From assembly GCA_963804645.1 (NCBI GenBank), contig CAWDRG010000020.1:1-64000 (forward strand): a stretch of DNA of 64,000 nucleotides, given 5' to 3'. Under the pieces are notes generated by a model. It was not told where the DNA came from and made no database searches. It was given only the letters and a program-made list of their open reading frames with translations. Positions 1-64,000 of the stretch are shown in pieces; within the stretch, counting starts at the first letter, position 1, and the number at the start of each line of letters is the position of its first letter. A program made the position numbers and the translations under genes. This stretch comes from an uncultured Bacillota bacterium (GTDB lineage Bacteria; Sysuimicrobiota; Sysuimicrobiia; Sysuimicrobiales; Segetimicrobiaceae).

Positions 1-1045
1 ACGTCTTCAGCGGTACGATGCGGCTACGGATGGCGCGCTGATACCACCCGGCGAAGAAGTGGGTCGCGGCGCCCGGATAGGTGTAGTCCCACAAGTGCTT
101 GAGGTCGTCCTTCAGCACGTAGACCGCAGCGAGCCGGCGGTTGGCCGCCAACAGTTCCCGCAGCCGCACCCGATCTTCCGGCTTGACGGTCTCGCGGTTA
201 CGCAAGAGGAGCCAGCGGGCGCCTTTGATCACCTTCCGCGCCTCGGTGTCGTGCCGGACGCGCTGGGCCTCGTCGACCCGGACCCGGTCGATCACCTCCC
301 GGCCATACTTGGCGACGACATGGAACAGATCGTAGACGATCACGGCCTGGGGACACTGGGCGCGGACTTCTTCCTCATACGCCGGATTCATGTCCATCGC
401 GATCGCCCGCAACTGGTTGCGTCCCGCGGGGCCCAGCAACTCGAAGAAGGGGCGGATGTCCTCCCGCCCGCGCCCTTCGCCGACCCACAGGACCCGCTTC
501 CGCGACGGTTCGACCACCACCGTCGCATAGCGGTGGCCTTTCCGCACCGCGAACTCGTCCATCGCCATTGCCGTGACGGTGGCAAGGTCCACCGGGAGGA
601 GCTGGGCGGCCAGCGCCGCGGCATCCAGGGTTTTGACCGTGTCCCAGTCGAGCCCGTAGAACTCGGCCACATGCTTGACGGGCAGCACCCGGCAGAGGCG
701 GACCACGCTCTCCGCCAAGCGCTGGGTCACCCGATCCCAGGGGGAGAGCCAGGACAGTGCTTCGATCTTGGGGCCGCACGTCGGACAGGCGACGCGATAG
801 CGGGGGACCCAGACGTGGGTCTCGGCGTCAAGAATCGGCAGATCCCGGATGCAGCGGACTACCATCTCATGCACTTTCGTGACCTCTTGACCGCACCCAG
901 AGCATCGAAAGGTCCGACTTGCACGCTCGAGCGTGATCTCCACCCGCGGTTTGCCGGCCGCGTCGGCGGGCTCGAGCCGCTCCACCAGTTTGACCCGGTA
1001 GCGTTCCCATCCGGCGAGGATATTGGTAGAGTGATCCCGAGGCAA
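1..1045 (-). CDS. ISL3 family transposase, 3' end runs off the window
   Basis: Hand translation from TTG at 1045 (RBS AAAGGGGGAG) stays open to the window edge. Zinc-finger CSGC...CPTC, then MDEFAVRKGHRYATVV, AIAMDMNPAY, VYDLFHVV, KGARWLLLRN. Absent from the ORF track because it has no stop in the window. Confidence 0.93.
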   Translation of the reverse strand, partial: MPRDHSTNILAGWERYRVKLVERLEPADAAGKPRVEITLERASRTFRCSGCGQEVTKVHEMVVRCIRDLPILDAETHVWVPRYRVACPTCGPKIEALSWLSPWDRVTQRLAESVVRLCRVLPVKHVAEFYGLDWDTVKTLDAAALAAQLLPVDLATVTAMAMDEFAVRKGHRYATVVVEPSRKRVLWVGEGRGREDIRPFFELLGPAGRNQLRAIAMDMNPAYEEEVRAQCPQAVIVYDLFHVVAKYGREVIDRVRVDEAQRVRHDTEARKVIKGARWLLLRNRETVKPEDRVRLRELLAANRRLAAVYVLKDDLKHLWDYTYPGAATHFFAGWYQRAIRSRIVPLKT

Positions 1046-1117
1046 GGTGCTCCCCCTTTCCTAAGCATCGTGTTGGTCGCACGTGCTCAAGGATAGAGGT
1101 GTGGTACCTTGCCTTCA

Positions 1118-3199
1118 GCGTGCCCAGACAGCGAGGCCCCCAAGAAGGGAGGTGGAGCGAAGACACGGTGACCTTGCGCAAGTTCGCATCGACTGACCGG
1201 TGAGAGTCCGGTCCGGGTAGGGGCCAGGCCGCCCGGTAGCTGATGACCGCCGCCAGGCGAGAGCCGACCGGCGAAGCGTCATGACAAAGGCCCTTCTGGG
1301 GCCGAGCAACTCGCCAGTCCGTAACATCAAGTGAAGCCTGCCGCGTCGACAAGATACGCCCCGCGAGGGGACCAAGAGGGAGCCGAGCCCGGTGAAGGTG
1401 GGCGAAGGCCACGGACGGCGTGAAGCACCTGGACATGCAGCGCCCAAGAACCCTCCGGCGTATGGGGCTCGGAATGGCGAGAGGGTCGATGTGAAAACTG
1501 GGGAGAGCCGTCTCCGCCCGGCGGTAACGCAGCCGTCGGACCGTGGTCTCCTATAAGCCGCAAGGCGAAGTGGAGCACCTGCGGAGCGGCAGTCGGAGGG
1601 GAGCATACGGTACTAATGACGGCGACGACAACATAACGTCGCTCGAGGGAAGGCTCCCTGCCTTGTCCATGCGACCTGGAGGAGGTAAGAGTAGGTGAAT
1701 GCCGATGAGGCTAACCACACTGTCCGTGCTCACGCACGGGCTCGCACTCGAGAACTCCAACGGGCGCTGTATCGGGCCGCCAAGGCGAGCCCGACGCGAC
1801 GATTCCACGCGCTTTACGACAAGGTGTACGATCCTGACATCTTGCTGAGCGCCTGGGAGGCTGTTCGAGCCAACCGTGGGGCCCCTGGAATTGATGGTGA
1901 AACGATCCAGGCCATTGAGGTACGGGGCGTCGCGGGCCTCCTCGCTGATCTCCGGAGCGAACTGCAGCGAGGGACGTACCATCCGGCGCCTGCGCGTCGG
2001 GTGGATATTCCCAAGGCCTCCGGCGGGGTCCGGCATTTGGATATTCCGCGCATCCGCGACAGGATCGTGGAGCAAGCAACTCACGTGGTGCTCCTGCCGA
2101 TCTTTGAAGCGGACTTCCTATCGTGTTCATACGGGTTCCGGCCGAAGCGATCAGCGCATCAAGCGTTGGAACGCATCCGGAATTTGGGCAATCATGGACA
2201 CGAGTGGGTGGTTGACGCGGATATCCAGGACTGTTTTGGGATGATCGATCATGCGAAACTGCTGCGCGTGATCGGGCACCGCGTCAGTGATCGGCGGGTC
2301 CTGAAGTTGGTGCGGAAGTGGCTCGAAGCCGGCGTCATGGTCGATGGAGAAATCATGCCATCGACCGGAACCGCTCAGGGCAATCCGATTTCTCCGTTAC
2401 TGGCGAATGCGTTTCTCCACTGGCTAGACCGGTTGTGGTTGAGGCGCGGGAGTCGGCTCGGAGAGTTGGTGCGGTATTGTGATGACCTGGTGATCCTGTG
2501 TCGAACTGAGATCCAAGCCCGTGAAGCTCATCGACAGCTGGAACTGATTCTGGAGCGACTGGGGCTGCATCTGAATCCCCAGAAGACCCGGATCGTCCAG
2601 TTGAGGCAAGGGCAAGACGGGTTTGAGTTTCTCGGCTTTTACCACCGGAAACAAGTCTCATGGCAGCGACCAGGTCATTGGTATCTATACCGTTGGCCCG
2701 CCCAGAAAGCACTACAGGCGATTCGCTCGCGAGTGAAGGAGATTCTGACCCCACGGTATCTGGGTGTCGCGGTGGAAGACTTGGTGACGCGTCTCACACC
2801 TGTACTTCGGGGGTGGGCGGCGTACTTTCAGTCAGGTAACTCCACGCGCGCCTTTGCGCAAATTGATAGCTACGTTCACGAACGCCTAGCGTTGTTCGCT
2901 GCTAGGCGCCAAGGGCGGGTTGGGCGTGGCTGGACACAGCGCTATCCGTTGTCGTGGCTCCGCAAGCTCGGTGTTTTTCGCCTGAGTGGATGTCGTGTCG
3001 GACGCGCGCTGCATGCGACCTGATGAAGGACATTGGAAAGCCGTGTGACGCAGAACGTCACGCACGGTTTGATGAGGGGGCGATGGAAAAGTGCCGGGCC
3101 ATGCAGGCAAGCACGGGTCTGCAAGCTGCCTTCAGAGGCAGATAGGGCTGAAATGCTTCGCCCCATGACTCACGGTAACTCGCCATTGCCCTACTCTAC
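1118..3199 (+). mobile_element. Group II intron (full length, En-minus, probably IIB-like bacterial class)
   Basis: 5' end GCGTGCCCAGACAG; domain V AAGCCGTGTGACGCAGAACGTCACGCACGGTTT (~3038-3070, AGC triad); 3' end CCCTACTCTAC. Joining the exons gives TTCA|ACCTATACGG, identical to the uninterrupted copy at 12109-12147. Confidence 0.92.
1695..3023 (+). CDS. ltrA: Group II intron reverse transcriptase/maturase
   Basis: GTG start after GGAGG. RRFHALYDKV, GAPGIDG, IPRIRDRIV, SYGFRPKRS, VDADIQDCF, QGNPISPLLAN, RYCDD, FEFLGF, X-domain LRGWAAYF. No HNH endonuclease domain. Confidence 0.96.
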   Translation: MNADEANHTVRAHARARTRELQRALYRAAKASPTRRFHALYDKVYDPDILLSAWEAVRANRGAPGIDGETIQAIEVRGVAGLLADLRSELQRGTYHPAPARRVDIPKASGGVRHLDIPRIRDRIVEQATHVVLLPIFEADFLSCSYGFRPKRSAHQALERIRNLGNHGHEWVVDADIQDCFGMIDHAKLLRVIGHRVSDRRVLKLVRKWLEAGVMVDGEIMPSTGTAQGNPISPLLANAFLHWLDRLWLRRGSRLGELVRYCDDLVILCRTEIQAREAHRQLELILERLGLHLNPQKTRIVQLRQGQDGFEFLGFYHRKQVSWQRPGHWYLYRWPAQKALQAIRSRVKEILTPRYLGVAVEDLVTRLTPVLRGWAAYFQSGNSTRAFAQIDSYVHERLALFAARRQGRVGRGWTQRYPLSWLRKLGVFRLSGCRVGRALHAT

Positions 3200-3241
3200 A
3201 CCTATACGGTTATCCCGGTTTTGCCTGAAGAACCAAATTAA

Positions 3242-3628
3242 TTATGGTCGCACAATGGCTGCAAGAAGAATCCGCATGAATGTGAAATAAGCGAAGATCC
3301 ACCAAAGAACTGCGGTCAATTGGAGCACGCTCCCCCTGAGGATTGGAAAGCGCCCCAACACCTGTTGGCGATATCGGGTCGCGACGACGTAACTAATGAT
3401 CACAGGCGGAATGATGAGCGGCAACACGAGTACGAGAAGGTCTCTGATCACTACCGGACCTAGCCCCGAAAGGCCGTGCTGTACAGCGTCGTTCAGTTGT
3501 GCTTGCTGGCTCGAATGCATGCGACCGTCCCAATTTGGTTCGTCAATATCCGATCCCCGTACACCGACTATCATGCCCACCGCCCCAAAGAGAGCGGCCA
3601 AGTTGACGGCTTGTTTCCAGTTCGGCAA
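3242..3628 (-). CDS. Hypothetical membrane protein
   Basis: 128-aa ORF with about 3 hydrophobic segments, ending next to the ISL3 terminus; start uncertain. Confidence 0.4.
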   Translation of the reverse strand: MPNWKQAVNLAALFGAVGMIVGVRGSDIDEPNWDGRMHSSQQAQLNDAVQHGLSGLGPVVIRDLLVLVLPLIIPPVIISYVVATRYRQQVLGRFPILRGSVLQLTAVLWWIFAYFTFMRILLAAIVRP

Positions 3629-3874
3629 CCTTGGCGCTTTCTATTCGACACAATGACATACAAGGAAGGAATGCAAGTGAGAAGCTGGAAAGCCCGGCTT
3701 AGGAATAAAGGAAGTGACGGGTCGACGGCGAATCTCACATTCTCCCAGCGTTTACGAATCGGCGGAGCTCGGGGTGGGGAGTTCGACACCGCTCGACGAT
3801 TATCGTTGTGTGGGGGCACGTACGCGCGTGGAAGACAACGATTGAACCATTCGAAATGCAGAGGAGAGTGGACC

Positions 3875-4348
3875 ATGAGTCAGCAGGAGACCATGCGACA
3901 GCAACTGGAGAACAGCCACGGGGCCATGTTAGCCGCATCGGAGGGCATGTCCGCGGACGAGATGGCCCGCATTCTGGCCCCGGGTTTGGCGCCGGTGATC
4001 TGGCAGTTCGGCCACCTCGCGACCGCAGAAGCAGGGATCGGCGGGTTTGCCGGCGGAAAATTCGCGCCGCCCAAGGAGTTCTCCGAGTTGTTCGGACAGG
4101 GCACCGGGACGGGGCCCGCGCGCTACCCCGCGTTCGGCCAGGTCAAGGAGGCGTTTGACGGCGCCAACCAGGCGCTCGTCAAGATCGCCCTCGAGGCCGA
4201 TTACGAGACTCCGCTGGACACGCCGCTGAGCAAGTATTTCGGGACCGTCGGGGGGATGTTGACGTTTCTCCTCTACCATCGGGGCTGGCACATGGGGAAA
4301 GTGACCACGCTACGCACGATGCTCGGAAAAGCCAGGCTGTTTGGGTAG
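3875..4348 (+). CDS. DinB family protein
   Basis: ATG after GAGGAG; PVIWQFGHLA and HRGWHMGKV histidine motifs; 157 aa. Confidence 0.85.
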   Translation: MSQQETMRQQLENSHGAMLAASEGMSADEMARILAPGLAPVIWQFGHLATAEAGIGGFAGGKFAPPKEFSELFGQGTGTGPARYPAFGQVKEAFDGANQALVKIALEADYETPLDTPLSKYFGTVGGMLTFLLYHRGWHMGKVTTLRTMLGKARLFG

Positions 4349-4707
4349 ACGGTTGTCCGGGGGCCCGGAGGGCCTCGCGGCGCCCCGGGCCGCCACTGTC
4401 GTCACACCCTAGCCACGCTGGCCAGCGCGTCGGGCGTCGTGCCAATATGCCCATCGGGTGCCAATCCGGAAACGCTGGCGCTGATGCGGGGATGGCCGAG
4501 CGCGCGCTGACGGGGGTACGACGTCGGCTTAGGAGGGTCAATGATTGCGGCCAACCACGACGTCGACGGCTACCTGTGCGCCGCGTGTCCGCGTCGCGCA
4601 AAGTCATTCAGGCCACCACCCGTCGCGCGGGCTCAACGGAAGGGACCCACGACCCGACCGATAGTGCCTGAATCTCCCTCCGGCAGCACACCTGACCCAG
4701 TCCTGCT

Positions 4708-5487
4708 TCAGGGACTGAGCGCTGTCATCACCTGCTGGACGCCGACGACCGTTCGATTAGTGGGCCAGGCGATATCTCTAAACCCGGCGTCTTCAGCCGC
4801 GGCGGTGAGCTCGGCGCGCGTGATAGCACGATAGCGCATCGTGTGCTCCCTCACCATCCAATCACCGCCGCGTTTCTCGGTGAGCACGAGGCAGCGCACC
4901 ATGTAGCAAGGCTGGTTCTCATCCCAATCGTGCAAGCGGACGAGGACGCGACGCGGCGGCCCTGGGATGAGGGACTGGTGGCGCAATCGGTGGCCTCTCG
5001 ATAAGTGCATTGTCGAAGTCGCGCATCGAAATCACCAGCAGACCACCGGAGCGCAGCTTTGCTCGCATCTGCGCGAGCGCCCTCGGAACATCGCTCTCAT
5101 CCAGGAGGTGCGGGAGTGCGTTGTCGCAAGAGATGACGACATCGAACGCTCCTTCGATCGCGCTGAGATCGCGGAAGTCAGCAGTGAAGAAGCTGGCTTC
5201 GACCCCGAAACGCTGGGCTTCGCGTCGTGCCCGTTCGATCTCGCCTGCGCTGATGTCGGTGCCGACGACGCGGTAGCCGAGCTTCGCAAGACCTATTGCC
5301 TGTGTCCCTATGCCACAGGAACAGTCGAGGACAGAGCGAGCGTCGGGAAGCAGGTCGCGGATCAGGTCATCAAGCGCCGTGGCTTGACGCCAACAGCGGT
5401 CTCCCATTTCCCCCCGTAGACAAGGTGGTAGTCGGCTGCGAAATCGTTGTAGAAGCGAACGATCGTCGCTTCGTCGCTATCGGCCAT
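4708..5487 (-). pseudogene. Class I SAM-dependent methyltransferase with two apparent frameshifts
   Basis: N-terminus MADSDEATIVRFYNDFAADYHLVY from 5487, VLDCSCGIGTQ core in 4919-5407 and C-terminus in 4708-5010 lie in different frames; shifts near 5390 and 4970. Confidence 0.8.
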
Positions 5488-6322
5488 CGTCTGACTCTCG
5501 CACCCGCCGCATCAACGCTGTCGTCTTCTCCGTAGGCACGCTGGAGTGCATCTTCTGGCTCCCCGGACGTGTACTCTCGGCCGCATTATGCTCGAAACTC
5601 GTACTGGCGGCAAGTTCATGCCCGAACCATTTCGTATTCGTACCCAGGTGGCGGATAAGCAAGTCGACATTTTCCACGCCGGTAGCGGCAAGGTAATGCC
5701 CTCACGCGCGGCAAGGATATGGCCTAAGTCTCATGAGACTACTTGCACCCTGTTGTTGAATCCTCCGGGCACCGAGAGGATCTCGGGAATGTTGCCGATC
5801 TCCCAATACCGGACGCGCGGCTCGCCCACTTCTGGCACCAATCTGAGCGTTCCGTGATGCCGACACGGTTTCAGCGACCCGTACAGCGCGGGACGGCGCC
5901 ATGCACCAGGGCACTCTCGGATCCACTGGCTGGGCCCCGGGTATCCTACCCTGCAGTCAGGCCACAGACGCAAGCCTTGGGTGGATCTTGGCCCTCTCGC
6001 AATGTTTGGGCGTGGGTCGTGCGGGAATCTCTGGGGCCGCTACTAGGGCCGGGAGGCCCGTCTACCCACGGACGCCGCGTTCGCGGGCTTCGTGATCCCA
6101 GGCGACGCGCACTTGGGTGCGTCTCTCGAACAAAAGCCCCCTCCCGGCACCACCTGACAGTGCGGACACGTGCTACGCGCTCATGTGATGCCTTGCGCAG
6201 ATCGGCGTGGGACTTGCCGTCCTTGACTTCGAACAGGCCTACGATCTTCCCAATATCGGTGATCCCAAAGGCATGGGTCCCCGTCGAGCCTGGGGCATCG
6301 ACCGTGCCACACGTAAGTGGCA

Positions 6323-7186
6323 TCATTGGGTTGGGCTAGCGACGTAGCCGCGGACCTTGCCGCCCGCGTCCGTGAACACGCCCACGATCTGTCCCGCGTC
6401 GTTGATTCCGCCGGCAGAGGTCGCCGTCGATCCCGGGGGATCGAATGTGGTCAGGGTCCCGTCGGTGGTGCGCAGATAGCCATGGGTCTTGCCACCCGCG
6501 TCCTTGAACTCGCCGACGATCTGTCCAACGTCATTGATCCCGCCAGCATCGGTCCAAGCCGCGCTGGGAACATCGATCGTGGTAAAGGTGCCCCCAGCAG
6601 TTCGCAAAAAGCCGGAGTCCGCAAACTCGCCCACGATCTCTCCGGCGGCGTTGATCCCGCCGGCATAGGTCGCCGTCGATCCCGGGGGATCGAAGGTGGT
6701 CAAGGTCCCGTCGGTGGTGCGCAGATAGCCATGGGTCCTGCCGCCCGCGTCGTAGAAAGCGCCCACGATCTGCCCGGCGGCGTTGATGCCCGCGGCACCG
6801 GTCCCCCTTGCTGTCGGAACATCGATCGTGGTGAAGGTGCTCCCGGAGGTCCGCAAAAAACCATGGGTCTTGCCGCCCGCGTCTATGAAAAAGCCCACAA
6901 TCTGTCCCGCATCGTTGATCCCGGAGGGAAAGGTCGCCGCCGAGCCCGGGGGATCGAACGTGGTCAAGGTCCCGTCGGTGGTGCGCAGATAACCGCGATG
7001 CTTGCCGCCCACGTCCGTGAAGTTGCCCACGATCTGCCCGGCCGTGTTGATCCCGTTGGCGTAGGTCTGCACGGCACCCGGAGCATCGATCGTGGCAAAC
7101 GTCAGTGAAACCGCCTGGGCTGGGGGCGTGATACCGACCGCGCAACTCACGATCAATATGCCTACCAAGAGCCAAGGTCGCCGCAT
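6323..7186 (-). CDS. Secreted HAF-like repeat protein (six GINxAGQIVG repeats, probable beta-propeller)
   Basis: ATG at 7186 with GGAG RBS; signal peptide MRRPWLLVGILIVSCAVGITPPAQA; six repeats of about 43 aa. Confidence 0.85.
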   Translation of the reverse strand: MRRPWLLVGILIVSCAVGITPPAQAVSLTFATIDAPGAVQTYANGINTAGQIVGNFTDVGGKHRGYLRTTDGTLTTFDPPGSAATFPSGINDAGQIVGFFIDAGGKTHGFLRTSGSTFTTIDVPTARGTGAAGINAAGQIVGAFYDAGGRTHGYLRTTDGTLTTFDPPGSTATYAGGINAAGEIVGEFADSGFLRTAGGTFTTIDVPSAAWTDAGGINDVGQIVGEFKDAGGKTHGYLRTTDGTLTTFDPPGSTATSAGGINDAGQIVGVFTDAGGKVRGYVASPTQ

Positions 7187-7510
7187 TCTCCATCCTCCAG
7201 TGGCCGTTCCATCACCATTCGCGGCCAAATCCCCTCCAGTGTCCCGCTTCCGATTGCCGCCGGAGCAAGTGTCCTCGCCTTGACGATAGCGGCGTGCAGG
7301 AGTTTCGGCATCGGTCGAAGGGCCACGCACCGACATGATCGGCACATGGCCTGCCCAGGCACTTCGGCCCATAGCGGGCCGAGAGGTCGGAATTTTCATA
7401 AGACTAAAGGCTGAAAATCCTCGGGCATTTAGAGTAGCGTTCGACGAAATTAGTGATGAAGTGGTTCCTGGTATGGACCCACACAAGAAGATCCACCACG
7501 ATCTCAAAGG

Positions 7511-7942
7511 TTACGGCAGCCAGCGAACTCGGAAGGTCCCTCCAACCTTAATCTCACCGCGCTTGAGCAGAGACTGGATGTCCCGATAGTGATCATCGGG
7601 CAGTGACCAGAGTTCCGCGCCCGCCCGGATGGCGGCCCCTGCCAATAGGAGATCAACGGTTTTACCCGTCTTCCCAACTGCAGCAAGCCCTTTGCCGATT
7701 CTTGCCGCAATATAACCAGCCTCGCCGTCAACTTCGACCTCAGGCAAGGATCGAAAGTCAGCTTCGCGGATGCTGTATTCGTGCGGGTCACGGATCCCGC
7801 TCAGCACTTCGACCAGAATGGGGGTGGCGACGGCAGCCTCTCCCGTGGTCAGAGCGCCCCGGACCTCTTTGACGATGTGAGGATCGGGTCCTGGACGTAG
7901 ATATGTGATCCAAACAGAAGAGTCGATGAGGCGCAGCGGCAA
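7511..7942 (-). CDS. vapC: PIN-domain toxin (VapC family)
   Basis: LIDSSVWI, ILVEVLSG, VDLLLAGAA, DDHY; directly abuts the antitoxin stop. Confidence 0.9.
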   Translation of the reverse strand: MPLRLIDSSVWITYLRPGPDPHIVKEVRGALTTGEAAVATPILVEVLSGIRDPHEYSIREADFRSLPEVEVDGEAGYIAARIGKGLAAVGKTGKTVDLLLAGAAIRAGAELWSLPDDHYRDIQSLLKRGEIKVGGTFRVRWLP

Positions 7943-8149
7943 TTATCTGCCCTCACGCATCGTTCGGATATCTGCAGGGGTCCACCGTATCGAGCTCTTC
8001 CCGGCAGCCGAGATGAGACTCTCTGCGCGCCGCCGCCGCACGTACTCTCGCAAGGCGACCTCGACAGCCTCACGTTTCGTCCGCACTTTGGCGAGGCGGC
8101 GGGCCTCATCGAGGAGTTTCTCTTCAATATCCACGAGTGTTTTGGCCAT
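7943..8149 (-). CDS. vapB: VapB-type antitoxin
   Basis: 68 aa MAKTLVDIEEKLLDEARRL...TKREAVEVALREYVRR; AAGGAG RBS; upstream of the PIN gene. Confidence 0.88.
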   Translation of the reverse strand: MAKTLVDIEEKLLDEARRLAKVRTKREAVEVALREYVRRRRAESLISAAGKSSIRWTPADIRTMREGR

Positions 8150-8169
8150 GGTGACAACTCCTTTGCTCA

Positions 8170-8204
8170 ATCGTATATCTTGATAGGATATACTGTCAAG
8201 ATAT
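8170..8204 (-). promoter_or_regulatory. vapBC sigma70 promoter with overlapping palindromic operator
   Basis: TTGACA-18 nt-TACGAT on the minus strand; inverted repeat ATATCTTGA-N12-TCAAGATAT (8175-8204). Confidence 0.75.
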
Positions 8205-8339
8205 CGAGTTGCCTCATACGTATTGTTACCGAGCGGCGAAGTGCTGCCTCAGAATCCCTGTTACCGCGGGCGAGGGGGCAGCATGGGGCCGCGCAGTGTT
8301 CAGGAATACGCCGCATCGCTTCGGGGCGGATTGGTGAAT

Positions 8340-8440
8340 CTGATCAGGCTTCTGGTTTCAAACGATCACGCAGTCTGGTACATTCCGATCACGCAGTCTG
8401 GGCGATTCTGATCACTCGGTCTGGTCGATGGGGATCACCG
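8340..8440. repeat. IS21 subterminal repeats (~23-bp period, GATCACGCAGTCTGG-like)
   Basis: 4-5 imperfect GATCA-core units, inverted relative to those at 11070-11172. Confidence 0.8.
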
Positions 8441-8648
8441 AGCCGAAGCGCCGGGCGGGTGTTCGGTATCGTCACCCCCAGTCGCAGTGCCTGTCGGAAT
8501 GCGCGTATGATTCGGGTGCGTTGGAGCGGCTTCCTGGCGGCCCGCGGAAGCGGCTGATAGCGTTGAGGCCGCCTGTGTCATCGAACCAGGCGTCTGGGAG
8601 CCCCGTAGAGCGATGTGGTGAAGGCAGGCAGGCATTGGAACCCTCCTC

Positions 8649-9391
8649 TTACGACGTCTTTCTTCGCCCGAGCTTGCGCATCGACTCGCCGCGCAAGGCG
8701 ATCTTGTGCGCCGTGTGCACGATACGATCCAGCAGCGCGTCCGCCAGGGACGGGTCCGGAATTTTGCCGTGCCACGCATCCACGGGGAGCTGGCTGGCGA
8801 TGAGGGTCGAGCGCATCGTGCAGCGATCATCGATCACATCCAGGAGCTCCCGCGCGTCGGCGACGGACAGCGGGGCCAAGCCCCACTCGTCCACGAGGAG
8901 CAGGTCCGTCTTGGCGAGCCGGGCGAGCAGCCGGGGATAGGAGCCATCCGCTTTGGCGATCCCGAGATCGGCGAGCAGCCGCGAGAGGCGATAGTAGCGG
9001 GCCGTCCACCCTTGACGGCAGGCGGCGTTCCCCAAGGCGCTCGCGATGAAGGTCTTGCCCGCGCCGGCGGGGCCGGTGATGAGCGACGCGAGATGCTCGT
9101 GCAGCCAGCGGCCCTCGGCCAGCGTCCGGATCAGCGCGCGGTCCAGGCCGCGCGGGACGCGTGTAGTCGATATCTTCGATGGTGGCGTTCAGCGGGAGCT
9201 TGGCCTCCTGCAGGCGCCGCGCGAGGCGGCGACTCTGCCGGCGGCTCCACTCCTGGTCGGCGAGGAGGCCCAGGCGCTCGTCGCACGAGAGCGTCCTGGG
9301 CGTCGGCGTCGCGGAGCTGCGCCTCGTACGCGTCCGCCATGCCCGTCAGGCGCAGCTCGCGGAGGGTCTGGAGCGTCTGCTGGGGGAGCAT
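8649..9391 (-). pseudogene. istB: IstB helper ATPase, frameshifted
   Basis: MLPQQTLQTLRELRLTGMA start overlapping the istA stop (TAATG); Walker A GPAGAGKTF; LLLVDEWG; LADALLDRIVH; pieces in different frames. Confidence 0.88.
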
Positions 9392-10961
9392 TAGTGGACC
9401 TCCTCCTTGTCGCTGAAGTACTGGGCGCCGCGGACGTTGGCGTGCGGCGCGACCGGCCGCGCGTCCGGGGCCAGGTCGAGGGCCGTCTGATCGAGCCCCT
9501 TCTCGAGGATGGCTTTGAGGCTGCGGTAGGAGAGCGCGTGGACGGCCAGCGCGCGGGCGGCGGCCGCTTCCAGGCGCGCCTGGGGGATAATACTTGCCGA
9601 GTTGATGATGCCCACGCAGCTCCGATAGCCGTGCTCGGGGTGCGGCCGCTCGCGGAGAATCGTCTCGACCAGCTGCGCGGTGTGCGGCCCGACGTTCGGC
9701 GGCCCACCGGATCAAGCCGCTCCGGCGTCCACTCCAGATACCGTTGGTGCGCGGCGGGCCGATGCGCCGGATCGGTCGACGTAGTGGCCCCGGCCCGTAG
9801 AGCGCGGCCATGACTGGCGACGCGGCGGCCATGATGCAGCAGCTCGACGGTGCGGGCGGTGAGCCGGACGTCGACCGCGCGCCCCGAGGAGTCGGAACGG
9901 GACGCTGTAGAAATTGTGCTCGACGGTGACATGGTAATCGAACGGGACCTTGGCCTGCCGCCACTCCGCAAACTCATACGGGGTCGCGGGGAGCGGCCGC
10001 AGGGCCGGGCGGTCGAGCGTCGCCCAGAGTTGGCGGCGCGTGCCGTCGCGCTTCCGGAACGGCCGGTCATTGAGGGCTTCCCGCAGGGGCGCGATCGCCG
10101 CATTCGACGCCGCCACGCTGGTGAAGGTCCGATGGCGCAGGACGGCGAGGATCCAGCGCTCGGCGAGCTGCACACTCACTTCCGCGTTCGCATTGTCCCG
10201 GGGATGCGCCCGGGACGCGTCGGGCAGGATCACCGTGCCGTAGTGCGCGGCCCACTCGGCATACGTGCGGGTTCAGTTCGGGCTCGTACCAGCAGGCGTG
10301 GTGCGACCCCGGTCTTCGGGTTGTCGGGCATGGCCGCTTCCGGGACGCCTTGGAAATATTCGACCGCATGCGTGTGGCCGCCGATCCAATGGGGCAGCGT
10401 CTGGGCCTCGTGGGCTTCCGCAAAGATCATGGAGCTCGCGCCGAGCGCCGCGACGAAGAGCGACGCCGGGCGGATCTCGCCGGTCCGCGGATTGAGGATC
10501 GGCAGCGGCTGGCCCGGCGTAGTCGACGAACATCTTCTCGCCGGCCCGATAGGTCTGCCGGAGCACGACGTCCTGGGTCTGTCTGCCAGCTGCGGAAAGT
10601 GGACGCAGAACTGCGTGTACTGCAGGCCCGTCGGGGTGGGCCTGTTTGTACTCGAGCCACAGGAGTTGCAGCGTGACGCCTTTCCGCCGCAGCTCGCGAT
10701 CGACGACGGTCCAGTCGGGCTCTGGCCGCCGCGCGGGCGGCCCTGATTGCCCCGATAGAGCAGCCGCTCCAACGCCTCGTCGTCCAGCTCGGCCGGCAGC
10801 GGCCACTGCAACCCCGCCGCCGTCGCCCGCTGCACCACCTCATGCACACTGCCATACGACGACCCCGAGACTGCGGGCGATGGAGCGCATGCTGAGTCCC
10901 TGGGACCACTGGAGCCGAAGAATGTCCTTGATCTGCCGCATCGCGAGCCTCCGATTGCCAC
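9391..10961 (-). pseudogene. istA: IstA transposase, multiply frameshifted
   Basis: Fragments [83 protein letters not shown] spread over all three frames. Confidence 0.9.
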
Positions 10962-11069
10962 GCCCTGTCCTCCTCTCGCTCCGGTTTGAGCCTCGGAGTT
11001 GGCGAGGACGGGCGCGGGAATCCTGGGACGGTCCGTCACGCTGCCGCCCGGTGGCTCCGGCCCGGCTTC

Positions 11070-11172
11070 GGGTGATCGGGATTTACCGGAACGGGTGATC
11101 AGACTTACCAGAATGGGTGATCAGGTTCGACCGGAATGAGTGATCAGGATTTACCGGAATGGGTGATCAGTT
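11070..11172. repeat. IS21 subterminal repeats (five GGGTGATCAG...ACCGGAAT units, 22-23 bp)
   Basis: Directly visible tandem units without unique spacers. Confidence 0.85.
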
Positions 11173-11844
11173 TGGGCCAGATTCAGCACTTCGGGGGCGC
11201 CATCGCTTGGCCCCCGTGGTGACAAGAGTCGCCTCCTCGACGAGTTTTGTCGGGTCACCGGCCGGCCGGCTCCTGAGGCGTCGGCCGACACGGGTGCGCT
11301 GACGCGCGGGGCGGCCGCGCGAATATCCGAGCAAGTTGCGGCCGGCCGTCGAGCAGCTGTGGGAAGCCAGTGACTATCTCTGGTCCAAGCGCTTGGCGCC
11401 CTTTCTACCGGAACTGCTGCAGGCGCTCGAGCGGCATGAGGAGATGACGCGGGCGGCGGACCAGCGCACCGCCTTGCGCACATCAGCCCCCGCCACGATC
11501 GATCGGCTGCTGCACCCGATCCGGCGGTTGCATCGCCCGCACGGCGTCGCCACGATGCGGCCGAGCGTCGCGGCGGTGGGTGCCCGCGTACCGGTGCGGA
11601 CGTTCGGGGAGTGGACCGACGTGAAGCCGGGCGCCCTGCAAATGGATCTCGTCGCACACTGCGGGGAGAGTACGCATGGCTTTTGCCTCACCTCGCTCCT
11701 CACCGTCGATGTCGCGACAGGCCGGACCGAGTCGCGCGCCGCGTGGGGCAAGGGCTACCGGCGGGTCGGCAGTGCCGTGGCCGCGGTCCGCCAGGCGCTC
11801 CCAATGCCGCTGGTGAGCCTCCATACGGCAATGGCGGCGAGTTC

Positions 11845-12108
11845 GGGAAGAACTGATGGAGCAAAAAGACACCACCATACTGCGTCAAATGTTCTCCGGT
11901 GTAGACGACGCGCACATTCCGGGGGCCGCGACGATGGCGCAACGGGCGCTCCGAAACCACGAAAATTTCGCCTGCGCGTTAACCCTACGAAAAGCTAGAG
12001 TTATCGCGCAGGAACCAAATTCCTATGTCAGGCTGCGCGGAGCCTACCGGACAGATCTCCGGGAGCGCTGGTGGCTACTACACCAGCAAGAATGACGCCC
12101 GATTCAGG
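11845..12108 (-). mobile_element. IS1380-like left-end fragment
   Basis: Minus-strand terminus CCTGAATC at 12108; transposase N-terminus-like RNVRVVYTGEHLTQYGGVFLLHQFF truncated at ~11845. Confidence 0.6.
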
Positions 12109-12147
12109 TTCAACCTATACGGTTATCCCGGTTTTGCCTGAAGAACC
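12109..12147 (-). mobile_element. Isolated ISL3 left end (39 bp)
   Basis: 12113-12147 is identical to 3200-3234, and 12109-12112 (TTCA) equals 1114-1117. Confidence 0.9.
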
Positions 12148-12421
12148 TCAATTACGTGCTCATCCCGTGGTGCCGGCAGCAGCAGATCGGTCTGACCCGC
12201 GGGCGGCCGCATCGCAAGAACGATCAGGCCCACGTCGAACAGAAAACTTGGGTCGTGCTGCGGCGCAGCATCGGCTCGCTAACCGACGCTCGATCTTCGT
12301 GGGTGCAGGTCTCTACGTCTAGTGGCCAGGTGGAGTACTGACAGGCGGCGTGACCAATTTTCGGAAGAGGAGTGCGTGCGCCAAAATGGGAATCTCAGTT
12401 GGCTTATAGGAGGCCAAGACC

Positions 12422-13297
12422 GTGCCTAAAGCCGAAGACTTTTGCTCCATCAACGGAACCAAGCGACTAGTCGCGGACCGGCGTCTATCGAGGCAGGCCG
12501 TGGCCCTGACGCTCCGCGCCTATTTGTCTCGGATCGTTCCCTCGGTGGGTTGCGCGGCTTTGATGCTCTTGCTCGTCGCCACTCCTTTTCCAACGTTCGG
12601 AGCAGCTACGGCGCGTGCCGTGGAGCCGCTGAGCGCCGCCGAACTAGCCACTTTGCCCGACACCACGCTGGTCAAGCTCAAGACCGGCCGCACGGTCACC
12701 CTCGGAGTCCTTCGTTCAGAACACAAGCTCCGCTTGCAACGCTTCGCGGACGCCGCGAAGCTTGGGGCGCTTCTGCTGGCGACGCAGTCGAGGTCCGAGG
12801 AAAAGGAAAAAAAGGGACGTCCGGGCACGCTGGTCCCCATGAATTTTTCACTGCGAGACTTCCAGTCCACCCTCCCGCTTCCGGCGGATTTCTTGGCTTT
12901 TTGCAAAGCTGCGGCTGCTACGGCCTGCTTGTATCTTCCGGGCGTGAAGCTCTTTTCCGCAGGATCTTACAATTATCTGGACTTCGACCCTTTGATCACT
13001 GACCAGCACTTGTGTACATCGGAGGGCGGCCAACCGAACTTTGGAGCCACGAAACAGATGTTGGGTTGCGCATACTACTATCCGACCCAGTACATCCTGA
13101 AGTTCAATCCGGGGCTGCCGACGGCGCAAGGGTACCCTGTGACGCATTCGGCTAGCTGCCCGTCGCGGTTCGTTAGTTATATGGTCGATCCACACGGCGC
13201 GATTTCCTTGAATGTTGTTGACACCTCCGATGCCCTTACCTGGGGTCCCCTTACTTCGCTGAAGACCTGCGTTGTACGCGTCTTTGTCAAGAAGTAG
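12422..13297 (+). CDS. Hypothetical, probably secreted Cys-containing protein
   Basis: 291-aa ORF with AGGAGG RBS; signal-like segment LMLLLVATPFPTFGAATARA; six Cys in the mature part; true start uncertain. Confidence 0.65.
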   Translation: MPKAEDFCSINGTKRLVADRRLSRQAVALTLRAYLSRIVPSVGCAALMLLLVATPFPTFGAATARAVEPLSAAELATLPDTTLVKLKTGRTVTLGVLRSEHKLRLQRFADAAKLGALLLATQSRSEEKEKKGRPGTLVPMNFSLRDFQSTLPLPADFLAFCKAAAATACLYLPGVKLFSAGSYNYLDFDPLITDQHLCTSEGGQPNFGATKQMLGCAYYYPTQYILKFNPGLPTAQGYPVTHSASCPSRFVSYMVDPHGAISLNVVDTSDALTWGPLTSLKTCVVRVFVKK

Positions 13298-13948
13298 ACT
13301 CCCGAACGCGCTAGGTGAGATGCAATCCCGCTGCCTTCCGTCTTGCGCAGCTACGAGAAGGCGGCCCAGTTCTGCGATCAATGTCGTATATGGGCGCACA
13401 GATCGACTTACCCGTGACGTGCGCGCTTGGTCTTGTTTCTGGCGTCCTCTTGTTTGATGCCCGCTTCTTCCCAAGTTTCTACCGTGACCATGGCGCCATG
13501 CACGGCGATTGTTCTTAGTTGCGACGGCTGCGTGGAAACACGCGTTGGTGGGCGGATAACATTCTTAGCTGAAGGGCTTTCGGGATGTCCGTTAAGATTC
13601 GCGACGATGGATTCGTGGAGCACGGCAGCGGCGAATGTCCGGGAAATTCACGCTTCGACAGGCAGGGGTGAGCGCCCGCTCACCTGCGGTGGGATCGTCT
13701 CCCAGGACCCATATTCTTGTACCTCGAAGGAGTGAGGGGCAGTAGGGAGGAGAATCCGCGATGAGATCATCCGGGGCATGGAAGAGCAGTGCGCTACTCT
13801 TCGTGACCTCATTGCTCGTTGGGTCCCAAGTCAATGAGGTTCAGGCGCAACAGAATGCGATCACGGGGCCCGGAACGATCGGTGGCGCGGTTCGCTGGGC
13901 AAAGAAAGGCGCGGAGCCCACGTCCGGCCCAAACACCCGAACGCGGGG

Positions 13949-14469
13949 ATGGTCAGCCCGCTCGGGCCGACCATCCTAATCGATCCGGACGCCTGGCAGC
14001 GTGCGATGGCCGTGAACCTCGGGGTGGCGTTTGGGTGTATGAAGGCGGTTCTGCCCGGGATGCTCGCCCGGAGGTGGGGACGGATCGTGAATCTCAGCAC
14101 GGGCGCGGCGTCTGGCACCGGTATGTTCCGTGCCAATGCGTACTCGGTGAGCAAAGCGGCACTTGAAATGTTGACCGTCAATCTTGCCGCGGAACTGGCC
14201 GGCACCGGGGTCACCGTCAACGCGGTCCGGCCCGGCGGTGTTGACACCGTCATGCACGCGGAAGTGCGGGACAGCGATCCGGCCGTGATGGGGAGGCAGT
14301 CGTGGCCCGGTTCCGCGCCGCGCACGCGGGTGGGCGATTGCTTCCTCCAGAATGGCCAGCGCAGTTAATTCTGCAGATCCTTGCCGGCGATACGACCGGC
14401 GAAGTGATCGACATCAACGGCCCGCGCGGGCAGGCGCTGCTCGCCGCTCAGCTCCCAACCTCCGAATAG
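13949..14469 (+). pseudogene. Short-chain dehydrogenase/reductase fragment
   Basis: GRIVNLST, YSVSK, VTVNAVRPGGVDT are present; the N-terminal TGxxxGxG is missing; frameshift near 14310. Confidence 0.8.
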
Positions 14470-14479
14470 GGCGCGCTTC

Positions 14480-15202
14480 ATGACGCCGTGTGGTCATCTT
14501 CGGCGCTCGCGTCGGCCCCCGGGTGCCGTCCCGATCTTCCAGCGTGTCCTCCGGCGATACCTGTGGACGGTCAGCGTGGGGCTCGTCCTGTTGGTTTTCG
14601 TCAGCGCTGCCGCGCCGTCGGACGTGTTGACCTTTCCAACCTCACAGGATGTGATCGACCGAATCTTGGCCGCGGCTCGCCGGGCAGACCTCACCTCGGT
14701 GGCGATGTTGATCAAGTTTCGCATCGGAGGGCCGGAGACAACACCGCCGGCGTGCGTGTTCCAGGGGGTGCTTCATGTGGCGCCCGATCATACGGCGTTG
14801 ACATTGGCCCACTGGACGCCGAGTCCACTCTGTTGGACGCTCGAGCGGTATGTGCTTGGGCGCTTGTTCGCGGACCGCGATCACGTGAATACACTGCTTC
14901 CGTCGTTTCGGTTCGACGTGCTTGGCGAGAAGCTGGTGGACGACCATCCGTACTATCTGGTGTACGGTAGTGCGCTGACGCCCCGAAGCGATCCCCAATG
15001 GATGATCGGATGGGTGGACTATGATCGGGGGCTCATCGTGGACGGCACCATTCAGTATGCGTGGGGGGCTGTGAACTTGATGCAGGACTATGGGCTGATC
15101 GACGGCGTGTGGGTGCTCGTGCATCAGGACATCGATGTGCCGAGGTTCACGGCGTCGCTCGAGATCTCCTACAGCGAGTATCAGTTTATGTCCCACCCCT
15201 AA
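14480..15202 (+). CDS. Hypothetical exported protein
   Basis: Hydrophobic signal/anchor followed by a beta-rich-looking domain; start uncertain. Confidence 0.65.
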   Translation: MTPCGHLRRSRRPPGAVPIFQRVLRRYLWTVSVGLVLLVFVSAAAPSDVLTFPTSQDVIDRILAAARRADLTSVAMLIKFRIGGPETTPPACVFQGVLHVAPDHTALTLAHWTPSPLCWTLERYVLGRLFADRDHVNTLLPSFRFDVLGEKLVDDHPYYLVYGSALTPRSDPQWMIGWVDYDRGLIVDGTIQYAWGAVNLMQDYGLIDGVWVLVHQDIDVPRFTASLEISYSEYQFMSHP

Positions 15203-15266
15203 CGGTGGGGACGGATCGCTCGCTGCTGCCCGTGGCACCTACCGATGGCCGTGCCCGGCCGGCTCC

Positions 15267-15695
15267 CTAGCGCTCCGAGTCGTCGCGCGGGGGGATCGGT
15301 CCTGACGACGGCCCTTCGGTGCTGTCGCCCAATTCGGCAGCTTCCACCGGCGTCGCGGACATCAGTTCGGCCTTCGTCGCCTCCCACTCGTCCAGAAGGT
15401 CGACTTCGCTGGCGAATGCGCGGGCGGTGATCTGATTTCGAGCGGTATCTCGCCGGACGATGATCCCGAACGCATTCCGGACGGACGCCCAGTCTTCCTC
15501 GTCAATCTGGTCTCGCGCGACCGTTCCGTCTGCCTCCATCTGTTCCGTGAGACGCCCCGCGACATCCTCGCCGTCTCGAAGCAGCCCTGCCCACACGGTT
15601 CCCTCGAGGCTCGTGGTCTCTTCGTCGGCGTCGTCTTCCGCCAGCTCGTACAGGAGCTCCGTGAGCGGTGCGTCAATCTCGCGGCTAGTATCCAT
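15267..15695 (-). CDS. Hypothetical acidic protein
   Basis: ATG at 15695 after GGAGG; 142 aa, D/E-rich. Confidence 0.7.
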   Translation of the reverse strand: MDTSREIDAPLTELLYELAEDDADEETTSLEGTVWAGLLRDGEDVAGRLTEQMEADGTVARDQIDEEDWASVRNAFGIIVRRDTARNQITARAFASEVDLLDEWEATKAELMSATPVEAAELGDSTEGPSSGPIPPRDDSER

Positions 15696-15897
15696 CCTCA
15701 GTCCTCCCCAATGAGCTCGACGCGCGTGTTCGCTTCTACTTGGGGGAACGTCCGTCCTTGATGCGCGATGCCCGTTCGGGCGCCGCGGTTCTGCGCTTCG
15801 ACGACGCGCACGGCCGCGGGAAGGGGTGGTGCGGCGCGCGTCCCGAAGTAGTCTCGCTGTGCTGTTGCGACGACGCGACGTGCCGCGGAGGTGCACC

Positions 15898-16341
15898 GTG
15901 CTCAAGGAGTTTCGCCAGTTCGTGATGCGTGGCAACGTGGTCGATATCGCGATAGGTCTCGTCATCGGCGCGGCGTTCGGGAGGATTGTCACCTCCTTGG
16001 TCAACGACATCATCATGCCGCCGATCGGCCTGCTCTTGAAGGGCAGCGACTTCGCGAACCTGTTTATCTCGCTGCGGGGAGGCCCCTATGCGTCGCTCGC
16101 GGCCGCGAAGGCCGCCGGGGCACCCACGATCAACTACGGGCTGTTTTTGAACACGATCATCGACTTTCTGATCCTCGCCTTCGCCATCTTTCTCCTGATC
16201 CGTCAAATGAATCGCATGCAGCGGCCGCAAGCGGCTCCGGCGACGAAGGAGTGTCCGTACTGCCTCTCGGTCGTTCCGCTCAAGGCGACCCGCTGCGCGT
16301 ACTGTACCGCGGATCTGCACACCGCCTCCGCGGGCTTGTAA
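15898..16341 (+). CDS. mscL: Large-conductance mechanosensitive channel with C-terminal CxxC-CxxC tail
   Basis: [59 protein letters not shown]. Confidence 0.96.
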
Positions 16342-17276
16342 CTGCCGGGCCGGTGCGCTCCGCGCGCATCTCCTGCGAGGGAACAGGGGCTTGCGAGCGT
16401 GCTCGTGTCTTTCTCGCAGCGGGGCGGGTTCGCGTGCGTCGCTGCGGGGCGTGTCCCCGGTCGCCCCGCCGCGCGCGGGCGTGCCCGGGTTCGGTGACGG
16501 TGCATCTGCCGCAGGACGCCCGAATGGCTCTGCGCGGTGGGCCGTATCGTCCGGGGGGGCCGCGGGATCCGCGTCGGCGCCGGATGTCGGGACCGCGGTC
16601 AGTCTGACCACGACCTCCGGGGGCAGGGACGCGCTGTCGGCCGCGGGTCCGGTGAACACGACGTGGCCCCGTATCGGGGTGACGTCCACGTAATCTCGGC
16701 CGCCCGCCACCTGCACGTAGCGGTCGTCGATCGCGCCTCCGGTCGTCGGATCGAACCCCACCCACCCGTCGCGCCGATGCCAGATTTCGCGAAGCAGGGA
16801 CTGGACCATCTGACCCAGGCGTGTGAGGTCCTGCCGCTCGAATCGGCGGAAGAACGAGACCACGTCGGTGTAGTGCCGGCGAACAGACGGCATCGGCGGT
16901 GTTGAGCCCGGCCCCGAGCAGACGAAGGTCTCATCGAATCGATCGAGGGGCGGCGGATACCGCGAAACGGGTCCCAGCCTGGGGTGGACGACGGGAGCGC
17001 CACGCGGGTTCGTTCGAGATCGCGACAGCCCACGCCTGCCGCCGGGCGCGGGAGCGAGTGCGCGGGCCCGCCCGGCGCAAAATCTCGTCGAACGCGCTCC
17101 CGATACATGCGCTTGACGTGCCGTTTACTGCACGGTTACAGGATCTTCAACGCAGCGACAACCTCCGCGTCTAGTATGTGTGGTGTCGCGGAGGACGCGT
17201 TCGGGAGGGTTCCCCGCGGGTCGGAGTGGTTCGCAAGAGGCACGTGCACAACACATCGTTGGAGGAGGCGATTGCA

Positions 17277-17474
17277 ATGGATCGGTTGCGGAAGGCAGTG
17301 TACGGCACGCTCGCAGTGTTGACGGCAGGCGCGGTCATGGCGATGGCGTCGGGGATCGCGATGGCGCAGGATACTGGCTCGTATGGCAACGGCAGCACCA
17401 CCGCGACCGGCGGTGCGGATCTGAATCCCGCGTACCAGGTGGGGAACGCGCAGGGTGACGGCAGCGGCAAGTAG
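17277..17474 (+). CDS. Small secreted Gly-rich peptide (65 aa)
   Basis: GGAGGAGG RBS; signal peptide ending AMA|Q; 35-aa polar mature part. Confidence 0.7.
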   Translation: MDRLRKAVYGTLAVLTAGAVMAMASGIAMAQDTGSYGNGSTTATGGADLNPAYQVGNAQGDGSGK

Positions 17475-17758
17475 TGTGGTCGGACGGCCGCGGTGCCGAC
17501 CGGGCCGGCCGCGAGTCTGAACGGAGTGCAGCCGGGCGAGGCTGGTCACCTCGCCCGGCCGTGCTGTGCCCGCGCATATCGCGCGTCGCCCCCCGCGCCT
17601 GCGGCGCGCCGATCCACGCCGGCTTGGGTCGCCGGCACGCACGCCACGCGGCAATGCAGGACCTCCGCGGCACAACACGGAACCGGCTACGTGCCCCGCC
17701 GTCGCGACGACGCGATGATGACGCCGCGTCGGGGACGCCGAGAGCGGAGGTCGTCTCC

Positions 17759-18943
17759 GTGCGGATCACACGGCTCGACGCGATTCCCGTGGCAGTTCCC
17801 GATCCGCCCCTGCGCAACTCGTGGGGGGTCCACGCGCCCTCGTTCCTGCGCACGATCCTGCGCCTGCACACGGATGACGGCCTCGTGGGGCTGAGCGAGA
17901 CGTACGGTCCGGACGTCGTGACGCCGACGCAGATCGAGCGGGTGCGTCAGGTGGTGGTCGGAGGGCGTCCCGAGGACACGCAGCGGTTTGCGTACCGCCT
18001 TCGATGGCCCGAGATCGCCGGCGCGATCGAGGTCGCCTGTCTCGATCTGCTCGGCCGCGCCGCGGGACGGCGCGTGTGCGACCTGCTCGGGGGTCCGGTC
18101 CGGGACCGCGTCTCCTACGGCGCGTATCTGTTTTTCAAGTTCGCCGCGGAGGATGCGTGGGGCGAGGTGGGATCGCCGGACCAGATGGTGGCCCTGGCCG
18201 AACGCTTCGTCGAGCGGTTCGGGTTTACCACGCTGAAGGTCAAGGGCGGGGTGCTGCCGCCCTTGCAGGAAGTGGAGACCATGGTCCTGCTCCGGCGCCG
18301 GTTCGGCGTGGGATACCCGCTGCGCCTTGACCCGAATGCCGTGTGGTCGGTGGAGACGAGCCTGCGGGTCGCGTACGAGCTCGAGCGGGCCGGCGTATGG
18401 CTGGAGTTCTTGGAGGACCCCACGAGCGGCATCGCGGGCATGGCGCGGGTGCGGGAGCGCATCACCCTGCCGCTGGCGACCAACATGTGCGTGACGAACT
18501 GGGACGAGATCGCGCCGGCCGTCGAAGCTGGGGCCGTCGACGTAGTGCTGGCGGACCACCACGGCTGGGGCGGACTGCGGGCGTGCCAAGAACTTGGACG
18601 ACTCTGCGCGACGTTTCGCTGGGGCGTCGGCATGCACTCCAACAGCCATCTCGGCATTTCCATGGCGGCGATGACGCATCTCGCGAGCGTCGTGCCCACG
18701 CTGATCGCGGCGTCGGACACGCATTACCCATGGCTCGCTGACGACGTGATCACGCGCCCGTTCGTCTTCAAAGACGGCACCCTTGCGCTTCCCGAGGGAC
18801 CGGGACTGGGCGTGGACCTCGATGAGGAGCGCGTGGCGCAATACCACGAGGCATACGAGCGGGGCGCCGTACGCCAGCGTGACGATACCGCCGAGCTCGT
18901 GAAGCGCGACCCCGGGTGGCTGCCAATCAAACCCCGCTGGTAA
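17759..18943 (+). CDS. Enolase superfamily, glucarate-dehydratase-like
   Basis: KVKGGV, RLDPN, LEDP, LATNMCV, MHSNSHLG, DTHYPW; GTG start with GGAGG. Confidence 0.9.
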   Translation: MRITRLDAIPVAVPDPPLRNSWGVHAPSFLRTILRLHTDDGLVGLSETYGPDVVTPTQIERVRQVVVGGRPEDTQRFAYRLRWPEIAGAIEVACLDLLGRAAGRRVCDLLGGPVRDRVSYGAYLFFKFAAEDAWGEVGSPDQMVALAERFVERFGFTTLKVKGGVLPPLQEVETMVLLRRRFGVGYPLRLDPNAVWSVETSLRVAYELERAGVWLEFLEDPTSGIAGMARVRERITLPLATNMCVTNWDEIAPAVEAGAVDVVLADHHGWGGLRACQELGRLCATFRWGVGMHSNSHLGISMAAMTHLASVVPTLIAASDTHYPWLADDVITRPFVFKDGTLALPEGPGLGVDLDEERVAQYHEAYERGAVRQRDDTAELVKRDPGWLPIKPRW

Positions 18944-19115
18944 ATTGGCCGACGCGCCAGTGAGACTCCCGCAGCACCGGGCGGGGCTCGTGCATCCGGT
19001 GCGGTGGGTGCCGCATCGATATCATGATCGGATCGAATGGACGAAGGGTCGCGCACGGTCCACTACTAACGCGCAGGCGCTGACGGAACGAGAGCCTGCC
19101 GAAGGAGGAGTTGCG

Positions 19116-21044
19116 ATGGGTATGCGGATCGACCGCCGTGGGTTTCTCCGGCTGTCCGCCCTCGCTACTGCCGGAGCCGTCTCGACGATCTACTTCCCGA
19201 CCAACGGGGCGAAGCGCGCCCTGGCCGCGACCGCGTCGAAGTACCAGGAAGCGCCGATGCTGGCGGACCTGGTGAAGCAGGGGAAGCTCCCGCCGGTGGA
19301 CCAGCGGCTACCCGCCTCAGAGGATGTCCTGGTCGTCCGCCCCATCGATGAGGTGGGAGAGTACGGCGGCGTGTGGCGGCTCGCGTGGAAGGGGCCCGCA
19401 GATTTTCACGCCTACGGACGCGAGAACTACGAGGCGGTGGTGCGCTGGCCGCGCAATCCGAAGGATCCGATCCAGCCGGGGCTCGCGAAGCGGTGGCAGT
19501 TCAGCGACGGCGGGAAGACGATTACGCTCTATTTCCGCAAGGGGCTGAAATGGTCGGACGGGCAGCCCTGGACCGTCGACGACATCATCTTCTGGTGGGA
19601 AGACATCGAAACCAACAAGGAGCTGAACGCGGCGCCCCACACGGAGTGGGTCGTGAACGACCAGCCGATGACGCTGGAGAAGATCGACGACCTCACCATC
19701 AGCCTCAAGTTTGCCGCGCCGAACGGGATGGTGCTGTCGATGCTGGCGTTCCACGGAAACCAGTGGCCGCTCAACTTCGAGCGATTCGGCTTCTTCGTCC
19801 CGTCGCACTATCTCAAGCAGTACCATCCGAAGTACAACAAGACCATCACTGACTACAAGCTGTTCAACCAGATGGCCGACGACCTCAACCCGGACCGGCC
19901 GTCGATGGCCCCGTGGCCGGTGTCGACGTACCGCCCGGGCGACGCCAAGCTCATCGCGTCGCGCAATCCCTACTACTGGAAGGTCGACCCCAAGGGGCAG
20001 CAGCTGCCCTACATCGATCGCCTCGAGCTGACGCTGGTCGAGAACAACGAGGCGGTGGCGAGCCAGGCGCTGACCTGTCAGATCGACATGCAGTACCGCG
20101 GCATGGATCTGAATAAGTTTCCGCTGTTCGTGTCGAAGGGCCAGGACTGCGCGTACCGCGTCGTCAAATGGCTCTCGGCGTCCGGCAGCCAGCTCCTCTT
20201 CTGGCCGAACCAGAGTTACGACGGGGACGATGTGCTTCGGAAGATCTTCCAGGACCGAAACTTCCGCATCGGGCTCTCGCTGGCGATCGACCGCAACAAG
20301 ATCAATACCGTCGCGTACCTGGGGCAGGGACAGATCAACGCCCCCACGGTGGTGCCGGACTCGGCGTACTACCCAAACAACGTGGCGAAGCTGTACCAAA
20401 ACTACGACGTGCGCATGGCCGGGCAGTCGCTCGACAAGGCGGGGCTGAAGATGGGGCCGGACGGGAAGGTTCGCCTCAGGCCCGACGGAAAGCCGCTCGA
20501 GGTCGTGATCGAGACCCAGCTGCAGGGGGCGGACCTGGACGCGATCGAGCTGGTTGCGGCCGATTGGACCGCGCTGGGCGTCAAGACCGACATCAAGACG
20601 ATGTCGCGAGACCTGTACTGGCCGCGGGCGACCGGCAATCAGGTCCAGATCGCGACGTGGAACGGCGACCGCGGGCTCGAGCCGTTCGTGGATCCGATCT
20701 ACGTGTTCCCGTTCGACGAGCGGTCGTGGATGGCTCCGGCGTTCGGGGTGTACTACAAGACCAACGGGGCGAAGGGTGAGAAGCCGGTCGGGTCGCTGGC
20801 CCAGGCCCAAGCGCTGTACGACCAGTTCCGGGGCACGGTCGACCGGGGCAAGCAGGTCGCGATCGGCAAACAGCTAATTCAGATGGCGGTTGAGGAAGTG
20901 ACGACGATCTGCACCGTCGGGCTGGTTCCCGTGCCGCTGATCGTCGACAATCGGATGAAGAACGTGCCGGACCACTACGTGCAGGACTGGATCATCTTTT
21001 CGCCGGGCAATCTGGATCCATGCCACTTCTTCTATAAGGCATAG
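19116..21044 (+). CDS. ABC substrate-binding protein (family 5), Tat signal
   Basis: DRRGFL Tat motif; EAPMLADLV..GKLPPVDQRLP, GLKWSDG, RNPYYWKVD..GQQLPYID. Confidence 0.93.
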   Translation: MGMRIDRRGFLRLSALATAGAVSTIYFPTNGAKRALAATASKYQEAPMLADLVKQGKLPPVDQRLPASEDVLVVRPIDEVGEYGGVWRLAWKGPADFHAYGRENYEAVVRWPRNPKDPIQPGLAKRWQFSDGGKTITLYFRKGLKWSDGQPWTVDDIIFWWEDIETNKELNAAPHTEWVVNDQPMTLEKIDDLTISLKFAAPNGMVLSMLAFHGNQWPLNFERFGFFVPSHYLKQYHPKYNKTITDYKLFNQMADDLNPDRPSMAPWPVSTYRPGDAKLIASRNPYYWKVDPKGQQLPYIDRLELTLVENNEAVASQALTCQIDMQYRGMDLNKFPLFVSKGQDCAYRVVKWLSASGSQLLFWPNQSYDGDDVLRKIFQDRNFRIGLSLAIDRNKINTVAYLGQGQINAPTVVPDSAYYPNNVAKLYQNYDVRMAGQSLDKAGLKMGPDGKVRLRPDGKPLEVVIETQLQGADLDAIELVAADWTALGVKTDIKTMSRDLYWPRATGNQVQIATWNGDRGLEPFVDPIYVFPFDERSWMAPAFGVYYKTNGAKGEKPVGSLAQAQALYDQFRGTVDRGKQVAIGKQLIQMAVEEVTTICTVGLVPVPLIVDNRMKNVPDHYVQDWIIFSPGNLDPCHFFYKA

Positions 21045-21131
21045 CCGAGAGATCGGCGGAGCGGTAGGCGGGCGGCGCCGGGACGCGCCGCCTGCGCATC
21101 GCGCCCCGCGCTGGAGCAGGGAGGAACTGGG

Positions 21132-22115
21132 ATGACCAGGTATGTCGTCCGGCGTCTCCTGGCCATGATCCCGACACTCTTTCTGGTGTCGATTGCCTGC
21201 TTCATTATCATTCAGTTGCCGCCTGGAGATTTCGTGACCTCGCTGGCGGCGCAGACGGCGGGCTCAGGATCGAGCGCAGATCAGGCGACGCTGGACAACC
21301 TGCGCCATCAGTACGGCCTCGATCAGCCCAAATACATCCGCTACATCAAGTGGGTCTCCGGATTCGCGCACGGCGACTTCGGCTACTCGTTCGAATGGAA
21401 GCGGCCGGTCGCCCAGTTGATCGGGGACCGGCTCGGGCTCACGCTGCTGCTCTCCACGTTGTCCCTCGCGCTGACGTGGCTGATTGCGGTGCCCGTCGGC
21501 GTCTACTCGGCGACGCACCGGTACTCGGGCCTGGACCACGCGCTGACGGCCTTCGCGTTCCTCGGGCTGTCCATCCCCGATTTCCTGCTGGGATTGATGT
21601 ACCTGGCGATCGGCATCTTCGTCTTCCAAATGTCGGCCACCGGCCTCGTGTCGCCGCGGTTCGCGGACGCGCCCTGGTCGTTCGCCAAGCTCGCCGATGT
21701 GGCGAACCATCTCCTGTGGCCGTCGATCATCCTCGGCCTGGGCGGCATGACGCAGCTGATTCGCATTCTCCGCGGCAGCATGCTTGAGGTGACCAACCAG
21801 CAGTTCGTCACCACCGCCCGCGCCAAAGGCCTGGACGAGCGGGTGGTGATTCACAAACACGCGCTGAAGGTAGCAATCAATCCGCTGGTGAGCGTGATGG
21901 GCCTGCAGTTGCCGCAGTTGATCTCGGGCGCCACGATCCTTGGGATCGTGCTGTCGATGCCGACGACCGGCCCCATGTTCGTGCGTGCGCTGATCAGTCA
22001 GGATATGTATCTCGCCGGGACGTTTCTGCTGTTTCTGGCGCTGATGCTGATGATGGGCAATCTGCTGGCCGATGTGGCCCTGGCGTGGATCGATCCCCGG
22101 ATTCGTTACCAATGA
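21132..22115 (+). CDS. ABC permease (DppB/OppB type)
   Basis: YVVRRLL, LPPGDF, FVTTARAKGL, IDPRIR. Confidence 0.93.
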   Translation: MTRYVVRRLLAMIPTLFLVSIACFIIIQLPPGDFVTSLAAQTAGSGSSADQATLDNLRHQYGLDQPKYIRYIKWVSGFAHGDFGYSFEWKRPVAQLIGDRLGLTLLLSTLSLALTWLIAVPVGVYSATHRYSGLDHALTAFAFLGLSIPDFLLGLMYLAIGIFVFQMSATGLVSPRFADAPWSFAKLADVANHLLWPSIILGLGGMTQLIRILRGSMLEVTNQQFVTTARAKGLDERVVIHKHALKVAINPLVSVMGLQLPQLISGATILGIVLSMPTTGPMFVRALISQDMYLAGTFLLFLALMLMMGNLLADVALAWIDPRIRYQ

Positions 22116-23263
22116 GCGTCGTCGGGAAACCCACTGCCTCGACGGTCCCCGCCGGGATGCCGGCGGCGGTCGCGTCGGCGTCCGATGCCGGCCGGGGGGT
22201 CGTTCGCACGCGGGGGCAGCTCATGTGGCGGCGGTTTCTCCGCAACCGCGCCGCCGTCGTCGGCGGCATCGTCGTGCTCGCGTTCTATGCCACCGCGCTG
22301 TTCGCCAACTTCGTGGCTCCCTACGGCCTCGATCAGCGGTTCATCGAGTACCTGTACGCGCCGCCGCAGGCCCTGCACGTCGATGTCCGGACCGGGCTCT
22401 ACGTCTATGGCCTGCAGCGCCACGTGAATCCCGATACGCTCCTGACGACATACACCCTCGACCGCAGCCGGAAGCTGCCGGTGCGCTTCTTCGTGCGTGG
22501 CGAGCCATACGTGCTGGCCGGCGTGCTGCCGTCCGATGTGCACCTGTTCGGGGTCGACGCCGCGGACATGGGCGTGTTTCCGCTCGGCACCGACCGGCAG
22601 GGACGCGACATGCTGTCGCGCATCCTCATCGGCAGCCAGATGTCCTTGACGATTGGCCTGGTGGGCGTGTTCCTCAGCCTGATCATCGGGTCGGTGCTCG
22701 GGGTGTTCTCCGGGTACTACGGCGGCTGGATCGACGAGGTCGTGCAGCGCCTGATCGAGGTCATCCGGTCATTCCCCGCGATCCCGTTGTGGATGGCGCT
22801 CAGCGCCGCGCTGCCGCAGTCGTGGTCCCCCGTCAGCGTGTACTTCGCGATTACGGTGATCTTGTCGGTGATCGGATGGACGTGGCTGGCCCGGCAGCTG
22901 CGGGGGAAGGTCCTGGCCTTGCGCGAGGAAGAATTCGTCACCGCGGCGCGCGTCATGGGAGCGAGCGACGGCCGCATCATTTTTAGGCATCTGCTGCCGC
23001 AGGTGTTCGGACACATCGTCGTCATCGCCACACTCGCGCTGCCGGGCATGATCCTCGCCGAGACGGCCCTCTCGTTTCTGAACCTCGGGCTGCGGCCGCC
23101 GCTGACGAGTTGGGGCGTCCTCCTGCAGGAGGCGCAGAATCTGGAGAGCCTGCGGAACTTTCCCTGGCTGCTGATGCCCGCGGCGTTCATTTCCGCGGCC
23201 GTGCTGGCGTTCAACTTCTTCGGGGACGGCCTCCGAGACGCGGCCGACCCGCGCGCGGCGTAG
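22112..23263 (+). CDS. ABC permease (DppC/OppC type)
   Basis: ATGA overlap; LGTDRQGRD, EEFVTAAR..GAS, GDGLRDAADP. Confidence 0.93.
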   Translation: MSVVGKPTASTVPAGMPAAVASASDAGRGVVRTRGQLMWRRFLRNRAAVVGGIVVLAFYATALFANFVAPYGLDQRFIEYLYAPPQALHVDVRTGLYVYGLQRHVNPDTLLTTYTLDRSRKLPVRFFVRGEPYVLAGVLPSDVHLFGVDAADMGVFPLGTDRQGRDMLSRILIGSQMSLTIGLVGVFLSLIIGSVLGVFSGYYGGWIDEVVQRLIEVIRSFPAIPLWMALSAALPQSWSPVSVYFAITVILSVIGWTWLARQLRGKVLALREEEFVTAARVMGASDGRIIFRHLLPQVFGHIVVIATLALPGMILAETALSFLNLGLRPPLTSWGVLLQEAQNLESLRNFPWLLMPAAFISAAVLAFNFFGDGLRDAADPRAA

Positions 23264-23331
23264 CGCACGACCCGCGGGCGCGGCCCGCGCGGAGACCATT
23301 CCGGGCCGCGCCGGCCCACGGGGGGGAGCGC

Positions 23332-24456
23332 ATGCGCATCAAGGACGTCACGGTCCGGGGGTTCCGCCACCCATCCCACACGGTGCGGGACGCCGAGGGG
23401 CACCGACACCCGGGCCCGGTGCACGAGGTCGTGCAGACGCTGACGACGATCACGACCGACGACGGCGTCGCGGGGCACTGCTTCGGGGGCAGCGAGGCCC
23501 TCTGCCGCGTGGTCGCGCCGATGCTGGCGGGGCAGGATCCGCTCGACCGGGAGCGGCTGTGGCAGACGCTGCGCCGCTACCAGCGCCTCGTCGGGGAGGT
23601 CCTGACCGACCGCAACCTCGCGGTGATCGACCTTGCGCTCTGGGATCTCATCGGCCAGGCCCTCCACCAGCCGGTGTTCAAGCTGCTCGGCGCCTACCGG
23701 GATTCGGTGCCGGCCTACGGCAGCACGATGTGCGGCGACGATCTGCCCGGCGGCTTGAGTTCGCCGGAGGAGTACGCCGACTTTGCGCAGGCGCTCCTCG
23801 CGGTGGGGTATCCGGCGATCAAGCTGCACACGTGGATGCCGCCGCTCGGCCCGGACCCCCGGCGTGATGTCGCCGCATGCCGCGCCGTGCGCGAGCGGGT
23901 CGGCCCGGATGTGCGCCTGATGCTGGACTGCTACCACGACTACAGCCGCACCGACGCGCTCTACATCGGCCGCGCGCTCGAGGAGCTTGGCTTCTACTGG
24001 TTCGAGGAGCCGATGAACGAGCAGAGCATGAGCTCGTACGTCTGGCTCACCCGCGAGCTGCGCATTCCGGTCGTCGGGCCGGAGACGCTGGACGGCAAGA
24101 TGCACGCGCGCGCGGAATGGCTCGTCGCCGGCGCCTCCGACATCAGCCGGTACTCCTCGCTGCTCGGCGGCATTACCCCGGCGATGAAGGCGGTCGCCCT
24201 GTGCGAATCGTTCGGCGTGCCGCTCGAGATGCACGGGGCGAACCCCGGCAACCTGCAGGTGCTCGGCGCGATGGGCATTCCGGGGGAATACTACGAGCGC
24301 GGCCTGCTCCATCCGTTCGTCAACTACGAGGACGCCACCCCGTGGCTGCACGAGCTCTTTGATCCTGTTGATCGCCACGGGAACGTGCGCATCTCCCAGA
24401 AGCCCGGCCTTGGGTTGGACGTGAACTGGGACTACATCGAACGCCAGAAGGTGTGA
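23332..24456 (+). CDS. Mandelate racemase/muconate lactonizing family enzyme
   Basis: DLALWDL, IKLH, LMLDC, WFEEP, GPE, EMHG, PGLG. Confidence 0.9.
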   Translation: MRIKDVTVRGFRHPSHTVRDAEGHRHPGPVHEVVQTLTTITTDDGVAGHCFGGSEALCRVVAPMLAGQDPLDRERLWQTLRRYQRLVGEVLTDRNLAVIDLALWDLIGQALHQPVFKLLGAYRDSVPAYGSTMCGDDLPGGLSSPEEYADFAQALLAVGYPAIKLHTWMPPLGPDPRRDVAACRAVRERVGPDVRLMLDCYHDYSRTDALYIGRALEELGFYWFEEPMNEQSMSSYVWLTRELRIPVVGPETLDGKMHARAEWLVAGASDISRYSSLLGGITPAMKAVALCESFGVPLEMHGANPGNLQVLGAMGIPGEYYERGLLHPFVNYEDATPWLHELFDPVDRHGNVRISQKPGLGLDVNWDYIERQKV

Positions 24457-24513
24457 GGCCGGTCCGGTGCACCGCGATGCGCCAAGGTCCGGGCCGCTGT
24501 CGTCGGACGGAGG

Positions 24514-26325
24514 CTACTTGAACGTTGCGCCGGCCTGCAGCAGCAGATGTTCTGCGATCGGGCCGAGGGCGAGCGCGGGCAAGAAGCTCAGCGTGCCGAC
24601 GAGGATGAGTACCGCGACAAGCCAGAGGACGAACTGCCACGCATCGGTCGGGAGGGTGCCTGGACCGGCGGGCCACTGTTTCTTCCCGACCATTGATCCC
24701 GCGATTGCCAGCGCTGGGATCGCCACCCAGAAGCGTCCGGCCAGCATGACCATGGCGCCGAACACGTTGTAGAACGGTGTGTTGCCGGTCAGCCCCGCGA
24801 ATGCGCTGCCGTTGTTGTTCGACATCGACGTGAAGGCGTAGAGGATCTCGCTGAACCCGTGCGGCCCGGGGTTCGACGGGCCCGCCCGCCCCGCCGCGGT
24901 GAGCACCGCGATTGCCGTTGCGGTGAGGGCGACCGCCGGCATGATGATCACGACCAGGGTTGCCATCTTCATCTCGAACGCTTCGATCTTCTTGCCCAGG
25001 TACTCGGGGCTGCGTCCGATCATGAGCCCAGCCGCGAACGCCGCCACGAGGACGTACACGAGCATTCCGTAGAGCCCCGACCCGACGCCGCCGTAGATGA
25101 CCTCGCCGGTGTGCATCAGGAACAGCGGGACGAACCCTCCGGCCGGCGTGTAGGAATCGTAATCCGAGTTGGCCGAGCCGTTCGACGCTGCGGTGGTGAG
25201 CGCCGTCCACAACGCCGAGGCGGCGATCCCAAACCGCGCCTCCTTCCCCTCCATGTTGCCGCCCGGCTGCGCCGTCGTCGCCCGCTGGTCAACGCCCGCC
25301 GGGGTGAGCAGCGGATTGCCGGCCTGCTCCACGCTGACGGCCCCCACGAGCAGCGGCACGAAGATCACCGTCATCGCGGCGAGCAGCGCCCAGGCCTGTT
25401 TCGTGTTCCCGACCATCCGGCCAAACAGATAGCATGACCCGATCGGGATCAGGGCCATTGCCACCGTCTCGAAGAAGTTGGACAGCGGGGTCGGATTCTC
25501 GAACGGGTGCGCGGCATTCACGTTGAAGAAGGCACCGCCGTTCGTGAGCTGCCTGATCGCGACCTGCGAGGCCACGGGGCCCAGGGCAATCTGCTGCCCG
25601 GTGACTGTGACCGTCTGGGTCTTTGGCCGGCCCTTACTGTCGAGCACCGGTTTCCCGTTCGCGCCGGTCACCGGCCGCGTGTACGAGGTCGCTTCCATCA
25701 GCGTCGCGGTCCGGTACGGCGACAGCGTCTGGACGACGCCCTGGGACACGAGGAACAGGGCGAAGACGGCGGCGAGCGGCAGGAAGATGTACAGCGTGCC
25801 GCGCACGAGATCCACCCAGAAGTTGCCGATGGTCCGGCCCGACGTGCGCGCCACGCCGCGGAACAGCGCGACCATGATCGCCAGCCCGGCCCCGGAGACG
25901 AAGGCTTTCGGCACGAACCCCGCCATCTGCGTCAGGTAGCTCATTGCCGTCTCGCCCGCGAAGTTCTGCCACTCGGTGGCGCTCACGTACGACGCCGCGG
26001 TGTTGAAGGCGAGGATGGGATCGATCGACGCAACGTGCTGCGGGTTGAATGGCAGCGCAGCCTGGAGCCGCAGCATCGCGTACAGCAGCAGCATGCCGGC
26101 GACGGTGAAGCACAAGAGTGCGCCGGCGTACGTCTGCCACTCCATCTCCTGCTCCGGCCGTACGCCGGCGCAGCGGTACAGGAGCCGTTCCACCGGTCGG
26201 AGCAGCGGGTCGAGCCACGTGCGCTCGCCCTGGTAGACCCGCGCCATGTAGGCTCCGACCGGTTTGGCCGCGAGCAGCAGCACGACCATGACGGCGGCAA
26301 TCTGCAGCCAGCCGAGAGTGGTCAC
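24514..26325 (-). CDS. kdpA: KdpA paralog with altered filter motifs
   Basis: Colinear with the kdpA at 27945: [45 protein letters not shown]. Has ATEWQ and LTNGGAFF at filters 1 and 2. Confidence 0.95.
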   Translation of the reverse strand: MTTLGWLQIAAVMVVLLLAAKPVGAYMARVYQGERTWLDPLLRPVERLLYRCAGVRPEQEMEWQTYAGALLCFTVAGMLLLYAMLRLQAALPFNPQHVASIDPILAFNTAASYVSATEWQNFAGETAMSYLTQMAGFVPKAFVSGAGLAIMVALFRGVARTSGRTIGNFWVDLVRGTLYIFLPLAAVFALFLVSQGVVQTLSPYRTATLMEATSYTRPVTGANGKPVLDSKGRPKTQTVTVTGQQIALGPVASQVAIRQLTNGGAFFNVNAAHPFENPTPLSNFFETVAMALIPIGSCYLFGRMVGNTKQAWALLAAMTVIFVPLLVGAVSVEQAGNPLLTPAGVDQRATTAQPGGNMEGKEARFGIAASALWTALTTAASNGSANSDYDSYTPAGGFVPLFLMHTGEVIYGGVGSGLYGMLVYVLVAAFAAGLMIGRSPEYLGKKIEAFEMKMATLVVIIMPAVALTATAIAVLTAAGRAGPSNPGPHGFSEILYAFTSMSNNNGSAFAGLTGNTPFYNVFGAMVMLAGRFWVAIPALAIAGSMVGKKQWPAGPGTLPTDAWQFVLWLVAVLILVGTLSFLPALALGPIAEHLLLQAGATFK

Positions 26326-26403
26326 GCGACCCTGTTCAAACCCGAGGAATGTGCGGGGGACGTGTGAACCGCGTCCTCTGCGAAGTGGACGGAGCGGCTG
26401 CGG

Positions 26404-26556
26404 CTAGCGCCGTCGGGATCGTGGCGAGTACAGTCTTGCGGATGTGCTGGCCGTCCGGAGGATGGGGATGGGGCGGGGCTTCGACCGCCGGTCAAGGATC
26501 CGCAGGCAGGAACCCAAGGATAACAAGACGGCGCCGACAAGCAGTGCGTCCGACAC
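26404..26556 (-). CDS. Small peptide upstream of the kdpA paralog (50 aa), resembling 27768-27860
   Basis: GAGAGGTG RBS, GTG start; MSDALLVGAVLLSLGSCLRILDRR... shares the MxD-hydrophobic-SC-LDR pattern. Confidence 0.45.
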   Translation of the reverse strand: MSDALLVGAVLLSLGSCLRILDRRSKPRPIPILRTASTSARLYSPRSRRR

Positions 26557-26643
26557 GTTCGTCACCTCTCAGCGAAGCGCGGGCGTCAAACTCTGCTCCG
26601 AGTCACCCGCGCGCGGACATCGTGGTCCGCAGGCTTCCGCGCC

Positions 26644-26710
26644 ATCCTACCACGGACCGGCGTGGCGGCGGCGTTAAGATATCGTGTCGGGGCGCTACGA
26701 TGTTGTGACG
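26644..26710 (-). promoter_or_regulatory. Candidate KdpE-dependent promoter of the kdpA paralog
   Basis: CGTCAC-5-CGTAGC-15-CTTAAC-5-CGCCAC-12-TAGGAT, with TGn extended -10. Confidence 0.55.
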
Positions 26711-26737
26711 CCCCCATTGGAGGGGACGCGAAGCGAA

Positions 26738-26803
26738 ATTAATCGAGGTTTAACGGCGGAGGCCTCCACCGTAACGCCGCCGTAGCGCGGGTGGTGGTAT
26801 CGT
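26738..26803 (+). promoter_or_regulatory. Candidate KdpE-dependent promoter of the USP gene
   Basis: ATTAAT-5-TTTAAC-15-CGTAAC-5-CGTAGC-11-TATCGT, with TGn extended -10. Confidence 0.6.
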
Positions 26804-26846
26804 GCATGCGACGGCGCACAGACGCCCCCGAGGGGTGGACACTTGT

Positions 26847-27581
26847 ATGTCACGTCGCATGACGAGCACGCTGGATCGCGTCCGGCCGGATGCAGCCTTT
26901 GACCACCGCCCCGGAGCGCCCCTGGGCAGCGGGGATGCCCCGGAGATCGTGTTCGGCGTGGAGGGCGATTCGAACGACGGGCGCGCCATCCGTGCGCTGC
27001 CGAGCCTGTGCTGGGGCATGGAGCACGCAAGTGTCCGGCTGCGCATCGTCCACGTGGTGACCGTGCCGATGACGTTGCCGCTCGACGCGGAACTCCCCGA
27101 GGCCGACGCAGCGGCGGCGGGCATCCTCGGCCGCGCGAACTTTGCGGCCGCGTCGGTCGGTATCCCGGCGCGGACCGGGACGGTGAGGGCCCGGAGTGTC
27201 GCCGGTGGGCTGATCGAGGCCGCACGGCGATCCTCGGCGAGAGGGATCGTGGTGCCGCTGCACCGCCGCGAGGGTGTCGGGGCGCACGTGATCTTGAGCC
27301 GCACCGCGCGGACGTTGCTCACATCCGCCTCGTGCCCCGTCTATCTCCTGCACCTTCCACACGGCGACCTCGATGGCGGGCCCGTCGATGCGGTTGGGAC
27401 GTCCCGGCGCCGGCACGGGGTCCGCAACTGGCTGGCATCTCTCTGGGAGAAGTTCCTCGTCGCATGCGTGATCGCGGAGACGAGCGCGTTCGAGCTCTGC
27501 GGGACGTGCGTGTCCGCCCGCCCGTATCTTGAGGAGACGATGCGGATCCTTGAACTCGGCCGCATCACCCCGAGGGCCTAG
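26847..27581 (+). CDS. Universal stress protein domain protein with C-terminal extension
   Basis: LRIVHVVTVPMTLPLDA, ARSVAGGLIEAA, LSRTARTLLTSASCPVYL. Confidence 0.75.
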   Translation: MSRRMTSTLDRVRPDAAFDHRPGAPLGSGDAPEIVFGVEGDSNDGRAIRALPSLCWGMEHASVRLRIVHVVTVPMTLPLDAELPEADAAAAGILGRANFAAASVGIPARTGTVRARSVAGGLIEAARRSSARGIVVPLHRREGVGAHVILSRTARTLLTSASCPVYLLHLPHGDLDGGPVDAVGTSRRRHGVRNWLASLWEKFLVACVIAETSAFELCGTCVSARPYLEETMRILELGRITPRA

Positions 27582-27624
27582 CCTCCTGCTCGACACGTGC
27601 GGCCTTCCGAACAGTGCCCCCGAG

Positions 27625-27691
27625 ATTAACAAAACATTAATGCCCTTCGCTCCGGCCGTAATGGCTCTGTAATGCCGTTCGATGATACCGT
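27625..27691 (+). promoter_or_regulatory. Candidate KdpE-dependent promoter of the kdpFABC operon
   Basis: ATTAAC-5-ATTAAT-15-CGTAAT-5-TGTAAT-12-TACCGT, with TGn extended -10. Confidence 0.65.
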
Positions 27692-27767
27692 GGCGGAGTA
27701 ATTGACGCCGCGGTGCGGGTTGTGCGCGCGGCGGGCGGGGCACGGGGACAGGGGAGGGTGGTCATCG

Positions 27768-27860
27768 GTGGCGGACGTCGAGCTCATTGTGCTTACGTTG
27801 GTGTTCTTTTTCTCGTGCGTGCTGATGGTCGAGGGCCTCGACCGGCTGATGGGACGGTGA
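27768..27860 (+). CDS. 30-aa membrane peptide preceding kdpF
   Basis: GGGGAGG RBS; MADVELIVLTLVFFFSCVLMVEGLDRLMGR; below the ORF-track size cutoff. Confidence 0.7.
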   Translation: MADVELIVLTLVFFFSCVLMVEGLDRLMGR

Positions 27861-27864
27861 CGAC

Positions 27865-27948
27865 ATGGTCGTGATCGCAGGCGTGCTCTCGCTCGCGCTG
27901 CTGGGATATTTGATCTGCGCACTGTTGAAGCCAGAGTGGTTTGTATGA
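27865..27948 (+). CDS. kdpF: K+-transporting ATPase subunit F
   Basis: [31 protein letters not shown] overlap with kdpA. Confidence 0.9.
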   Translation: MVVIAGVLSLALLGYLICALLKPEWFV

Positions 27949-29762
27949 CGACCAACGGGATCGTCCGCATCGTCCTGCTTCTCGTCGTCACCTTTCTGCT
28001 CGTCAAGCCCGTCGGCACCTACATGGCGAAGGTCTACGAAGGGGAACGGACCTTCCTGGACCGGTTCCTGAAGCCGCTCGAACGGTGGCTGTACCGGATC
28101 TGCGCCATCGATGCGCAGGCCGACATGCCGTGGCAGACATACACGATCGCGCTGCTCGTCTTTACGATCGTCGGCATGCTGCTCTTGTACGCGCTGCAGC
28201 GGCTGCAGGGCGTGCTGCCGTTCAACCCCCAGGCGATGGGCCCGGTCGATCCGAGCCTTGCGTTCAACACCGCCACGTCGTTCGCGACGAACACGAACTG
28301 GCAGAACTACGGCGGAGAGACTACGCTCAGCTACTTCAGCCAGATGGCGGGGCTGACAGTGAAGAACTTCACCTCGGCCGCCGTCGGCATGGCGGTCCTG
28401 GTGGCCCTGATCCGCGGCCTGACGCGCCGCTCGGTCAAGTCGATCGGCAACTTCTGGGTCGATACGGTGCGCGGGGTCCTGTACGTACTCATGCCGCTTT
28501 CGATCGTCCTCGCGCTGCTGCTGGCGTGGCAGGGGCTCCCGGCGACGCTGTCGGCGTACACGACGGCGACCCTCATGGAGCCGACCTCGTACCAGCAGCC
28601 GGTCACCGATGCGAACGGGAAGCCGGTACTCGACGCCAAGGGTCAGCCGGAGACCAAGACGGTCAAGGTGACCGAGCAGCAGATCGCCATCGGTCCCGTG
28701 GCGTCGCAAATTGCGATCAAGGAGCTCGGCACGAACGGTGGCGGATTTTTCAATACCAACTCAGCGCATCCGTTCGAGAACCCAACGCCGCTCTCGAACT
28801 TCCTCGAAATGCTTGCGATCTTGCTTATCCCAATGGCACTCGTCTACACGTACGGCCGGATGGTGAAGGACACCCGCCAGGGCTGGGCGTTGCTCGCGGC
28901 GATGACGATCTGCTTCCTTCCGGCCATCGGGGTCGCCGTGGGGTTCGAGCAGGCCGGCAACCCGCTGTTCCATTCGCTCGGCGTCGATCAGGTCGCGAGC
29001 GCGGTGCAGCCTGGCGGGAACATGGAAGGCAAGGAGGTCCGGTTCGGCCCCGTCGACTCGGCACTCTGGGCCGTGTCGACGACCTCGACCTCGAACGGCT
29101 CGGTGAACTCGATGCACGACTCCTACACCCCGATCGCCGGCATGGTGCCGATGATCATGATGCACCTCGGTGAGATCATCTACGGCGGCGTGGGCACCGG
29201 AATGTACGACATGGTGGCGCTCGTCATTGTCGCCGCGTTCGTCGCGGGATTGATGGTGGGCCGCACGCCGGAGTACCTCGGCAAGAAGATCGAATCGTTC
29301 GAGATGAAGATGGCCACGATCGTCGTGCTGGTGATGCCGGCGGTTGTGCTGGTCGGGACCGCGCTCGGGGTCGCGACTGCGGCCGGCAGGGCCGGGGTGT
29401 CGAACCCGGGCCCGCACGGGTTCAGCGAGATCCTCTACGCGTTTACGTCCATGGGCAACAACAACGGCAGCGCGTTCGCGGGCCTGAACGGCAACACCCC
29501 GTTTTACAACGACGTCGGGGCGGCCGTGATGTGGCTCGGACGGTTCTGGGAGATTGTTCCGGTGCTCGCGATCGCCGGATCCCTGGCCGCCAAGAAGCTC
29601 GTGCCGCCGGGCGCGGGGACGCTGCCCACGCACACGCCGCTGTTCGTCGCGTGGCTGGTGGCGGTGATTATCGTGCTGGGGGCGTTGAGCTTCCTGCCCG
29701 TGCTGGCGCTTGGGCCGATCGTCGAGCACCTGCTGCTGGTCGCCGGCACCACCTTCAAGTGA
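27945..29762 (+). CDS. kdpA: K+-transporting ATPase subunit A (canonical)
   Basis: All four filter motifs canonical: NTNWQ, GTNGGG, SNGSV, NNGSA. Confidence 0.98.
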
Positions 29763-29775
29763 GGAGACGGAGAGC

Positions 29776-31866
29776 ATGAGCGTAGAGACCACGCACCGCG
29801 CGGCCCCCCAGCAGGCCATGATTTGGCGAGTGGCGATCCGGGACGCGTTCCTGCGGCTGGATCCGCGCCAGCAGTTGCGCAACCCGGTGATGTTCGTCGT
29901 GGAGATCGGCAGCGTGTTCACGACGATCCTGTTCTTCCAGGCGCTCGGGGGGAAGGGCGAGGCGCCCGCGCCGTTTATCGGCAGCGTGGCGATCTGGCTC
30001 TGGTTCACCGTCGTGTTCGCAAACTTTGCGGAGGCGCTGGCCGAGGGACGCGGCAAGGCACAGGCGGAGGCGCTGCGGCGCGCGCGCCGGACCATCTCGG
30101 CGCGGCGGCTCGCGCGGCCGGAACGCACCGCGCCGTCGGAAACCGTTCCGTCTACCGCGCTGCGGAAGGGCGACGTCGTCCTGGTCCAGGTCGGCGAGGC
30201 GATCCCCGCCGACGGCGAGGTGATCGAAGGCGTCGCGTCCGTCGACGAGAGCGCCGTGACCGGCGAGAGCGCCCCGGTGATCCGCGAATCGGGCGGCGAC
30301 CGGAGCGCCGTGACCGGCAGCACCGTGGTGCTGTCCGACTGGCTCCTGATCCGCATCACCGCCAATCCCGGCGAGGGCTTCATCGACCGCATGATCGCGC
30401 TGATCGAGGGCGCGCGGCGGCAGAAGACGCCGAACGAGATCGCGCTGACAATCCTGCTCGTCGGCTTCACGATCCTGTTCCTGCTGGTCTGCGCGACACT
30501 GTACCCGTACTCGGTGTTCAGCGTCAGCGTCGCGGGCCACGGCACGCCGGTGACGATCACGGTGCTGATCGCGCTCCTAGTGTGCCTGATCCCGACGACG
30601 ATCGGCGGCCTCCTGAGCGCGATCGGCATCGCGGGGATGGACCGCATGATCAAGCGCAACGTGATCGCCCTGTCGGGCCGTGCCGTGGAGGCTGCGGGCG
30701 ACGTGGACGTGCTCTTGCTCGACAAGACCGGCACGATCACGCTCGGCAACCGGCAGGCGGTCGAGTTCATCCCGGTGGACGGAGTGGACGCACGGCAACT
30801 CGCGGAAGCGGCGCAGCTCGCGTCCCTGGCCGACGAGACGCCGGAAGGCCGCAGCATCGTGGTGCTCGCAAAGGACCAGTATGCGATGCGGGGCCGCACC
30901 GTCGGCGGCACGGAAGAGGCGCCGCACGGCGCCACGTTCGTGCCGTTCAGCGCCCAGACGCGGATGAGCGGCGTGGATTTCGATGGGACGGTCATCCGCA
31001 AGGGTGCGGCGACGGCGATCATCGAGTTCGTGGAGGGGCGCGGCGGCCGGATTCCCCCAGAGCTCAACGCCACGGTTGATCGGATCTCCAGGACGGGCGG
31101 CACGCCGCTGGTCGTGTCCAGGAACGATACCGTGCTTGGCGTCATCTACTTGAAGGACATCGTGAAGGGCGGCATCAAGGAGCGATTCCTGCAGCTGCGG
31201 AAAATGGGCATTCGCACGGTCATGATCACCGGCGACAATCCGTTGACGGCCGCCGCGATCGCCGCCGAGTCCGGGGTGGACGATTTTCTGGCGCAGGCGA
31301 AGCCCGAGGACAAACTCAAGCTGATCCGCGATTACCAGTCCGGCGGCCGGCTCGTGGCGATGACCGGCGACGGCACCAACGATGCGCCGGCGCTCGCGCA
31401 GGCCGACGTGGCGGTGGCCATGAACACCGGGACGCAGCCGGCGCGGGAAGCCGCGAATATGATCGACCTCGACAGCAACCCGACGAAGCTGATCGAGGTC
31501 GTCGAGATCGGCAAGCAGCTGCTGATGACGCGGGGCGCGCTGACGACGTTCAGCATCGCGAACGACGTCGCCAAGTACTTCGCGATCATCCCGGCGGCCT
31601 TTGCGTCCACGTACCCCGTGCTGACCGCGCTCAACTTCATGCGCCTCAGCACCCCGGACAACGCGATTTCGGCCGCCGTGATCTTCAATGCGCTGATCAT
31701 CATTGCGCTCATTCCGCTGTCGCTGCGGGGCGTCAAGTACCGCCCGGCCAGCGCCGGGGAGATCCTGCGCGACAACCTGCTGCTCTACGGCGTCGGCGGC
31801 GTCATCGCGCCGTTCATCGGGATCAAGTTGATCGACGTGATTCTCGTCGCGCTGGGGCTCCATTAG
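29776..31866 (+). CDS. kdpB: K+-transporting ATPase subunit B
   Basis: RNPVMF, TGES, DKTGT, TGDN, GDGTND, NDVAKYF. Confidence 0.98.
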
Positions 31867-31946
31867 GATGCCCGCGCGGCCAATGCATCACACGGCGGCC
31901 CGCAGTCGAGCGGTGGGCGCCGACCACCGATAAGGAGCGAGGAATC

Positions 31947-32519
31947 ATGCGCGCACAACTGCTTCCAGCGGTCATGCTGACCCTGATGCTGGCGATCATT
32001 ACGGGGCTGTGCTATCCGCTCGTAATCACCGGGATCGCGCAGGTCCTGTTTCCGCACCAGGCGAACGGCAGCCTGATCGTGGATCATGGCAAGGTCGTGG
32101 GCTCCGAGCTGATCGGCCAGCCGTTCGCGGACCCCGGCCACTTTTGGAGCCGGCCGTCGGCCACGTCGCCGCAGGCCTACAACGCCGCGTCGTCCAGCGG
32201 CTCGAACCTGGGCCCGACGAACCAGGCGCTGATCGACCAGGTGAAGGCGAACGTCGCGGCGCTCCGCCAGGCGGATCCGGGGAACACCGCGCCGGTGCCG
32301 GTGGACCTCGTCACGAACTCCGCGAGCGGGCTCGATCCCGACATCAGCGTCGCGGCGGCGCTGTACCAGGTGCCGCGGGTCGCGCGGGTGCGCAAGCTGC
32401 CGGTCGAGACCGTCCGCACCCTCGTGGCGCAGTACACGGAGGGCCGCCAGCTGGGCGTGCTCGGGGAGCCGCGGGTGAACGTGCTCGAATTGAACCGGGC
32501 GCTCGACCAGGTGAAGTGA
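31947..32519 (+). CDS. kdpC: K+-transporting ATPase subunit C
   Basis: [34 protein letters not shown]. Confidence 0.97.
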
Positions 32520-32556
32520 GCGCCGCGGGCGCCGCACGGATGTACGGCCGCGTCGC

Positions 32557-33261
32557 GTGGGCCACGCCGTAGCAGGAGCCGGGCCGCGCATTCTCGTCGT
32601 CGACGACGAGGAGCCGGCGCGCCGGCTGCTGTGCGTGCAGTTTGCCGCCCGGGGCTACCGCGTCGTCGAAGCCGCGACCGGGCAGGCGGGGTTGTCGACC
32701 GCCGCGACCCTGCACCCCGATCTGGTCATCGTGGACCTCGAGCTTCCGGATCTCGACGGCCTCGAGGTCATCCGGCGGCTCCGGGAGTGGTCGAACACCC
32801 CGATCGTCGCCTTGTCCGTCCGCGATCTAGAGGCGCAGAAGGTCGCCGCGCTGGACGCCGGGGCGGACGACTACGTCACTAAGCCGTTCAGCACCGGCGA
32901 GCTGCTGGCGCGCATTCGGGTCGCGCTGCGCCACGTCCCCCGCGGCGCGGCCGAGCCCCGGATCGTGATCGGCGCCCTCACCGTCGACGTGGCCCGACGA
33001 AGGGTCACCATGGGGACGCGGGAAGTGGCGCTCACCCCCGTCGAGTACTCGCTGTTGAAAGCGTTGGCGCGTTCGCCGGACTCGGTGCACATGCACCGGC
33101 ACCTCCTCCGTGACGTGTGGGGCCCTGCCTACGAGCGGGATCTCAACCTCCTCCGCGTCAGCGTCAATAAGCTCCGCCGCAAAATCGAGTCGAACCCGGC
33201 GCGGCCGCAGTACATTGTCACCGAAGCGGGCGTCGGCTACCGGCTGCGATCTCCGCAGTGA
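32557..33261 (+). CDS. kdpE: KdpE-like OmpR family response regulator
   Basis: ILVVDDE, DLELPDLDG, LDAGADDYVTKPF, VWGP, LRRKIE, GVGYRL; follows kdpC. Confidence 0.9.
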   Translation: MGHAVAGAGPRILVVDDEEPARRLLCVQFAARGYRVVEAATGQAGLSTAATLHPDLVIVDLELPDLDGLEVIRRLREWSNTPIVALSVRDLEAQKVAALDAGADDYVTKPFSTGELLARIRVALRHVPRGAAEPRIVIGALTVDVARRRVTMGTREVALTPVEYSLLKALARSPDSVHMHRHLLRDVWGPAYERDLNLLRVSVNKLRRKIESNPARPQYIVTEAGVGYRLRSPQ

Positions 33262-33337
33262 CGGGGCCGTTCCCCAAGCCGGGCACGTCACGGCCTGGCC
33301 CAGCGGGTCCGGTCTGCGCCTGGGAGCGAGGATGTAC

Positions 33338-33366
33338 TTACCAGCCGGCTGCCCTGGTGTTAGAAT
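33338..33366 (+). promoter_or_regulatory. Candidate sigma70 promoter
   Basis: TTACCA-17-TAGAAT with TG extension. Confidence 0.45.
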
Positions 33367-33476
33367 GCTACTGAACGAGTGACGCCGCGATTCCCCCATG
33401 TGCCCGAACGCTCGCGCGGCACGGTGTGAGCGACGATGCCGTCAGGACAGGCTGACCATTTCATCAGCGGAGGAGA

Positions 33477-33689
33477 ATGCTCTCGATGCGACGCGACCAG
33501 CGGCAGACCGGCAGCACGCGTACCGCCAAGCCAAGCAAGATGGACTCGGTGCATCCGCCAGCTTCGTCGGGCTTCAAGCCCGGGCCGTTTGCCCGAGACC
33601 GATACCTTCAAGAGATTAAGGCGCCAACCGGCAGGATGCTGCGCAGGTCCATGGGGGCGAATCTCAAGCCCGACGCCCGGAAGGCCTAG
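33477..33689 (+). CDS. Small basic hypothetical protein (70 aa)
   Basis: GGAGGAG just upstream; lies downstream of the candidate promoter. Confidence 0.4.
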   Translation: MLSMRRDQRQTGSTRTAKPSKMDSVHPPASSGFKPGPFARDRYLQEIKAPTGRMLRRSMGANLKPDARKA

Positions 33690-33913
33690 GCAACCGGCGC
33701 GCCCGGGATCCGAGCGGGCCTGCGCCGGGCCCGCCGGGGGGGCGCAGAGAGCCCGAGGGCGCGCGGCGGAAGCGGACCGTCATGGACGCGAGATGTGGTG
33801 GCCGTGCCGGCCTGACGCGAGAGTGCGTCCGGTCAGCACGGCCTTCTTCGTGAGCACCGGGCGTGTCTGCAGTGCGTCCGGCGAAGCCCCGTCTGGGGCG
33901 GAGAGGAGACGCC

Positions 33914-34300
33914 ATGCTGGATGAAGTGATTGGACGCATCACACGGTTGGAGGACCAGGCCACGGTGAGGAGAGTCTTCGGCGAGCCCATCCGCGAGCAC
34001 GGCCGTACCATTATTCCGGTGGCCAAGGCGGCGTACGGGTTTGGTTTCGGAGGCGGGCGGACTGCGGCGCGAGAGCAGGAAGCAGCACCGACAGGCGAGC
34101 ACGAGACCGGGACCGGCGGGGGCGGCGGTGGTGGCCTGCGAGTCTCTCCCGTGGCGCTCGTGGAGATGACGGAGACCGGCACGAAAGTCCGGCCGATCGT
34201 CGATGTGACCCGCCTGGTGCTGGCTGGGATCGGCTTGATCGCGTGGAACGTCTTTTGGATCACGCTCACCGTCAGGGTAGTTGCGAGGCACCGCCGGTAG
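33914..34300 (+). CDS. GerW/YtfJ family protein
   Basis: VFGEPI, TIIPVA, GFGFGGG, GGGGGGG..VSPVA. Confidence 0.85.
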   Translation: MLDEVIGRITRLEDQATVRRVFGEPIREHGRTIIPVAKAAYGFGFGGGRTAAREQEAAPTGEHETGTGGGGGGGLRVSPVALVEMTETGTKVRPIVDVTRLVLAGIGLIAWNVFWITLTVRVVARHRR

Positions 34301-34325
34301 CGCGGGACCGCTGGGGCGGCGCCGG

Positions 34326-35138
34326 TCAGGCGGCACCGTGTTGCGCGGGCGTCAGCGCGAGGTACAGGGTTCTCGCGTGCGGCCTTCGGACGCGTCTGCC
34401 CGGGCGTGTGTCGATGAGGCGCCGGACCTCGGCGTAAAATGCGGCGCGCGTCGCCGGATCCATGGCGCGATAGCCGGAGTGCGTGTTGAGGAAGTCGACG
34501 TACTCGTCGGCGGTGTACTCGGCGGCCCACGAGTAACGCCTGACATGCAGTTGCGCGAATAACCCGCTCTGCTCGATCTCGGCGGGTGGATCCGAGGCGG
34601 GGCGGGAGTGCGAGGGCGACCCTGCCTCGGCCGCGGCCCGCATCGTCCGGTAGCATTCCCTGATCTGCTGGAAGAACGGGTCGGACTGCTCTCCGTCGGC
34701 ACGGCCTGAGCCGACGATGGCGAGCGCGCCGCCCGGCTTGAGCAGCGCCGCCGCTTTGGCGTAGCGGATGTCCGGATCGATCCAGTGCCACGACGACGCG
34801 GCGAACACCACGTCGAACGGAGCACGCCGGGGCTCCCACGTCTCGAACGCGGCGGTCACCACTTCGACGCGAGGAAACGCCGCGAGGTTTCGGCGGGCGA
34901 CCGCGGCGAGGCGGTGACCGAGCTCGATGCACAGGACGGAGTAGCCTCGACGGGCGAGCGGCAGGGTCGCCTTGCCCGGGCCGCAGCCGATCTCCAATAC
35001 CGTTGAGTCCGGCCCGAGGCCGGCGAGCGCCCCGACATCGTCAAACAACGGCTCGGGGTAGCCGGGGCGGGCGCGGTCGTAGAGTTCCGCGTCTTCATCG
35101 AATGTGTGCCGCAGGACCTTACGCGCATCGTGCGCCAT
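34326..35138 (-). CDS. Class I SAM-dependent methyltransferase
   Basis: YDRARPGYP, VLEIGCGPGKAT, SSWHW. Confidence 0.92.
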   Translation of the reverse strand: MAHDARKVLRHTFDEDAELYDRARPGYPEPLFDDVGALAGLGPDSTVLEIGCGPGKATLPLARRGYSVLCIELGHRLAAVARRNLAAFPRVEVVTAAFETWEPRRAPFDVVFAASSWHWIDPDIRYAKAAALLKPGGALAIVGSGRADGEQSDPFFQQIRECYRTMRAAAEAGSPSHSRPASDPPAEIEQSGLFAQLHVRRYSWAAEYTADEYVDFLNTHSGYRAMDPATRAAFYAEVRRLIDTRPGRRVRRPHARTLYLALTPAQHGAA

Positions 35139-35225
35139 GACGACTCCTGTGGGGATGCGCTGGCGGCTGGGACCGGCTGCGGGTCCGCGGCGGCCGCATC
35201 ACGCGGCGCCGCGCCGCGCGCGTCC

Positions 35226-35726
35226 TTACTTGAGACGATCTTGAATCTTCGCGAGCCCGGCGCGGGCGCAGGCTTCATCGAGGTTGCCGCCCGGCGCGCC
35301 GGCGGCGCCGATCGCCCCGATCACTTCATTGCCGATCCGGATGACCACGCCTCCCTGGAACAGCAGCAGATGCGGCAGCTTTGCGGTCAGCGTGCCGATC
35401 GTCTGGGCCCGGTCGAGCAGCGCGCCGGTGTCGTTCTTGAACGTGACGCTCGTGTAGGCTTTGTCGTGCGCGCTGTCGAGCGTATGAATCCCGGCACCGT
35501 CGCCGCGCAGCAGCGCCTGCGTCACGCCGTCCGTGTCGACGACCACGGCGGTCTCCGCGTAGCCCTGCTGCGCGCAGGCTGCGACCGCGGCCCCGACCGC
35601 CTCGTTGGCCAGCTCGGCGTTCAGCCGGTGCACGGCCGTCTGGGCCGACACCCGCGGCGACGACGCACCTGCGCCGATGAGAACGAGGGCGGCGACGGCC
35701 AGGCACATCGCGGCTCTTGCGTGCAT
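35226..35726 (-). CDS. Exported GlcG/HbpS family heme-binding protein
   Basis: Signal peptide; VVVDTDG, LRGDGA, KAYTS, IGAIGAAGAPGG. Confidence 0.88.
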   Translation of the reverse strand: MHARAAMCLAVAALVLIGAGASSPRVSAQTAVHRLNAELANEAVGAAVAACAQQGYAETAVVVDTDGVTQALLRGDGAGIHTLDSAHDKAYTSVTFKNDTGALLDRAQTIGTLTAKLPHLLLFQGGVVIRIGNEVIGAIGAAGAPGGNLDEACARAGLAKIQDRLK

Positions 35727-35938
35727 GATGGCGTCCTCCAGCAAGTGGGTTGACCCGAGTGCCGCCCGGGCCCGCATGTCATGCCATTCCACCACGACGG
35801 GTTCGGTCCTTCCGGCGGTCCCGGCGTACGTCGCCGGCGGGGCGCCGTCGCGGCGGCCGGACGGTGTGGCGTCATAGGAAAGCCGCGGGGTCGTTTGGAA
35901 GTATGCTCCGGGATGCCGTCGGACCAGGAGAGCCACGC

Positions 35939-37639
35939 GTGATCAACCGTGAGACCCCAGCGCTCGCGGCGCTGCAGCCCGAGGGAGCGCTGTCGGGTGC
36001 GGTCGCGGCGGGATGGGCCGCGCTGAATCGGGGAGAGTGGGAGCGCGCGCGGGACGAGTTTCAGACCGCGCTCGCCGCCGGGGATGACCCCGAGGCCTGG
36101 GAAGGGTTGGCCTGGGCCGCATGGTGGCTCCACGACGCGGCGGTGGCGATCGACGCCCGCGAGCGGTCGTACGCGCTCTACCGCGCGCGGAGCGACGCCC
36201 GCGGGGCCGCGCGCGGCGCGATGTGGCTCGCGCAGGATTACATGGAGTTTCGCAACGACGCGGCGGTCGCGAACGGCTGGATGCAGCGCGCCCACCGGCT
36301 GCTCGAGAAGCACCCGCCGTCTGCGGAACACGCCTGGCTGGCTGCCTGCGACGCGCATCTCGCGCTCATGGCGGAAAAGAACCCGGTGACCGCACGGCGG
36401 CTGGCCACCGAGGCGGTGAGCATCAGCGAGGCGCTCGGTATCATCGACGTGGAGATGCTCGGTCGCGCCCTTGAGGGACTGGCGCTGGTCTGTCAGGGCC
36501 AGGTGCGCGAGGGGATGCGCATGCTGGACGAAGCCGCCGCCGCGGCCGTCGCGGGCGAGCTGGCGGATCTCCAGGCGATCAGCTTGACCTGCTGCTACCT
36601 CATCTTCGCGTGCGAGCGGGTCCGCGACTACCCTCGCGCCGCGCAGTGGTGCGAGCGCGTCAAGGAATTCTGCCGCCGGTGGCGGTGCAGCTTCCTCTTC
36701 GCGGTCTGCCGGACTCAATACGCGGGCGTGCTGACGTGGCGTGGAGAGTGGGCGGACGCCGAAGCCGAACTCGCCGCGGCGACGCGCGAGATGAAGGAGA
36801 TCAGCCCCACGCTCGTGCCCTCCGCGACCGCCCGGCTGGCGGAACTCAGGCGCCGCCAGGGGCGGTGGGACGAGGCCGCGGACCTGTTCCGGCAGGTGGA
36901 GACCTCGACCGTCGCGCTGCTCGGCCGCGCCGAGTTGGCCCTCGACCAACAGGAGCCGACGGCGGCGGTCGAGCTCGCCGAGCGGTACCTGCGGCGCTAC
37001 TCCCCCGAGAGCCGCACCGAGCGCGCCCCCGGTCTCGAAGTGCTGTCGCGGGCGCTCGCCGCGTCCGGGGACATCGAACGGGCGCGGGACATCCTCGCGG
37101 AACTCGAGGCGACGACCCGGGCCGTCGCCTCGGAGCCCCTCAGCGCGTTCGCGAGCTTCGCCAGGGGGGCCGTGGCCGTGAGCGCAGGCGACTATCCGCA
37201 GGCCCGGGTGGCGTTCGAAGACGCCGCGGACCTGTTCGCCCGCTGCGGCGCGCCCTTCGAGCACGGGCGCGCCCGCTTGGGGCTGGGCCGCGCCCTTGCC
37301 GGCCTTGCCCGTCCGGACGTGGCGGCGGAGGAGCTTCACAAGGCAGTCGCCGTGCTGCGGCAGCTCGGCGCGGTGCGGGAGGCCGAACGGGCCGAACTGC
37401 TGCTGCGCGAGATGGCTTCGCCCGCGGGAAGCGGGCCGGCCGCGATCGCGCAGCTGACCGCAAAGGAGCTCGAAGTGCTCCGGCTGGCCGCCCAGGGATT
37501 GACCGACAAGGAGATCGCCGCCCGGCTCGGCCGCAGCCAGCACACGATCCACCGGCACGTGGCCAACATCCTGACCAAGCTCGATCTCCCCTCCCGCACG
37601 GCCGCGGCGGCGTACGCCGTCCGCGAAAAACTGCTGTAG
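35939..37639 (+). CDS. TPR-like domain plus LuxR HTH transcriptional regulator
   Basis: C-terminal LTAKELEVLRLAAQGLTDKEIAARL..S.HT...HV.NIL.KL; helical repeats upstream; start inferred from AGGAG. Confidence 0.9.
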   Translation: MINRETPALAALQPEGALSGAVAAGWAALNRGEWERARDEFQTALAAGDDPEAWEGLAWAAWWLHDAAVAIDARERSYALYRARSDARGAARGAMWLAQDYMEFRNDAAVANGWMQRAHRLLEKHPPSAEHAWLAACDAHLALMAEKNPVTARRLATEAVSISEALGIIDVEMLGRALEGLALVCQGQVREGMRMLDEAAAAAVAGELADLQAISLTCCYLIFACERVRDYPRAAQWCERVKEFCRRWRCSFLFAVCRTQYAGVLTWRGEWADAEAELAAATREMKEISPTLVPSATARLAELRRRQGRWDEAADLFRQVETSTVALLGRAELALDQQEPTAAVELAERYLRRYSPESRTERAPGLEVLSRALAASGDIERARDILAELEATTRAVASEPLSAFASFARGAVAVSAGDYPQARVAFEDAADLFARCGAPFEHGRARLGLGRALAGLARPDVAAEELHKAVAVLRQLGAVREAERAELLLREMASPAGSGPAAIAQLTAKELEVLRLAAQGLTDKEIAARLGRSQHTIHRHVANILTKLDLPSRTAAAAYAVREKLL

Positions 37640-37813
37640 GCCGCGTCGGCGCTCCTCCCCTCGCCGAGTGCCTGGCCTGTTTCGGCCATGCGCCCGCGGG
37701 GCCTCATGGTGTGAAATCGCGAAGTCGCGCCGCCCCCGGCGCGCGTACACTCACGCTGCAGGCCCGCAGGCCGCGTTGGTGCCCGGCCGGGTCGAGCTCG
37801 AACGGGAGGGACG

Positions 37814-37975
37814 ATGATGAAGAAGGTCGTGTGCCCGCCGTGTGGGACGGAGATCACCGCGTATACCGACGATGAGCTCGTGCTGAAAGTTCAGGATCAC
37901 GCAAAGAGAGAACACGGCCACGATCTGACGCGCGAGCACATCCTCGCCGCCGCAAAGGAGGCAAAAGGGTCGTGA
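37814..37975 (+). CDS. DUF1059-like small metal-binding protein (53 aa)
   Basis: GGGAGG RBS; MMKKVVCPPCG..TDDELV..VQDHAKREH; GTGA overlap with the next gene. Confidence 0.82.
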   Translation: MMKKVVCPPCGTEITAYTDDELVLKVQDHAKREHGHDLTREHILAAAKEAKGS

Positions 37976-38778
37976 CGGCGATCCGGCAGGTCCAAGGGTC
38001 GGCGGCGGTCCAGGGGCCGCTCTGGAGCACTCGGGCGCACGACTGGGCCGAAGTCCAGGAGCGCATGTCGCGACCGCTGTACGAGGCCGTGCTGCGGCAG
38101 ACCAGCGTCGGCGCCGGCACGTCGCTCCTCGACGTGGGGTGCGGCGCGGGACTGTTCTGCGAGCTCGCCGCCTCGCGAGGAGCCCGGGTCACAGGGATCG
38201 ACGCCGCCGAGGAGTTCGTCGCGATCGCGCAGAGGCGGACCCCGGCCGGGGAGTTTCGGGTTGCCGAGATGGAGGCACTGCCGCACGGCGCCCGGGCGTT
38301 TGATGTCGTGACGGGATTCAACTCGTTCCAGTTCGCGGTTTGTCCCGCCGCCGCGCTGGCGGAAGCGCGTCGCGTAGCGAGGCCGGGCGCACCGGTCGTC
38401 GTCGCCACCTGGGGAAATCCGGCGCACAGCGAGCTCGCCCAGTTCCTGATCGCGCTGCGTCCGCTGCTGCCTCCCGCCCCCCCGGATGCGCCGGGACCCT
38501 TTGCCCTCTCAGCGGAAGGGGCGCTCGATGCCTTCGCGAGGGAGGCGGGCCTGACGCCCCGCAGCGTGGACGAGGTGGAGTGTCCGTTCGAGTATCCGGA
38601 CTTCGCTACCGCGGTGCGGGGACTACTCTCGGCCGGCCCTTCGGTCCGTGCGATTCAGGTTTCCGGGGAGGACCGAGTGCGCGACGTGACCGCGCGCGTC
38701 CTGGCGCCGTATCGTCTGTCCTCCGGCGGGTACCGGCTCGAGAACAGCCTTCGGTTCATGATCGCGACCGCGTCGTAG
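37972..38778 (+). CDS. Class I SAM-dependent methyltransferase
   Basis: LLDVGCGAG, FDVVTGFNSFQF, PGPFALS. Confidence 0.92.
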   Translation: MTAIRQVQGSAAVQGPLWSTRAHDWAEVQERMSRPLYEAVLRQTSVGAGTSLLDVGCGAGLFCELAASRGARVTGIDAAEEFVAIAQRRTPAGEFRVAEMEALPHGARAFDVVTGFNSFQFAVCPAAALAEARRVARPGAPVVVATWGNPAHSELAQFLIALRPLLPPAPPDAPGPFALSAEGALDAFAREAGLTPRSVDEVECPFEYPDFATAVRGLLSAGPSVRAIQVSGEDRVRDVTARVLAPYRLSSGGYRLENSLRFMIATAS

Positions 38779-38933
38779 TCCCAGGGGCCGCGCCGCCGAG
38801 CGTTTCGCGCCGGCGGCGCGGCTCCACGCGCGTCCCGCTCGGCGGGGTGGAGTTTTGGTGCCGCAAGAGTAACGTCGGCCACGGCCAGCGCCGCGAGGCC
38901 CAGCGTCACGTCCACGAGCCGATAGCCGCTCCC

Positions 38934-38984
38934 CCAGCTGCGCCGTCACGGGCACACTCGATCCCCCTGGCGTGACGCGCGGCA
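38934..38984. repeat. Imperfect 51-bp repeat, copy 1 (hairpin-forming)
   Basis: 41/51 identical to 39978-40028 by manual alignment; first 16 nt identical. Confidence 0.7.
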
Positions 38985-39367
38985 GGGACCGACGAAGCCT
39001 GCTCGGGGTTCATCGCCGCCATCCTGCTTCTTGGGCCTCAAACCACCGACGCGCCTCACGTTCCACTAACCACGCGTGCACTCGGCCGATCAGTCGCCGT
39101 AACATTGGTCCCCCCGTGGTATGCTCCGTTCTCACGCCGCCTTGGGGGGGGTGCGGTGTGGCTTGTGCTACGGGTGTTCTTCCAAGGGGAAGCGTACCGC
39201 TTTCCGAGAGGTGCCCACAATGGGACTTTCGGTTGCCCTTGTGACGAAAGTACTACTTGGGGGGAGTCGAACCTGTGACCGCTGACGCTCCACCTGCTCG
39301 CAATCGCGCCGGAGTTGGTAATAATTACGTCGAGAGGCATCCTCGCCGCCAAGGAGGCTGGAGACGC

Positions 39368-39820
39368 ATGGCAGTAAGTGAGCGCGACGTCCGGATAAAC
39401 GCCGTCCGCATTCTTCGGAGGGTGCGCATCAACTACCCGAGCCAAGCAGACGGCTCCGTGAGCCTGGTCACGCTGAATGGCGGGGAAGTCGTCAGCGATC
39501 CCGTGTTTGCGACCTGGTTGGCGACGCACGTCCCGCAGCACGTGGTCGCCGTTGAGGACTCGACCACCGTCACCTGTCGCCATTGCGGCGGCCTCTGTGA
39601 TCGCGTCGAGGACAAGGAACTGATCACCGTAGTGTTGCGAGACTCCAGCATCACGCTCGGCACGGCGGAAGACGCGGTCTCGACGCAATTTTATCGGTTC
39701 CGTGCGGGCGACGTGCTGTCTCACGTCGCGTTGATCGAAGGTGCGCGACAAGCCAGAATCCCGATCAGCATTGAGCGCGGCGTTCGGTGCCCGCATTGTC
39801 GAGGTGTTTTTACTAACTGA
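39368..39820 (+). CDS. Hypothetical protein with two CxxC motifs
   Basis: GGAG RBS; CRHC and CPHC; 150 aa. Confidence 0.65.
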   Translation: MAVSERDVRINAVRILRRVRINYPSQADGSVSLVTLNGGEVVSDPVFATWLATHVPQHVVAVEDSTTVTCRHCGGLCDRVEDKELITVVLRDSSITLGTAEDAVSTQFYRFRAGDVLSHVALIEGARQARIPISIERGVRCPHCRGVFTN

Positions 39821-39839
39821 AGGAGGAGGCGAGACGATC

Positions 39840-39971
39840 ATGGCAGGGGTTGGCGGTGTGCCGTTGGGAGATTTTTCCAAGGCCGAATACGAAAAGATCA
39901 AACAAGCCCAACTGCGCCAACTGAGGGCGGACTATCGCGCCGATGCGCGGGGCGAGGGGCGGGAACGATAA
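39840..39971 (+). CDS. Small hypothetical protein (43 aa)
   Basis: AGGAGGAGG RBS; MAGVGGVPLGDFSKAEYEKIKQAQLR... Confidence 0.55.
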   Translation: MAGVGGVPLGDFSKAEYEKIKQAQLRQLRADYRADARGEGRER

Positions 39972-39977
39972 CATCCA

Positions 39978-40028
39978 CCAGCTGCGCCGTCACCAGTCCA
40001 ACCGATCCTCCTGGCGGGACGCACGACA
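39978..40028. repeat. Imperfect 51-bp repeat, copy 2
   Basis: See 38934-38984. Confidence 0.7.
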
Positions 40029-40037
40029 CCTGTGAGA

Positions 40038-40514
40038 TCAGCGGCGCGGGCCCACAGCAAGGTGCCCTATCAATATCGATGACTCGTTCACCTGGATATC
40101 GCCCAAAAAGTCGAGTCCGCCCGACGCGCTGACGACGGCGACCTTGCTAACCGGCGCCGACTCTCTTGTCGTGCCGGACGCGGGCGTCACGCTCAACAAT
40201 CTCACGCTATAACTCAGCGTCACGGAGGTCCCAGGCTTGAGAGTCTTGACACCGATTGCGGTTATTTGATAATTGGCCGGGCCCTCTACGCGAACCGAGA
40301 ACGTTCCGTTCTCGCCTGTCGTGGCGCGTAGGATCTTGCCGCCCGGCTTTTTCGTGACAACAATATCGATACCCGCGACAGTAGCCGTGCCCATCACGGT
40401 GGGTGAGGCGGCGGGAGTGGACGACGAGGGTGAATTGGCAAGCGCCAATGATGGTAACACTTGGGTCGCCAGGAAGGCGGCGACGACGAAAATCGGAAAC
40501 AGACGGATAGTCAC
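40038..40514 (-). CDS. Hypothetical secreted beta-rich protein
   Basis: Signal peptide ending ALA; ATTGENGTFSV resembles carboxypeptidase-regulatory-like domains. Confidence 0.6.
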   Translation of the reverse strand: MTIRLFPIFVVAAFLATQVLPSLALANSPSSSTPAASPTVMGTATVAGIDIVVTKKPGGKILRATTGENGTFSVRVEGPANYQITAIGVKTLKPGTSVTLSYSVRLLSVTPASGTTRESAPVSKVAVVSASGGLDFLGDIQVNESSILIGHLAVGPRR

Positions 40515-40812
40515 GAACCAGGATTTCAATGTTGACCCCCGAGCACGGCTCAGCCGAAATGTCTGTTGTGGCTCTTTCGCCTTACTCTCAAGCGTAGTCC
40601 TAATGAGCGCCTTGCGTTGGAGTATTTCCACCCGGTTTCATCCAACCAATGCCCGGCAGGCCCTAAAACACCTGTCTGCGCGGTGGTGCTACCGGAACAC
40701 CCTCCGGGGAGCCGGGCCGTCTTCATCCACGCTGAGGCGGCCTGGTTCTTTTCTCATAATTCTGGCGGGACGTTGGACGAACGACCAAATTCCCGGTCGG
40801 GCCTCCGAAGCC

Positions 40813-41289
40813 CTACGTCCCCTGGGGGCGCACGTGCATGCCGTGGCGCCGGGCCAGGTCGGTGAATTCGTCCGCCGTCATCGGCCGGCGCTCGGCGCCC
40901 GGAGGCGCGCTGATGCCCCGAAACATCTCTTCGAGGCCGGGCGGGGTGATGATCCACAGCAGATGCAGTATCCCGTCGCCCGCGTTCACGACGCCGTGCC
41001 AGACCCCCTCGGGGACGAATACCGTCGTGCCCTCGGCGGCGGGCACTCGCTGGTCTTCGAGGATCAGCGTAGCCTGGCCGGCGTGGACGAAGAGGATTTC
41101 ATCCTGGCGCTCGTGCAGATGGACGGGGATCACGCTTCCGGGGCCGAGCCGCTGGTGGCCCATGGCCAGGCGCTGCGACCCGGTGTTCTTCGGGTCGACC
41201 ATGATCGTGACCGCCCCGCTCCGCGCGGGGGGACGAAGGTGCCGGACCTCACCGTCGTCCGGCCCGAACACGAACCATGATGGTGTCAT
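40813..41289 (-). CDS. Cupin domain protein
   Basis: PVHLHERQDE, VPEGVWHG; GGAGG RBS. Confidence 0.88.
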   Translation of the reverse strand: MTPSWFVFGPDDGEVRHLRPPARSGAVTIMVDPKNTGSQRLAMGHQRLGPGSVIPVHLHERQDEILFVHAGQATLILEDQRVPAAEGTTVFVPEGVWHGVVNAGDGILHLLWIITPPGLEEMFRGISAPPGAERRPMTADEFTDLARRHGMHVRPQGT

Positions 41290-41352
41290 CGATGACCTCC
41301 CGCTGCGGCCGCGGGCCGCGATCTCGACGCCAACTGCAGAGGAGAAGAGCCC

Positions 41353-41667
41353 ATGCCGACGCACGCTCGGTATCTCTACCTGGTCATGATGGATGTCGAG
41401 CCGGACAAGGAGGCCGAGTTCAACACAGTGTACGATACGGAACACATCCCGACCTTGCTCAAGGTGCCAGGCGTCCTGAGCGCGACCCGCGATCGGACGT
41501 CGGTGGCAGGAGTTCCGCGCTACGCGGCCCTCTACGAATTGACGGCCCCGGACGTGCCCGAGAGCGAGGCATTCCAGCGGGCCGCGGACAGCGGTGAGTG
41601 GCCGACGAAGATCAGGCCGCACACACGAAATCGCCGGCACATTCTGTACACGCGGATCGATCCGTAA
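41353..41667 (+). CDS. EthD-like dimeric alpha/beta barrel protein
   Basis: EFNTVYDTEHIP.LL.VPG, YAALYEL. Confidence 0.75.
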   Translation: MPTHARYLYLVMMDVEPDKEAEFNTVYDTEHIPTLLKVPGVLSATRDRTSVAGVPRYAALYELTAPDVPESEAFQRAADSGEWPTKIRPHTRNRRHILYTRIDP

Positions 41668-41800
41668 CCGGCGCGGTGTCTGTTCGCGCCGCGGGCGCAG
41701 GACCGGCGGCGGCGCGGCAGGCGGCGACGTGGCGTCGGCGAACAGCAGCCCGCGAGGATCGCGCGCGCGGGTCCGTCGAAGCGCGTCCGTCTGAGCCGCG

Positions 41801-42286
41801 ATGGAGGTGGTGACGACAGTGCCTGGTATGGGCCGAATCGAGAGTCGGCTGCACGACCTCGGGATCGTGCTCCCGGTGATCCCCAAGCCGATCGCCAACT
41901 ATGTCCCGGCGAAGCGCGTCGGCGGCGTAATCTACACCGCGGGACAAGTGTCCGCGTCCAAGGACCGCGAGTACAAGGGCAAACTTGGCGCGGATCTGAC
42001 GGTCGAACAGGGGCAAGAGGCGGCCCGCGCCTGCGCGATCAACTGCCTGGCCGCGCTGCGCACGCTGCTGGATTCGCTCGACCGCGTCACACAGATCGTC
42101 CACGTCGGCGGGTTCATCAATAGTGCGCCGGAGTTTCAGGGGCAGGCGGCGGTCATGAACGGCGCGTCCGATCTCTTCGTGGAGGTGTTCGCCGACGCGG
42201 GCACCCACACGCGAACCGCCGTGGGCGTGGCGGGGCTGCCGCTGGGCTACGCGGCGTCGGTCTACGTGATCGCCGCGGTGGACTAG
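41801..42286 (+). CDS. RidA/YjgF family protein
   Basis: ANYVP, AGQV, NGASDL, HTRTAVGV..LP; true start probably 41819 or 41828. Confidence 0.9.
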   Translation: MEVVTTVPGMGRIESRLHDLGIVLPVIPKPIANYVPAKRVGGVIYTAGQVSASKDREYKGKLGADLTVEQGQEAARACAINCLAALRTLLDSLDRVTQIVHVGGFINSAPEFQGQAAVMNGASDLFVEVFADAGTHTRTAVGVAGLPLGYAASVYVIAAVD

Positions 42287-42343
42287 GCCGACGTGGGGCC
42301 GGGCGAGCCCGGGCCGCCACGCCGGCGTGCCGCAGCCGTCCGC

Positions 42344-43972
42344 TTACTTCGTGATGTACGCGTCGCTCAGCGCGGGATACGTCGAGTAGTTGTAGCGGAC
42401 GTCCTGCACGTTCGAGCGGCGCACCCACACCGACAGCTCGTCCATCATCGGCATCGCGACGGCCTGGTCCAGCAGCATATGATCGAGTTGCACGTAGATC
42501 GCCTGGCGCTTCGCTGGGTCCAGCGTGCTGCGTCCTTCGGCGAGCAGCCGGTCGGCCTCGGAGTTCGAGTAGCACGACCAGTTGAAGTTCGAGCCGATGT
42601 TGGCCGTGGCGAACAGCGCGTACAGCGTGTCGCTGTCGTTGGTCCGGAGGAAGATGGTCCCCGCGTGGTCGAGGCATCGGAAGTTGTCGTCCGCGAACCC
42701 GCCGATCGACTGGCTCTTGATCTGGAGGTTGATCCCGAGATCGGCGAGCTGGCCCTGCACCGGCTGGACGTCGGGAAGGTCGCCGCCGCCGCTGTTGAGC
42801 GAGTTGAAGACGAGCGTCAGCGGGCGGCCGTCCTTGACGCGCACGTGGTTGGGGCCCATCTTCCAGCCGGCCTCCTCGAGCAGCTGCGCGGCCTTGGCGG
42901 GGTTGTACGGATAGTAGGAGCAGGCGGCCGGGTCCGACAGCAGCACCTGGCTGACGATGCCGCACGCGGGGGAGCCGAGGCCGCGGTAGATCGCGCTGAT
43001 GATCGCGCGGCGGTTGATGCCGTAGATGACCGCCTGGCGCACCCGCACGTCGTCCATCGGGGGGGCCTTGACGTTGAACAGCCACAGATACGCCGAGCCC
43101 GGGAACGGCCGCGTGTCCTCCACGAGCTGCGGGTCTTTCCGGAGCTGCGCCAGGATCGCGCCGCCGCCGGCGCCGTACCCGAGGACGTAGACCATCTGCG
43201 TCTCGCCCGACTGGACGGTCACCGCACGGGTCCCGGGCTCAGGCACGATCTTAAAGACGACGCGATCCAGGTAGGGCGGCCCCTGGTGATCGCTCCACGG
43301 CGCCTTTCGGTTGTAGTCGGGATTGCGGACGAACGTGACGTGATCGTTCGTGACGTAGTCGGACACCATGAACGGACCGCTGCCGACCGCGCCGTGGGCG
43401 ACGGCCGCGACCGACTGCGTGGGCGTCGTCTTCGGCGACAGCATCCCGAGCACGCCGCCCGCCGCGTACGGCAGAAATGGCGCGTACGGATCTTTGAAGT
43501 GCACCTCGACGGTCCGATTGTCCACGACCGTGGTGCCGGTGTAGCCGACCAGCGCCGTGATCGCGCCGCCGGGGTGGAAGTTCGGGCTGACGATCCGGTC
43601 GAGGTTCCACTTCACCGTGTTCGCGTCGAACGGCGCGCCGTCGGTGAAGCGCACGTCCTGCCTCAGCACGAAGGTGAACGTCCGCCCGTCGGGAGACGCG
43701 CGGTAGCTGGACGCCAGCCACGGCACGATCTTCCCGTCCGGCTGCTGGTACACGAGGCTCTCGATGAGGTTCAGGCTCCCGACGAGATACGTGTTGGCGT
43801 AGGCCGACGCGTGGGGATCGAGCGTGATCGGGTCCGCGGTGATCCCCAGGGTCAGCGTGCCGCCGGGCACCGGCGCGGCGACGACCGCCGTCGCGAGCAG
43901 GAGCAGCGCCGCGCCGACGACCGCGGCGCACCACCGACTGGCTCGAGCACCCGAGCGCGTGACGTGTGTCAT
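42344..43972 (-). CDS. Orphan ABC substrate-binding protein (family 5)
   Basis: Signal peptide; TLDPH, PWLA, FTDG, GSGPF, VRQAVIYGINR. Confidence 0.92.
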   Translation of the reverse strand: MTHVTRSGARASRWCAAVVGAALLLLATAVVAAPVPGGTLTLGITADPITLDPHASAYANTYLVGSLNLIESLVYQQPDGKIVPWLASSYRASPDGRTFTFVLRQDVRFTDGAPFDANTVKWNLDRIVSPNFHPGGAITALVGYTGTTVVDNRTVEVHFKDPYAPFLPYAAGGVLGMLSPKTTPTQSVAAVAHGAVGSGPFMVSDYVTNDHVTFVRNPDYNRKAPWSDHQGPPYLDRVVFKIVPEPGTRAVTVQSGETQMVYVLGYGAGGGAILAQLRKDPQLVEDTRPFPGSAYLWLFNVKAPPMDDVRVRQAVIYGINRRAIISAIYRGLGSPACGIVSQVLLSDPAACSYYPYNPAKAAQLLEEAGWKMGPNHVRVKDGRPLTLVFNSLNSGGGDLPDVQPVQGQLADLGINLQIKSQSIGGFADDNFRCLDHAGTIFLRTNDSDTLYALFATANIGSNFNWSCYSNSEADRLLAEGRSTLDPAKRQAIYVQLDHMLLDQAVAMPMMDELSVWVRRSNVQDVRYNYSTYPALSDAYITK

Positions 43973-45219
43973 GACACCATACCTCCCGGGATACCGTCGT
44001 GTGCTTGGGCCGTGGTTCGATACGGGTCGGCGCGCGTCCCGCCTCGCGCGGGCGCGTCCACATACGAGCGGTCGAGTGCGGCCGTGGATTGGCAGCCGAT
44101 CAGTTTGAGGGTTCGCTCCAAGTCCTCGCGGAGGATCTCGATCGCGCGGGCGACGCCCGCCTCCCCGGCGGCGGCCAAACCGTAGGCGTAGGCGCGGCCG
44201 ATCAGGACGGCGCGCGCGCCCAGACACAGCGCTTTGATGATGTCGCTGCCGCGCCGGATGCCGCTGTCCAGCAGCACCTCGACCTGCCCGTGCACCGCGG
44301 TCACGATCTCAGGCAGCACGTCCAGCGTCGCCGCCACGCTGTCGAGCTGCCGGCCGCCGTGATTCGAGACGACGATGGCGACCGCTCCTTCGTCGACCGC
44401 GCGACGCGCATCGTCCCCCGTGAGCACGCCCTTGATGATGATCGGACCGCGCCAGACGCCGCGGATCCATCGGAGGTCCTGCCACGAGAATACCGCGCGA
44501 GACATCGACCCGCGCGTGTCGGCGAGCGTGAATCCACCTTGGCCCGGCACGACGATGTTCGGCAGCGCCTGGAGGCCGCCGTCGCGCAGGAATCCCGCGA
44601 GCCATGCGGGATGCGCGAGCAGCTGCGGGAGAAACGGCGTCTTGGCGAGCAGGCCGCCGTTGAGCAGCTCCTGCGTCCCGTTGCGGGCATCCCGCTCGCG
44701 CATGCCGACCACCGGGGTATCGACGGTAATCACCAGCATCGAGTAGCCGGCCACGCGCGCCCGTTCGATGGCGCCTTCGGCCGCTTCTCGCCCGCCGATC
44801 AGGTAGAGTTGATACCAGGCCGGTCCGGAGGTCGCGGCTTTGACCTCCTCCAGGCTGTGCCCCGAGACCGTCGAGAGGATAGAGATCGTCCCGGCCGCCC
44901 CGGCCGCGCGCGCCGCGGCGATCTCGCCGCCGGGATGCATCATGCGGCAGTACCCCACCGGCGCGAGTAGGGCGGGCAGCGACAGGTCGAAGCCCAGCAG
45001 ACGGGTGCGGAGATCCGGGCGAGGCACCTCCACGGCCTGGCGCGGCCGGAACGTGACCGCGTCGAACGCGCGGCGGTTCGCCGTCAGCGTCACTTCGCCT
45101 TCCGCGGCCCCGTCGAGATAGTCGAACACGATCCTCGGGAGCCTGCGCCGCGCCAGCGTCCGCAGATCCGCGATGCTGACGGCGCGGGGAGATGCGACGG
45201 CACGCGATGCCCTGGTCAT
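43969..45219 (-). CDS. FMN-dependent alpha-hydroxy acid oxidase/dehydrogenase
   Basis: FDYLDG, WYQLY, TVD, SNHGGRQLD, DSGIRRG. Confidence 0.95.
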   Translation of the reverse strand: MTRASRAVASPRAVSIADLRTLARRRLPRIVFDYLDGAAEGEVTLTANRRAFDAVTFRPRQAVEVPRPDLRTRLLGFDLSLPALLAPVGYCRMMHPGGEIAAARAAGAAGTISILSTVSGHSLEEVKAATSGPAWYQLYLIGGREAAEGAIERARVAGYSMLVITVDTPVVGMRERDARNGTQELLNGGLLAKTPFLPQLLAHPAWLAGFLRDGGLQALPNIVVPGQGGFTLADTRGSMSRAVFSWQDLRWIRGVWRGPIIIKGVLTGDDARRAVDEGAVAIVVSNHGGRQLDSVAATLDVLPEIVTAVHGQVEVLLDSGIRRGSDIIKALCLGARAVLIGRAYAYGLAAAGEAGVARAIEILREDLERTLKLIGCQSTAALDRSYVDAPARGGTRADPYRTTAQAHDGIPGGMVS

Positions 45220-45398
45220 CTGCCCTCCGAAGCCGGCTGGACGAGCGTCTCGACGGCTTGCGTCACGGTGTTCGTTCGCCGCCGCCCGGCGAGCCCCTGG
45301 TTGGATGCGGCCGAGCGGGCGCGTGCGCGTCACCGGCGGACACGGTACACTCAAGGGGCACGGACGGAGCGAACGAACCGGAGGGAGGGAACAGAACG

Positions 45399-45908
45399 AT
45401 GGACGTCTTCGAGGCCGTGCGCACCGTGCTCGCGGTGCGCGCGTATCAAGATCGGCCGGTCCCGGCGGAGGTGGTGCGGCGGATCGTCGAGGCCGGGCGG
45501 CTCACGGGGAGCAGCCAGAACGGCCAGCCCTGGCATTTCATCGTCGTGGAGCACCGCGACACGCTGCGCCAGCTGGGTGCGCTGGTGCGCAGCGGGCGGT
45601 ACACCGCTGAGGCGCCGCTCGCCGTGGTGGTGGCGATCGAGCCGACGCGGTTCGCGGTCTCGGACGCCAGCCGGGCCATTCAATCGATGGTGCTGACGGC
45701 CTGGTCGGAGGGGATCGGATCGAACTGGGTTGGGTTCCAGGGGAACTTGACGGAGATCAAGTCGCTCCTGGGCATCCCCGAGGCCATCGACGTCCTGGCG
45801 ATTCTTCCGTTTGGTTATCCCGCGCAGCCCCTCGGCCGCGGGAAGAAGCGGCGCAAGCCGCTGGCGGAGGTCGCCCACCGCGAGCGCTTCGGACAGCCCT
45901 TTGCGTGA
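45399..45908 (+). CDS. Nitroreductase family protein
   Basis: VRAY, SSQNGQPWHF, GIGSNWVG, FGYP. Confidence 0.92.
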   Translation: MDVFEAVRTVLAVRAYQDRPVPAEVVRRIVEAGRLTGSSQNGQPWHFIVVEHRDTLRQLGALVRSGRYTAEAPLAVVVAIEPTRFAVSDASRAIQSMVLTAWSEGIGSNWVGFQGNLTEIKSLLGIPEAIDVLAILPFGYPAQPLGRGKKRRKPLAEVAHRERFGQPFA

Positions 45909-46446
45909 CGAGTATTTCCTGAGGACCGCCCGCCTGGGGTTCCGGTGCTGGACCGCCGACGATCTACCGCTCGCGCTTGCCCTGTGGGGCGATCCCGCCG
46001 TGACCCGGCTCATCGGCGGTCCGTTCTCAGGCGCGCAGATCTGGGAGCGGCTGCAGGCGGAGATCGCGGCGATGGCCGCGCATCGCGTACAGTACTGGCC
46101 GATCTTCCTGCTGAGCGGCGGGGCGCACGTCGGGTGCTGCGGGCTGCGGGTCTACGATCTGAGCGAGGAGATCTACGAGCTCGGATTCCACCTTCGGGCG
46201 CCCTACTGGGGACAGCGGTTCGCCGTGGAGGCCGGCCGGGCCGTCATCGAGTTCGCGTTTACGGGGCTGCGCGCGCGCGGTCTCTTTGCCGGACATCATC
46301 CGGCCAACACCGCGTCGCGGGTGGTGCTGGAGCGGCTCGGGTTTCGTCTGACCCACGAGGAGTTCTACGCGCCGACGGGTCTCACGCATCCGTCGTACCG
46401 GCTGACGCCGCCGTCCGGCGCCGCAAAGACGCGTTCGTCGGGGTGA
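45901..46446 (+). CDS. GNAT N-acetyltransferase (RimJ/RimL type)
   Basis: LRTARL, VGCCGL, YWGQRFAVE, N.AS..VLERLGF. Confidence 0.9.
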   Translation: MRDEYFLRTARLGFRCWTADDLPLALALWGDPAVTRLIGGPFSGAQIWERLQAEIAAMAAHRVQYWPIFLLSGGAHVGCCGLRVYDLSEEIYELGFHLRAPYWGQRFAVEAGRAVIEFAFTGLRARGLFAGHHPANTASRVVLERLGFRLTHEEFYAPTGLTHPSYRLTPPSGAAKTRSSG

Positions 46447-46535
46447 CTCGGTGCGCGTCACGCGCGCGGCGGGAGGCCCCCGCGGAGGGCGTCCCGCTCA
46501 TGCGCGCGACGTTCGACGCGGCGTGGGACCCGCGA

Positions 46536-46847
46536 TCACCTCCAGCGTCCTTCGACCCAGACCCAGCCGCCGCCGCGGATCATCCAGGCGCCGCCGACCC
46601 ACACGGCCCCGGGATGGGGGCGCTTGGTCCAGTATCCGTGCTCCCACACCCATCGGCCCCGCCAGTCCCAGTGTCCGGCGATCCACGTCCACTCGGGCCC
46701 CGGCGCGGGGGAAGCCGTTTCCACGATGACGGCCGGCGGCGCGGACGGCGCGATGATGAGGGCAAACGCCGATGCGTTCGTCGCTCCGATCAGCGCACCG
46801 CCGGCGAGCGCCAGCGCGAGGGCGAGTGCGAGGTATCCCTGTTTCAC
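46536..46847 (-). CDS. YXWGXW/WxxGxW repeat secreted protein
   Basis: Signal peptide; WIAGHW, WEHGYW, WVGGAW, WVEGRW; AGGAGG RBS. Confidence 0.88.
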   Translation of the reverse strand: MKQGYLALALALALAGGALIGATNASAFALIIAPSAPPAVIVETASPAPGPEWTWIAGHWDWRGRWVWEHGYWTKRPHPGAVWVGGAWMIRGGGWVWVEGRWR

Positions 46848-47069
46848 AGCGTGTCCTCCTTTCCGGCGGCGCCCGCGCTGATCCCGCGGATGCGCGCCGA
46901 GGGATGTCTGTCGCCTCTTCAAGCGACGCGCGGGTCCGTGGAGTTCCCGCGGGAGCGACCGCGGGAGAGGGGCGGATGCATGGATCGACGAACGACACCG
47001 GCGCCCCGCGCGTGCATCGCGGCCCCGACGCGGGGCGGCGGCCGTGCGGCCCGAGATGGAGGCGGCTCA

Positions 47070-47732
47070 GTGAGCGAGCGGGTGCTCCTGTCTTGGAGCG
47101 GCGGGAAAGATAGCAGCCTCACGTTGGCCGAGTTGCTCGCCGACCCGACGCGGTCGGTCGCGGCGCTGCTGACCACCGTTACCGAAGGGTACGACCGGAT
47201 CAGCATGCACGGCGTGCGGCGTACGCTGCTGCTGCAGCAGGCCGACGCACTCGGGCTTCCCCTGAACGTGGTCACGATTCCACAGCGTGCCACCAACGCG
47301 GTGTACGAGTCCGCGATGGAGGCCGCGTTTGACCGGTTTCGCGCGGAGGGAGTCACGACCGTTGCGTTCGGCGATCTGTTTCTGGCCGACGTGCGCGGCT
47401 ACCGGGAAGCCTGGCTGGCCCGGGTGGGGATGACGCCGATCTTTCCGATCTGGGACCGGGACACGCGCGAGCTCGCGCGGGGATTCATCGATCGGGGATT
47501 CCGGGCGATTCTGACCTGCGTCGATACCCGCGTCCTCGACGCGTCGTTCGCCGGCCGGCCGTTCGATCGGGCGCTGCTGGCCGACCTGCCAGAGACCGTC
47601 GATCCGTGCGGCGAAAACGGTGAGTTTCACACGTTTGTCGTCGACGGACCGATGTTCCGCCGGAGTGTGCCCGTCGTCCTGGGACCGGCCGTGCAGCGCG
47701 AGTCCTGGTGCTTCCGCGATTTGCTACCGTGA
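47070..47732 (+). CDS. Diphthamide-synthase-like PP-loop ATP-binding protein
   Basis: SWSGGKDS, SMHGVR, FGDLFL, DPCGENGEFHTFV. Confidence 0.92.
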   Translation: MSERVLLSWSGGKDSSLTLAELLADPTRSVAALLTTVTEGYDRISMHGVRRTLLLQQADALGLPLNVVTIPQRATNAVYESAMEAAFDRFRAEGVTTVAFGDLFLADVRGYREAWLARVGMTPIFPIWDRDTRELARGFIDRGFRAILTCVDTRVLDASFAGRPFDRALLADLPETVDPCGENGEFHTFVVDGPMFRRSVPVVLGPAVQRESWCFRDLLP

Positions 47733-48976
47733 GCGCGACCATCCTCCCGAGTGCCGAAGAATCGCCAGGCACTGGGTCGACGCCGGCCGCGGGGCCGGGA
47801 CCGCGCCGGGGCGGCGCAGGGTTCACGCTGCTGCTCGGGGCCCTGACCGCGTTCGGACCGATGTCGATCGACATGTACCTGCCCGCGCTGCCCGCGATCG
47901 CCGACAGTCTGCACTCGAGCGCGGGCGGCGCGCAGCTGACGCTGAGCGCGTTTTTCGTCGGGTTCGGCGGCGGGCAGCTGGTGTACGGTCCGATCTCCGA
48001 CCGGTGGGGCCGGAGGCTGCCGATGCTTGGCGGCATCGTCCTCTATATCGTCGCCAGCTCCCTGTGCGCGGCCGCATCCGGGGTGGGCGCGCTGACGGCG
48101 TTCCGGCTGCTGCAGGGGCTCGGCGCGTGCTCCGGGCCGTTGATCGCGCGGGCGATGGTCCGAGATCTGTACGATCGCGACCGCGGCGCGTCGATGCTGT
48201 CGCTCATGGTGCTGATCATGGGCGCGGCCCCGCTGCTGGCGCCGCTGTTGGGCGGTCAGCTCCTTCTCGTGGCCGGCTGGCGGTCGATCTTCGCCGCGCA
48301 GACCGGCTTCGGGCTGTTGTGCCTGCTCGGCGGATGGGTCGGCGGCTTCGAGACGCTGGAGATCGCGAAGCGGTCGGGGGCCGGCGCGGGCGAGATGCTC
48401 GCGCGCTACCGCGCGCTGCTGACCGACCGCGCCTATCTCGGGTACACGATCAGCTGCGGGGCGGCATTCTCGGGGATGTTCGCCTATTTCGCCGGCTCGC
48501 CGTTCGTGTTCATTCAGCTCTATCGGGTGCCGCCCCAGCACTATGGATTTCTGTTCGCGGTGAACGTGGTCGGGCTGATGGCCGGTGCGGCGCTGAACAG
48601 CGGGCTGGTCCTCCGCTACGGCACCGACCGGCTGCTGCGGTACGGAGTCTACGCGGTCGCGGCGGCGGGCGGGGTGCTGCTCGTCACGGCCATCACCGGC
48701 GCGGGCGGGTTGGCGGGGCTGGTCATCCCGCTCGCCGTGTACATCTCGTCCCTGAGCTTCGTGGGCGCCAACGCGATGGCGGGGGCGTTGAGCCGGTTTC
48801 GCCACGTGGCGGGCACCGCCTCGGCGCTCGCCGGCACGATCCAGTTTACCCTCGCCGCGCTGGCCGGCCTGGCCGTCGGCGCGCTGAATACCGGGACCGC
48901 GCTGCCCATGGCGGCGGTGATCGCGGCGGCCGGCGTGGTCAGCCTCGCGACGCACCGCGCGCTCGTGCGCGCCTGA
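47729..48976 (+). CDS. Bcr/CflA family MFS efflux transporter
   Basis: SIDMYLPALP, GPISDRWGRR; about 12 TM. Confidence 0.93.
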   Translation: MSATILPSAEESPGTGSTPAAGPGPRRGGAGFTLLLGALTAFGPMSIDMYLPALPAIADSLHSSAGGAQLTLSAFFVGFGGGQLVYGPISDRWGRRLPMLGGIVLYIVASSLCAAASGVGALTAFRLLQGLGACSGPLIARAMVRDLYDRDRGASMLSLMVLIMGAAPLLAPLLGGQLLLVAGWRSIFAAQTGFGLLCLLGGWVGGFETLEIAKRSGAGAGEMLARYRALLTDRAYLGYTISCGAAFSGMFAYFAGSPFVFIQLYRVPPQHYGFLFAVNVVGLMAGAALNSGLVLRYGTDRLLRYGVYAVAAAGGVLLVTAITGAGGLAGLVIPLAVYISSLSFVGANAMAGALSRFRHVAGTASALAGTIQFTLAALAGLAVGALNTGTALPMAAVIAAAGVVSLATHRALVRA

Positions 48977-49076
48977 GGCCGTGCATCCGGTGGGACGTCG
49001 TGCGATCGTTGAGGAACGAGCGGATCCGAGGCTGGGGTTGGGGCGCCGGTGACGCCAGGTCAGGTCGCGGTACGTG

Positions 49077-49766
49077 TTACCGCCCGATTGACGCGCACTC
49101 GCTGCAGCATCCTACGCGGCCGCTGCGGGCCGCACCGAAGGCCTCGCGCGTCTCCGGGACGAGCCAGTACAGGAAGCCGAGCGCGGCGAGGGGCTCCGCC
49201 CACCACCACCCGAGCATGAGATGCAGGCCGAGTCCCGCCAGCAGCGCTCCCGCCATGGCCGCGCACGTGAGCGAGCAGGCGGCGTCGCCCCGGAGCGCGG
49301 CGCTGTCAATCCGCGAGGCGACGCGGCGCTTCGCTCTGGCCAGGAAGGGCATGCCGATCACCGCGGCGATCGCGATGACGAGGCCGGGGAGCGATCCATC
49401 CGGTTTCGCGCCCGTGAGCAGCGTCCACGCCGCCATCGCGACGATGTAGACGCAGAGCAGGGCGAGCGATCCTGAGACGATCCACGCCGCGGCGCGCTCG
49501 GCACGCTCGACGCGGTCGAGCCGGCCGCCGGCCGCGTCGACCGAGAGCCGCCACAAGAGCACGCCCCCGCTCACGAGTTCAATGACGCTGTCCAGGCCGA
49601 ACGCGGTCAGGAGCCCGCTGCGGGCGGCGACCCCTGCCCACAGCGCGACCACGGCCTCGACCACCATCCAGACGATCGTGAGCTGCTCGAGGCGCACGCC
49701 GGCCCGCACCGCCGCGATGCGCGAGTCGGTAGGGGCGTGCGGCAGAACGATCAGAGGGGTATGCAC
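49077..49766 (-). CDS. Cation efflux (CDF-like) membrane protein
   Basis: AFGLDSVIE, SAALRGDA; C-terminal CCSEC. Confidence 0.85.
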   Translation of the reverse strand: MHTPLIVLPHAPTDSRIAAVRAGVRLEQLTIVWMVVEAVVALWAGVAARSGLLTAFGLDSVIELVSGGVLLWRLSVDAAGGRLDRVERAERAAAWIVSGSLALLCVYIVAMAAWTLLTGAKPDGSLPGLVIAIAAVIGMPFLARAKRRVASRIDSAALRGDAACSLTCAAMAGALLAGLGLHLMLGWWWAEPLAALGFLYWLVPETREAFGAARSGRVGCCSECASIGR

Positions 49767-49890
49767 GCGCTTCGCAGACCTCCGCCGCCGTCGCGCAGGG
49801 TCGGGCCGCGCGAGGCTGTAATTCGTATTATACCGCGACGTAGCCCGAGTTCGCGCCGGAGGGTCGGCGCACGTCGTGCCGGGGGCGCGG

Positions 49891-50469
49891 TTACTTGACC
49901 CTGAAGCTCTTGAGCATGCTGACGAACGTCGGTTCCAGTTGATTGAAGGCGGACGCCGGTGCCTGGTACCCGCGGTAGCTGAACTCCGTATATCCCTGCC
50001 CGGTCACCTGTTTCGCGTCGATCTCGCTGTAGCCCCGCATCGCGACTTTGCGTGGGTTGGTCCACGTGAGGACGACCTGCGCCACCGTGGTCTGCGCGTC
50101 AATCTTCCGCTGGCGCCCCGTGGCGATCTTGAGATCGGGATCGCCCTTGGCCTTCGACTGGAGGAACGCCTTCATGATCTCGCTCGCGTCGACCTCGCCC
50201 TTCCACGCGGTGGTCGGAAGCCACACCGCGAGCGCGGTGCCTTCATCAGGGTCGTCCAAGTAAAACGTCGTCAAGCCGCTGGCTTGGCTCTTGACGTGCC
50301 AGGCGGGCGGGTACTGGATGGTAAAGCGCTTGGCCGGAGCCGTGTAGGTCTTCATGGCGGCGGGAGACGCGGCGCGTGCCGCGGACGCGCCGTAGCACAT
50401 CGCAAGCAGCGCGACAAAGCACGCCATGCCGACCAGTCGTCGTAGGATGCCGTGTGGTAGGTGAGTCAC
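49891..50469 (-). CDS. Secreted protein, possibly PsbP-like
   Basis: Signal peptide; FTIQYPPAW and a terminal MLKSFRV; GGAGG RBS. Confidence 0.65.
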   Translation of the reverse strand: MTHLPHGILRRLVGMACFVALLAMCYGASAARAASPAAMKTYTAPAKRFTIQYPPAWHVKSQASGLTTFYLDDPDEGTALAVWLPTTAWKGEVDASEIMKAFLQSKAKGDPDLKIATGRQRKIDAQTTVAQVVLTWTNPRKVAMRGYSEIDAKQVTGQGYTEFSYRGYQAPASAFNQLEPTFVSMLKSFRVK

Positions 50470-50615
50470 GGAGTTCCTCCAGTCGCGCTGCGCGCCGGCC
50501 AGCCTCTCCGACGTCGGCTGCAATCTCCTTCGTGCGCGGGAGGCGGCATCCCTGGCCCGTGTACCGAGGCTCCCGCGAGGACGCGCTCTTGAGGGACGCG
50601 AAGGACTGTACCGTC

Positions 50616-52169
50616 ATGGCGCCGCTGACGGTGGGAGGAACAGGGCTGGTCGCACTGGCCGTCCTGTGCGTGGTCGGCTTGACGCTCGTCTACGTCCTGC
50701 TCCTGTGGCTCGCCGACCCCTATGAGCGGGATCCGATCAATCACGTCATCGTCCTGCTGGCGCTCGGCGCCTCGGTGCCGCCGCTCCTGACCCGCCTCGC
50801 GGAGGCCGCGTTCGGCTTGCCCGCGTCCATTTTTCCCACGCTGCTGCAGCCGTACGCGCTCACGCCGCTGAGCGTGTGGACCGGCCTCATCGAGGAGGCG
50901 GCGAAAGCGTTGGTCGTGTTGGGGGCGTTCGCGCTGCTGCGGCGCGGGATCCACGATACGCTCGACGGCATCGTGGTCGGCGCCGTCGTCGGCGCCGGCT
51001 TCGCCCTCGCCGAGGGGCTCGTGTACGTGGAGGATCTGGCGCCGGTCGCGCGGATCGCGCACGTCGCGCCCGGCGTGCCGTTCGCCCTATTTGCCGCCGG
51101 GCTCAGCCAGTGCGCGTTCACCGCGGTGTTCGGCGCGTGCCTCGGGTACGTGCGCGACAGCGCGCCGCGACGCTGGCTCATCCCGGTGCTCGGGTTTGCC
51201 ACGGCGGCGGTCTATCACACGGCCTACGTCGGTCTCGACACGCTGGCCAGCAGCGTCCTCCCCAGCGCGGTCGCGGGCGCGGCCGGGATCGCCCGGGCGT
51301 ACGCGGATTGGATCGGCGGCCTGCTGGTGATCGCCGCGGTGGGCTGGGCGTGGGAGCGGGAGCGCCGCATCATGCAGGCGACGCTGCCTGAAGAGATCGC
51401 GACCGGGGCGGTGACGCCGTCGGAATTCGCGTCTCTGACCACCCTCGATCGTCTCGGCCGCCCGTTTCACGCCGTGCTCGGCGAACGCTCGGCGGCCTGG
51501 CAGGGCGCGCGCGCAGTGTATGCGGCGCAGATCCGGCTGGCCTTTGCGAAGTGGCGCCGCCGCCGCGGGGCCGGGATCGACGACGAGGTGTCACGCGCGC
51601 GGGACGAGATCGGCCGGCTCCGCGGACGGGGTCTGCAAGCCGCCCCGGGGCGTCCGCCGATTCCGGAGGCGGCCTCGCTCGGGCGGGTCCTGCCGCGGGG
51701 GGTCGGCGCCGCCTGTGCGTGCGTGACGCTGCTCGCCGCGGGCGCCGTGATCCTCACGCAGCTCGGCGTCATCACCCCGGGGATCGGTCCCGGGACGCGG
51801 GCCGGACGGACGCCGCCGTCGACGCGCGGCCTCCTCATCTCTCTGGTTTTGGAGAGACTCGACCGGACCCACACGCCGGTGCAGCAGACCAATCTGTTTG
51901 AGATCGGCGACCTCGTGGGCGCAACCGCTACGATCGTGGCGGTGCCCGAGCCGCTGCGCGCACAGGCGATCTGGCTCAGAGCGGGCCAGGACACCGCGAT
52001 TCCGATCAGCGATCTGGAGACGCTCGCGATCGGCCCGGACGCCGCCGGGCAGTCCAAGACGTACGAGCTGGCGGGGGCGCCGGCCGGGACCTACCTGTTT
52101 TTGATCGCGCAGCCGGGCGCCGGCCGCGAGCTGCACCAAGTCGTGGTCCAGAGGTTCTTCGTCCAGTAG
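50616..52169 (+). CDS. PrsW family intramembrane protease with C-terminal extension
   Basis: DPYERDP, IEEAAK, LDGIVVG, GAGFALAE. Confidence 0.85.
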   Translation: MAPLTVGGTGLVALAVLCVVGLTLVYVLLLWLADPYERDPINHVIVLLALGASVPPLLTRLAEAAFGLPASIFPTLLQPYALTPLSVWTGLIEEAAKALVVLGAFALLRRGIHDTLDGIVVGAVVGAGFALAEGLVYVEDLAPVARIAHVAPGVPFALFAAGLSQCAFTAVFGACLGYVRDSAPRRWLIPVLGFATAAVYHTAYVGLDTLASSVLPSAVAGAAGIARAYADWIGGLLVIAAVGWAWERERRIMQATLPEEIATGAVTPSEFASLTTLDRLGRPFHAVLGERSAAWQGARAVYAAQIRLAFAKWRRRRGAGIDDEVSRARDEIGRLRGRGLQAAPGRPPIPEAASLGRVLPRGVGAACACVTLLAAGAVILTQLGVITPGIGPGTRAGRTPPSTRGLLISLVLERLDRTHTPVQQTNLFEIGDLVGATATIVAVPEPLRAQAIWLRAGQDTAIPISDLETLAIGPDAAGQSKTYELAGAPAGTYLFLIAQPGAGRELHQVVVQRFFVQ

Positions 52170-52207
52170 CGGTGCGCGGCCGCCGATCCGTCCGCGCCGC
52201 CCCGCGG

Positions 52208-53464
52208 TCAGTCGGGCGAGGCTCGCGAGATCTCTCGGGTCATCCGGGCCATGATCGGGACGGCGACGCCGAACGTCAGCGCACCGGCGAAGAAGCCCGC
52301 CGGAAGCCCATACGCGGCGATGATGAACCCGTACACGACCGGGCTGAACACCGAGGAGATGCGCTGGACGCTCTGCCGGAGGCCGAACGCCACCCCCCAC
52401 ATGTCCGCGCCGACTGAGCCGACGAGCAGGCTCATCGTCAGAGGCTGCGTGAAGCCCAGGCTCGCGCCCATCAGTCCCGACGCGGCCATCAGCGGCCAGA
52501 AACCGCGGAGCAGCGGCGTGAGGCCGAGCGACGCGCCGGCAAGCGCGGTCGCGGCGAGCAGCAACGGCGCGTAGCCGAATTTCTCGACGCCCCGGGTGAG
52601 CAGTGAGCGGACGGCCATCGACGCCACGCTCACCGCGGCGATCACGATGCCGATCAGGTCGGCGGAGAGCCCGACGTGGTGCAGGTACAGCGGGTAGAAC
52701 GACTGCTGCAGCGTGTTGCCCCACTGTGCCATCGCGGACGCGAATAAGATCCCGGCGACGCCGGGCCGGTGCACGATGGGGCCGATCAGCGTGTGCGCGT
52801 TGGCCAGCGACACGGTGCGGCGCGGCACCGACGGCGCGCGCGTGAGCGCGGCCGTCACGACGAAGCACGGCAGCATCACGAGGCCCAGCAGCGCGAACGT
52901 GCCGACGTAGCCGAACCGGCCGGCGACGACGCCGCCGACGACCGGCCCGACGACCGCGCCCGCGGAGTTCCAGAGGGCGTAGTGGCCGTAGTTGCGGACG
53001 CGCGTCTCGGGGGTGCTGATCGTGGCCACGATCTGCTGCGGCGCCACCGCGAACCCGATGTTCGCAATACTGAGCAGCGTGTAGGCGACGGCCACCCACC
53101 AGACGCCGTGTAGTCCGACGAGGATCGCTGCGGCGACGGCGAACAGGCCGACCGAGACCTTGGCGACTCCTCCGGGACCGCGCTCGTCCACCAGCGCGCC
53201 CGCGTGGATCGAGATCAGGAGCGGAACGATGCCCGAGATGCCGATGATGATGCCCACGAGGCCGACGGACGCGCCCTGCATGACGAGATACAGCGGAATG
53301 AACGGGGCCGCGAGGTACCACGCGGCGTTCGACAGGAACTGCAGCGCGCTGTTGTAGGCGAGCAGACGCGGCGCGTTCGGCGGCGCCCCGCGGGCGCCGT
53401 CCGCGCGGGACGCGCCGGGGCGGTCGGGCACCGGTCCGCCGCGGGGGTCCGCGCCGGTCACCAC
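52208..53464 (-). CDS. MFS transporter
   Basis: About 12 TM; GALVDERG motif-A-like; start uncertain. Confidence 0.88.
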   Translation of the reverse strand: MVTGADPRGGPVPDRPGASRADGARGAPPNAPRLLAYNSALQFLSNAAWYLAAPFIPLYLVMQGASVGLVGIIIGISGIVPLLISIHAGALVDERGPGGVAKVSVGLFAVAAAILVGLHGVWWVAVAYTLLSIANIGFAVAPQQIVATISTPETRVRNYGHYALWNSAGAVVGPVVGGVVAGRFGYVGTFALLGLVMLPCFVVTAALTRAPSVPRRTVSLANAHTLIGPIVHRPGVAGILFASAMAQWGNTLQQSFYPLYLHHVGLSADLIGIVIAAVSVASMAVRSLLTRGVEKFGYAPLLLAATALAGASLGLTPLLRGFWPLMAASGLMGASLGFTQPLTMSLLVGSVGADMWGVAFGLRQSVQRISSVFSPVVYGFIIAAYGLPAGFFAGALTFGVAVPIMARMTREISRASPD

Positions 53465-53531
53465 GGCGGCGCCGGACGCGGCCGAACCCTCGGCGGTCTG
53501 CGTGCGCTCGGTGTCCGGGGATCCGGCCCGT

Positions 53532-54386
53532 CTACCCGATCGATTCCCAACGCGCGCCGCCGTCGGTACGGACGATCCGGCCCCACGCCGGGAACCGGTC
53601 GTGCGTGAACACCGCGGTCGCCTCCGGCGTCGACGCTTCGGCGATGACACGAGCGCGCGAGGCGCGGAGCGCCGCGAGATCGCGGTTGCCTGGTGCCCAC
53701 TCCGGGTGCGCGACCTCGCACGGGTGGTGGAACAGGTCGCCCAAATAATAGAAGCGCTGCCCGCCGTCGCTCAGGCGGACGACGAGGTGGCCGGGGCTCT
53801 CTCCCGGGGTCGGGAGCAGGGCGACCCCGGGCACGAGCTCGCGCTCGCCGTCCACGAGGTCGAGCAGGCCGGCCCGCGCGATCAGCCCGACGCGGACCGA
53901 GAGATCGGAGTTCGCGTCGCGGCGCGCGGGGCTCTGCTCCCAATCGGCGCGGCCGATCAGGTGGCGCGCGCGCGGGAAGCGGGGGGTCAGCCCGCCGCCG
54001 GCCTCGAGGGCGACGCCGGCCAGGTGATCCGCGTGCGCGTGGGTGATCACGACGTGGGTCACCGTCTCGGGGCGCACGCCGATCTCGCGCAGCGCGGCGG
54101 TGATGCCCGGCGTCCGCGTCATGCCGGGCCACTTCGCCGCGAACTCATGCTGCCACGCGGAGGTCGGATCGTCGCACATGGGATCGACGACGATCGACCC
54201 GCCGCCCACCTGCAGATGGACGAAGTTCATGCCCACCGTCAGCTTGCCGTCCGCGTCGGCGTCCGGCATCGCTCGGCGGCGCTCCTCGTCCGAGATCGGG
54301 AACCGGGGGCTCCACTCGAGGGTGCCGTCGGAGATGACGGTGGCCGTGGCCCCACCGATCCTGCGAGATGCGACGAATCCGGACAT
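53532..54386 (-). CDS. MBL-fold metallo-hydrolase
   Basis: THAHADH, TPGESPGH, LGDLFH. Confidence 0.9.
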   Translation of the reverse strand: MSGFVASRRIGGATATVISDGTLEWSPRFPISDEERRRAMPDADADGKLTVGMNFVHLQVGGGSIVVDPMCDDPTSAWQHEFAAKWPGMTRTPGITAALREIGVRPETVTHVVITHAHADHLAGVALEAGGGLTPRFPRARHLIGRADWEQSPARRDANSDLSVRVGLIARAGLLDLVDGERELVPGVALLPTPGESPGHLVVRLSDGGQRFYYLGDLFHHPCEVAHPEWAPGNRDLAALRASRARVIAEASTPEATAVFTHDRFPAWGRIVRTDGGARWESIG

Positions 54387-54658
54387 GAAGTCGCCTCCTG
54401 CGTGCACGTCCCGGCGCTAGGCGCCGGGCGCGAGTCTACCCGCGAACAGGATTCGGGGCGCGAACAGCGAGTCTGTGGCGTCGCAGAGCGTTGCCGGCGT
54501 CACGGCCGGTGCGGCGGTCGCCATGCGGGATGCCTCCAACGGCGTGCTTCGTCCACGCAGGGGTGCCGGTCTGGTGCGCCCCGGTTCTTCGGGCCGCACC
54601 GGCGTTCGTCCTGCGCGTGCCGCAGGGGCGGGCCGCGCCCGAATGGAAGAGACGGCCT

Positions 54659-55741
54659 ATGGCACACTCACCGGCTGGGACTCCACCGATCTTCGACGGC
54701 CACAACGACACCGTGCTCAGTCTGGAGCAGACCGGGCGGTCGTTCTTCGAGCGGTCCGACGAGGGGCACATCGATCTGCCGCGCGCGCGCGCCGGCGGGC
54801 TCGGCGGCGGGTTCTTCGCGGTGTACCTCCGCGATCCCATCGTCGTCGAGCGGATGCGCGAGGGAGGCGCGTCGGCGGAGATCGCGCTCCGGATGTACGC
54901 CGACGAGCGGACGTGGCCCGAGCCGATGCCCCTCGAGTACGCGCAGTCGCAGACCCTTGAGATGCTCGGGCGCCTGCTGCGGGTCGCGGAGGCGTCGGAC
55001 GGCCAGGTGCACGTTGTCCGCACCGCCGCCGAGCTGCAGCACGACCTCGACCGCGGTGTGTTTGCGATGCTGCTGCACTTCGAGGGCGCCGAGCCGCTCG
55101 ACCCCGACGGATACGCGCTCGACGTGTTCTACGCGGCCGGCGTCCGGTCGGTCGGCCTTACCCACAGCCGGCGCAACCGGTACTGCCAGGGCGTGCCGTT
55201 CAAGTTTCCGAGTTCCCCCGACCTCGGGCCGGGGCTGAACGACGCCGGGAAGGCGCTGGTCCGCCGGCTCAACGCCCGGCGGGTGATGATCGACCTGTCG
55301 CACCTGAACGAGCGCGGGTTCTGGGACGTGGCGGAGATCAGCGACGCCCCGTTGGTCGCGACGCACTCGAACGCGCACGCGCTGACCCCGCATCCCCGCA
55401 ACCTGACCGACCGGCAGCTCGACGCGATCCGGGATTCCCGGGGTGTCGCCGGCTTGAACTTTCACGTCGGGTTTCTACGGCCCGACGGCGCGCACGACGA
55501 GCAGACGCCGATCGCCGCGATGGTGGATCACGTCGAGTACATGGTGCGGCGGATGGGGATCGATCACGTGGCCCTCGGATCGGACTTCGACGGCGCCACG
55601 ATGCCGGCGGAGCTGCGCGACGCGGCCGGGCTGCCGGCACTGATCGCGGGGCTCGAGGCGCGCGGCTACCGCGGCGAGGATCTCCGGAAGCTGGCGCACG
55701 GCAACTGGGTGCGCGTGCTGCGCGAGACCTGGGGCGCGTAG
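54659..55741 (+). CDS. Membrane dipeptidase (M19) family
   Basis: FDGHND, HFEGAE, DLSH, THSN, GSDFDG. Confidence 0.93.
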   Translation: MAHSPAGTPPIFDGHNDTVLSLEQTGRSFFERSDEGHIDLPRARAGGLGGGFFAVYLRDPIVVERMREGGASAEIALRMYADERTWPEPMPLEYAQSQTLEMLGRLLRVAEASDGQVHVVRTAAELQHDLDRGVFAMLLHFEGAEPLDPDGYALDVFYAAGVRSVGLTHSRRNRYCQGVPFKFPSSPDLGPGLNDAGKALVRRLNARRVMIDLSHLNERGFWDVAEISDAPLVATHSNAHALTPHPRNLTDRQLDAIRDSRGVAGLNFHVGFLRPDGAHDEQTPIAAMVDHVEYMVRRMGIDHVALGSDFDGATMPAELRDAAGLPALIAGLEARGYRGEDLRKLAHGNWVRVLRETWGA

Positions 55742-55751
55742 CGGCCGGGGG

Positions 55752-56300
55752 TCAGGCCCGCAGCTTTTCCCGGTAGTGCTCCCGGAACTTGGCCACCTTC
55801 GGGGCGATCACCATTTGGCAGTACGGCTGCCGGCCGTTGTTCGCGAAATACTCCTGATGGTAGTCTTCGGCCTTGTAGAACGTCGTGAACGGCGTGAGTT
55901 CGGTCACGACGTGGTTGCGCCACAGCTTGGCGTCGGTCAGCGCCTTGATCACCTGCTCCGCCACGGCCTTCTGCTCCGGCGTGTGGTAGAACACCACGGA
56001 CCGGTACTGCGTGCCCGTGTCCCCGCCCTGGCGGTTCAGCGTCGTCGGGTCGTGCGTGGTGAAGAACACCTCAAGGATCTCCGTGAGTGACACCACGGCG
56101 GGGTCGAATGTCACCTGGACGACCTCGGCGTGCCCCGTGGCGCCGCCGCACACCTGCTGGTAGGTCGGGTTCGGGACCGTGCCACCCGCGTACCCGGACT
56201 CGACTTTGGTGACGCCCCGCAGTTCCGAGAAGACCGCCTCCGTGCACCAGAAGCAGCCTCCGCCGAGTGTAATGACCTCGTTCCTATGTTCCTGATTCAC
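55752..56300 (-). CDS. msrA: Peptide-methionine (S)-S-oxide reductase
   Basis: GGGCFWC, GHAEVV, HDPT, AEDYHQ. Confidence 0.97.
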   Translation of the reverse strand: MNQEHRNEVITLGGGCFWCTEAVFSELRGVTKVESGYAGGTVPNPTYQQVCGGATGHAEVVQVTFDPAVVSLTEILEVFFTTHDPTTLNRQGGDTGTQYRSVVFYHTPEQKAVAEQVIKALTDAKLWRNHVVTELTPFTTFYKAEDYHQEYFANNGRQPYCQMVIAPKVAKFREHYREKLRA

Positions 56301-56384
56301 CGCCGTCTCCTCCGTCCGCGCCGCGCTGGGTCGCCGCGATTTTGTTCTAGCATACCGCAGCGCGCGCGGGCGCGCCCGCGGAGG

Positions 56385-59084
56385 TCAGCGAGTCTGCTGG
56401 AACGCCGCCTGCCGTCCGACCTCGAGGAACTGGCCGGCATCGACACGGCCGAACAGGCGGATGAGCTCGGCGATGCAGCCCGTCCAGCCGGTTTGGTGGC
56501 TGGCCCCGAGCCCCGCGCCGTTGTCGCCGTGAAAATACTCGTAGAACAGCACGAGATCGCGCCAGTGGGGGTCGGTCTGGAACGTCTCGGTGCCGCCGTA
56601 CACCGGCCGCCGTCCGCGCGCGTCGCGCGTGAAGATCGCCGTGAGGCGCGCGGCGATCTCGCGGGCCACCTCGTACAGATTCATCAGTCGGCCCGAGCCC
56701 GTGGGACACTCGACCTTGAACGTGTCGCCGTAGTACGTGTAGAACTGCAGCAGCGCGCGGATCAGCACGACGTTGACCGGCATCCAGATCGGCCCGCGCC
56801 AGTTCGAGTTGCCGCCGAACATGCCGGTGTCGGACTCGGCCGGCAGGTAGGCCACGCGAAACTCGTCGCCCCCGACGCGGAAGACGTACGGGTGCTCGAG
56901 GTGGGCGCGCGACACCGCGCGGATGCCGTAGGGGCTCAGGAACTCCCTCTCGTCGAGCATCCGCGCCAGGACCCGCCGGAGACGGTCGGGGGCGACGACG
57001 GCGAAGATCCCGCGGTCGCCGTACCCGAGATGCCCCGGGCCGGTCGGGTGGATGCCGCGGAGCAGTTCGGGCATCCTGCGGACGCGCTGCTCGAACGCGG
57101 CCGTGAGCCGCGGCACGCGGTCCCGCTGCCACGGCTCGATGACGGTCGTGGCGCAGAGCGGAAGGAGGCCCACCATCGAGCGCACCTTCAGGCGGGTCGT
57201 CGTGCCGTCGGGCAGGTGCAGGACGTCGTAGTAGAAGCCGTCCTCTTCGTCCCACATGCCGTCGCGCCCGACCTGATTCATCGCGCGCGCGATCCAGAGA
57301 AACTGGTCGACGAACTTGGCCGCCAAGTCCTCGTAGACGGGATCGGAGGCGGCGATCTCCACCGCGATCTCGAGCATGTTCTGGCAAAACATCGCCATCC
57401 AGGCCGTGCCGTCCGCCTGCTCCAGGTGGCCGCCGGTCGGCAGCGGTGCGGAGCGGTCGAAGACGCCGATGTTGTCGAGCCCGAGAAATCCGCCGTTGAA
57501 GAGGTTGTTGCCTGACGGGTCCTTGCGGTTGACCCACCAGCCGAAGTTGGAGAGCAGCTTTCCGAACGCGTGTTTCATGAAGGTGAGATCGCCCCGCCCG
57601 TACTGCGCCTGTTCCATCCGGTAGAGGTAGAGCGTCGCCCAGGCATGGACCGGCGGATTCACGTCCCCGAAGTTCCACTCGTAGGCCGGGATCTGTCCCG
57701 TCGGATGCACGTACATCTCGCGGAGCATCAGGTCGAGCTGCTCCTTGGCGAACTCGACGTCGATCCCCGCGAGGGTGATCGTGTGGAACGCGAGGTCCCA
57801 CGCCGCGTACCACGGGTACTCCCATTTGTCCGGCATGGAGATCACATGACTGTTGATCATGTGGCCCCAGTCGCGGTTCCTCACCATCCGCCGCTCGGCG
57901 GCGAACGGATCGGCGCCGTGCTCGGCGAGCCAACTGCGGACGTCGAGGAAGTAATACTGCTTGCTCCACAGCATGCCCGCGAACGCCTGCCGCATGACGC
58001 GCGCCGCGTCGTCGCCCACGGCGGGAGGCGTGGCCGCGCGGTAGAACTCGTCGGCGTCAGCTCGCCGCGCAGTAACCGTTGCCTCGAACGCGGCGAACGG
58101 GTCAGGCATGTCCGCCGGCGCGACGTCTGACAGCCGCAGCCGCAGCACGACCTCGTGTCCGGGCTCGACCCGCAGATCGTAGTGCGCAGCGGCTTTGGTG
58201 CCGGTCGCCTCGGAGTTGACCGCGTCGCGCTCACCCTGCACGACGTAGCGGCCGATCCCGTCCTTGACGAACGAGGTTGCGTTCGCCGTCCCGAAGAGGC
58301 GCTCGGCGTTCGTCTCGTTCTCGGTGAACAACAGCGGCACGGCGCCCTCGACGTATAGCCACCGCTCGCCCAGGTCCGGGTGTGACGCGGCGATCACGCG
58401 CGCGCCCATCGGCGCCGCAGTCTCGCGCAGTACCGGCTTCGGCGTCTCCGGCCACCACGTCCACGTGTTTCGGAACCAGAGGGAGGGGAGCACGTGCAGC
58501 GTCGCGGCCTCCGGGCCGCGGTTCGCGACGGTGATGCGGATCAACACGTCCTCAGGAGTGCGCTTTGCATATTCCACGAACACATCGAAGTACCGGTCCT
58601 CCGCGAACACGCCCGTGTCCAGAAGTTCGTACTCGAAGTCCTCGCGGGACCGGCGCCGGTTGGTCTCCACCAGGTCCGCGTACGGGTACGCGCGCTGCGG
58701 ATACTTGTAGAGCCATTTCATGTACGAGTGCGTTGGCGTGGAGTCGAGGTAGAAATAATACTCCTTGACGTCCTCGCCGTGGTTGGCCTCTGCATTGGTG
58801 AGCCCGAACAGCCGCTCCTTGAGGATGGGGTCGCGGCCGTTCCACAGGGCGAGGGCGAAGCACAGGCGCTGCCCGTCATCGCTGAACCCCGCGAGGCCGT
58901 CCTCGCCCCAGTGATACGCGCGCGACCGTGCCTGGTCGTGGGTGAAATAACTCCAGGCGTCACCGGTCTCGCTGTAGTCCTCGCGGACCGTGCCCCACTG
59001 GCGTTCGCTCAGGTAGGGACCCCACCTCCGCCAGGGCACACCTTTCGTTCGGGCGTCCTCGAGGCGCTGCTGCTCCGTGTTCAT
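56385..59084 (-). CDS. GH63/MGH1-like glucosidase
   Basis: [35 protein letters not shown]. Confidence 0.9.
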
Positions 59085-59316
59085 GACTAATCTCCCATCG
59101 TCCTGATGGCGGCCGAGCCGGCCGCGCACCGTGCCTCGCCAGGCCGCGCGTCCGCGCGAATCTGGCCTCGCGCTCTTCGAGCCGGGAGAGGGCGGGCACC
59201 TGCGTCGTCCACGACGGCGATCACGGAGCGCGACCAGGAACGTATCGAGATCGTCGCGGCGGTCAGCCGCTCGGTCCGACCCCTGCGTCCATCATCGCCG
59301 CGATCCCAGCGGCGTG

Positions 59317-60453
59317 CTAACGGCGCCGGCCGATCCCGTAGAGGTCCGCCGCGTTGTCGTGCAGCAGCCGCCAGGCCAGGGGCAGGCGGTCCGCCGACGG
59401 GAGATACCCGCGTGCCTCGAGGGCATCGGCGGCGGTGTGCAGCGCCTGCCGCGCGTGGTGGGCGCCGAGCCAGAATAGTTCCGGGATCGAGAAGGCGTCC
59501 GTCGCGAGGAGCACCTTCGTTGCCGGTGCGGCCGCCAGTGCGTCCGCGATCTCGTCCGCGGCGCGATGTGCCAGAAACGGGATGGTGAGCGAGAGGTCGA
59601 TGTAGATGTGCGGGTAGACGGCGGCCAGCCACGCGGCTTCGCTGACGTACGGATGGCAGTGCAGCAGCACGAGCGGCGCTCCGCGCAGCGCGGGGTCCTC
59701 GATGATCGGACGGAGCCCTACCGGGTTGACCAAGCGCAGGTCCAGGTCATGATCGCCGAACCCGGCGTGGACCTGCACCGGCAGCCGGCGCCGAGCCGCG
59801 ATCTCGAGCGCCCTGCGGAGCAGCGTGTCCAGGATGGGCTTGCACTGGAGGCGGCGCCGCCCGGCCCGGAACTCCTCGCGGGTCGTGCGGAACGCCCGGC
59901 CGAGCTGATCGGCATCCCACCGGTCGATCACGAGCCCGGTCCGGTACGCGATGATCGTCTTGAGCGCCCACAGGTCGCCGGCCGCGGCCGTCTCGACCTC
60001 GGCCGCGAACCGGGCCTCGAGGTCCGGCCAATCCGAGGCGTCGCCGGTCAGGCGCTCGGCGAGCGTCTCCAGGCGGAGTACCGGGAAGACGGGGCACGGG
60101 AGCAGCGCGCGCAGGCCGCTGAGATCGACGTAGTCGTCCACACGCAGCCCGAGATCCGCCAGCACGCCGGCGATGCCGGCATCCGCGAACATCTCCGCGA
60201 CCAGCCGGTCGAACGGCCGGCGGGTCCGCGCGTCCAGCACCGCGTCCTCGGTCGGCGCACACTCGAAGAACACCGCGAGATCACGCAGCGCCCGCCGGTA
60301 AAACAGGCTCCACGGCACGTGCCGGTCGATGATCTCGGGGGCGAAGCTCTCGGTGAAGCATGCGCGGTACTCGTGCACCGTAGCCGGCTGGCGGCGCAAC
60401 AGCGAATGCGCGTGCTGGTCGAGCAGCGGCACTCCGGCGAATGGGCTGGCCAT
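59317..60453 (-). CDS. Amidohydrolase (FluG/NodGS N-terminal-like)
   Basis: DQHAH, KTIIAYRTGL, QVHAGFGD, LLHCHPY, TDAFSIPE. Confidence 0.9.
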   Translation of the reverse strand: MASPFAGVPLLDQHAHSLLRRQPATVHEYRACFTESFAPEIIDRHVPWSLFYRRALRDLAVFFECAPTEDAVLDARTRRPFDRLVAEMFADAGIAGVLADLGLRVDDYVDLSGLRALLPCPVFPVLRLETLAERLTGDASDWPDLEARFAAEVETAAAGDLWALKTIIAYRTGLVIDRWDADQLGRAFRTTREEFRAGRRRLQCKPILDTLLRRALEIAARRRLPVQVHAGFGDHDLDLRLVNPVGLRPIIEDPALRGAPLVLLHCHPYVSEAAWLAAVYPHIYIDLSLTIPFLAHRAADEIADALAAAPATKVLLATDAFSIPELFWLGAHHARQALHTAADALEARGYLPSADRLPLAWRLLHDNAADLYGIGRRR

Positions 60454-61787
60454 CAGTACTTGAAGAGGTGCTGCTGGACCTGCGTCTCAAACGGGATGCT
60501 GCGCAGCGCCTCCCACTCGCCGCGGCGCACGGCGACGTACGACCGCGCGAGCGGCGCGCCGAGCGCGTCGAGCAGCACCGGGTCCGCTTCGAGGGCGGCG
60601 ATCGCCTGGCCGAGGCCCGCGGGCAGCGGCACGATCCCGCGGGCGACGCGGTCCCCCTCGGGCAGCAGGGCCGGGTCCCCGTCGATGGGGGTGCCGGGAG
60701 ACAGTTCGCGCCGCAGGCCGTCGAGCCCCGCGGCGATGGCGCCGGCGAGCGCCAGGTACGGGTTGGCACTACCGTCCGCCGTCTTCAGTTCGACGTTGAA
60801 CGAGCCGGGGCCGCGCCGCGGGGTGACGATCCGGACCGCCGCCTCGCGGTTGTCGAGGCCGTAGCAGGTGAACGCGCCCGCCCACGCGTGGGGCCTGAGA
60901 CGCGCGTAGGAGTTGACGGACGGGGCGATCAGCGCGCACAGCCCCGGCAGATGGTGGACCAGCCCGGCGACCCAGGCGCTGCCTTCGCGCGACAAATAGA
61001 GCGGGTCGTGGGGATCGTACAGGATGTTGCGCCCGTCCCGCCACACGCTCAGGTGGAGGTGGCACCCGCTGCCGGCCGAGTTCGGCAGCGGCTTGGGGGC
61101 GAACGACGCGGCGGCGTCGCGGCGGTAGGCCACTCCCCGCACCGCGTCGCGGAGCAGCACGTGCCGGTCGGCGGCGCCGAGGGCCGCCGCGTGATCGATC
61201 GACACCTCGAACTGGCCCGGCCCCGACTCCGGGTACACGAGCTCCACGCGAAGCCGCATCGCCGCGAGCGTGTCCACCAGTTCCCGGATGAATGTGTGGG
61301 CGAGGTCGTGCGCGGCGGTCATCGCGAAGTTCGTGCGGTCGATCGGCACCCATTCGCCGCCCGCCTCGCGCATCAGGTAGAACTCCGGTTCGAACGCGGC
61401 TTGGATCTCGAGCCCCGCGGCGGCCGCCGCGGCGACGGCGCGCCGGAGGCACCCGCGCGGGCAGTGCTCCCACGGCGCATTTGCCGCGGTGACGAAGTCC
61501 CCCAGCATCGTGGCGGCGCCGGCGCTGTAGGGCAGCGGCGTGAACGTCTCCGGGTCGGGCACGAGCCAGGTCTCACCGGCCGGCGTGATCCCGCTGGCCG
61601 GCAGGACGACGTCCCCCATGATGGGCAGGGCCTGCTGCGCGACGCTGAAGCCGATGCCGTCGCGCAGGACGGCCTCAAGCCCGTCGAGCGGGACTGCTTT
61701 CGCTCGGATGAGATTGGCGTTGTCGCAGTACGCGATCCGGACAAGCGCGACGCCCGCGGAGCGGGCGCGTTCCACCAGGGACTCCAT
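60453..61787 (-). CDS. Glutamine synthetase family (gamma-glutamyl ligase-like)
   Basis: FEPEF, ESGPGQFE, GSGCHLHLS, NSYARL, DNREAAVR, ANPYLA. Confidence 0.92.
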   Translation of the reverse strand: MESLVERARSAGVALVRIAYCDNANLIRAKAVPLDGLEAVLRDGIGFSVAQQALPIMGDVVLPASGITPAGETWLVPDPETFTPLPYSAGAATMLGDFVTAANAPWEHCPRGCLRRAVAAAAAAGLEIQAAFEPEFYLMREAGGEWVPIDRTNFAMTAAHDLAHTFIRELVDTLAAMRLRVELVYPESGPGQFEVSIDHAAALGAADRHVLLRDAVRGVAYRRDAAASFAPKPLPNSAGSGCHLHLSVWRDGRNILYDPHDPLYLSREGSAWVAGLVHHLPGLCALIAPSVNSYARLRPHAWAGAFTCYGLDNREAAVRIVTPRRGPGSFNVELKTADGSANPYLALAGAIAAGLDGLRRELSPGTPIDGDPALLPEGDRVARGIVPLPAGLGQAIAALEADPVLLDALGAPLARSYVAVRRGEWEALRSIPFETQVQQHLFKY

Positions 61788-61932
61788 GGGCTACCACTTC
61801 GTGGGGCAGCGCTGCGTTACCCCCCGGTGCATCGGACGGCGCGGCCGCGGTGCGGCGTGACGCGCACGCGGTCTTGGGGAATAGTTCGTGCGTGAGGCGG
61901 GGGACTTCCGCAGGCACGGGATGGTGAGGCAG

Positions 61933-62406
61933 ATGACGGTCCGGGGTCGTGTCCTGATTCTCGCAGCGCTCGTCGTGATCGCGGCGTTCTCGGCGGTCGC
62001 CTGGCAGACCGGCCGGGCGCCGCGGCTTCACGCGGCTGGGGACGCCTCCGCGCCCCGGGGAACGGTCACGGCGGCGCGCGGCCTCGGTCCTGCCCGGAGC
62101 GCGTCCGCGGCGCCGGCATCCGTGTCGGCAGCCGCGAGGGGACCTCAGCCGGCCGCCGCCGCGCGGCCCTCGAGCGCGACCTCGGCGAGGACGTCGTCCC
62201 CGGCACCCCAACGGCGTACTGTGCACGTGGTGTATCCGTACCATGTCCCGAACGTCACGTATGAAATGCGTTCCGCATCGCCGCCGCCGGCCCCCGTGTC
62301 GTGGGTGAGCTGCCCGAACATGCCGTGCGCGGGCGCCTCGTGCCCGGACTCGACACCCTGTCTGTCACGCGCATGCTCGCACGTCCTGACCTGCCCGCCG
62401 CAGTAG
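61933..62406 (+). CDS. Hypothetical anchored/secreted protein with Cys-rich C-terminus
   Basis: N-terminal hydrophobic helix, Ala/Pro/Ser linker, six Cys in the last 32 aa. Confidence 0.5.
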   Translation: MTVRGRVLILAALVVIAAFSAVAWQTGRAPRLHAAGDASAPRGTVTAARGLGPARSASAAPASVSAAARGPQPAAAARPSSATSARTSSPAPQRRTVHVVYPYHVPNVTYEMRSASPPPAPVSWVSCPNMPCAGASCPDSTPCLSRACSHVLTCPPQ

Positions 62407-62665
62407 GGCCGGCATCCCAGGCGGCGCACGGCATCCACCGGGGGCGCGTCGCGCGTGCGTGCATTGACGACGAAGTGAGTGCGTGCGCGGGCTCGTGCGC
62501 GCACTCGCCCGTCATCAGTGGTCATACCGACCCACGAGCGTCCCTCGGGGAGAAGCGCAGGGGTTTGCCCTCCCGCGCGAGAATGTAACAAGTTTGTATG
62601 CAATCACGGTCGCACGCGGCACACGCGTGTGGGATCCGCATCGCGCAATAGCGGGGGGGTATTTG

Positions 62666-63673
62666 ATGGGACGAGGGCTCGCGGTAGGGTTCGCAGTGGC
62701 ACTCAGCGTGGCTGTGTTCGTCGGATCCGGCGCGGCGGCTCCCGGCAAGACATGGACCGTCGGAGTGGGCGCGGATTCGGCCGATCACGCCGTTCAGTTG
62801 CTCGACTTCTATCCACGCACGATCACGATCAACGTCGGCGATACCATCAACTTCACGCGGGTGTCCTTGACCGAGCACACAGTCACGTTCCTATCCGGCG
62901 CGCGGCCGCCGGATCTCGCCGTGCCGCAGAAGGATGGGCGCCTGCAGTTTCCTTCCGTGGTCGCCTACCCGCAGGGCGGGCATACGTACGGCGGGTCCGG
63001 CTATGTCAGCTCTGGCCTGCTGATCGGTGACATGAGGAACTGGAGCGTCACGTTCACGAAGCCGGGCACCTACACGTACCAATGCCTGCTGCACCCCGCG
63101 CAGGTTGCCACCGTGATCGTGCATCCGGCCGGGACGCCGTACCCAAAGACGCAGGCGCAATACGCGTCGCTCATGGCGAAGTCGATCGCGGACGGGCTCG
63201 CGGCGGGCGCGAAGCTCCGCGCCGCCACGCGCACGACGGCGTCTAAGGGACCCAAGGGCACAATCTACACGGCCCCGATGGTGGGCGACCCGAATCAGCG
63301 GATCGCGCTGTACCGGTTCGGCACGGACAACCTCACGATCAAGGTAGGGGACACCGTCCGCTGGGTCATGAAGGACCCGGACGAGATCCACACGGTGACG
63401 TTTGCCGGCACGGACGAGATTCCGGCGTTCCTGACCCCGTCGCCCCAACCGGCGGGACCGCCGACGCTGTACTACAATCCGAAGATCCTCGCTCCGGCCG
63501 GCGGTCCGACGCACGCGGCCAACACCTACTACAACTCCAGCATCATGTTTCCGGTCAACCCGCCCGGGCCGACCGAGTACAGCCTGACGTTCACGAAGCC
63601 CGGGACGTTCACGTACTGGTGCGTGGTGCACGTGCCCGAGGGGATGCGCGGGACCGTCATCGTCACGCCTTAA
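62666..63673 (+). CDS. Secreted protein with two cupredoxin domains
   Basis: HTVTF...FTKPGTYTYQCLLHPAQ and HTVTF...FTKPGTFTYWCVVHVPEGM. Confidence 0.9.
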   Translation: MGRGLAVGFAVALSVAVFVGSGAAAPGKTWTVGVGADSADHAVQLLDFYPRTITINVGDTINFTRVSLTEHTVTFLSGARPPDLAVPQKDGRLQFPSVVAYPQGGHTYGGSGYVSSGLLIGDMRNWSVTFTKPGTYTYQCLLHPAQVATVIVHPAGTPYPKTQAQYASLMAKSIADGLAAGAKLRAATRTTASKGPKGTIYTAPMVGDPNQRIALYRFGTDNLTIKVGDTVRWVMKDPDEIHTVTFAGTDEIPAFLTPSPQPAGPPTLYYNPKILAPAGGPTHAANTYYNSSIMFPVNPPGPTEYSLTFTKPGTFTYWCVVHVPEGMRGTVIVTP

Positions 63674-63691
63674 CCGCGTGCCTCCGGATGC

Positions 63692-64000
63692 TCACGTCCG
63701 GCGCCGGGACCGGAAGCACCGGGCGACGTGGTCGTTGGCGAGCCCCACGGCCTGCATGAACGCGTAGCAGATGGTGGGCCCGACGAACGAGAATCCGCGG
63801 GCCCTCATATCGCGGCTCATCTGGCGGGACACCGGGGTCTCCGCGGGTACCTGCCGGAGCGAGCGCCACGCGTGGCGGATCGGGACGCCGTCGACGAACC
63901 GCCACACGTAGGCGTCGAAGCTGCCGAACGCCTCGCGGGTCTCGAGGATCGCGCGGGCGTTCGTCACGGTCGACGCGATCTTCAGCCGGTTGCGCACCAC
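63692..64000 (-). CDS. tag: DNA-3-methyladenine glycosylase I, 5' end outside the window
   Basis: VRNRLKI, GFSFVGPTICYAFMQAVGLANDH...C. Confidence 0.95.
   Translation of the reverse strand: MVRNRLKIASTVTNARAILETREAFGSFDAYVWRFVDGVPIRHAWRSLRQVPAETPVSRQMSRDMRARGFSFVGPTICYAFMQAVGLANDHVARCFRSRRRT

Follow-up and report, generated by a model that had tools for sequence, protein, structure and literature searches.

The potassium transporter KdpFABC, the textbook case of a P-type pump combined with a channel-like filter, owes its extreme K+ selectivity to KdpA, and KdpF stabilises the E. coli Kdp complex. What is known of the effects of filter residues on affinity and selectivity has been learned, as far as we are aware, solely from mutants obtained in the laboratory, almost all of them altered at Q116 or G232, and we know of no E. 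coli test of N112A or N114E. The structural reports describe the carbonyl of N112 as contributing to the S3 site (bioRxiv 10.1101/2025.03.04.641403) and the S4 site as formed by the side chains of N112, T230, S343 and N466; they place E370 in the vestibule and R400 in a salt bridge with KdpB (bioRxiv 10.1101/2021.01.09.426067). Ion selection is reported to be set by the KdpA filter, KdpB being called "relatively promiscuous", and the G232D mutant to have a lower affinity and to pump Rb+ and NH4+ with coupling retained (PMC12629597). The KdpA pore is described as closed below the intramembrane loop in every state, and KdpA therefore needs KdpB for throughput (PMC6255902). KdpA, TrkH and KtrB are assigned to one superfamily (PMC9898762, PMC6255902).

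The locus analysed here belongs to a soil bacterium whose genome carries canonical potassium pump genes and an additional kdpA gene, kdpA2. A full-text literature search on second, orphan or paralogous kdpA genes returned no paper on stand-alone KdpA paralogues. The product, KdpA2, resembles canonical E. coli KdpA of the KdpFABC complex (PDB 5MRW, 6HRA) over its full length and shares with it filter loops 2-4, the vestibule residue E370, R493 and the KdpB-coupling residue R400. It differs by N112A, N114E, F109Y, T111S, the deletion of G229 and a rebuilt D1M2 helix, and it is encoded without kdpF, kdpB and kdpC but with a gene for a small peptide, X2. Like the E. coli filter mutants G232D and Q116R, KdpA2 is altered at filter positions. 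In particular, G232D substitutes an acidic residue for the filter glycine of one repeat, and KdpA2 has an acidic residue in repeat 1 (N114E), at a position that by register would equal that of G232. In KdpA2, however, N114E comes together with N112A, with a deletion and with the remodelling of the backing helix, and this state is natural and conserved, whereas those of G232D and Q116R were selected in the laboratory. The paralogous channel subunits TrkG and TrkH of E. coli are reported to share TrkA and to differ in transport (PMC9898762); the partner that they share is an RCK gating ring in the cytoplasm, whereas that of KdpA2 would be an ion-conducting P-type ATPase. Genomes with several kdp operons offer a further parallel, and the source genome likewise has two complete kdpFABC operons, one on contig C20, which holds the window (the whole 64-kb stretch of DNA that was analysed), and one on contig C17. 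In contrast, what the kdpA2 module duplicates is no more than the channel subunit plus a leader peptide, not the whole pump.

The kdpA2 gene and its neighbourhood

The kdpA2 reading frame (24514..26325, minus strand) is uninterrupted from a GTG start and encodes 603 residues, with no stop or frameshift within it in the source genome. The protein matched the Pfam KdpA family PF03814 with 725.3 bits (cut-off 22.6) over model positions 2-548 of 548 and NCBIfam TIGR00680 with 675.1 bits (cut-off 387.7), and a phmmer comparison with E. coli KdpA (6hra_A) gave a full-length match with an E-value of 9e-153. Its identity to the neighbouring canonical KdpA is 65% (391/605). E. coli residue numbers, used throughout, were mapped by hand onto KdpA2 from the HMMER alignment to 6hra_A. 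The first-pass annotation had described a full-length second kdpA lacking kdpB and kdpC of its own, and the length of the frame, the end-to-end PF03814 match and the identity to its neighbour bear this out; none of kdpF, kdpB and kdpC is encoded in one operon with kdpA2 in the window.

The motif changes that had been pointed out were all recovered upon alignment of the two KdpA proteins. In filter loop 1, the canonical TNTNWQ is replaced by SATEWQ (N112A and N114E, with F109Y and T111S in addition), and in filter loop 2, LGTNGGGFF becomes L-TNGGAFF through the deletion of G229 and the substitution G234A. The D1M2 helix reads AGFVPKAFVSGA-G and is one residue shorter than the 14-residue canonical stretch; two polar residues are gone (T134V and N137A) and a proline is added. 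Filter loops 3 and 4 keep SNGS and NNGS, respectively, and the D3M2 intramembrane-loop region is the same as in canonical KdpA. Additionally, the KdpA2 clade carries V347A and H351Y adjoining filter loop 3. The base composition of kdpA2 is native, with a GC3 of 0.90 compared with 0.91 and 0.90 in the canonical kdpA copies of the genome. A structure prediction of KdpA2 from a 20-row alignment had a mean pLDDT of 52.5, with values below 50 in the filter regions, and was too poor for use.

Downstream of kdpA2 lies a convergent enolase-family gene, and upstream of it lie X2 and then a divergent gene for a 259-residue Usp-domain protein (26802..27581, plus strand; PF00582, 34.6 bits), which is located between kdpA2 and kdpF. 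The canonical operon follows on the plus strand and consists of kdpF (27865..27948; PF09604, 30.3 bits; TIGR02115, 33.6 bits), kdpA (27945..29762; profile matches, with TNTNWQ, GTNGGG, SNGS and NNGS), kdpB (listed ORF 29710..31866, whose real start is possibly later; E1-E2 ATPase and HAD domains) and kdpC (31947..32519; PF02669, 262.8 bits), after which comes a KdpE-like response regulator of the OmpR family (32557..33261, plus strand). The genome as a whole contains three KdpA matches and only two KdpC matches, and its kdpE-kdpD pair is located on a different contig, C4. No RCK/TrkA-type gating partner was present among the annotated neighbours of kdpA2. An Rfam scan of positions 22000-36000 at E-values up to 1 gave one chance snoRNA match only and no riboswitch upstream of canonical kdpA or kdpA2.

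Distribution and selection of the KdpA2 clade

Orthologues of kdpA2 were found in four of the seven genomes of the genus (the source genome G000, G002, G005 and G006). They were not found in G001 (96% complete), G003 (94%) or G004 (65%), which indicates that kdpA2 is dispensable, and searches of other genera of the family found none either; within 17 kb around the kdpFABC operon of G003, no match to X2, the Usp gene or kdpA2 was present. In a database of 5.8 billion sequences, KdpA2 orthologues formed six protein clusters of 72-100% identity, and the next matches, at 68% identity or less, were canonical KdpA. A word search limited to residues 100-150 found the KdpA2 variant solely in the same six clusters, out of 147 candidates. 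A whole-protein search of contigs yielded 80 matching loci, all of them encoding distantly related canonical KdpA of 52-62% identity that had been matched by way of the universal GGNMEGKE motif, and was set aside. Overall, about nine kdpA2 lineages are known to us, with identities down to 72%.

At every locus, kdpA2 sits within a kdp cluster, in one of two layouts. In the first, found in the window, L113, L111, L116 and L110/L112, kdpA2 diverges from Usp, peptide X and kdpFABC; L109 begins in the same way, and its sequence ends within Usp. In the second, the G006-type layout (L108, L115 and L117), kdpA2 lies between a distant kdpABC-response regulator operon and kdpE-kdpD, with X2-kdpA2 immediately 5' of kdpE-kdpD on the same strand. 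The nearest kdpB and kdpC in G006 belong to the distant operon type, which leaves the partner pump of KdpA2 ambiguous in that genome. Only a C-terminal remnant of the Usp gene is left in L110 and L116. In the G002 lineage, codon 496 of kdpA2, before filter loop 4, is an in-frame TAG, identical in L110 and L112, and this lineage is also without the Usp gene and its box (described below). The region 3' of the TAG still evolves at a dN/dS of 0.11, and the stop is therefore recent.

In an unconstrained tree, the KdpA2 clade and the canonical KdpA of the family formed two sister groups. An origin within the genus was disfavoured, as grouping the clade with the canonical copies of the genus cost 24 log-likelihood units (AU p = 0.045, a borderline value, since the constrained group was chosen after the first tree and long-branch effects are possible).

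The derived residues were highly conserved within the clade. A112 and E114 were present in 7/7 compared sequences; among 127 canonical KdpA sequences, N112 was found in 127 and N114 in 126. Other rare KdpA variants were also seen, and they suggest that more natural filter types exist. The deletion of G229 was likewise shared by all seven members, and the rebuilt D1M2 helix with its one-residue loss was clade-wide. G234A was restricted to this species and a 95%-identical relative (2/7), the other five sequences reading TNGGG. Residues kept in all seven comprised T113, W115, Q116, T230, N231, G232 and G233 in filter loops 1 and 2, as well as S343, G345, E370, G374, R400, N465, N467-S469, R493 and the vestibule/tunnel residues S378 and Y381; N466 of filter loop 4 was kept in 6/7. 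At conserved sites, we counted 25 substitutions specific to the clade; 12 of them fell within one 33-residue stretch (113-145), and the highest count for such a stretch among 20,000 random placements was 9. The changes in KdpA2 are targeted, not diffuse or due to chance.

Full-length kdpA2 pairs gave NG86 dN/dS values of 0.076-0.168 (0.076-0.32 for all pairs including partial sequences) over dS of up to 0.8. Matched canonical kdpA pairs gave 0.05-0.15, so that the kdpA2 values were approximately 1.3-1.5 times those of the canonical copies. Synonymous codon differences surround the unchanged derived residues, and even the codon of Ala234 differs between the two strains (GCC and GCG). The kdpA2 gene is intact, its derived states are conserved and it is under purifying selection. 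As evident from these results, the earlier description of a distinct paralogue altered at filter positions applies to the whole clade through A112 and E114. Early decay, for which substitutions unique to this genome and a dN/dS near 1 had been proposed as signs, was not seen: the substitutions are clade-wide and dN/dS is 0.08-0.17. Of the two motifs whose conservation had been in question, ATEWQ held for A112 and E114 and LTNGGA for the loss of G229, but G234A was confined to the two close relatives.

The X2 peptide and the upstream region

The first-pass annotation had considered kdpA2 to stand alone, which is correct with respect to kdpB and kdpC but not with respect to a conserved small ORF, X2 (26404..26565, minus strand), approximately 80 nt upstream. 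The 53 residues encoded by X2 comprise a single hydrophobic helix and a tail that is basic and rich in proline, and the end of X2 is separated from the start of kdpA2 by ~78 nt. Its ribosome-binding site, GAGGTGA, directly precedes an alternative GTG start (26556) and overlaps the listed GTG at 26565. We found X2 upstream of kdpA2 in 9/9 loci whose upstream DNA is included, covering six distinct lineages and both contexts, as a single-helix peptide of 49-56 residues. It matched no Pfam or NCBIfam family.

Upstream of X2, the alignment of seven upstream regions revealed a conserved non-coding block (26638..26679, minus strand) of the type TTAACGCCG ... GTGGTAGGAT, which is also conserved in the G006-type context; X2 and the block thus go with kdpA2 in both layouts. 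This block is a candidate promoter or operator of X2-kdpA2. A sigma-70 consensus scan of positions 24000-28100, which include the block, gave 0 promoter-like sites, and a terminator scan of the same region gave one terminator-like site, within kdpA2, with more such sites in shuffled sequences. Two direct-repeat boxes of the form WTTAAY-N5-WTTAAY were also observed, one between kdpA2/X2 and the Usp gene (26738..26754, plus strand) and the other 5' of the canonical operon (27625..27641, plus strand). These are the only exact sites in the 64-kb window, compared with 0.05 expected for a pattern that was drawn from these same two sites. The former box is conserved among relatives that retain the Usp gene and is a candidate OmpR/KdpE-type operator; boxes resembling the latter were found upstream of kdpF at other loci of the family.

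Directly before kdpF, a further ORF encodes a hydrophobic peptide of 30 residues, peptide X (27768..27860, plus strand), and a frame ending 84-88 nt 5' of kdpA was present in 14/14 canonical loci of the family. When a profile of the 14 X peptides was compared with 83,834 small frames of the genome, X2 ranked fifth (third after two true X peptides) with an E-value of 7.6 and 8.4 bits. This weak profile similarity is suggestive of a homology between X2 and peptide X, without establishing it. The X2-kdpA2 spacer (~78 nt) is near the length of kdpF (84 nt), and a kdpF remnant was considered at this place; the frame ending at the kdpA2 start lacks hydrophobicity, and the candidate was rejected. A complex prediction of KdpA2 (20-row alignment) with KdpC and X2 (6-row alignment), run without controls, scored X2 at 0.00 twice, a result that weighs neither for nor against binding. 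Taken together, X2 and peptide X suggest that the Kdp complexes of the phylum have undescribed components.

Possible roles of KdpA2

We favour the reading in which KdpA2 represents a functional, maintained KdpA subfamily, an alternative ion-entry subunit that would use the resident KdpB and KdpC, and we consider its chances to be about even. With the same even confidence, the conserved upstream region, X2 and kdpA2 may form a small mobile module that does without kdpF, kdpB and kdpC. KdpA2 would replace canonical KdpA on the resident KdpB/KdpC, and ATP-driven pumping would proceed as usual from the KdpA vestibule through the tunnel to KdpB, with the ion chosen by the KdpA2 filter and its rebuilt first loop. 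There, N112A would leave the inner S4 site with three of its four side-chain oxygens, N114E would put a carboxylate where the register corresponds to G232, and the loss of G229 would shorten the link into filter loop 2. The helix that backs loop 1 has lost polar residues (T134V, N137A), acquired a proline and become one residue shorter, and would be part of the same redesign. Most likely, such a filter would bind K+ with lower affinity and discriminate less strictly, and the candidate ions are NH4+ or Rb+/Cs+-like ions. Na+, which had also been named as a possible ion, runs contrary to the published account of filter mutants, where it is stated never to be admitted by any filter mutation (PMC8385062). 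The assembly with KdpB/KdpC, the role of X2 and the transported ion are what we infer from these residues and from the gene context. The retention of E370, R400, R493 and all other invariant pore residues is in keeping with a subunit that continues to work with KdpB. The absence of kdpF from the module counts against a pump subunit, given that KdpF stabilises the E. coli complex. An exchangeable X2-KdpA2 cartridge on the KdpB/KdpC of canonical KdpA is a more tentative proposal; X2 would stand in for KdpF as the small helix that stabilises the complex, and the pump would import another cation (candidates being NH4+ and the larger alkali ions) or would take up K+ over another range of affinity.

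If KdpA2 does not pump, it might, perhaps together with X2, act as a membrane receptor that reports filter occupancy to KdpD/KdpE, by analogy with transporter-derived sensors. Such a co-sensor would suit the G006-type gene order and the lack of an ATPase of its own; a lone KdpA, sealed on its cytoplasmic side as described (PMC6255902), would bind rather than conduct, and the filter changes would retune its binding affinity. We nevertheless consider it rather unlikely, with the kinase gene elsewhere both in the source genome (kdpD on C4) and at the other loci of the first layout. A pure sensor would have no need of E370, G374, R400 and R493, all kept in 7/7 sequences, and we know of no contact between KdpA and KdpD. 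The separation of kdpA2 from kdpB and kdpC, with a conserved small membrane partner and upstream region of its own, would also be compatible with an ATPase-free channel or uniporter made of KdpA2 and X2, after the manner of its superfamily members TrkH and KtrB (PMC9898762, PMC6255902). This is a very doubtful alternative, as the D3M2 loop region and the sealed-vestibule residues E370, G374, S378 and Y381 are unchanged, no RCK/TrkA-type partner is annotated nearby and kdpA2 occurs only ever inside kdp clusters.

The same low probability attaches to a relic or decoy, that is, a duplicate heading for loss or a non-transporting copy that titrates KdpB/KdpC. The premature TAG in the G002 lineage, the failure to find kdpA2 in three of the seven genus genomes or in the other searched genera of the family, the module without kdpF and the substitution of invariant filter asparagines would all agree with it. 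Against this, dN/dS is 0.08-0.17 with dS reaching 0.8, synonymous changes surround derived residues that stay fixed, the G002 stop is recent (0.11 past the stop), X2 and the upstream block are conserved alongside kdpA2 and the clade reaches down to 72% identity. The inactive decoy suggested in the first-pass annotation is thus disfavoured by constraint on the whole protein.

In the KdpA2 clade, loop 1 has been redesigned in nature and under selection at two otherwise essentially invariant asparagines, with compensating changes in the helix behind it, and the substitutions of the clade are a ready-made set for E. coli KdpA. New features are the linked X2 gene with its conserved upstream block and the constant kdp-cluster setting in two layouts, and two small unnamed membrane peptides were uncovered, X before kdpF and X2 before kdpA2. 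If the sharing of KdpB and KdpC is true, a P-type ATPase complex could change its substrate or affinity through one swapped subunit, and if the X2-KdpA2 cartridge is true as well, it would be the first natural case of one ATPase engine with alternative selectivity subunits.

Organisation of the kdp loci

The window covers bases 1-64000 of contig C20 in a draft genome that comprises 5.3 Mb with approximately 65-70% G+C. The extra kdpA gene, kdpA2 (24514-26325, reverse strand), encodes a 603-residue member of the KdpA family by profile, which matched the whole Pfam KdpA model with 725 bits and passed the NCBIfam kdpA equivalog cut-off (675 bits versus 387.7). The canonical operon lies approximately 1.5 kb away on the opposite, forward strand and consists of a frame for a 30-residue hydrophobic peptide, X (27768-27860), immediately 5' of kdpF (27865-27948), followed by kdpA (27945-29762), kdpB, kdpC (31947-32519) and, as the last gene, an OmpR-type response regulator (32557-33261), beside which no kinase gene is present. 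A Usp-domain gene (26802-27581, forward strand, 259 residues) is located between the two kdpA genes, and an enolase-superfamily gene lies 3' of kdpA2 in convergent orientation. With these two genes flanking it, kdpA2 is accompanied by neither a kdpB nor a kdpC, as the first-pass annotation had noted. The genome contains three KdpA and two KdpC matches; a second complete X-kdpF-kdpA-kdpB-kdpC operon is found on contig C17 (about 149.7-154.4 kb) and a kdpE-kdpD pair on contig C4 (69767-73213; kinase frame of 911 residues). In the neighbouring region 17474-24456, two enolase-superfamily (mandelate racemase/muconate lactonising enzyme) genes lie on either side of a peptide/nickel-type ABC transporter made up of a binding protein and two permeases. 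This appears to be a typical catabolic cluster with no relation to kdp.

Upstream of kdpA2, we found a small frame, X2 (26404-26565, reverse strand, 53 residues), in all nine loci covering the region, which represent six distinct lineages. X2 is preceded by a conserved block of approximately 40 nt (26638-26679, reverse strand, TTAACGCCGCCG ... GTGGTAGGAT), also in a second genomic context. The module formed by this block, X2 and kdpA2 is divergent from (Usp)-X-kdpFABC in the window and in loci L113, L111, L116 and L110/L112, and the beginning of the same layout is visible in L109, which stops within Usp. In the loci of the G006 type (L108, L115 and L117), the module lies on one strand between a distant kdpABC-response regulator set, with a kdpA of 38-42% identity, and kdpE-kdpD. 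As these two layouts show, the module changes position while remaining inside kdp clusters in every case. The distant Kdp set (L108 7641-12030, on contig C33 of G006; also L027) is a third set located directly upstream of X2-kdpA2 in L108; it has an unusually long KdpC (337 residues) and its own response regulator, and its KdpA, only 38-43% identical to the others, has a canonical loop 2, while the W-Q motif of loop 1 was not found with a simple pattern.

The selectivity filter of KdpA2

KdpA2 is 65% identical to the neighbouring canonical KdpA and departs from canonical KdpA in two features, the loop-1 asparagines and the operon context. With E. coli numbering assigned manually on the HMMER alignment with PDB chain 6hra_A, the changes in and just before loop 1 are F109Y, T111S, N112A and N114E, and Y118F lies just beyond the loop. 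The helix behind loop 1 (D1M2) carries L133F, T134V, V135P, N137A and A141G and has lost one residue at S143; G229, immediately before T230 of loop 2, is deleted, and G234A is present. The motif changes that the first-pass annotation listed for filter 1, filter 2 and the next helix were thus all real in the alignment with the canonical copy, and loops 3 and 4 were unaltered, as it had also noted.

According to published structures and simulations, the main K+ site, S3, is formed by the backbone carbonyls of N112, T113, T230, S343, C344, N466 and N467 (bioRxiv 10.1101/2025.03.04.641403), and the inner site, S4, by the side chains of N112, T230, S343 and N466 (bioRxiv 10.1101/2021.01.09.426067). 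These ligands place the loops in the register N112-T113-N114/T230-N231-G232/S343-C344-G345/N466-N467-G468, in which N114 would correspond in position to G232. In PMC12629597, G232D lowered affinity and allowed Rb+ and NH4+ to be pumped with coupling intact, and Q116E behaved like the wild type; its authors attribute ion selection to the filter and regard KdpB as relatively promiscuous. According to PMC8385062, no filter mutation admits Na+. N112A would take away one S4 ligand, N114E would introduce a carboxylate at a position equivalent to a filter glycine, and the G229 deletion, together with the removal of polar residues from the helix behind loop 1, would have to reshape loops 1 and 2.

Distribution and origin of kdpA2

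A protein search of 41 related genomes, including that of the window, revealed orthologues in three other genomes of the genus (G005, 89%; G002, 86%; G006, 81% identity); the remaining family matches were all canonical KdpA with 62-67% identity. When 23 genomes of the family and a phylum sample of 60 genomes with a completeness of 90% or more were searched with Pfam, extra KdpA copies were confined to this genus. Within the genus, no kdpA2 copy was found in G001 (96% complete), G003 (94%) or G004 (65%), nor any remnant within 17 kb of the G003 kdpFABC. In a database of 5.8 billion proteins, the orthologues with the altered filter form a clade of six clusters (72-100% identity, one being the window's own gene), below which the next matches were canonical with at most 68% identity. 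Every homology-defined clade member, down to the deepest (P0008, 72% identity), has A112, E114, the G229 deletion and the PKAFVSGAG helix, so these changes are not unique to this genome and the ATEWQ-type loop 1 is conserved. The LTNGGA motif is conserved in part: the G229 deletion is clade-wide, but Ala234 is limited to the window's genome and a 95%-identical relative, with Gly in the other five of the seven members compared. A word search of the whole database with residues 100-150 gave 147 candidates, of which the best six were the clade, and the score dropped from 80 to 55 bits directly after it. A degenerate loop-1 DNA pattern found two loci in species-representative genomes and eight in metagenome contigs, which were used for genomic context and DNA; being retrieved via the loop-1 motif itself, they do not count as independent support for the conservation of that motif.

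A quick maximum-likelihood tree of 59 KdpA recovered the clade as monophyletic (support 100), on a long stem (0.16), and placed it as the sister group of the family's canonical KdpA as a whole. A 24-row tree agreed, and a constraint joining the clade to the canonical copies of the genus was marginally rejected (AU p = 0.045). The duplication probably predates the genus, with long-branch effects possible. A frame for an X-type peptide of approximately 30 residues lies just before kdpF in all 14 canonical kdp loci examined in the family, ending 84-88 nt before kdpA. Neither X nor X2 matched a Pfam or NCBIfam family; X may represent a small Kdp component not yet described, or else a leader peptide. 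X2 begins with a hydrophobic helix, in which 11 positions are invariant, and ends in a variable, basic, proline-rich tail; when 83,834 small frames of the genome were scored with an X profile, X2 came fifth (E = 7.6, not significant alone). The spacer between X2 and kdpA2 resembles kdpF in length and encodes nothing hydrophobic. We infer that an X-kdpF-kdpA unit was duplicated, that kdpF then decayed and that X2 and kdpA2 were retained.

The block upstream of X2 is similar to a stretch directly preceding the Usp gene (about 26770-26800, forward strand, GTAACGCCGCCG ... GTGGTATCGTG), which suggests a shared promoter type missed by a sigma-70 consensus scan. Direct-repeat boxes, WTTAAY-N5-WTTAAY, are present upstream of the Usp gene (26738-26754) and of X-kdpF (27625-27641), exactly two sites in the 64-kb window versus 0.05 expected for a pattern derived from these same sites. 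Similar boxes occur 5' of kdpF in other family loci, and none was found close to X2; they are candidate sites for a KdpE-type regulator. The Usp part of the gene between the two kdpA has been lost in two lineages (L110 4899-5099 and L116 1785-1955). The final 67 or so codons, which include a Cys-x-x-Cys motif, nevertheless remain conserved there, immediately 5' of the kdpF box, and may be a separate functional unit.

Constraint and possible roles of KdpA2

Early decay, for which the first-pass annotation had named a dN/dS near 1, disagrees with the Nei-Gojobori values of 0.076-0.168 for full-length paralogue pairs (up to 0.32 once three partial sequences were added), which compare with 0.05-0.15 for matched canonical pairs. 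Codons near the derived residues vary synonymously across lineages and the residues themselves are fixed; Ala234 itself is encoded by GCC in one strain and by GCG in the second. Third-position G+C equals that of the canonical copies. Defining clade-specific sites as fixed in at least six of seven clade members, with the residue at no more than 5% in 127 canonical KdpA, we found 25, of which 12 fell within residues 113-145; the densest 33-residue stretch in 20,000 random placements held at most nine. All seven members kept T113, W115, Q116, T230, N231, G232, G233, S343, G345, E370, G374, R400, N465, N467-S469 and R493, and six kept N466. In G002, codon 496, which precedes loop 4, is TAG instead of a Tyr codon; two metagenome contigs that are 100% identical to the G002 gene, and perhaps not independent, share this base. 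The stop is recent, since dN/dS 3' of it is still 0.11. This stop and the three genomes of the genus in which no copy was found argue that kdpA2 is not constantly necessary. That KdpA2 is a relic or decoy nevertheless appears very unlikely to us.

Everything required for ion hand-over to KdpB is retained in KdpA2. Together with the altered loops 1 and 2, this favours KdpA2 as an alternative entry subunit for a resident KdpB/C, a reading to which we give about an even chance, and its filter would most likely have lower affinity and relaxed selectivity; X2 may act alongside it. An autonomous channel is as improbable as a relic or decoy. In PMC6255902, the pore of KdpA is closed on its cytoplasmic side in every state. 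A role as co-sensor for KdpD/E, for which the G006 layout with the module beside kdpE-kdpD speaks, is somewhat less improbable but still unlikely. The predicted single-chain model of KdpA2 was of too low quality for use.

For an alternative entry subunit, the nearest functional analogy is the sharing of TrkA by TrkG and TrkH, as presented in PMC9898762. A search of full-text literature, with subscription-only papers (older KdpA mutagenesis work among them) outside its scope, returned no description of stand-alone KdpA paralogues. Further rare natural filter variants were present among the fetched proteins: P0072 (63% identical to KdpA2) has SNTSWQ and an altered loop 2, P0130 and P0211 have TNTDWQ in loop 1, and P0233 has TTTTWQ with GSNGGG. 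Judging from these sequences, the filter diversity of the KdpA family may therefore be wider than the kdpA2 clade.
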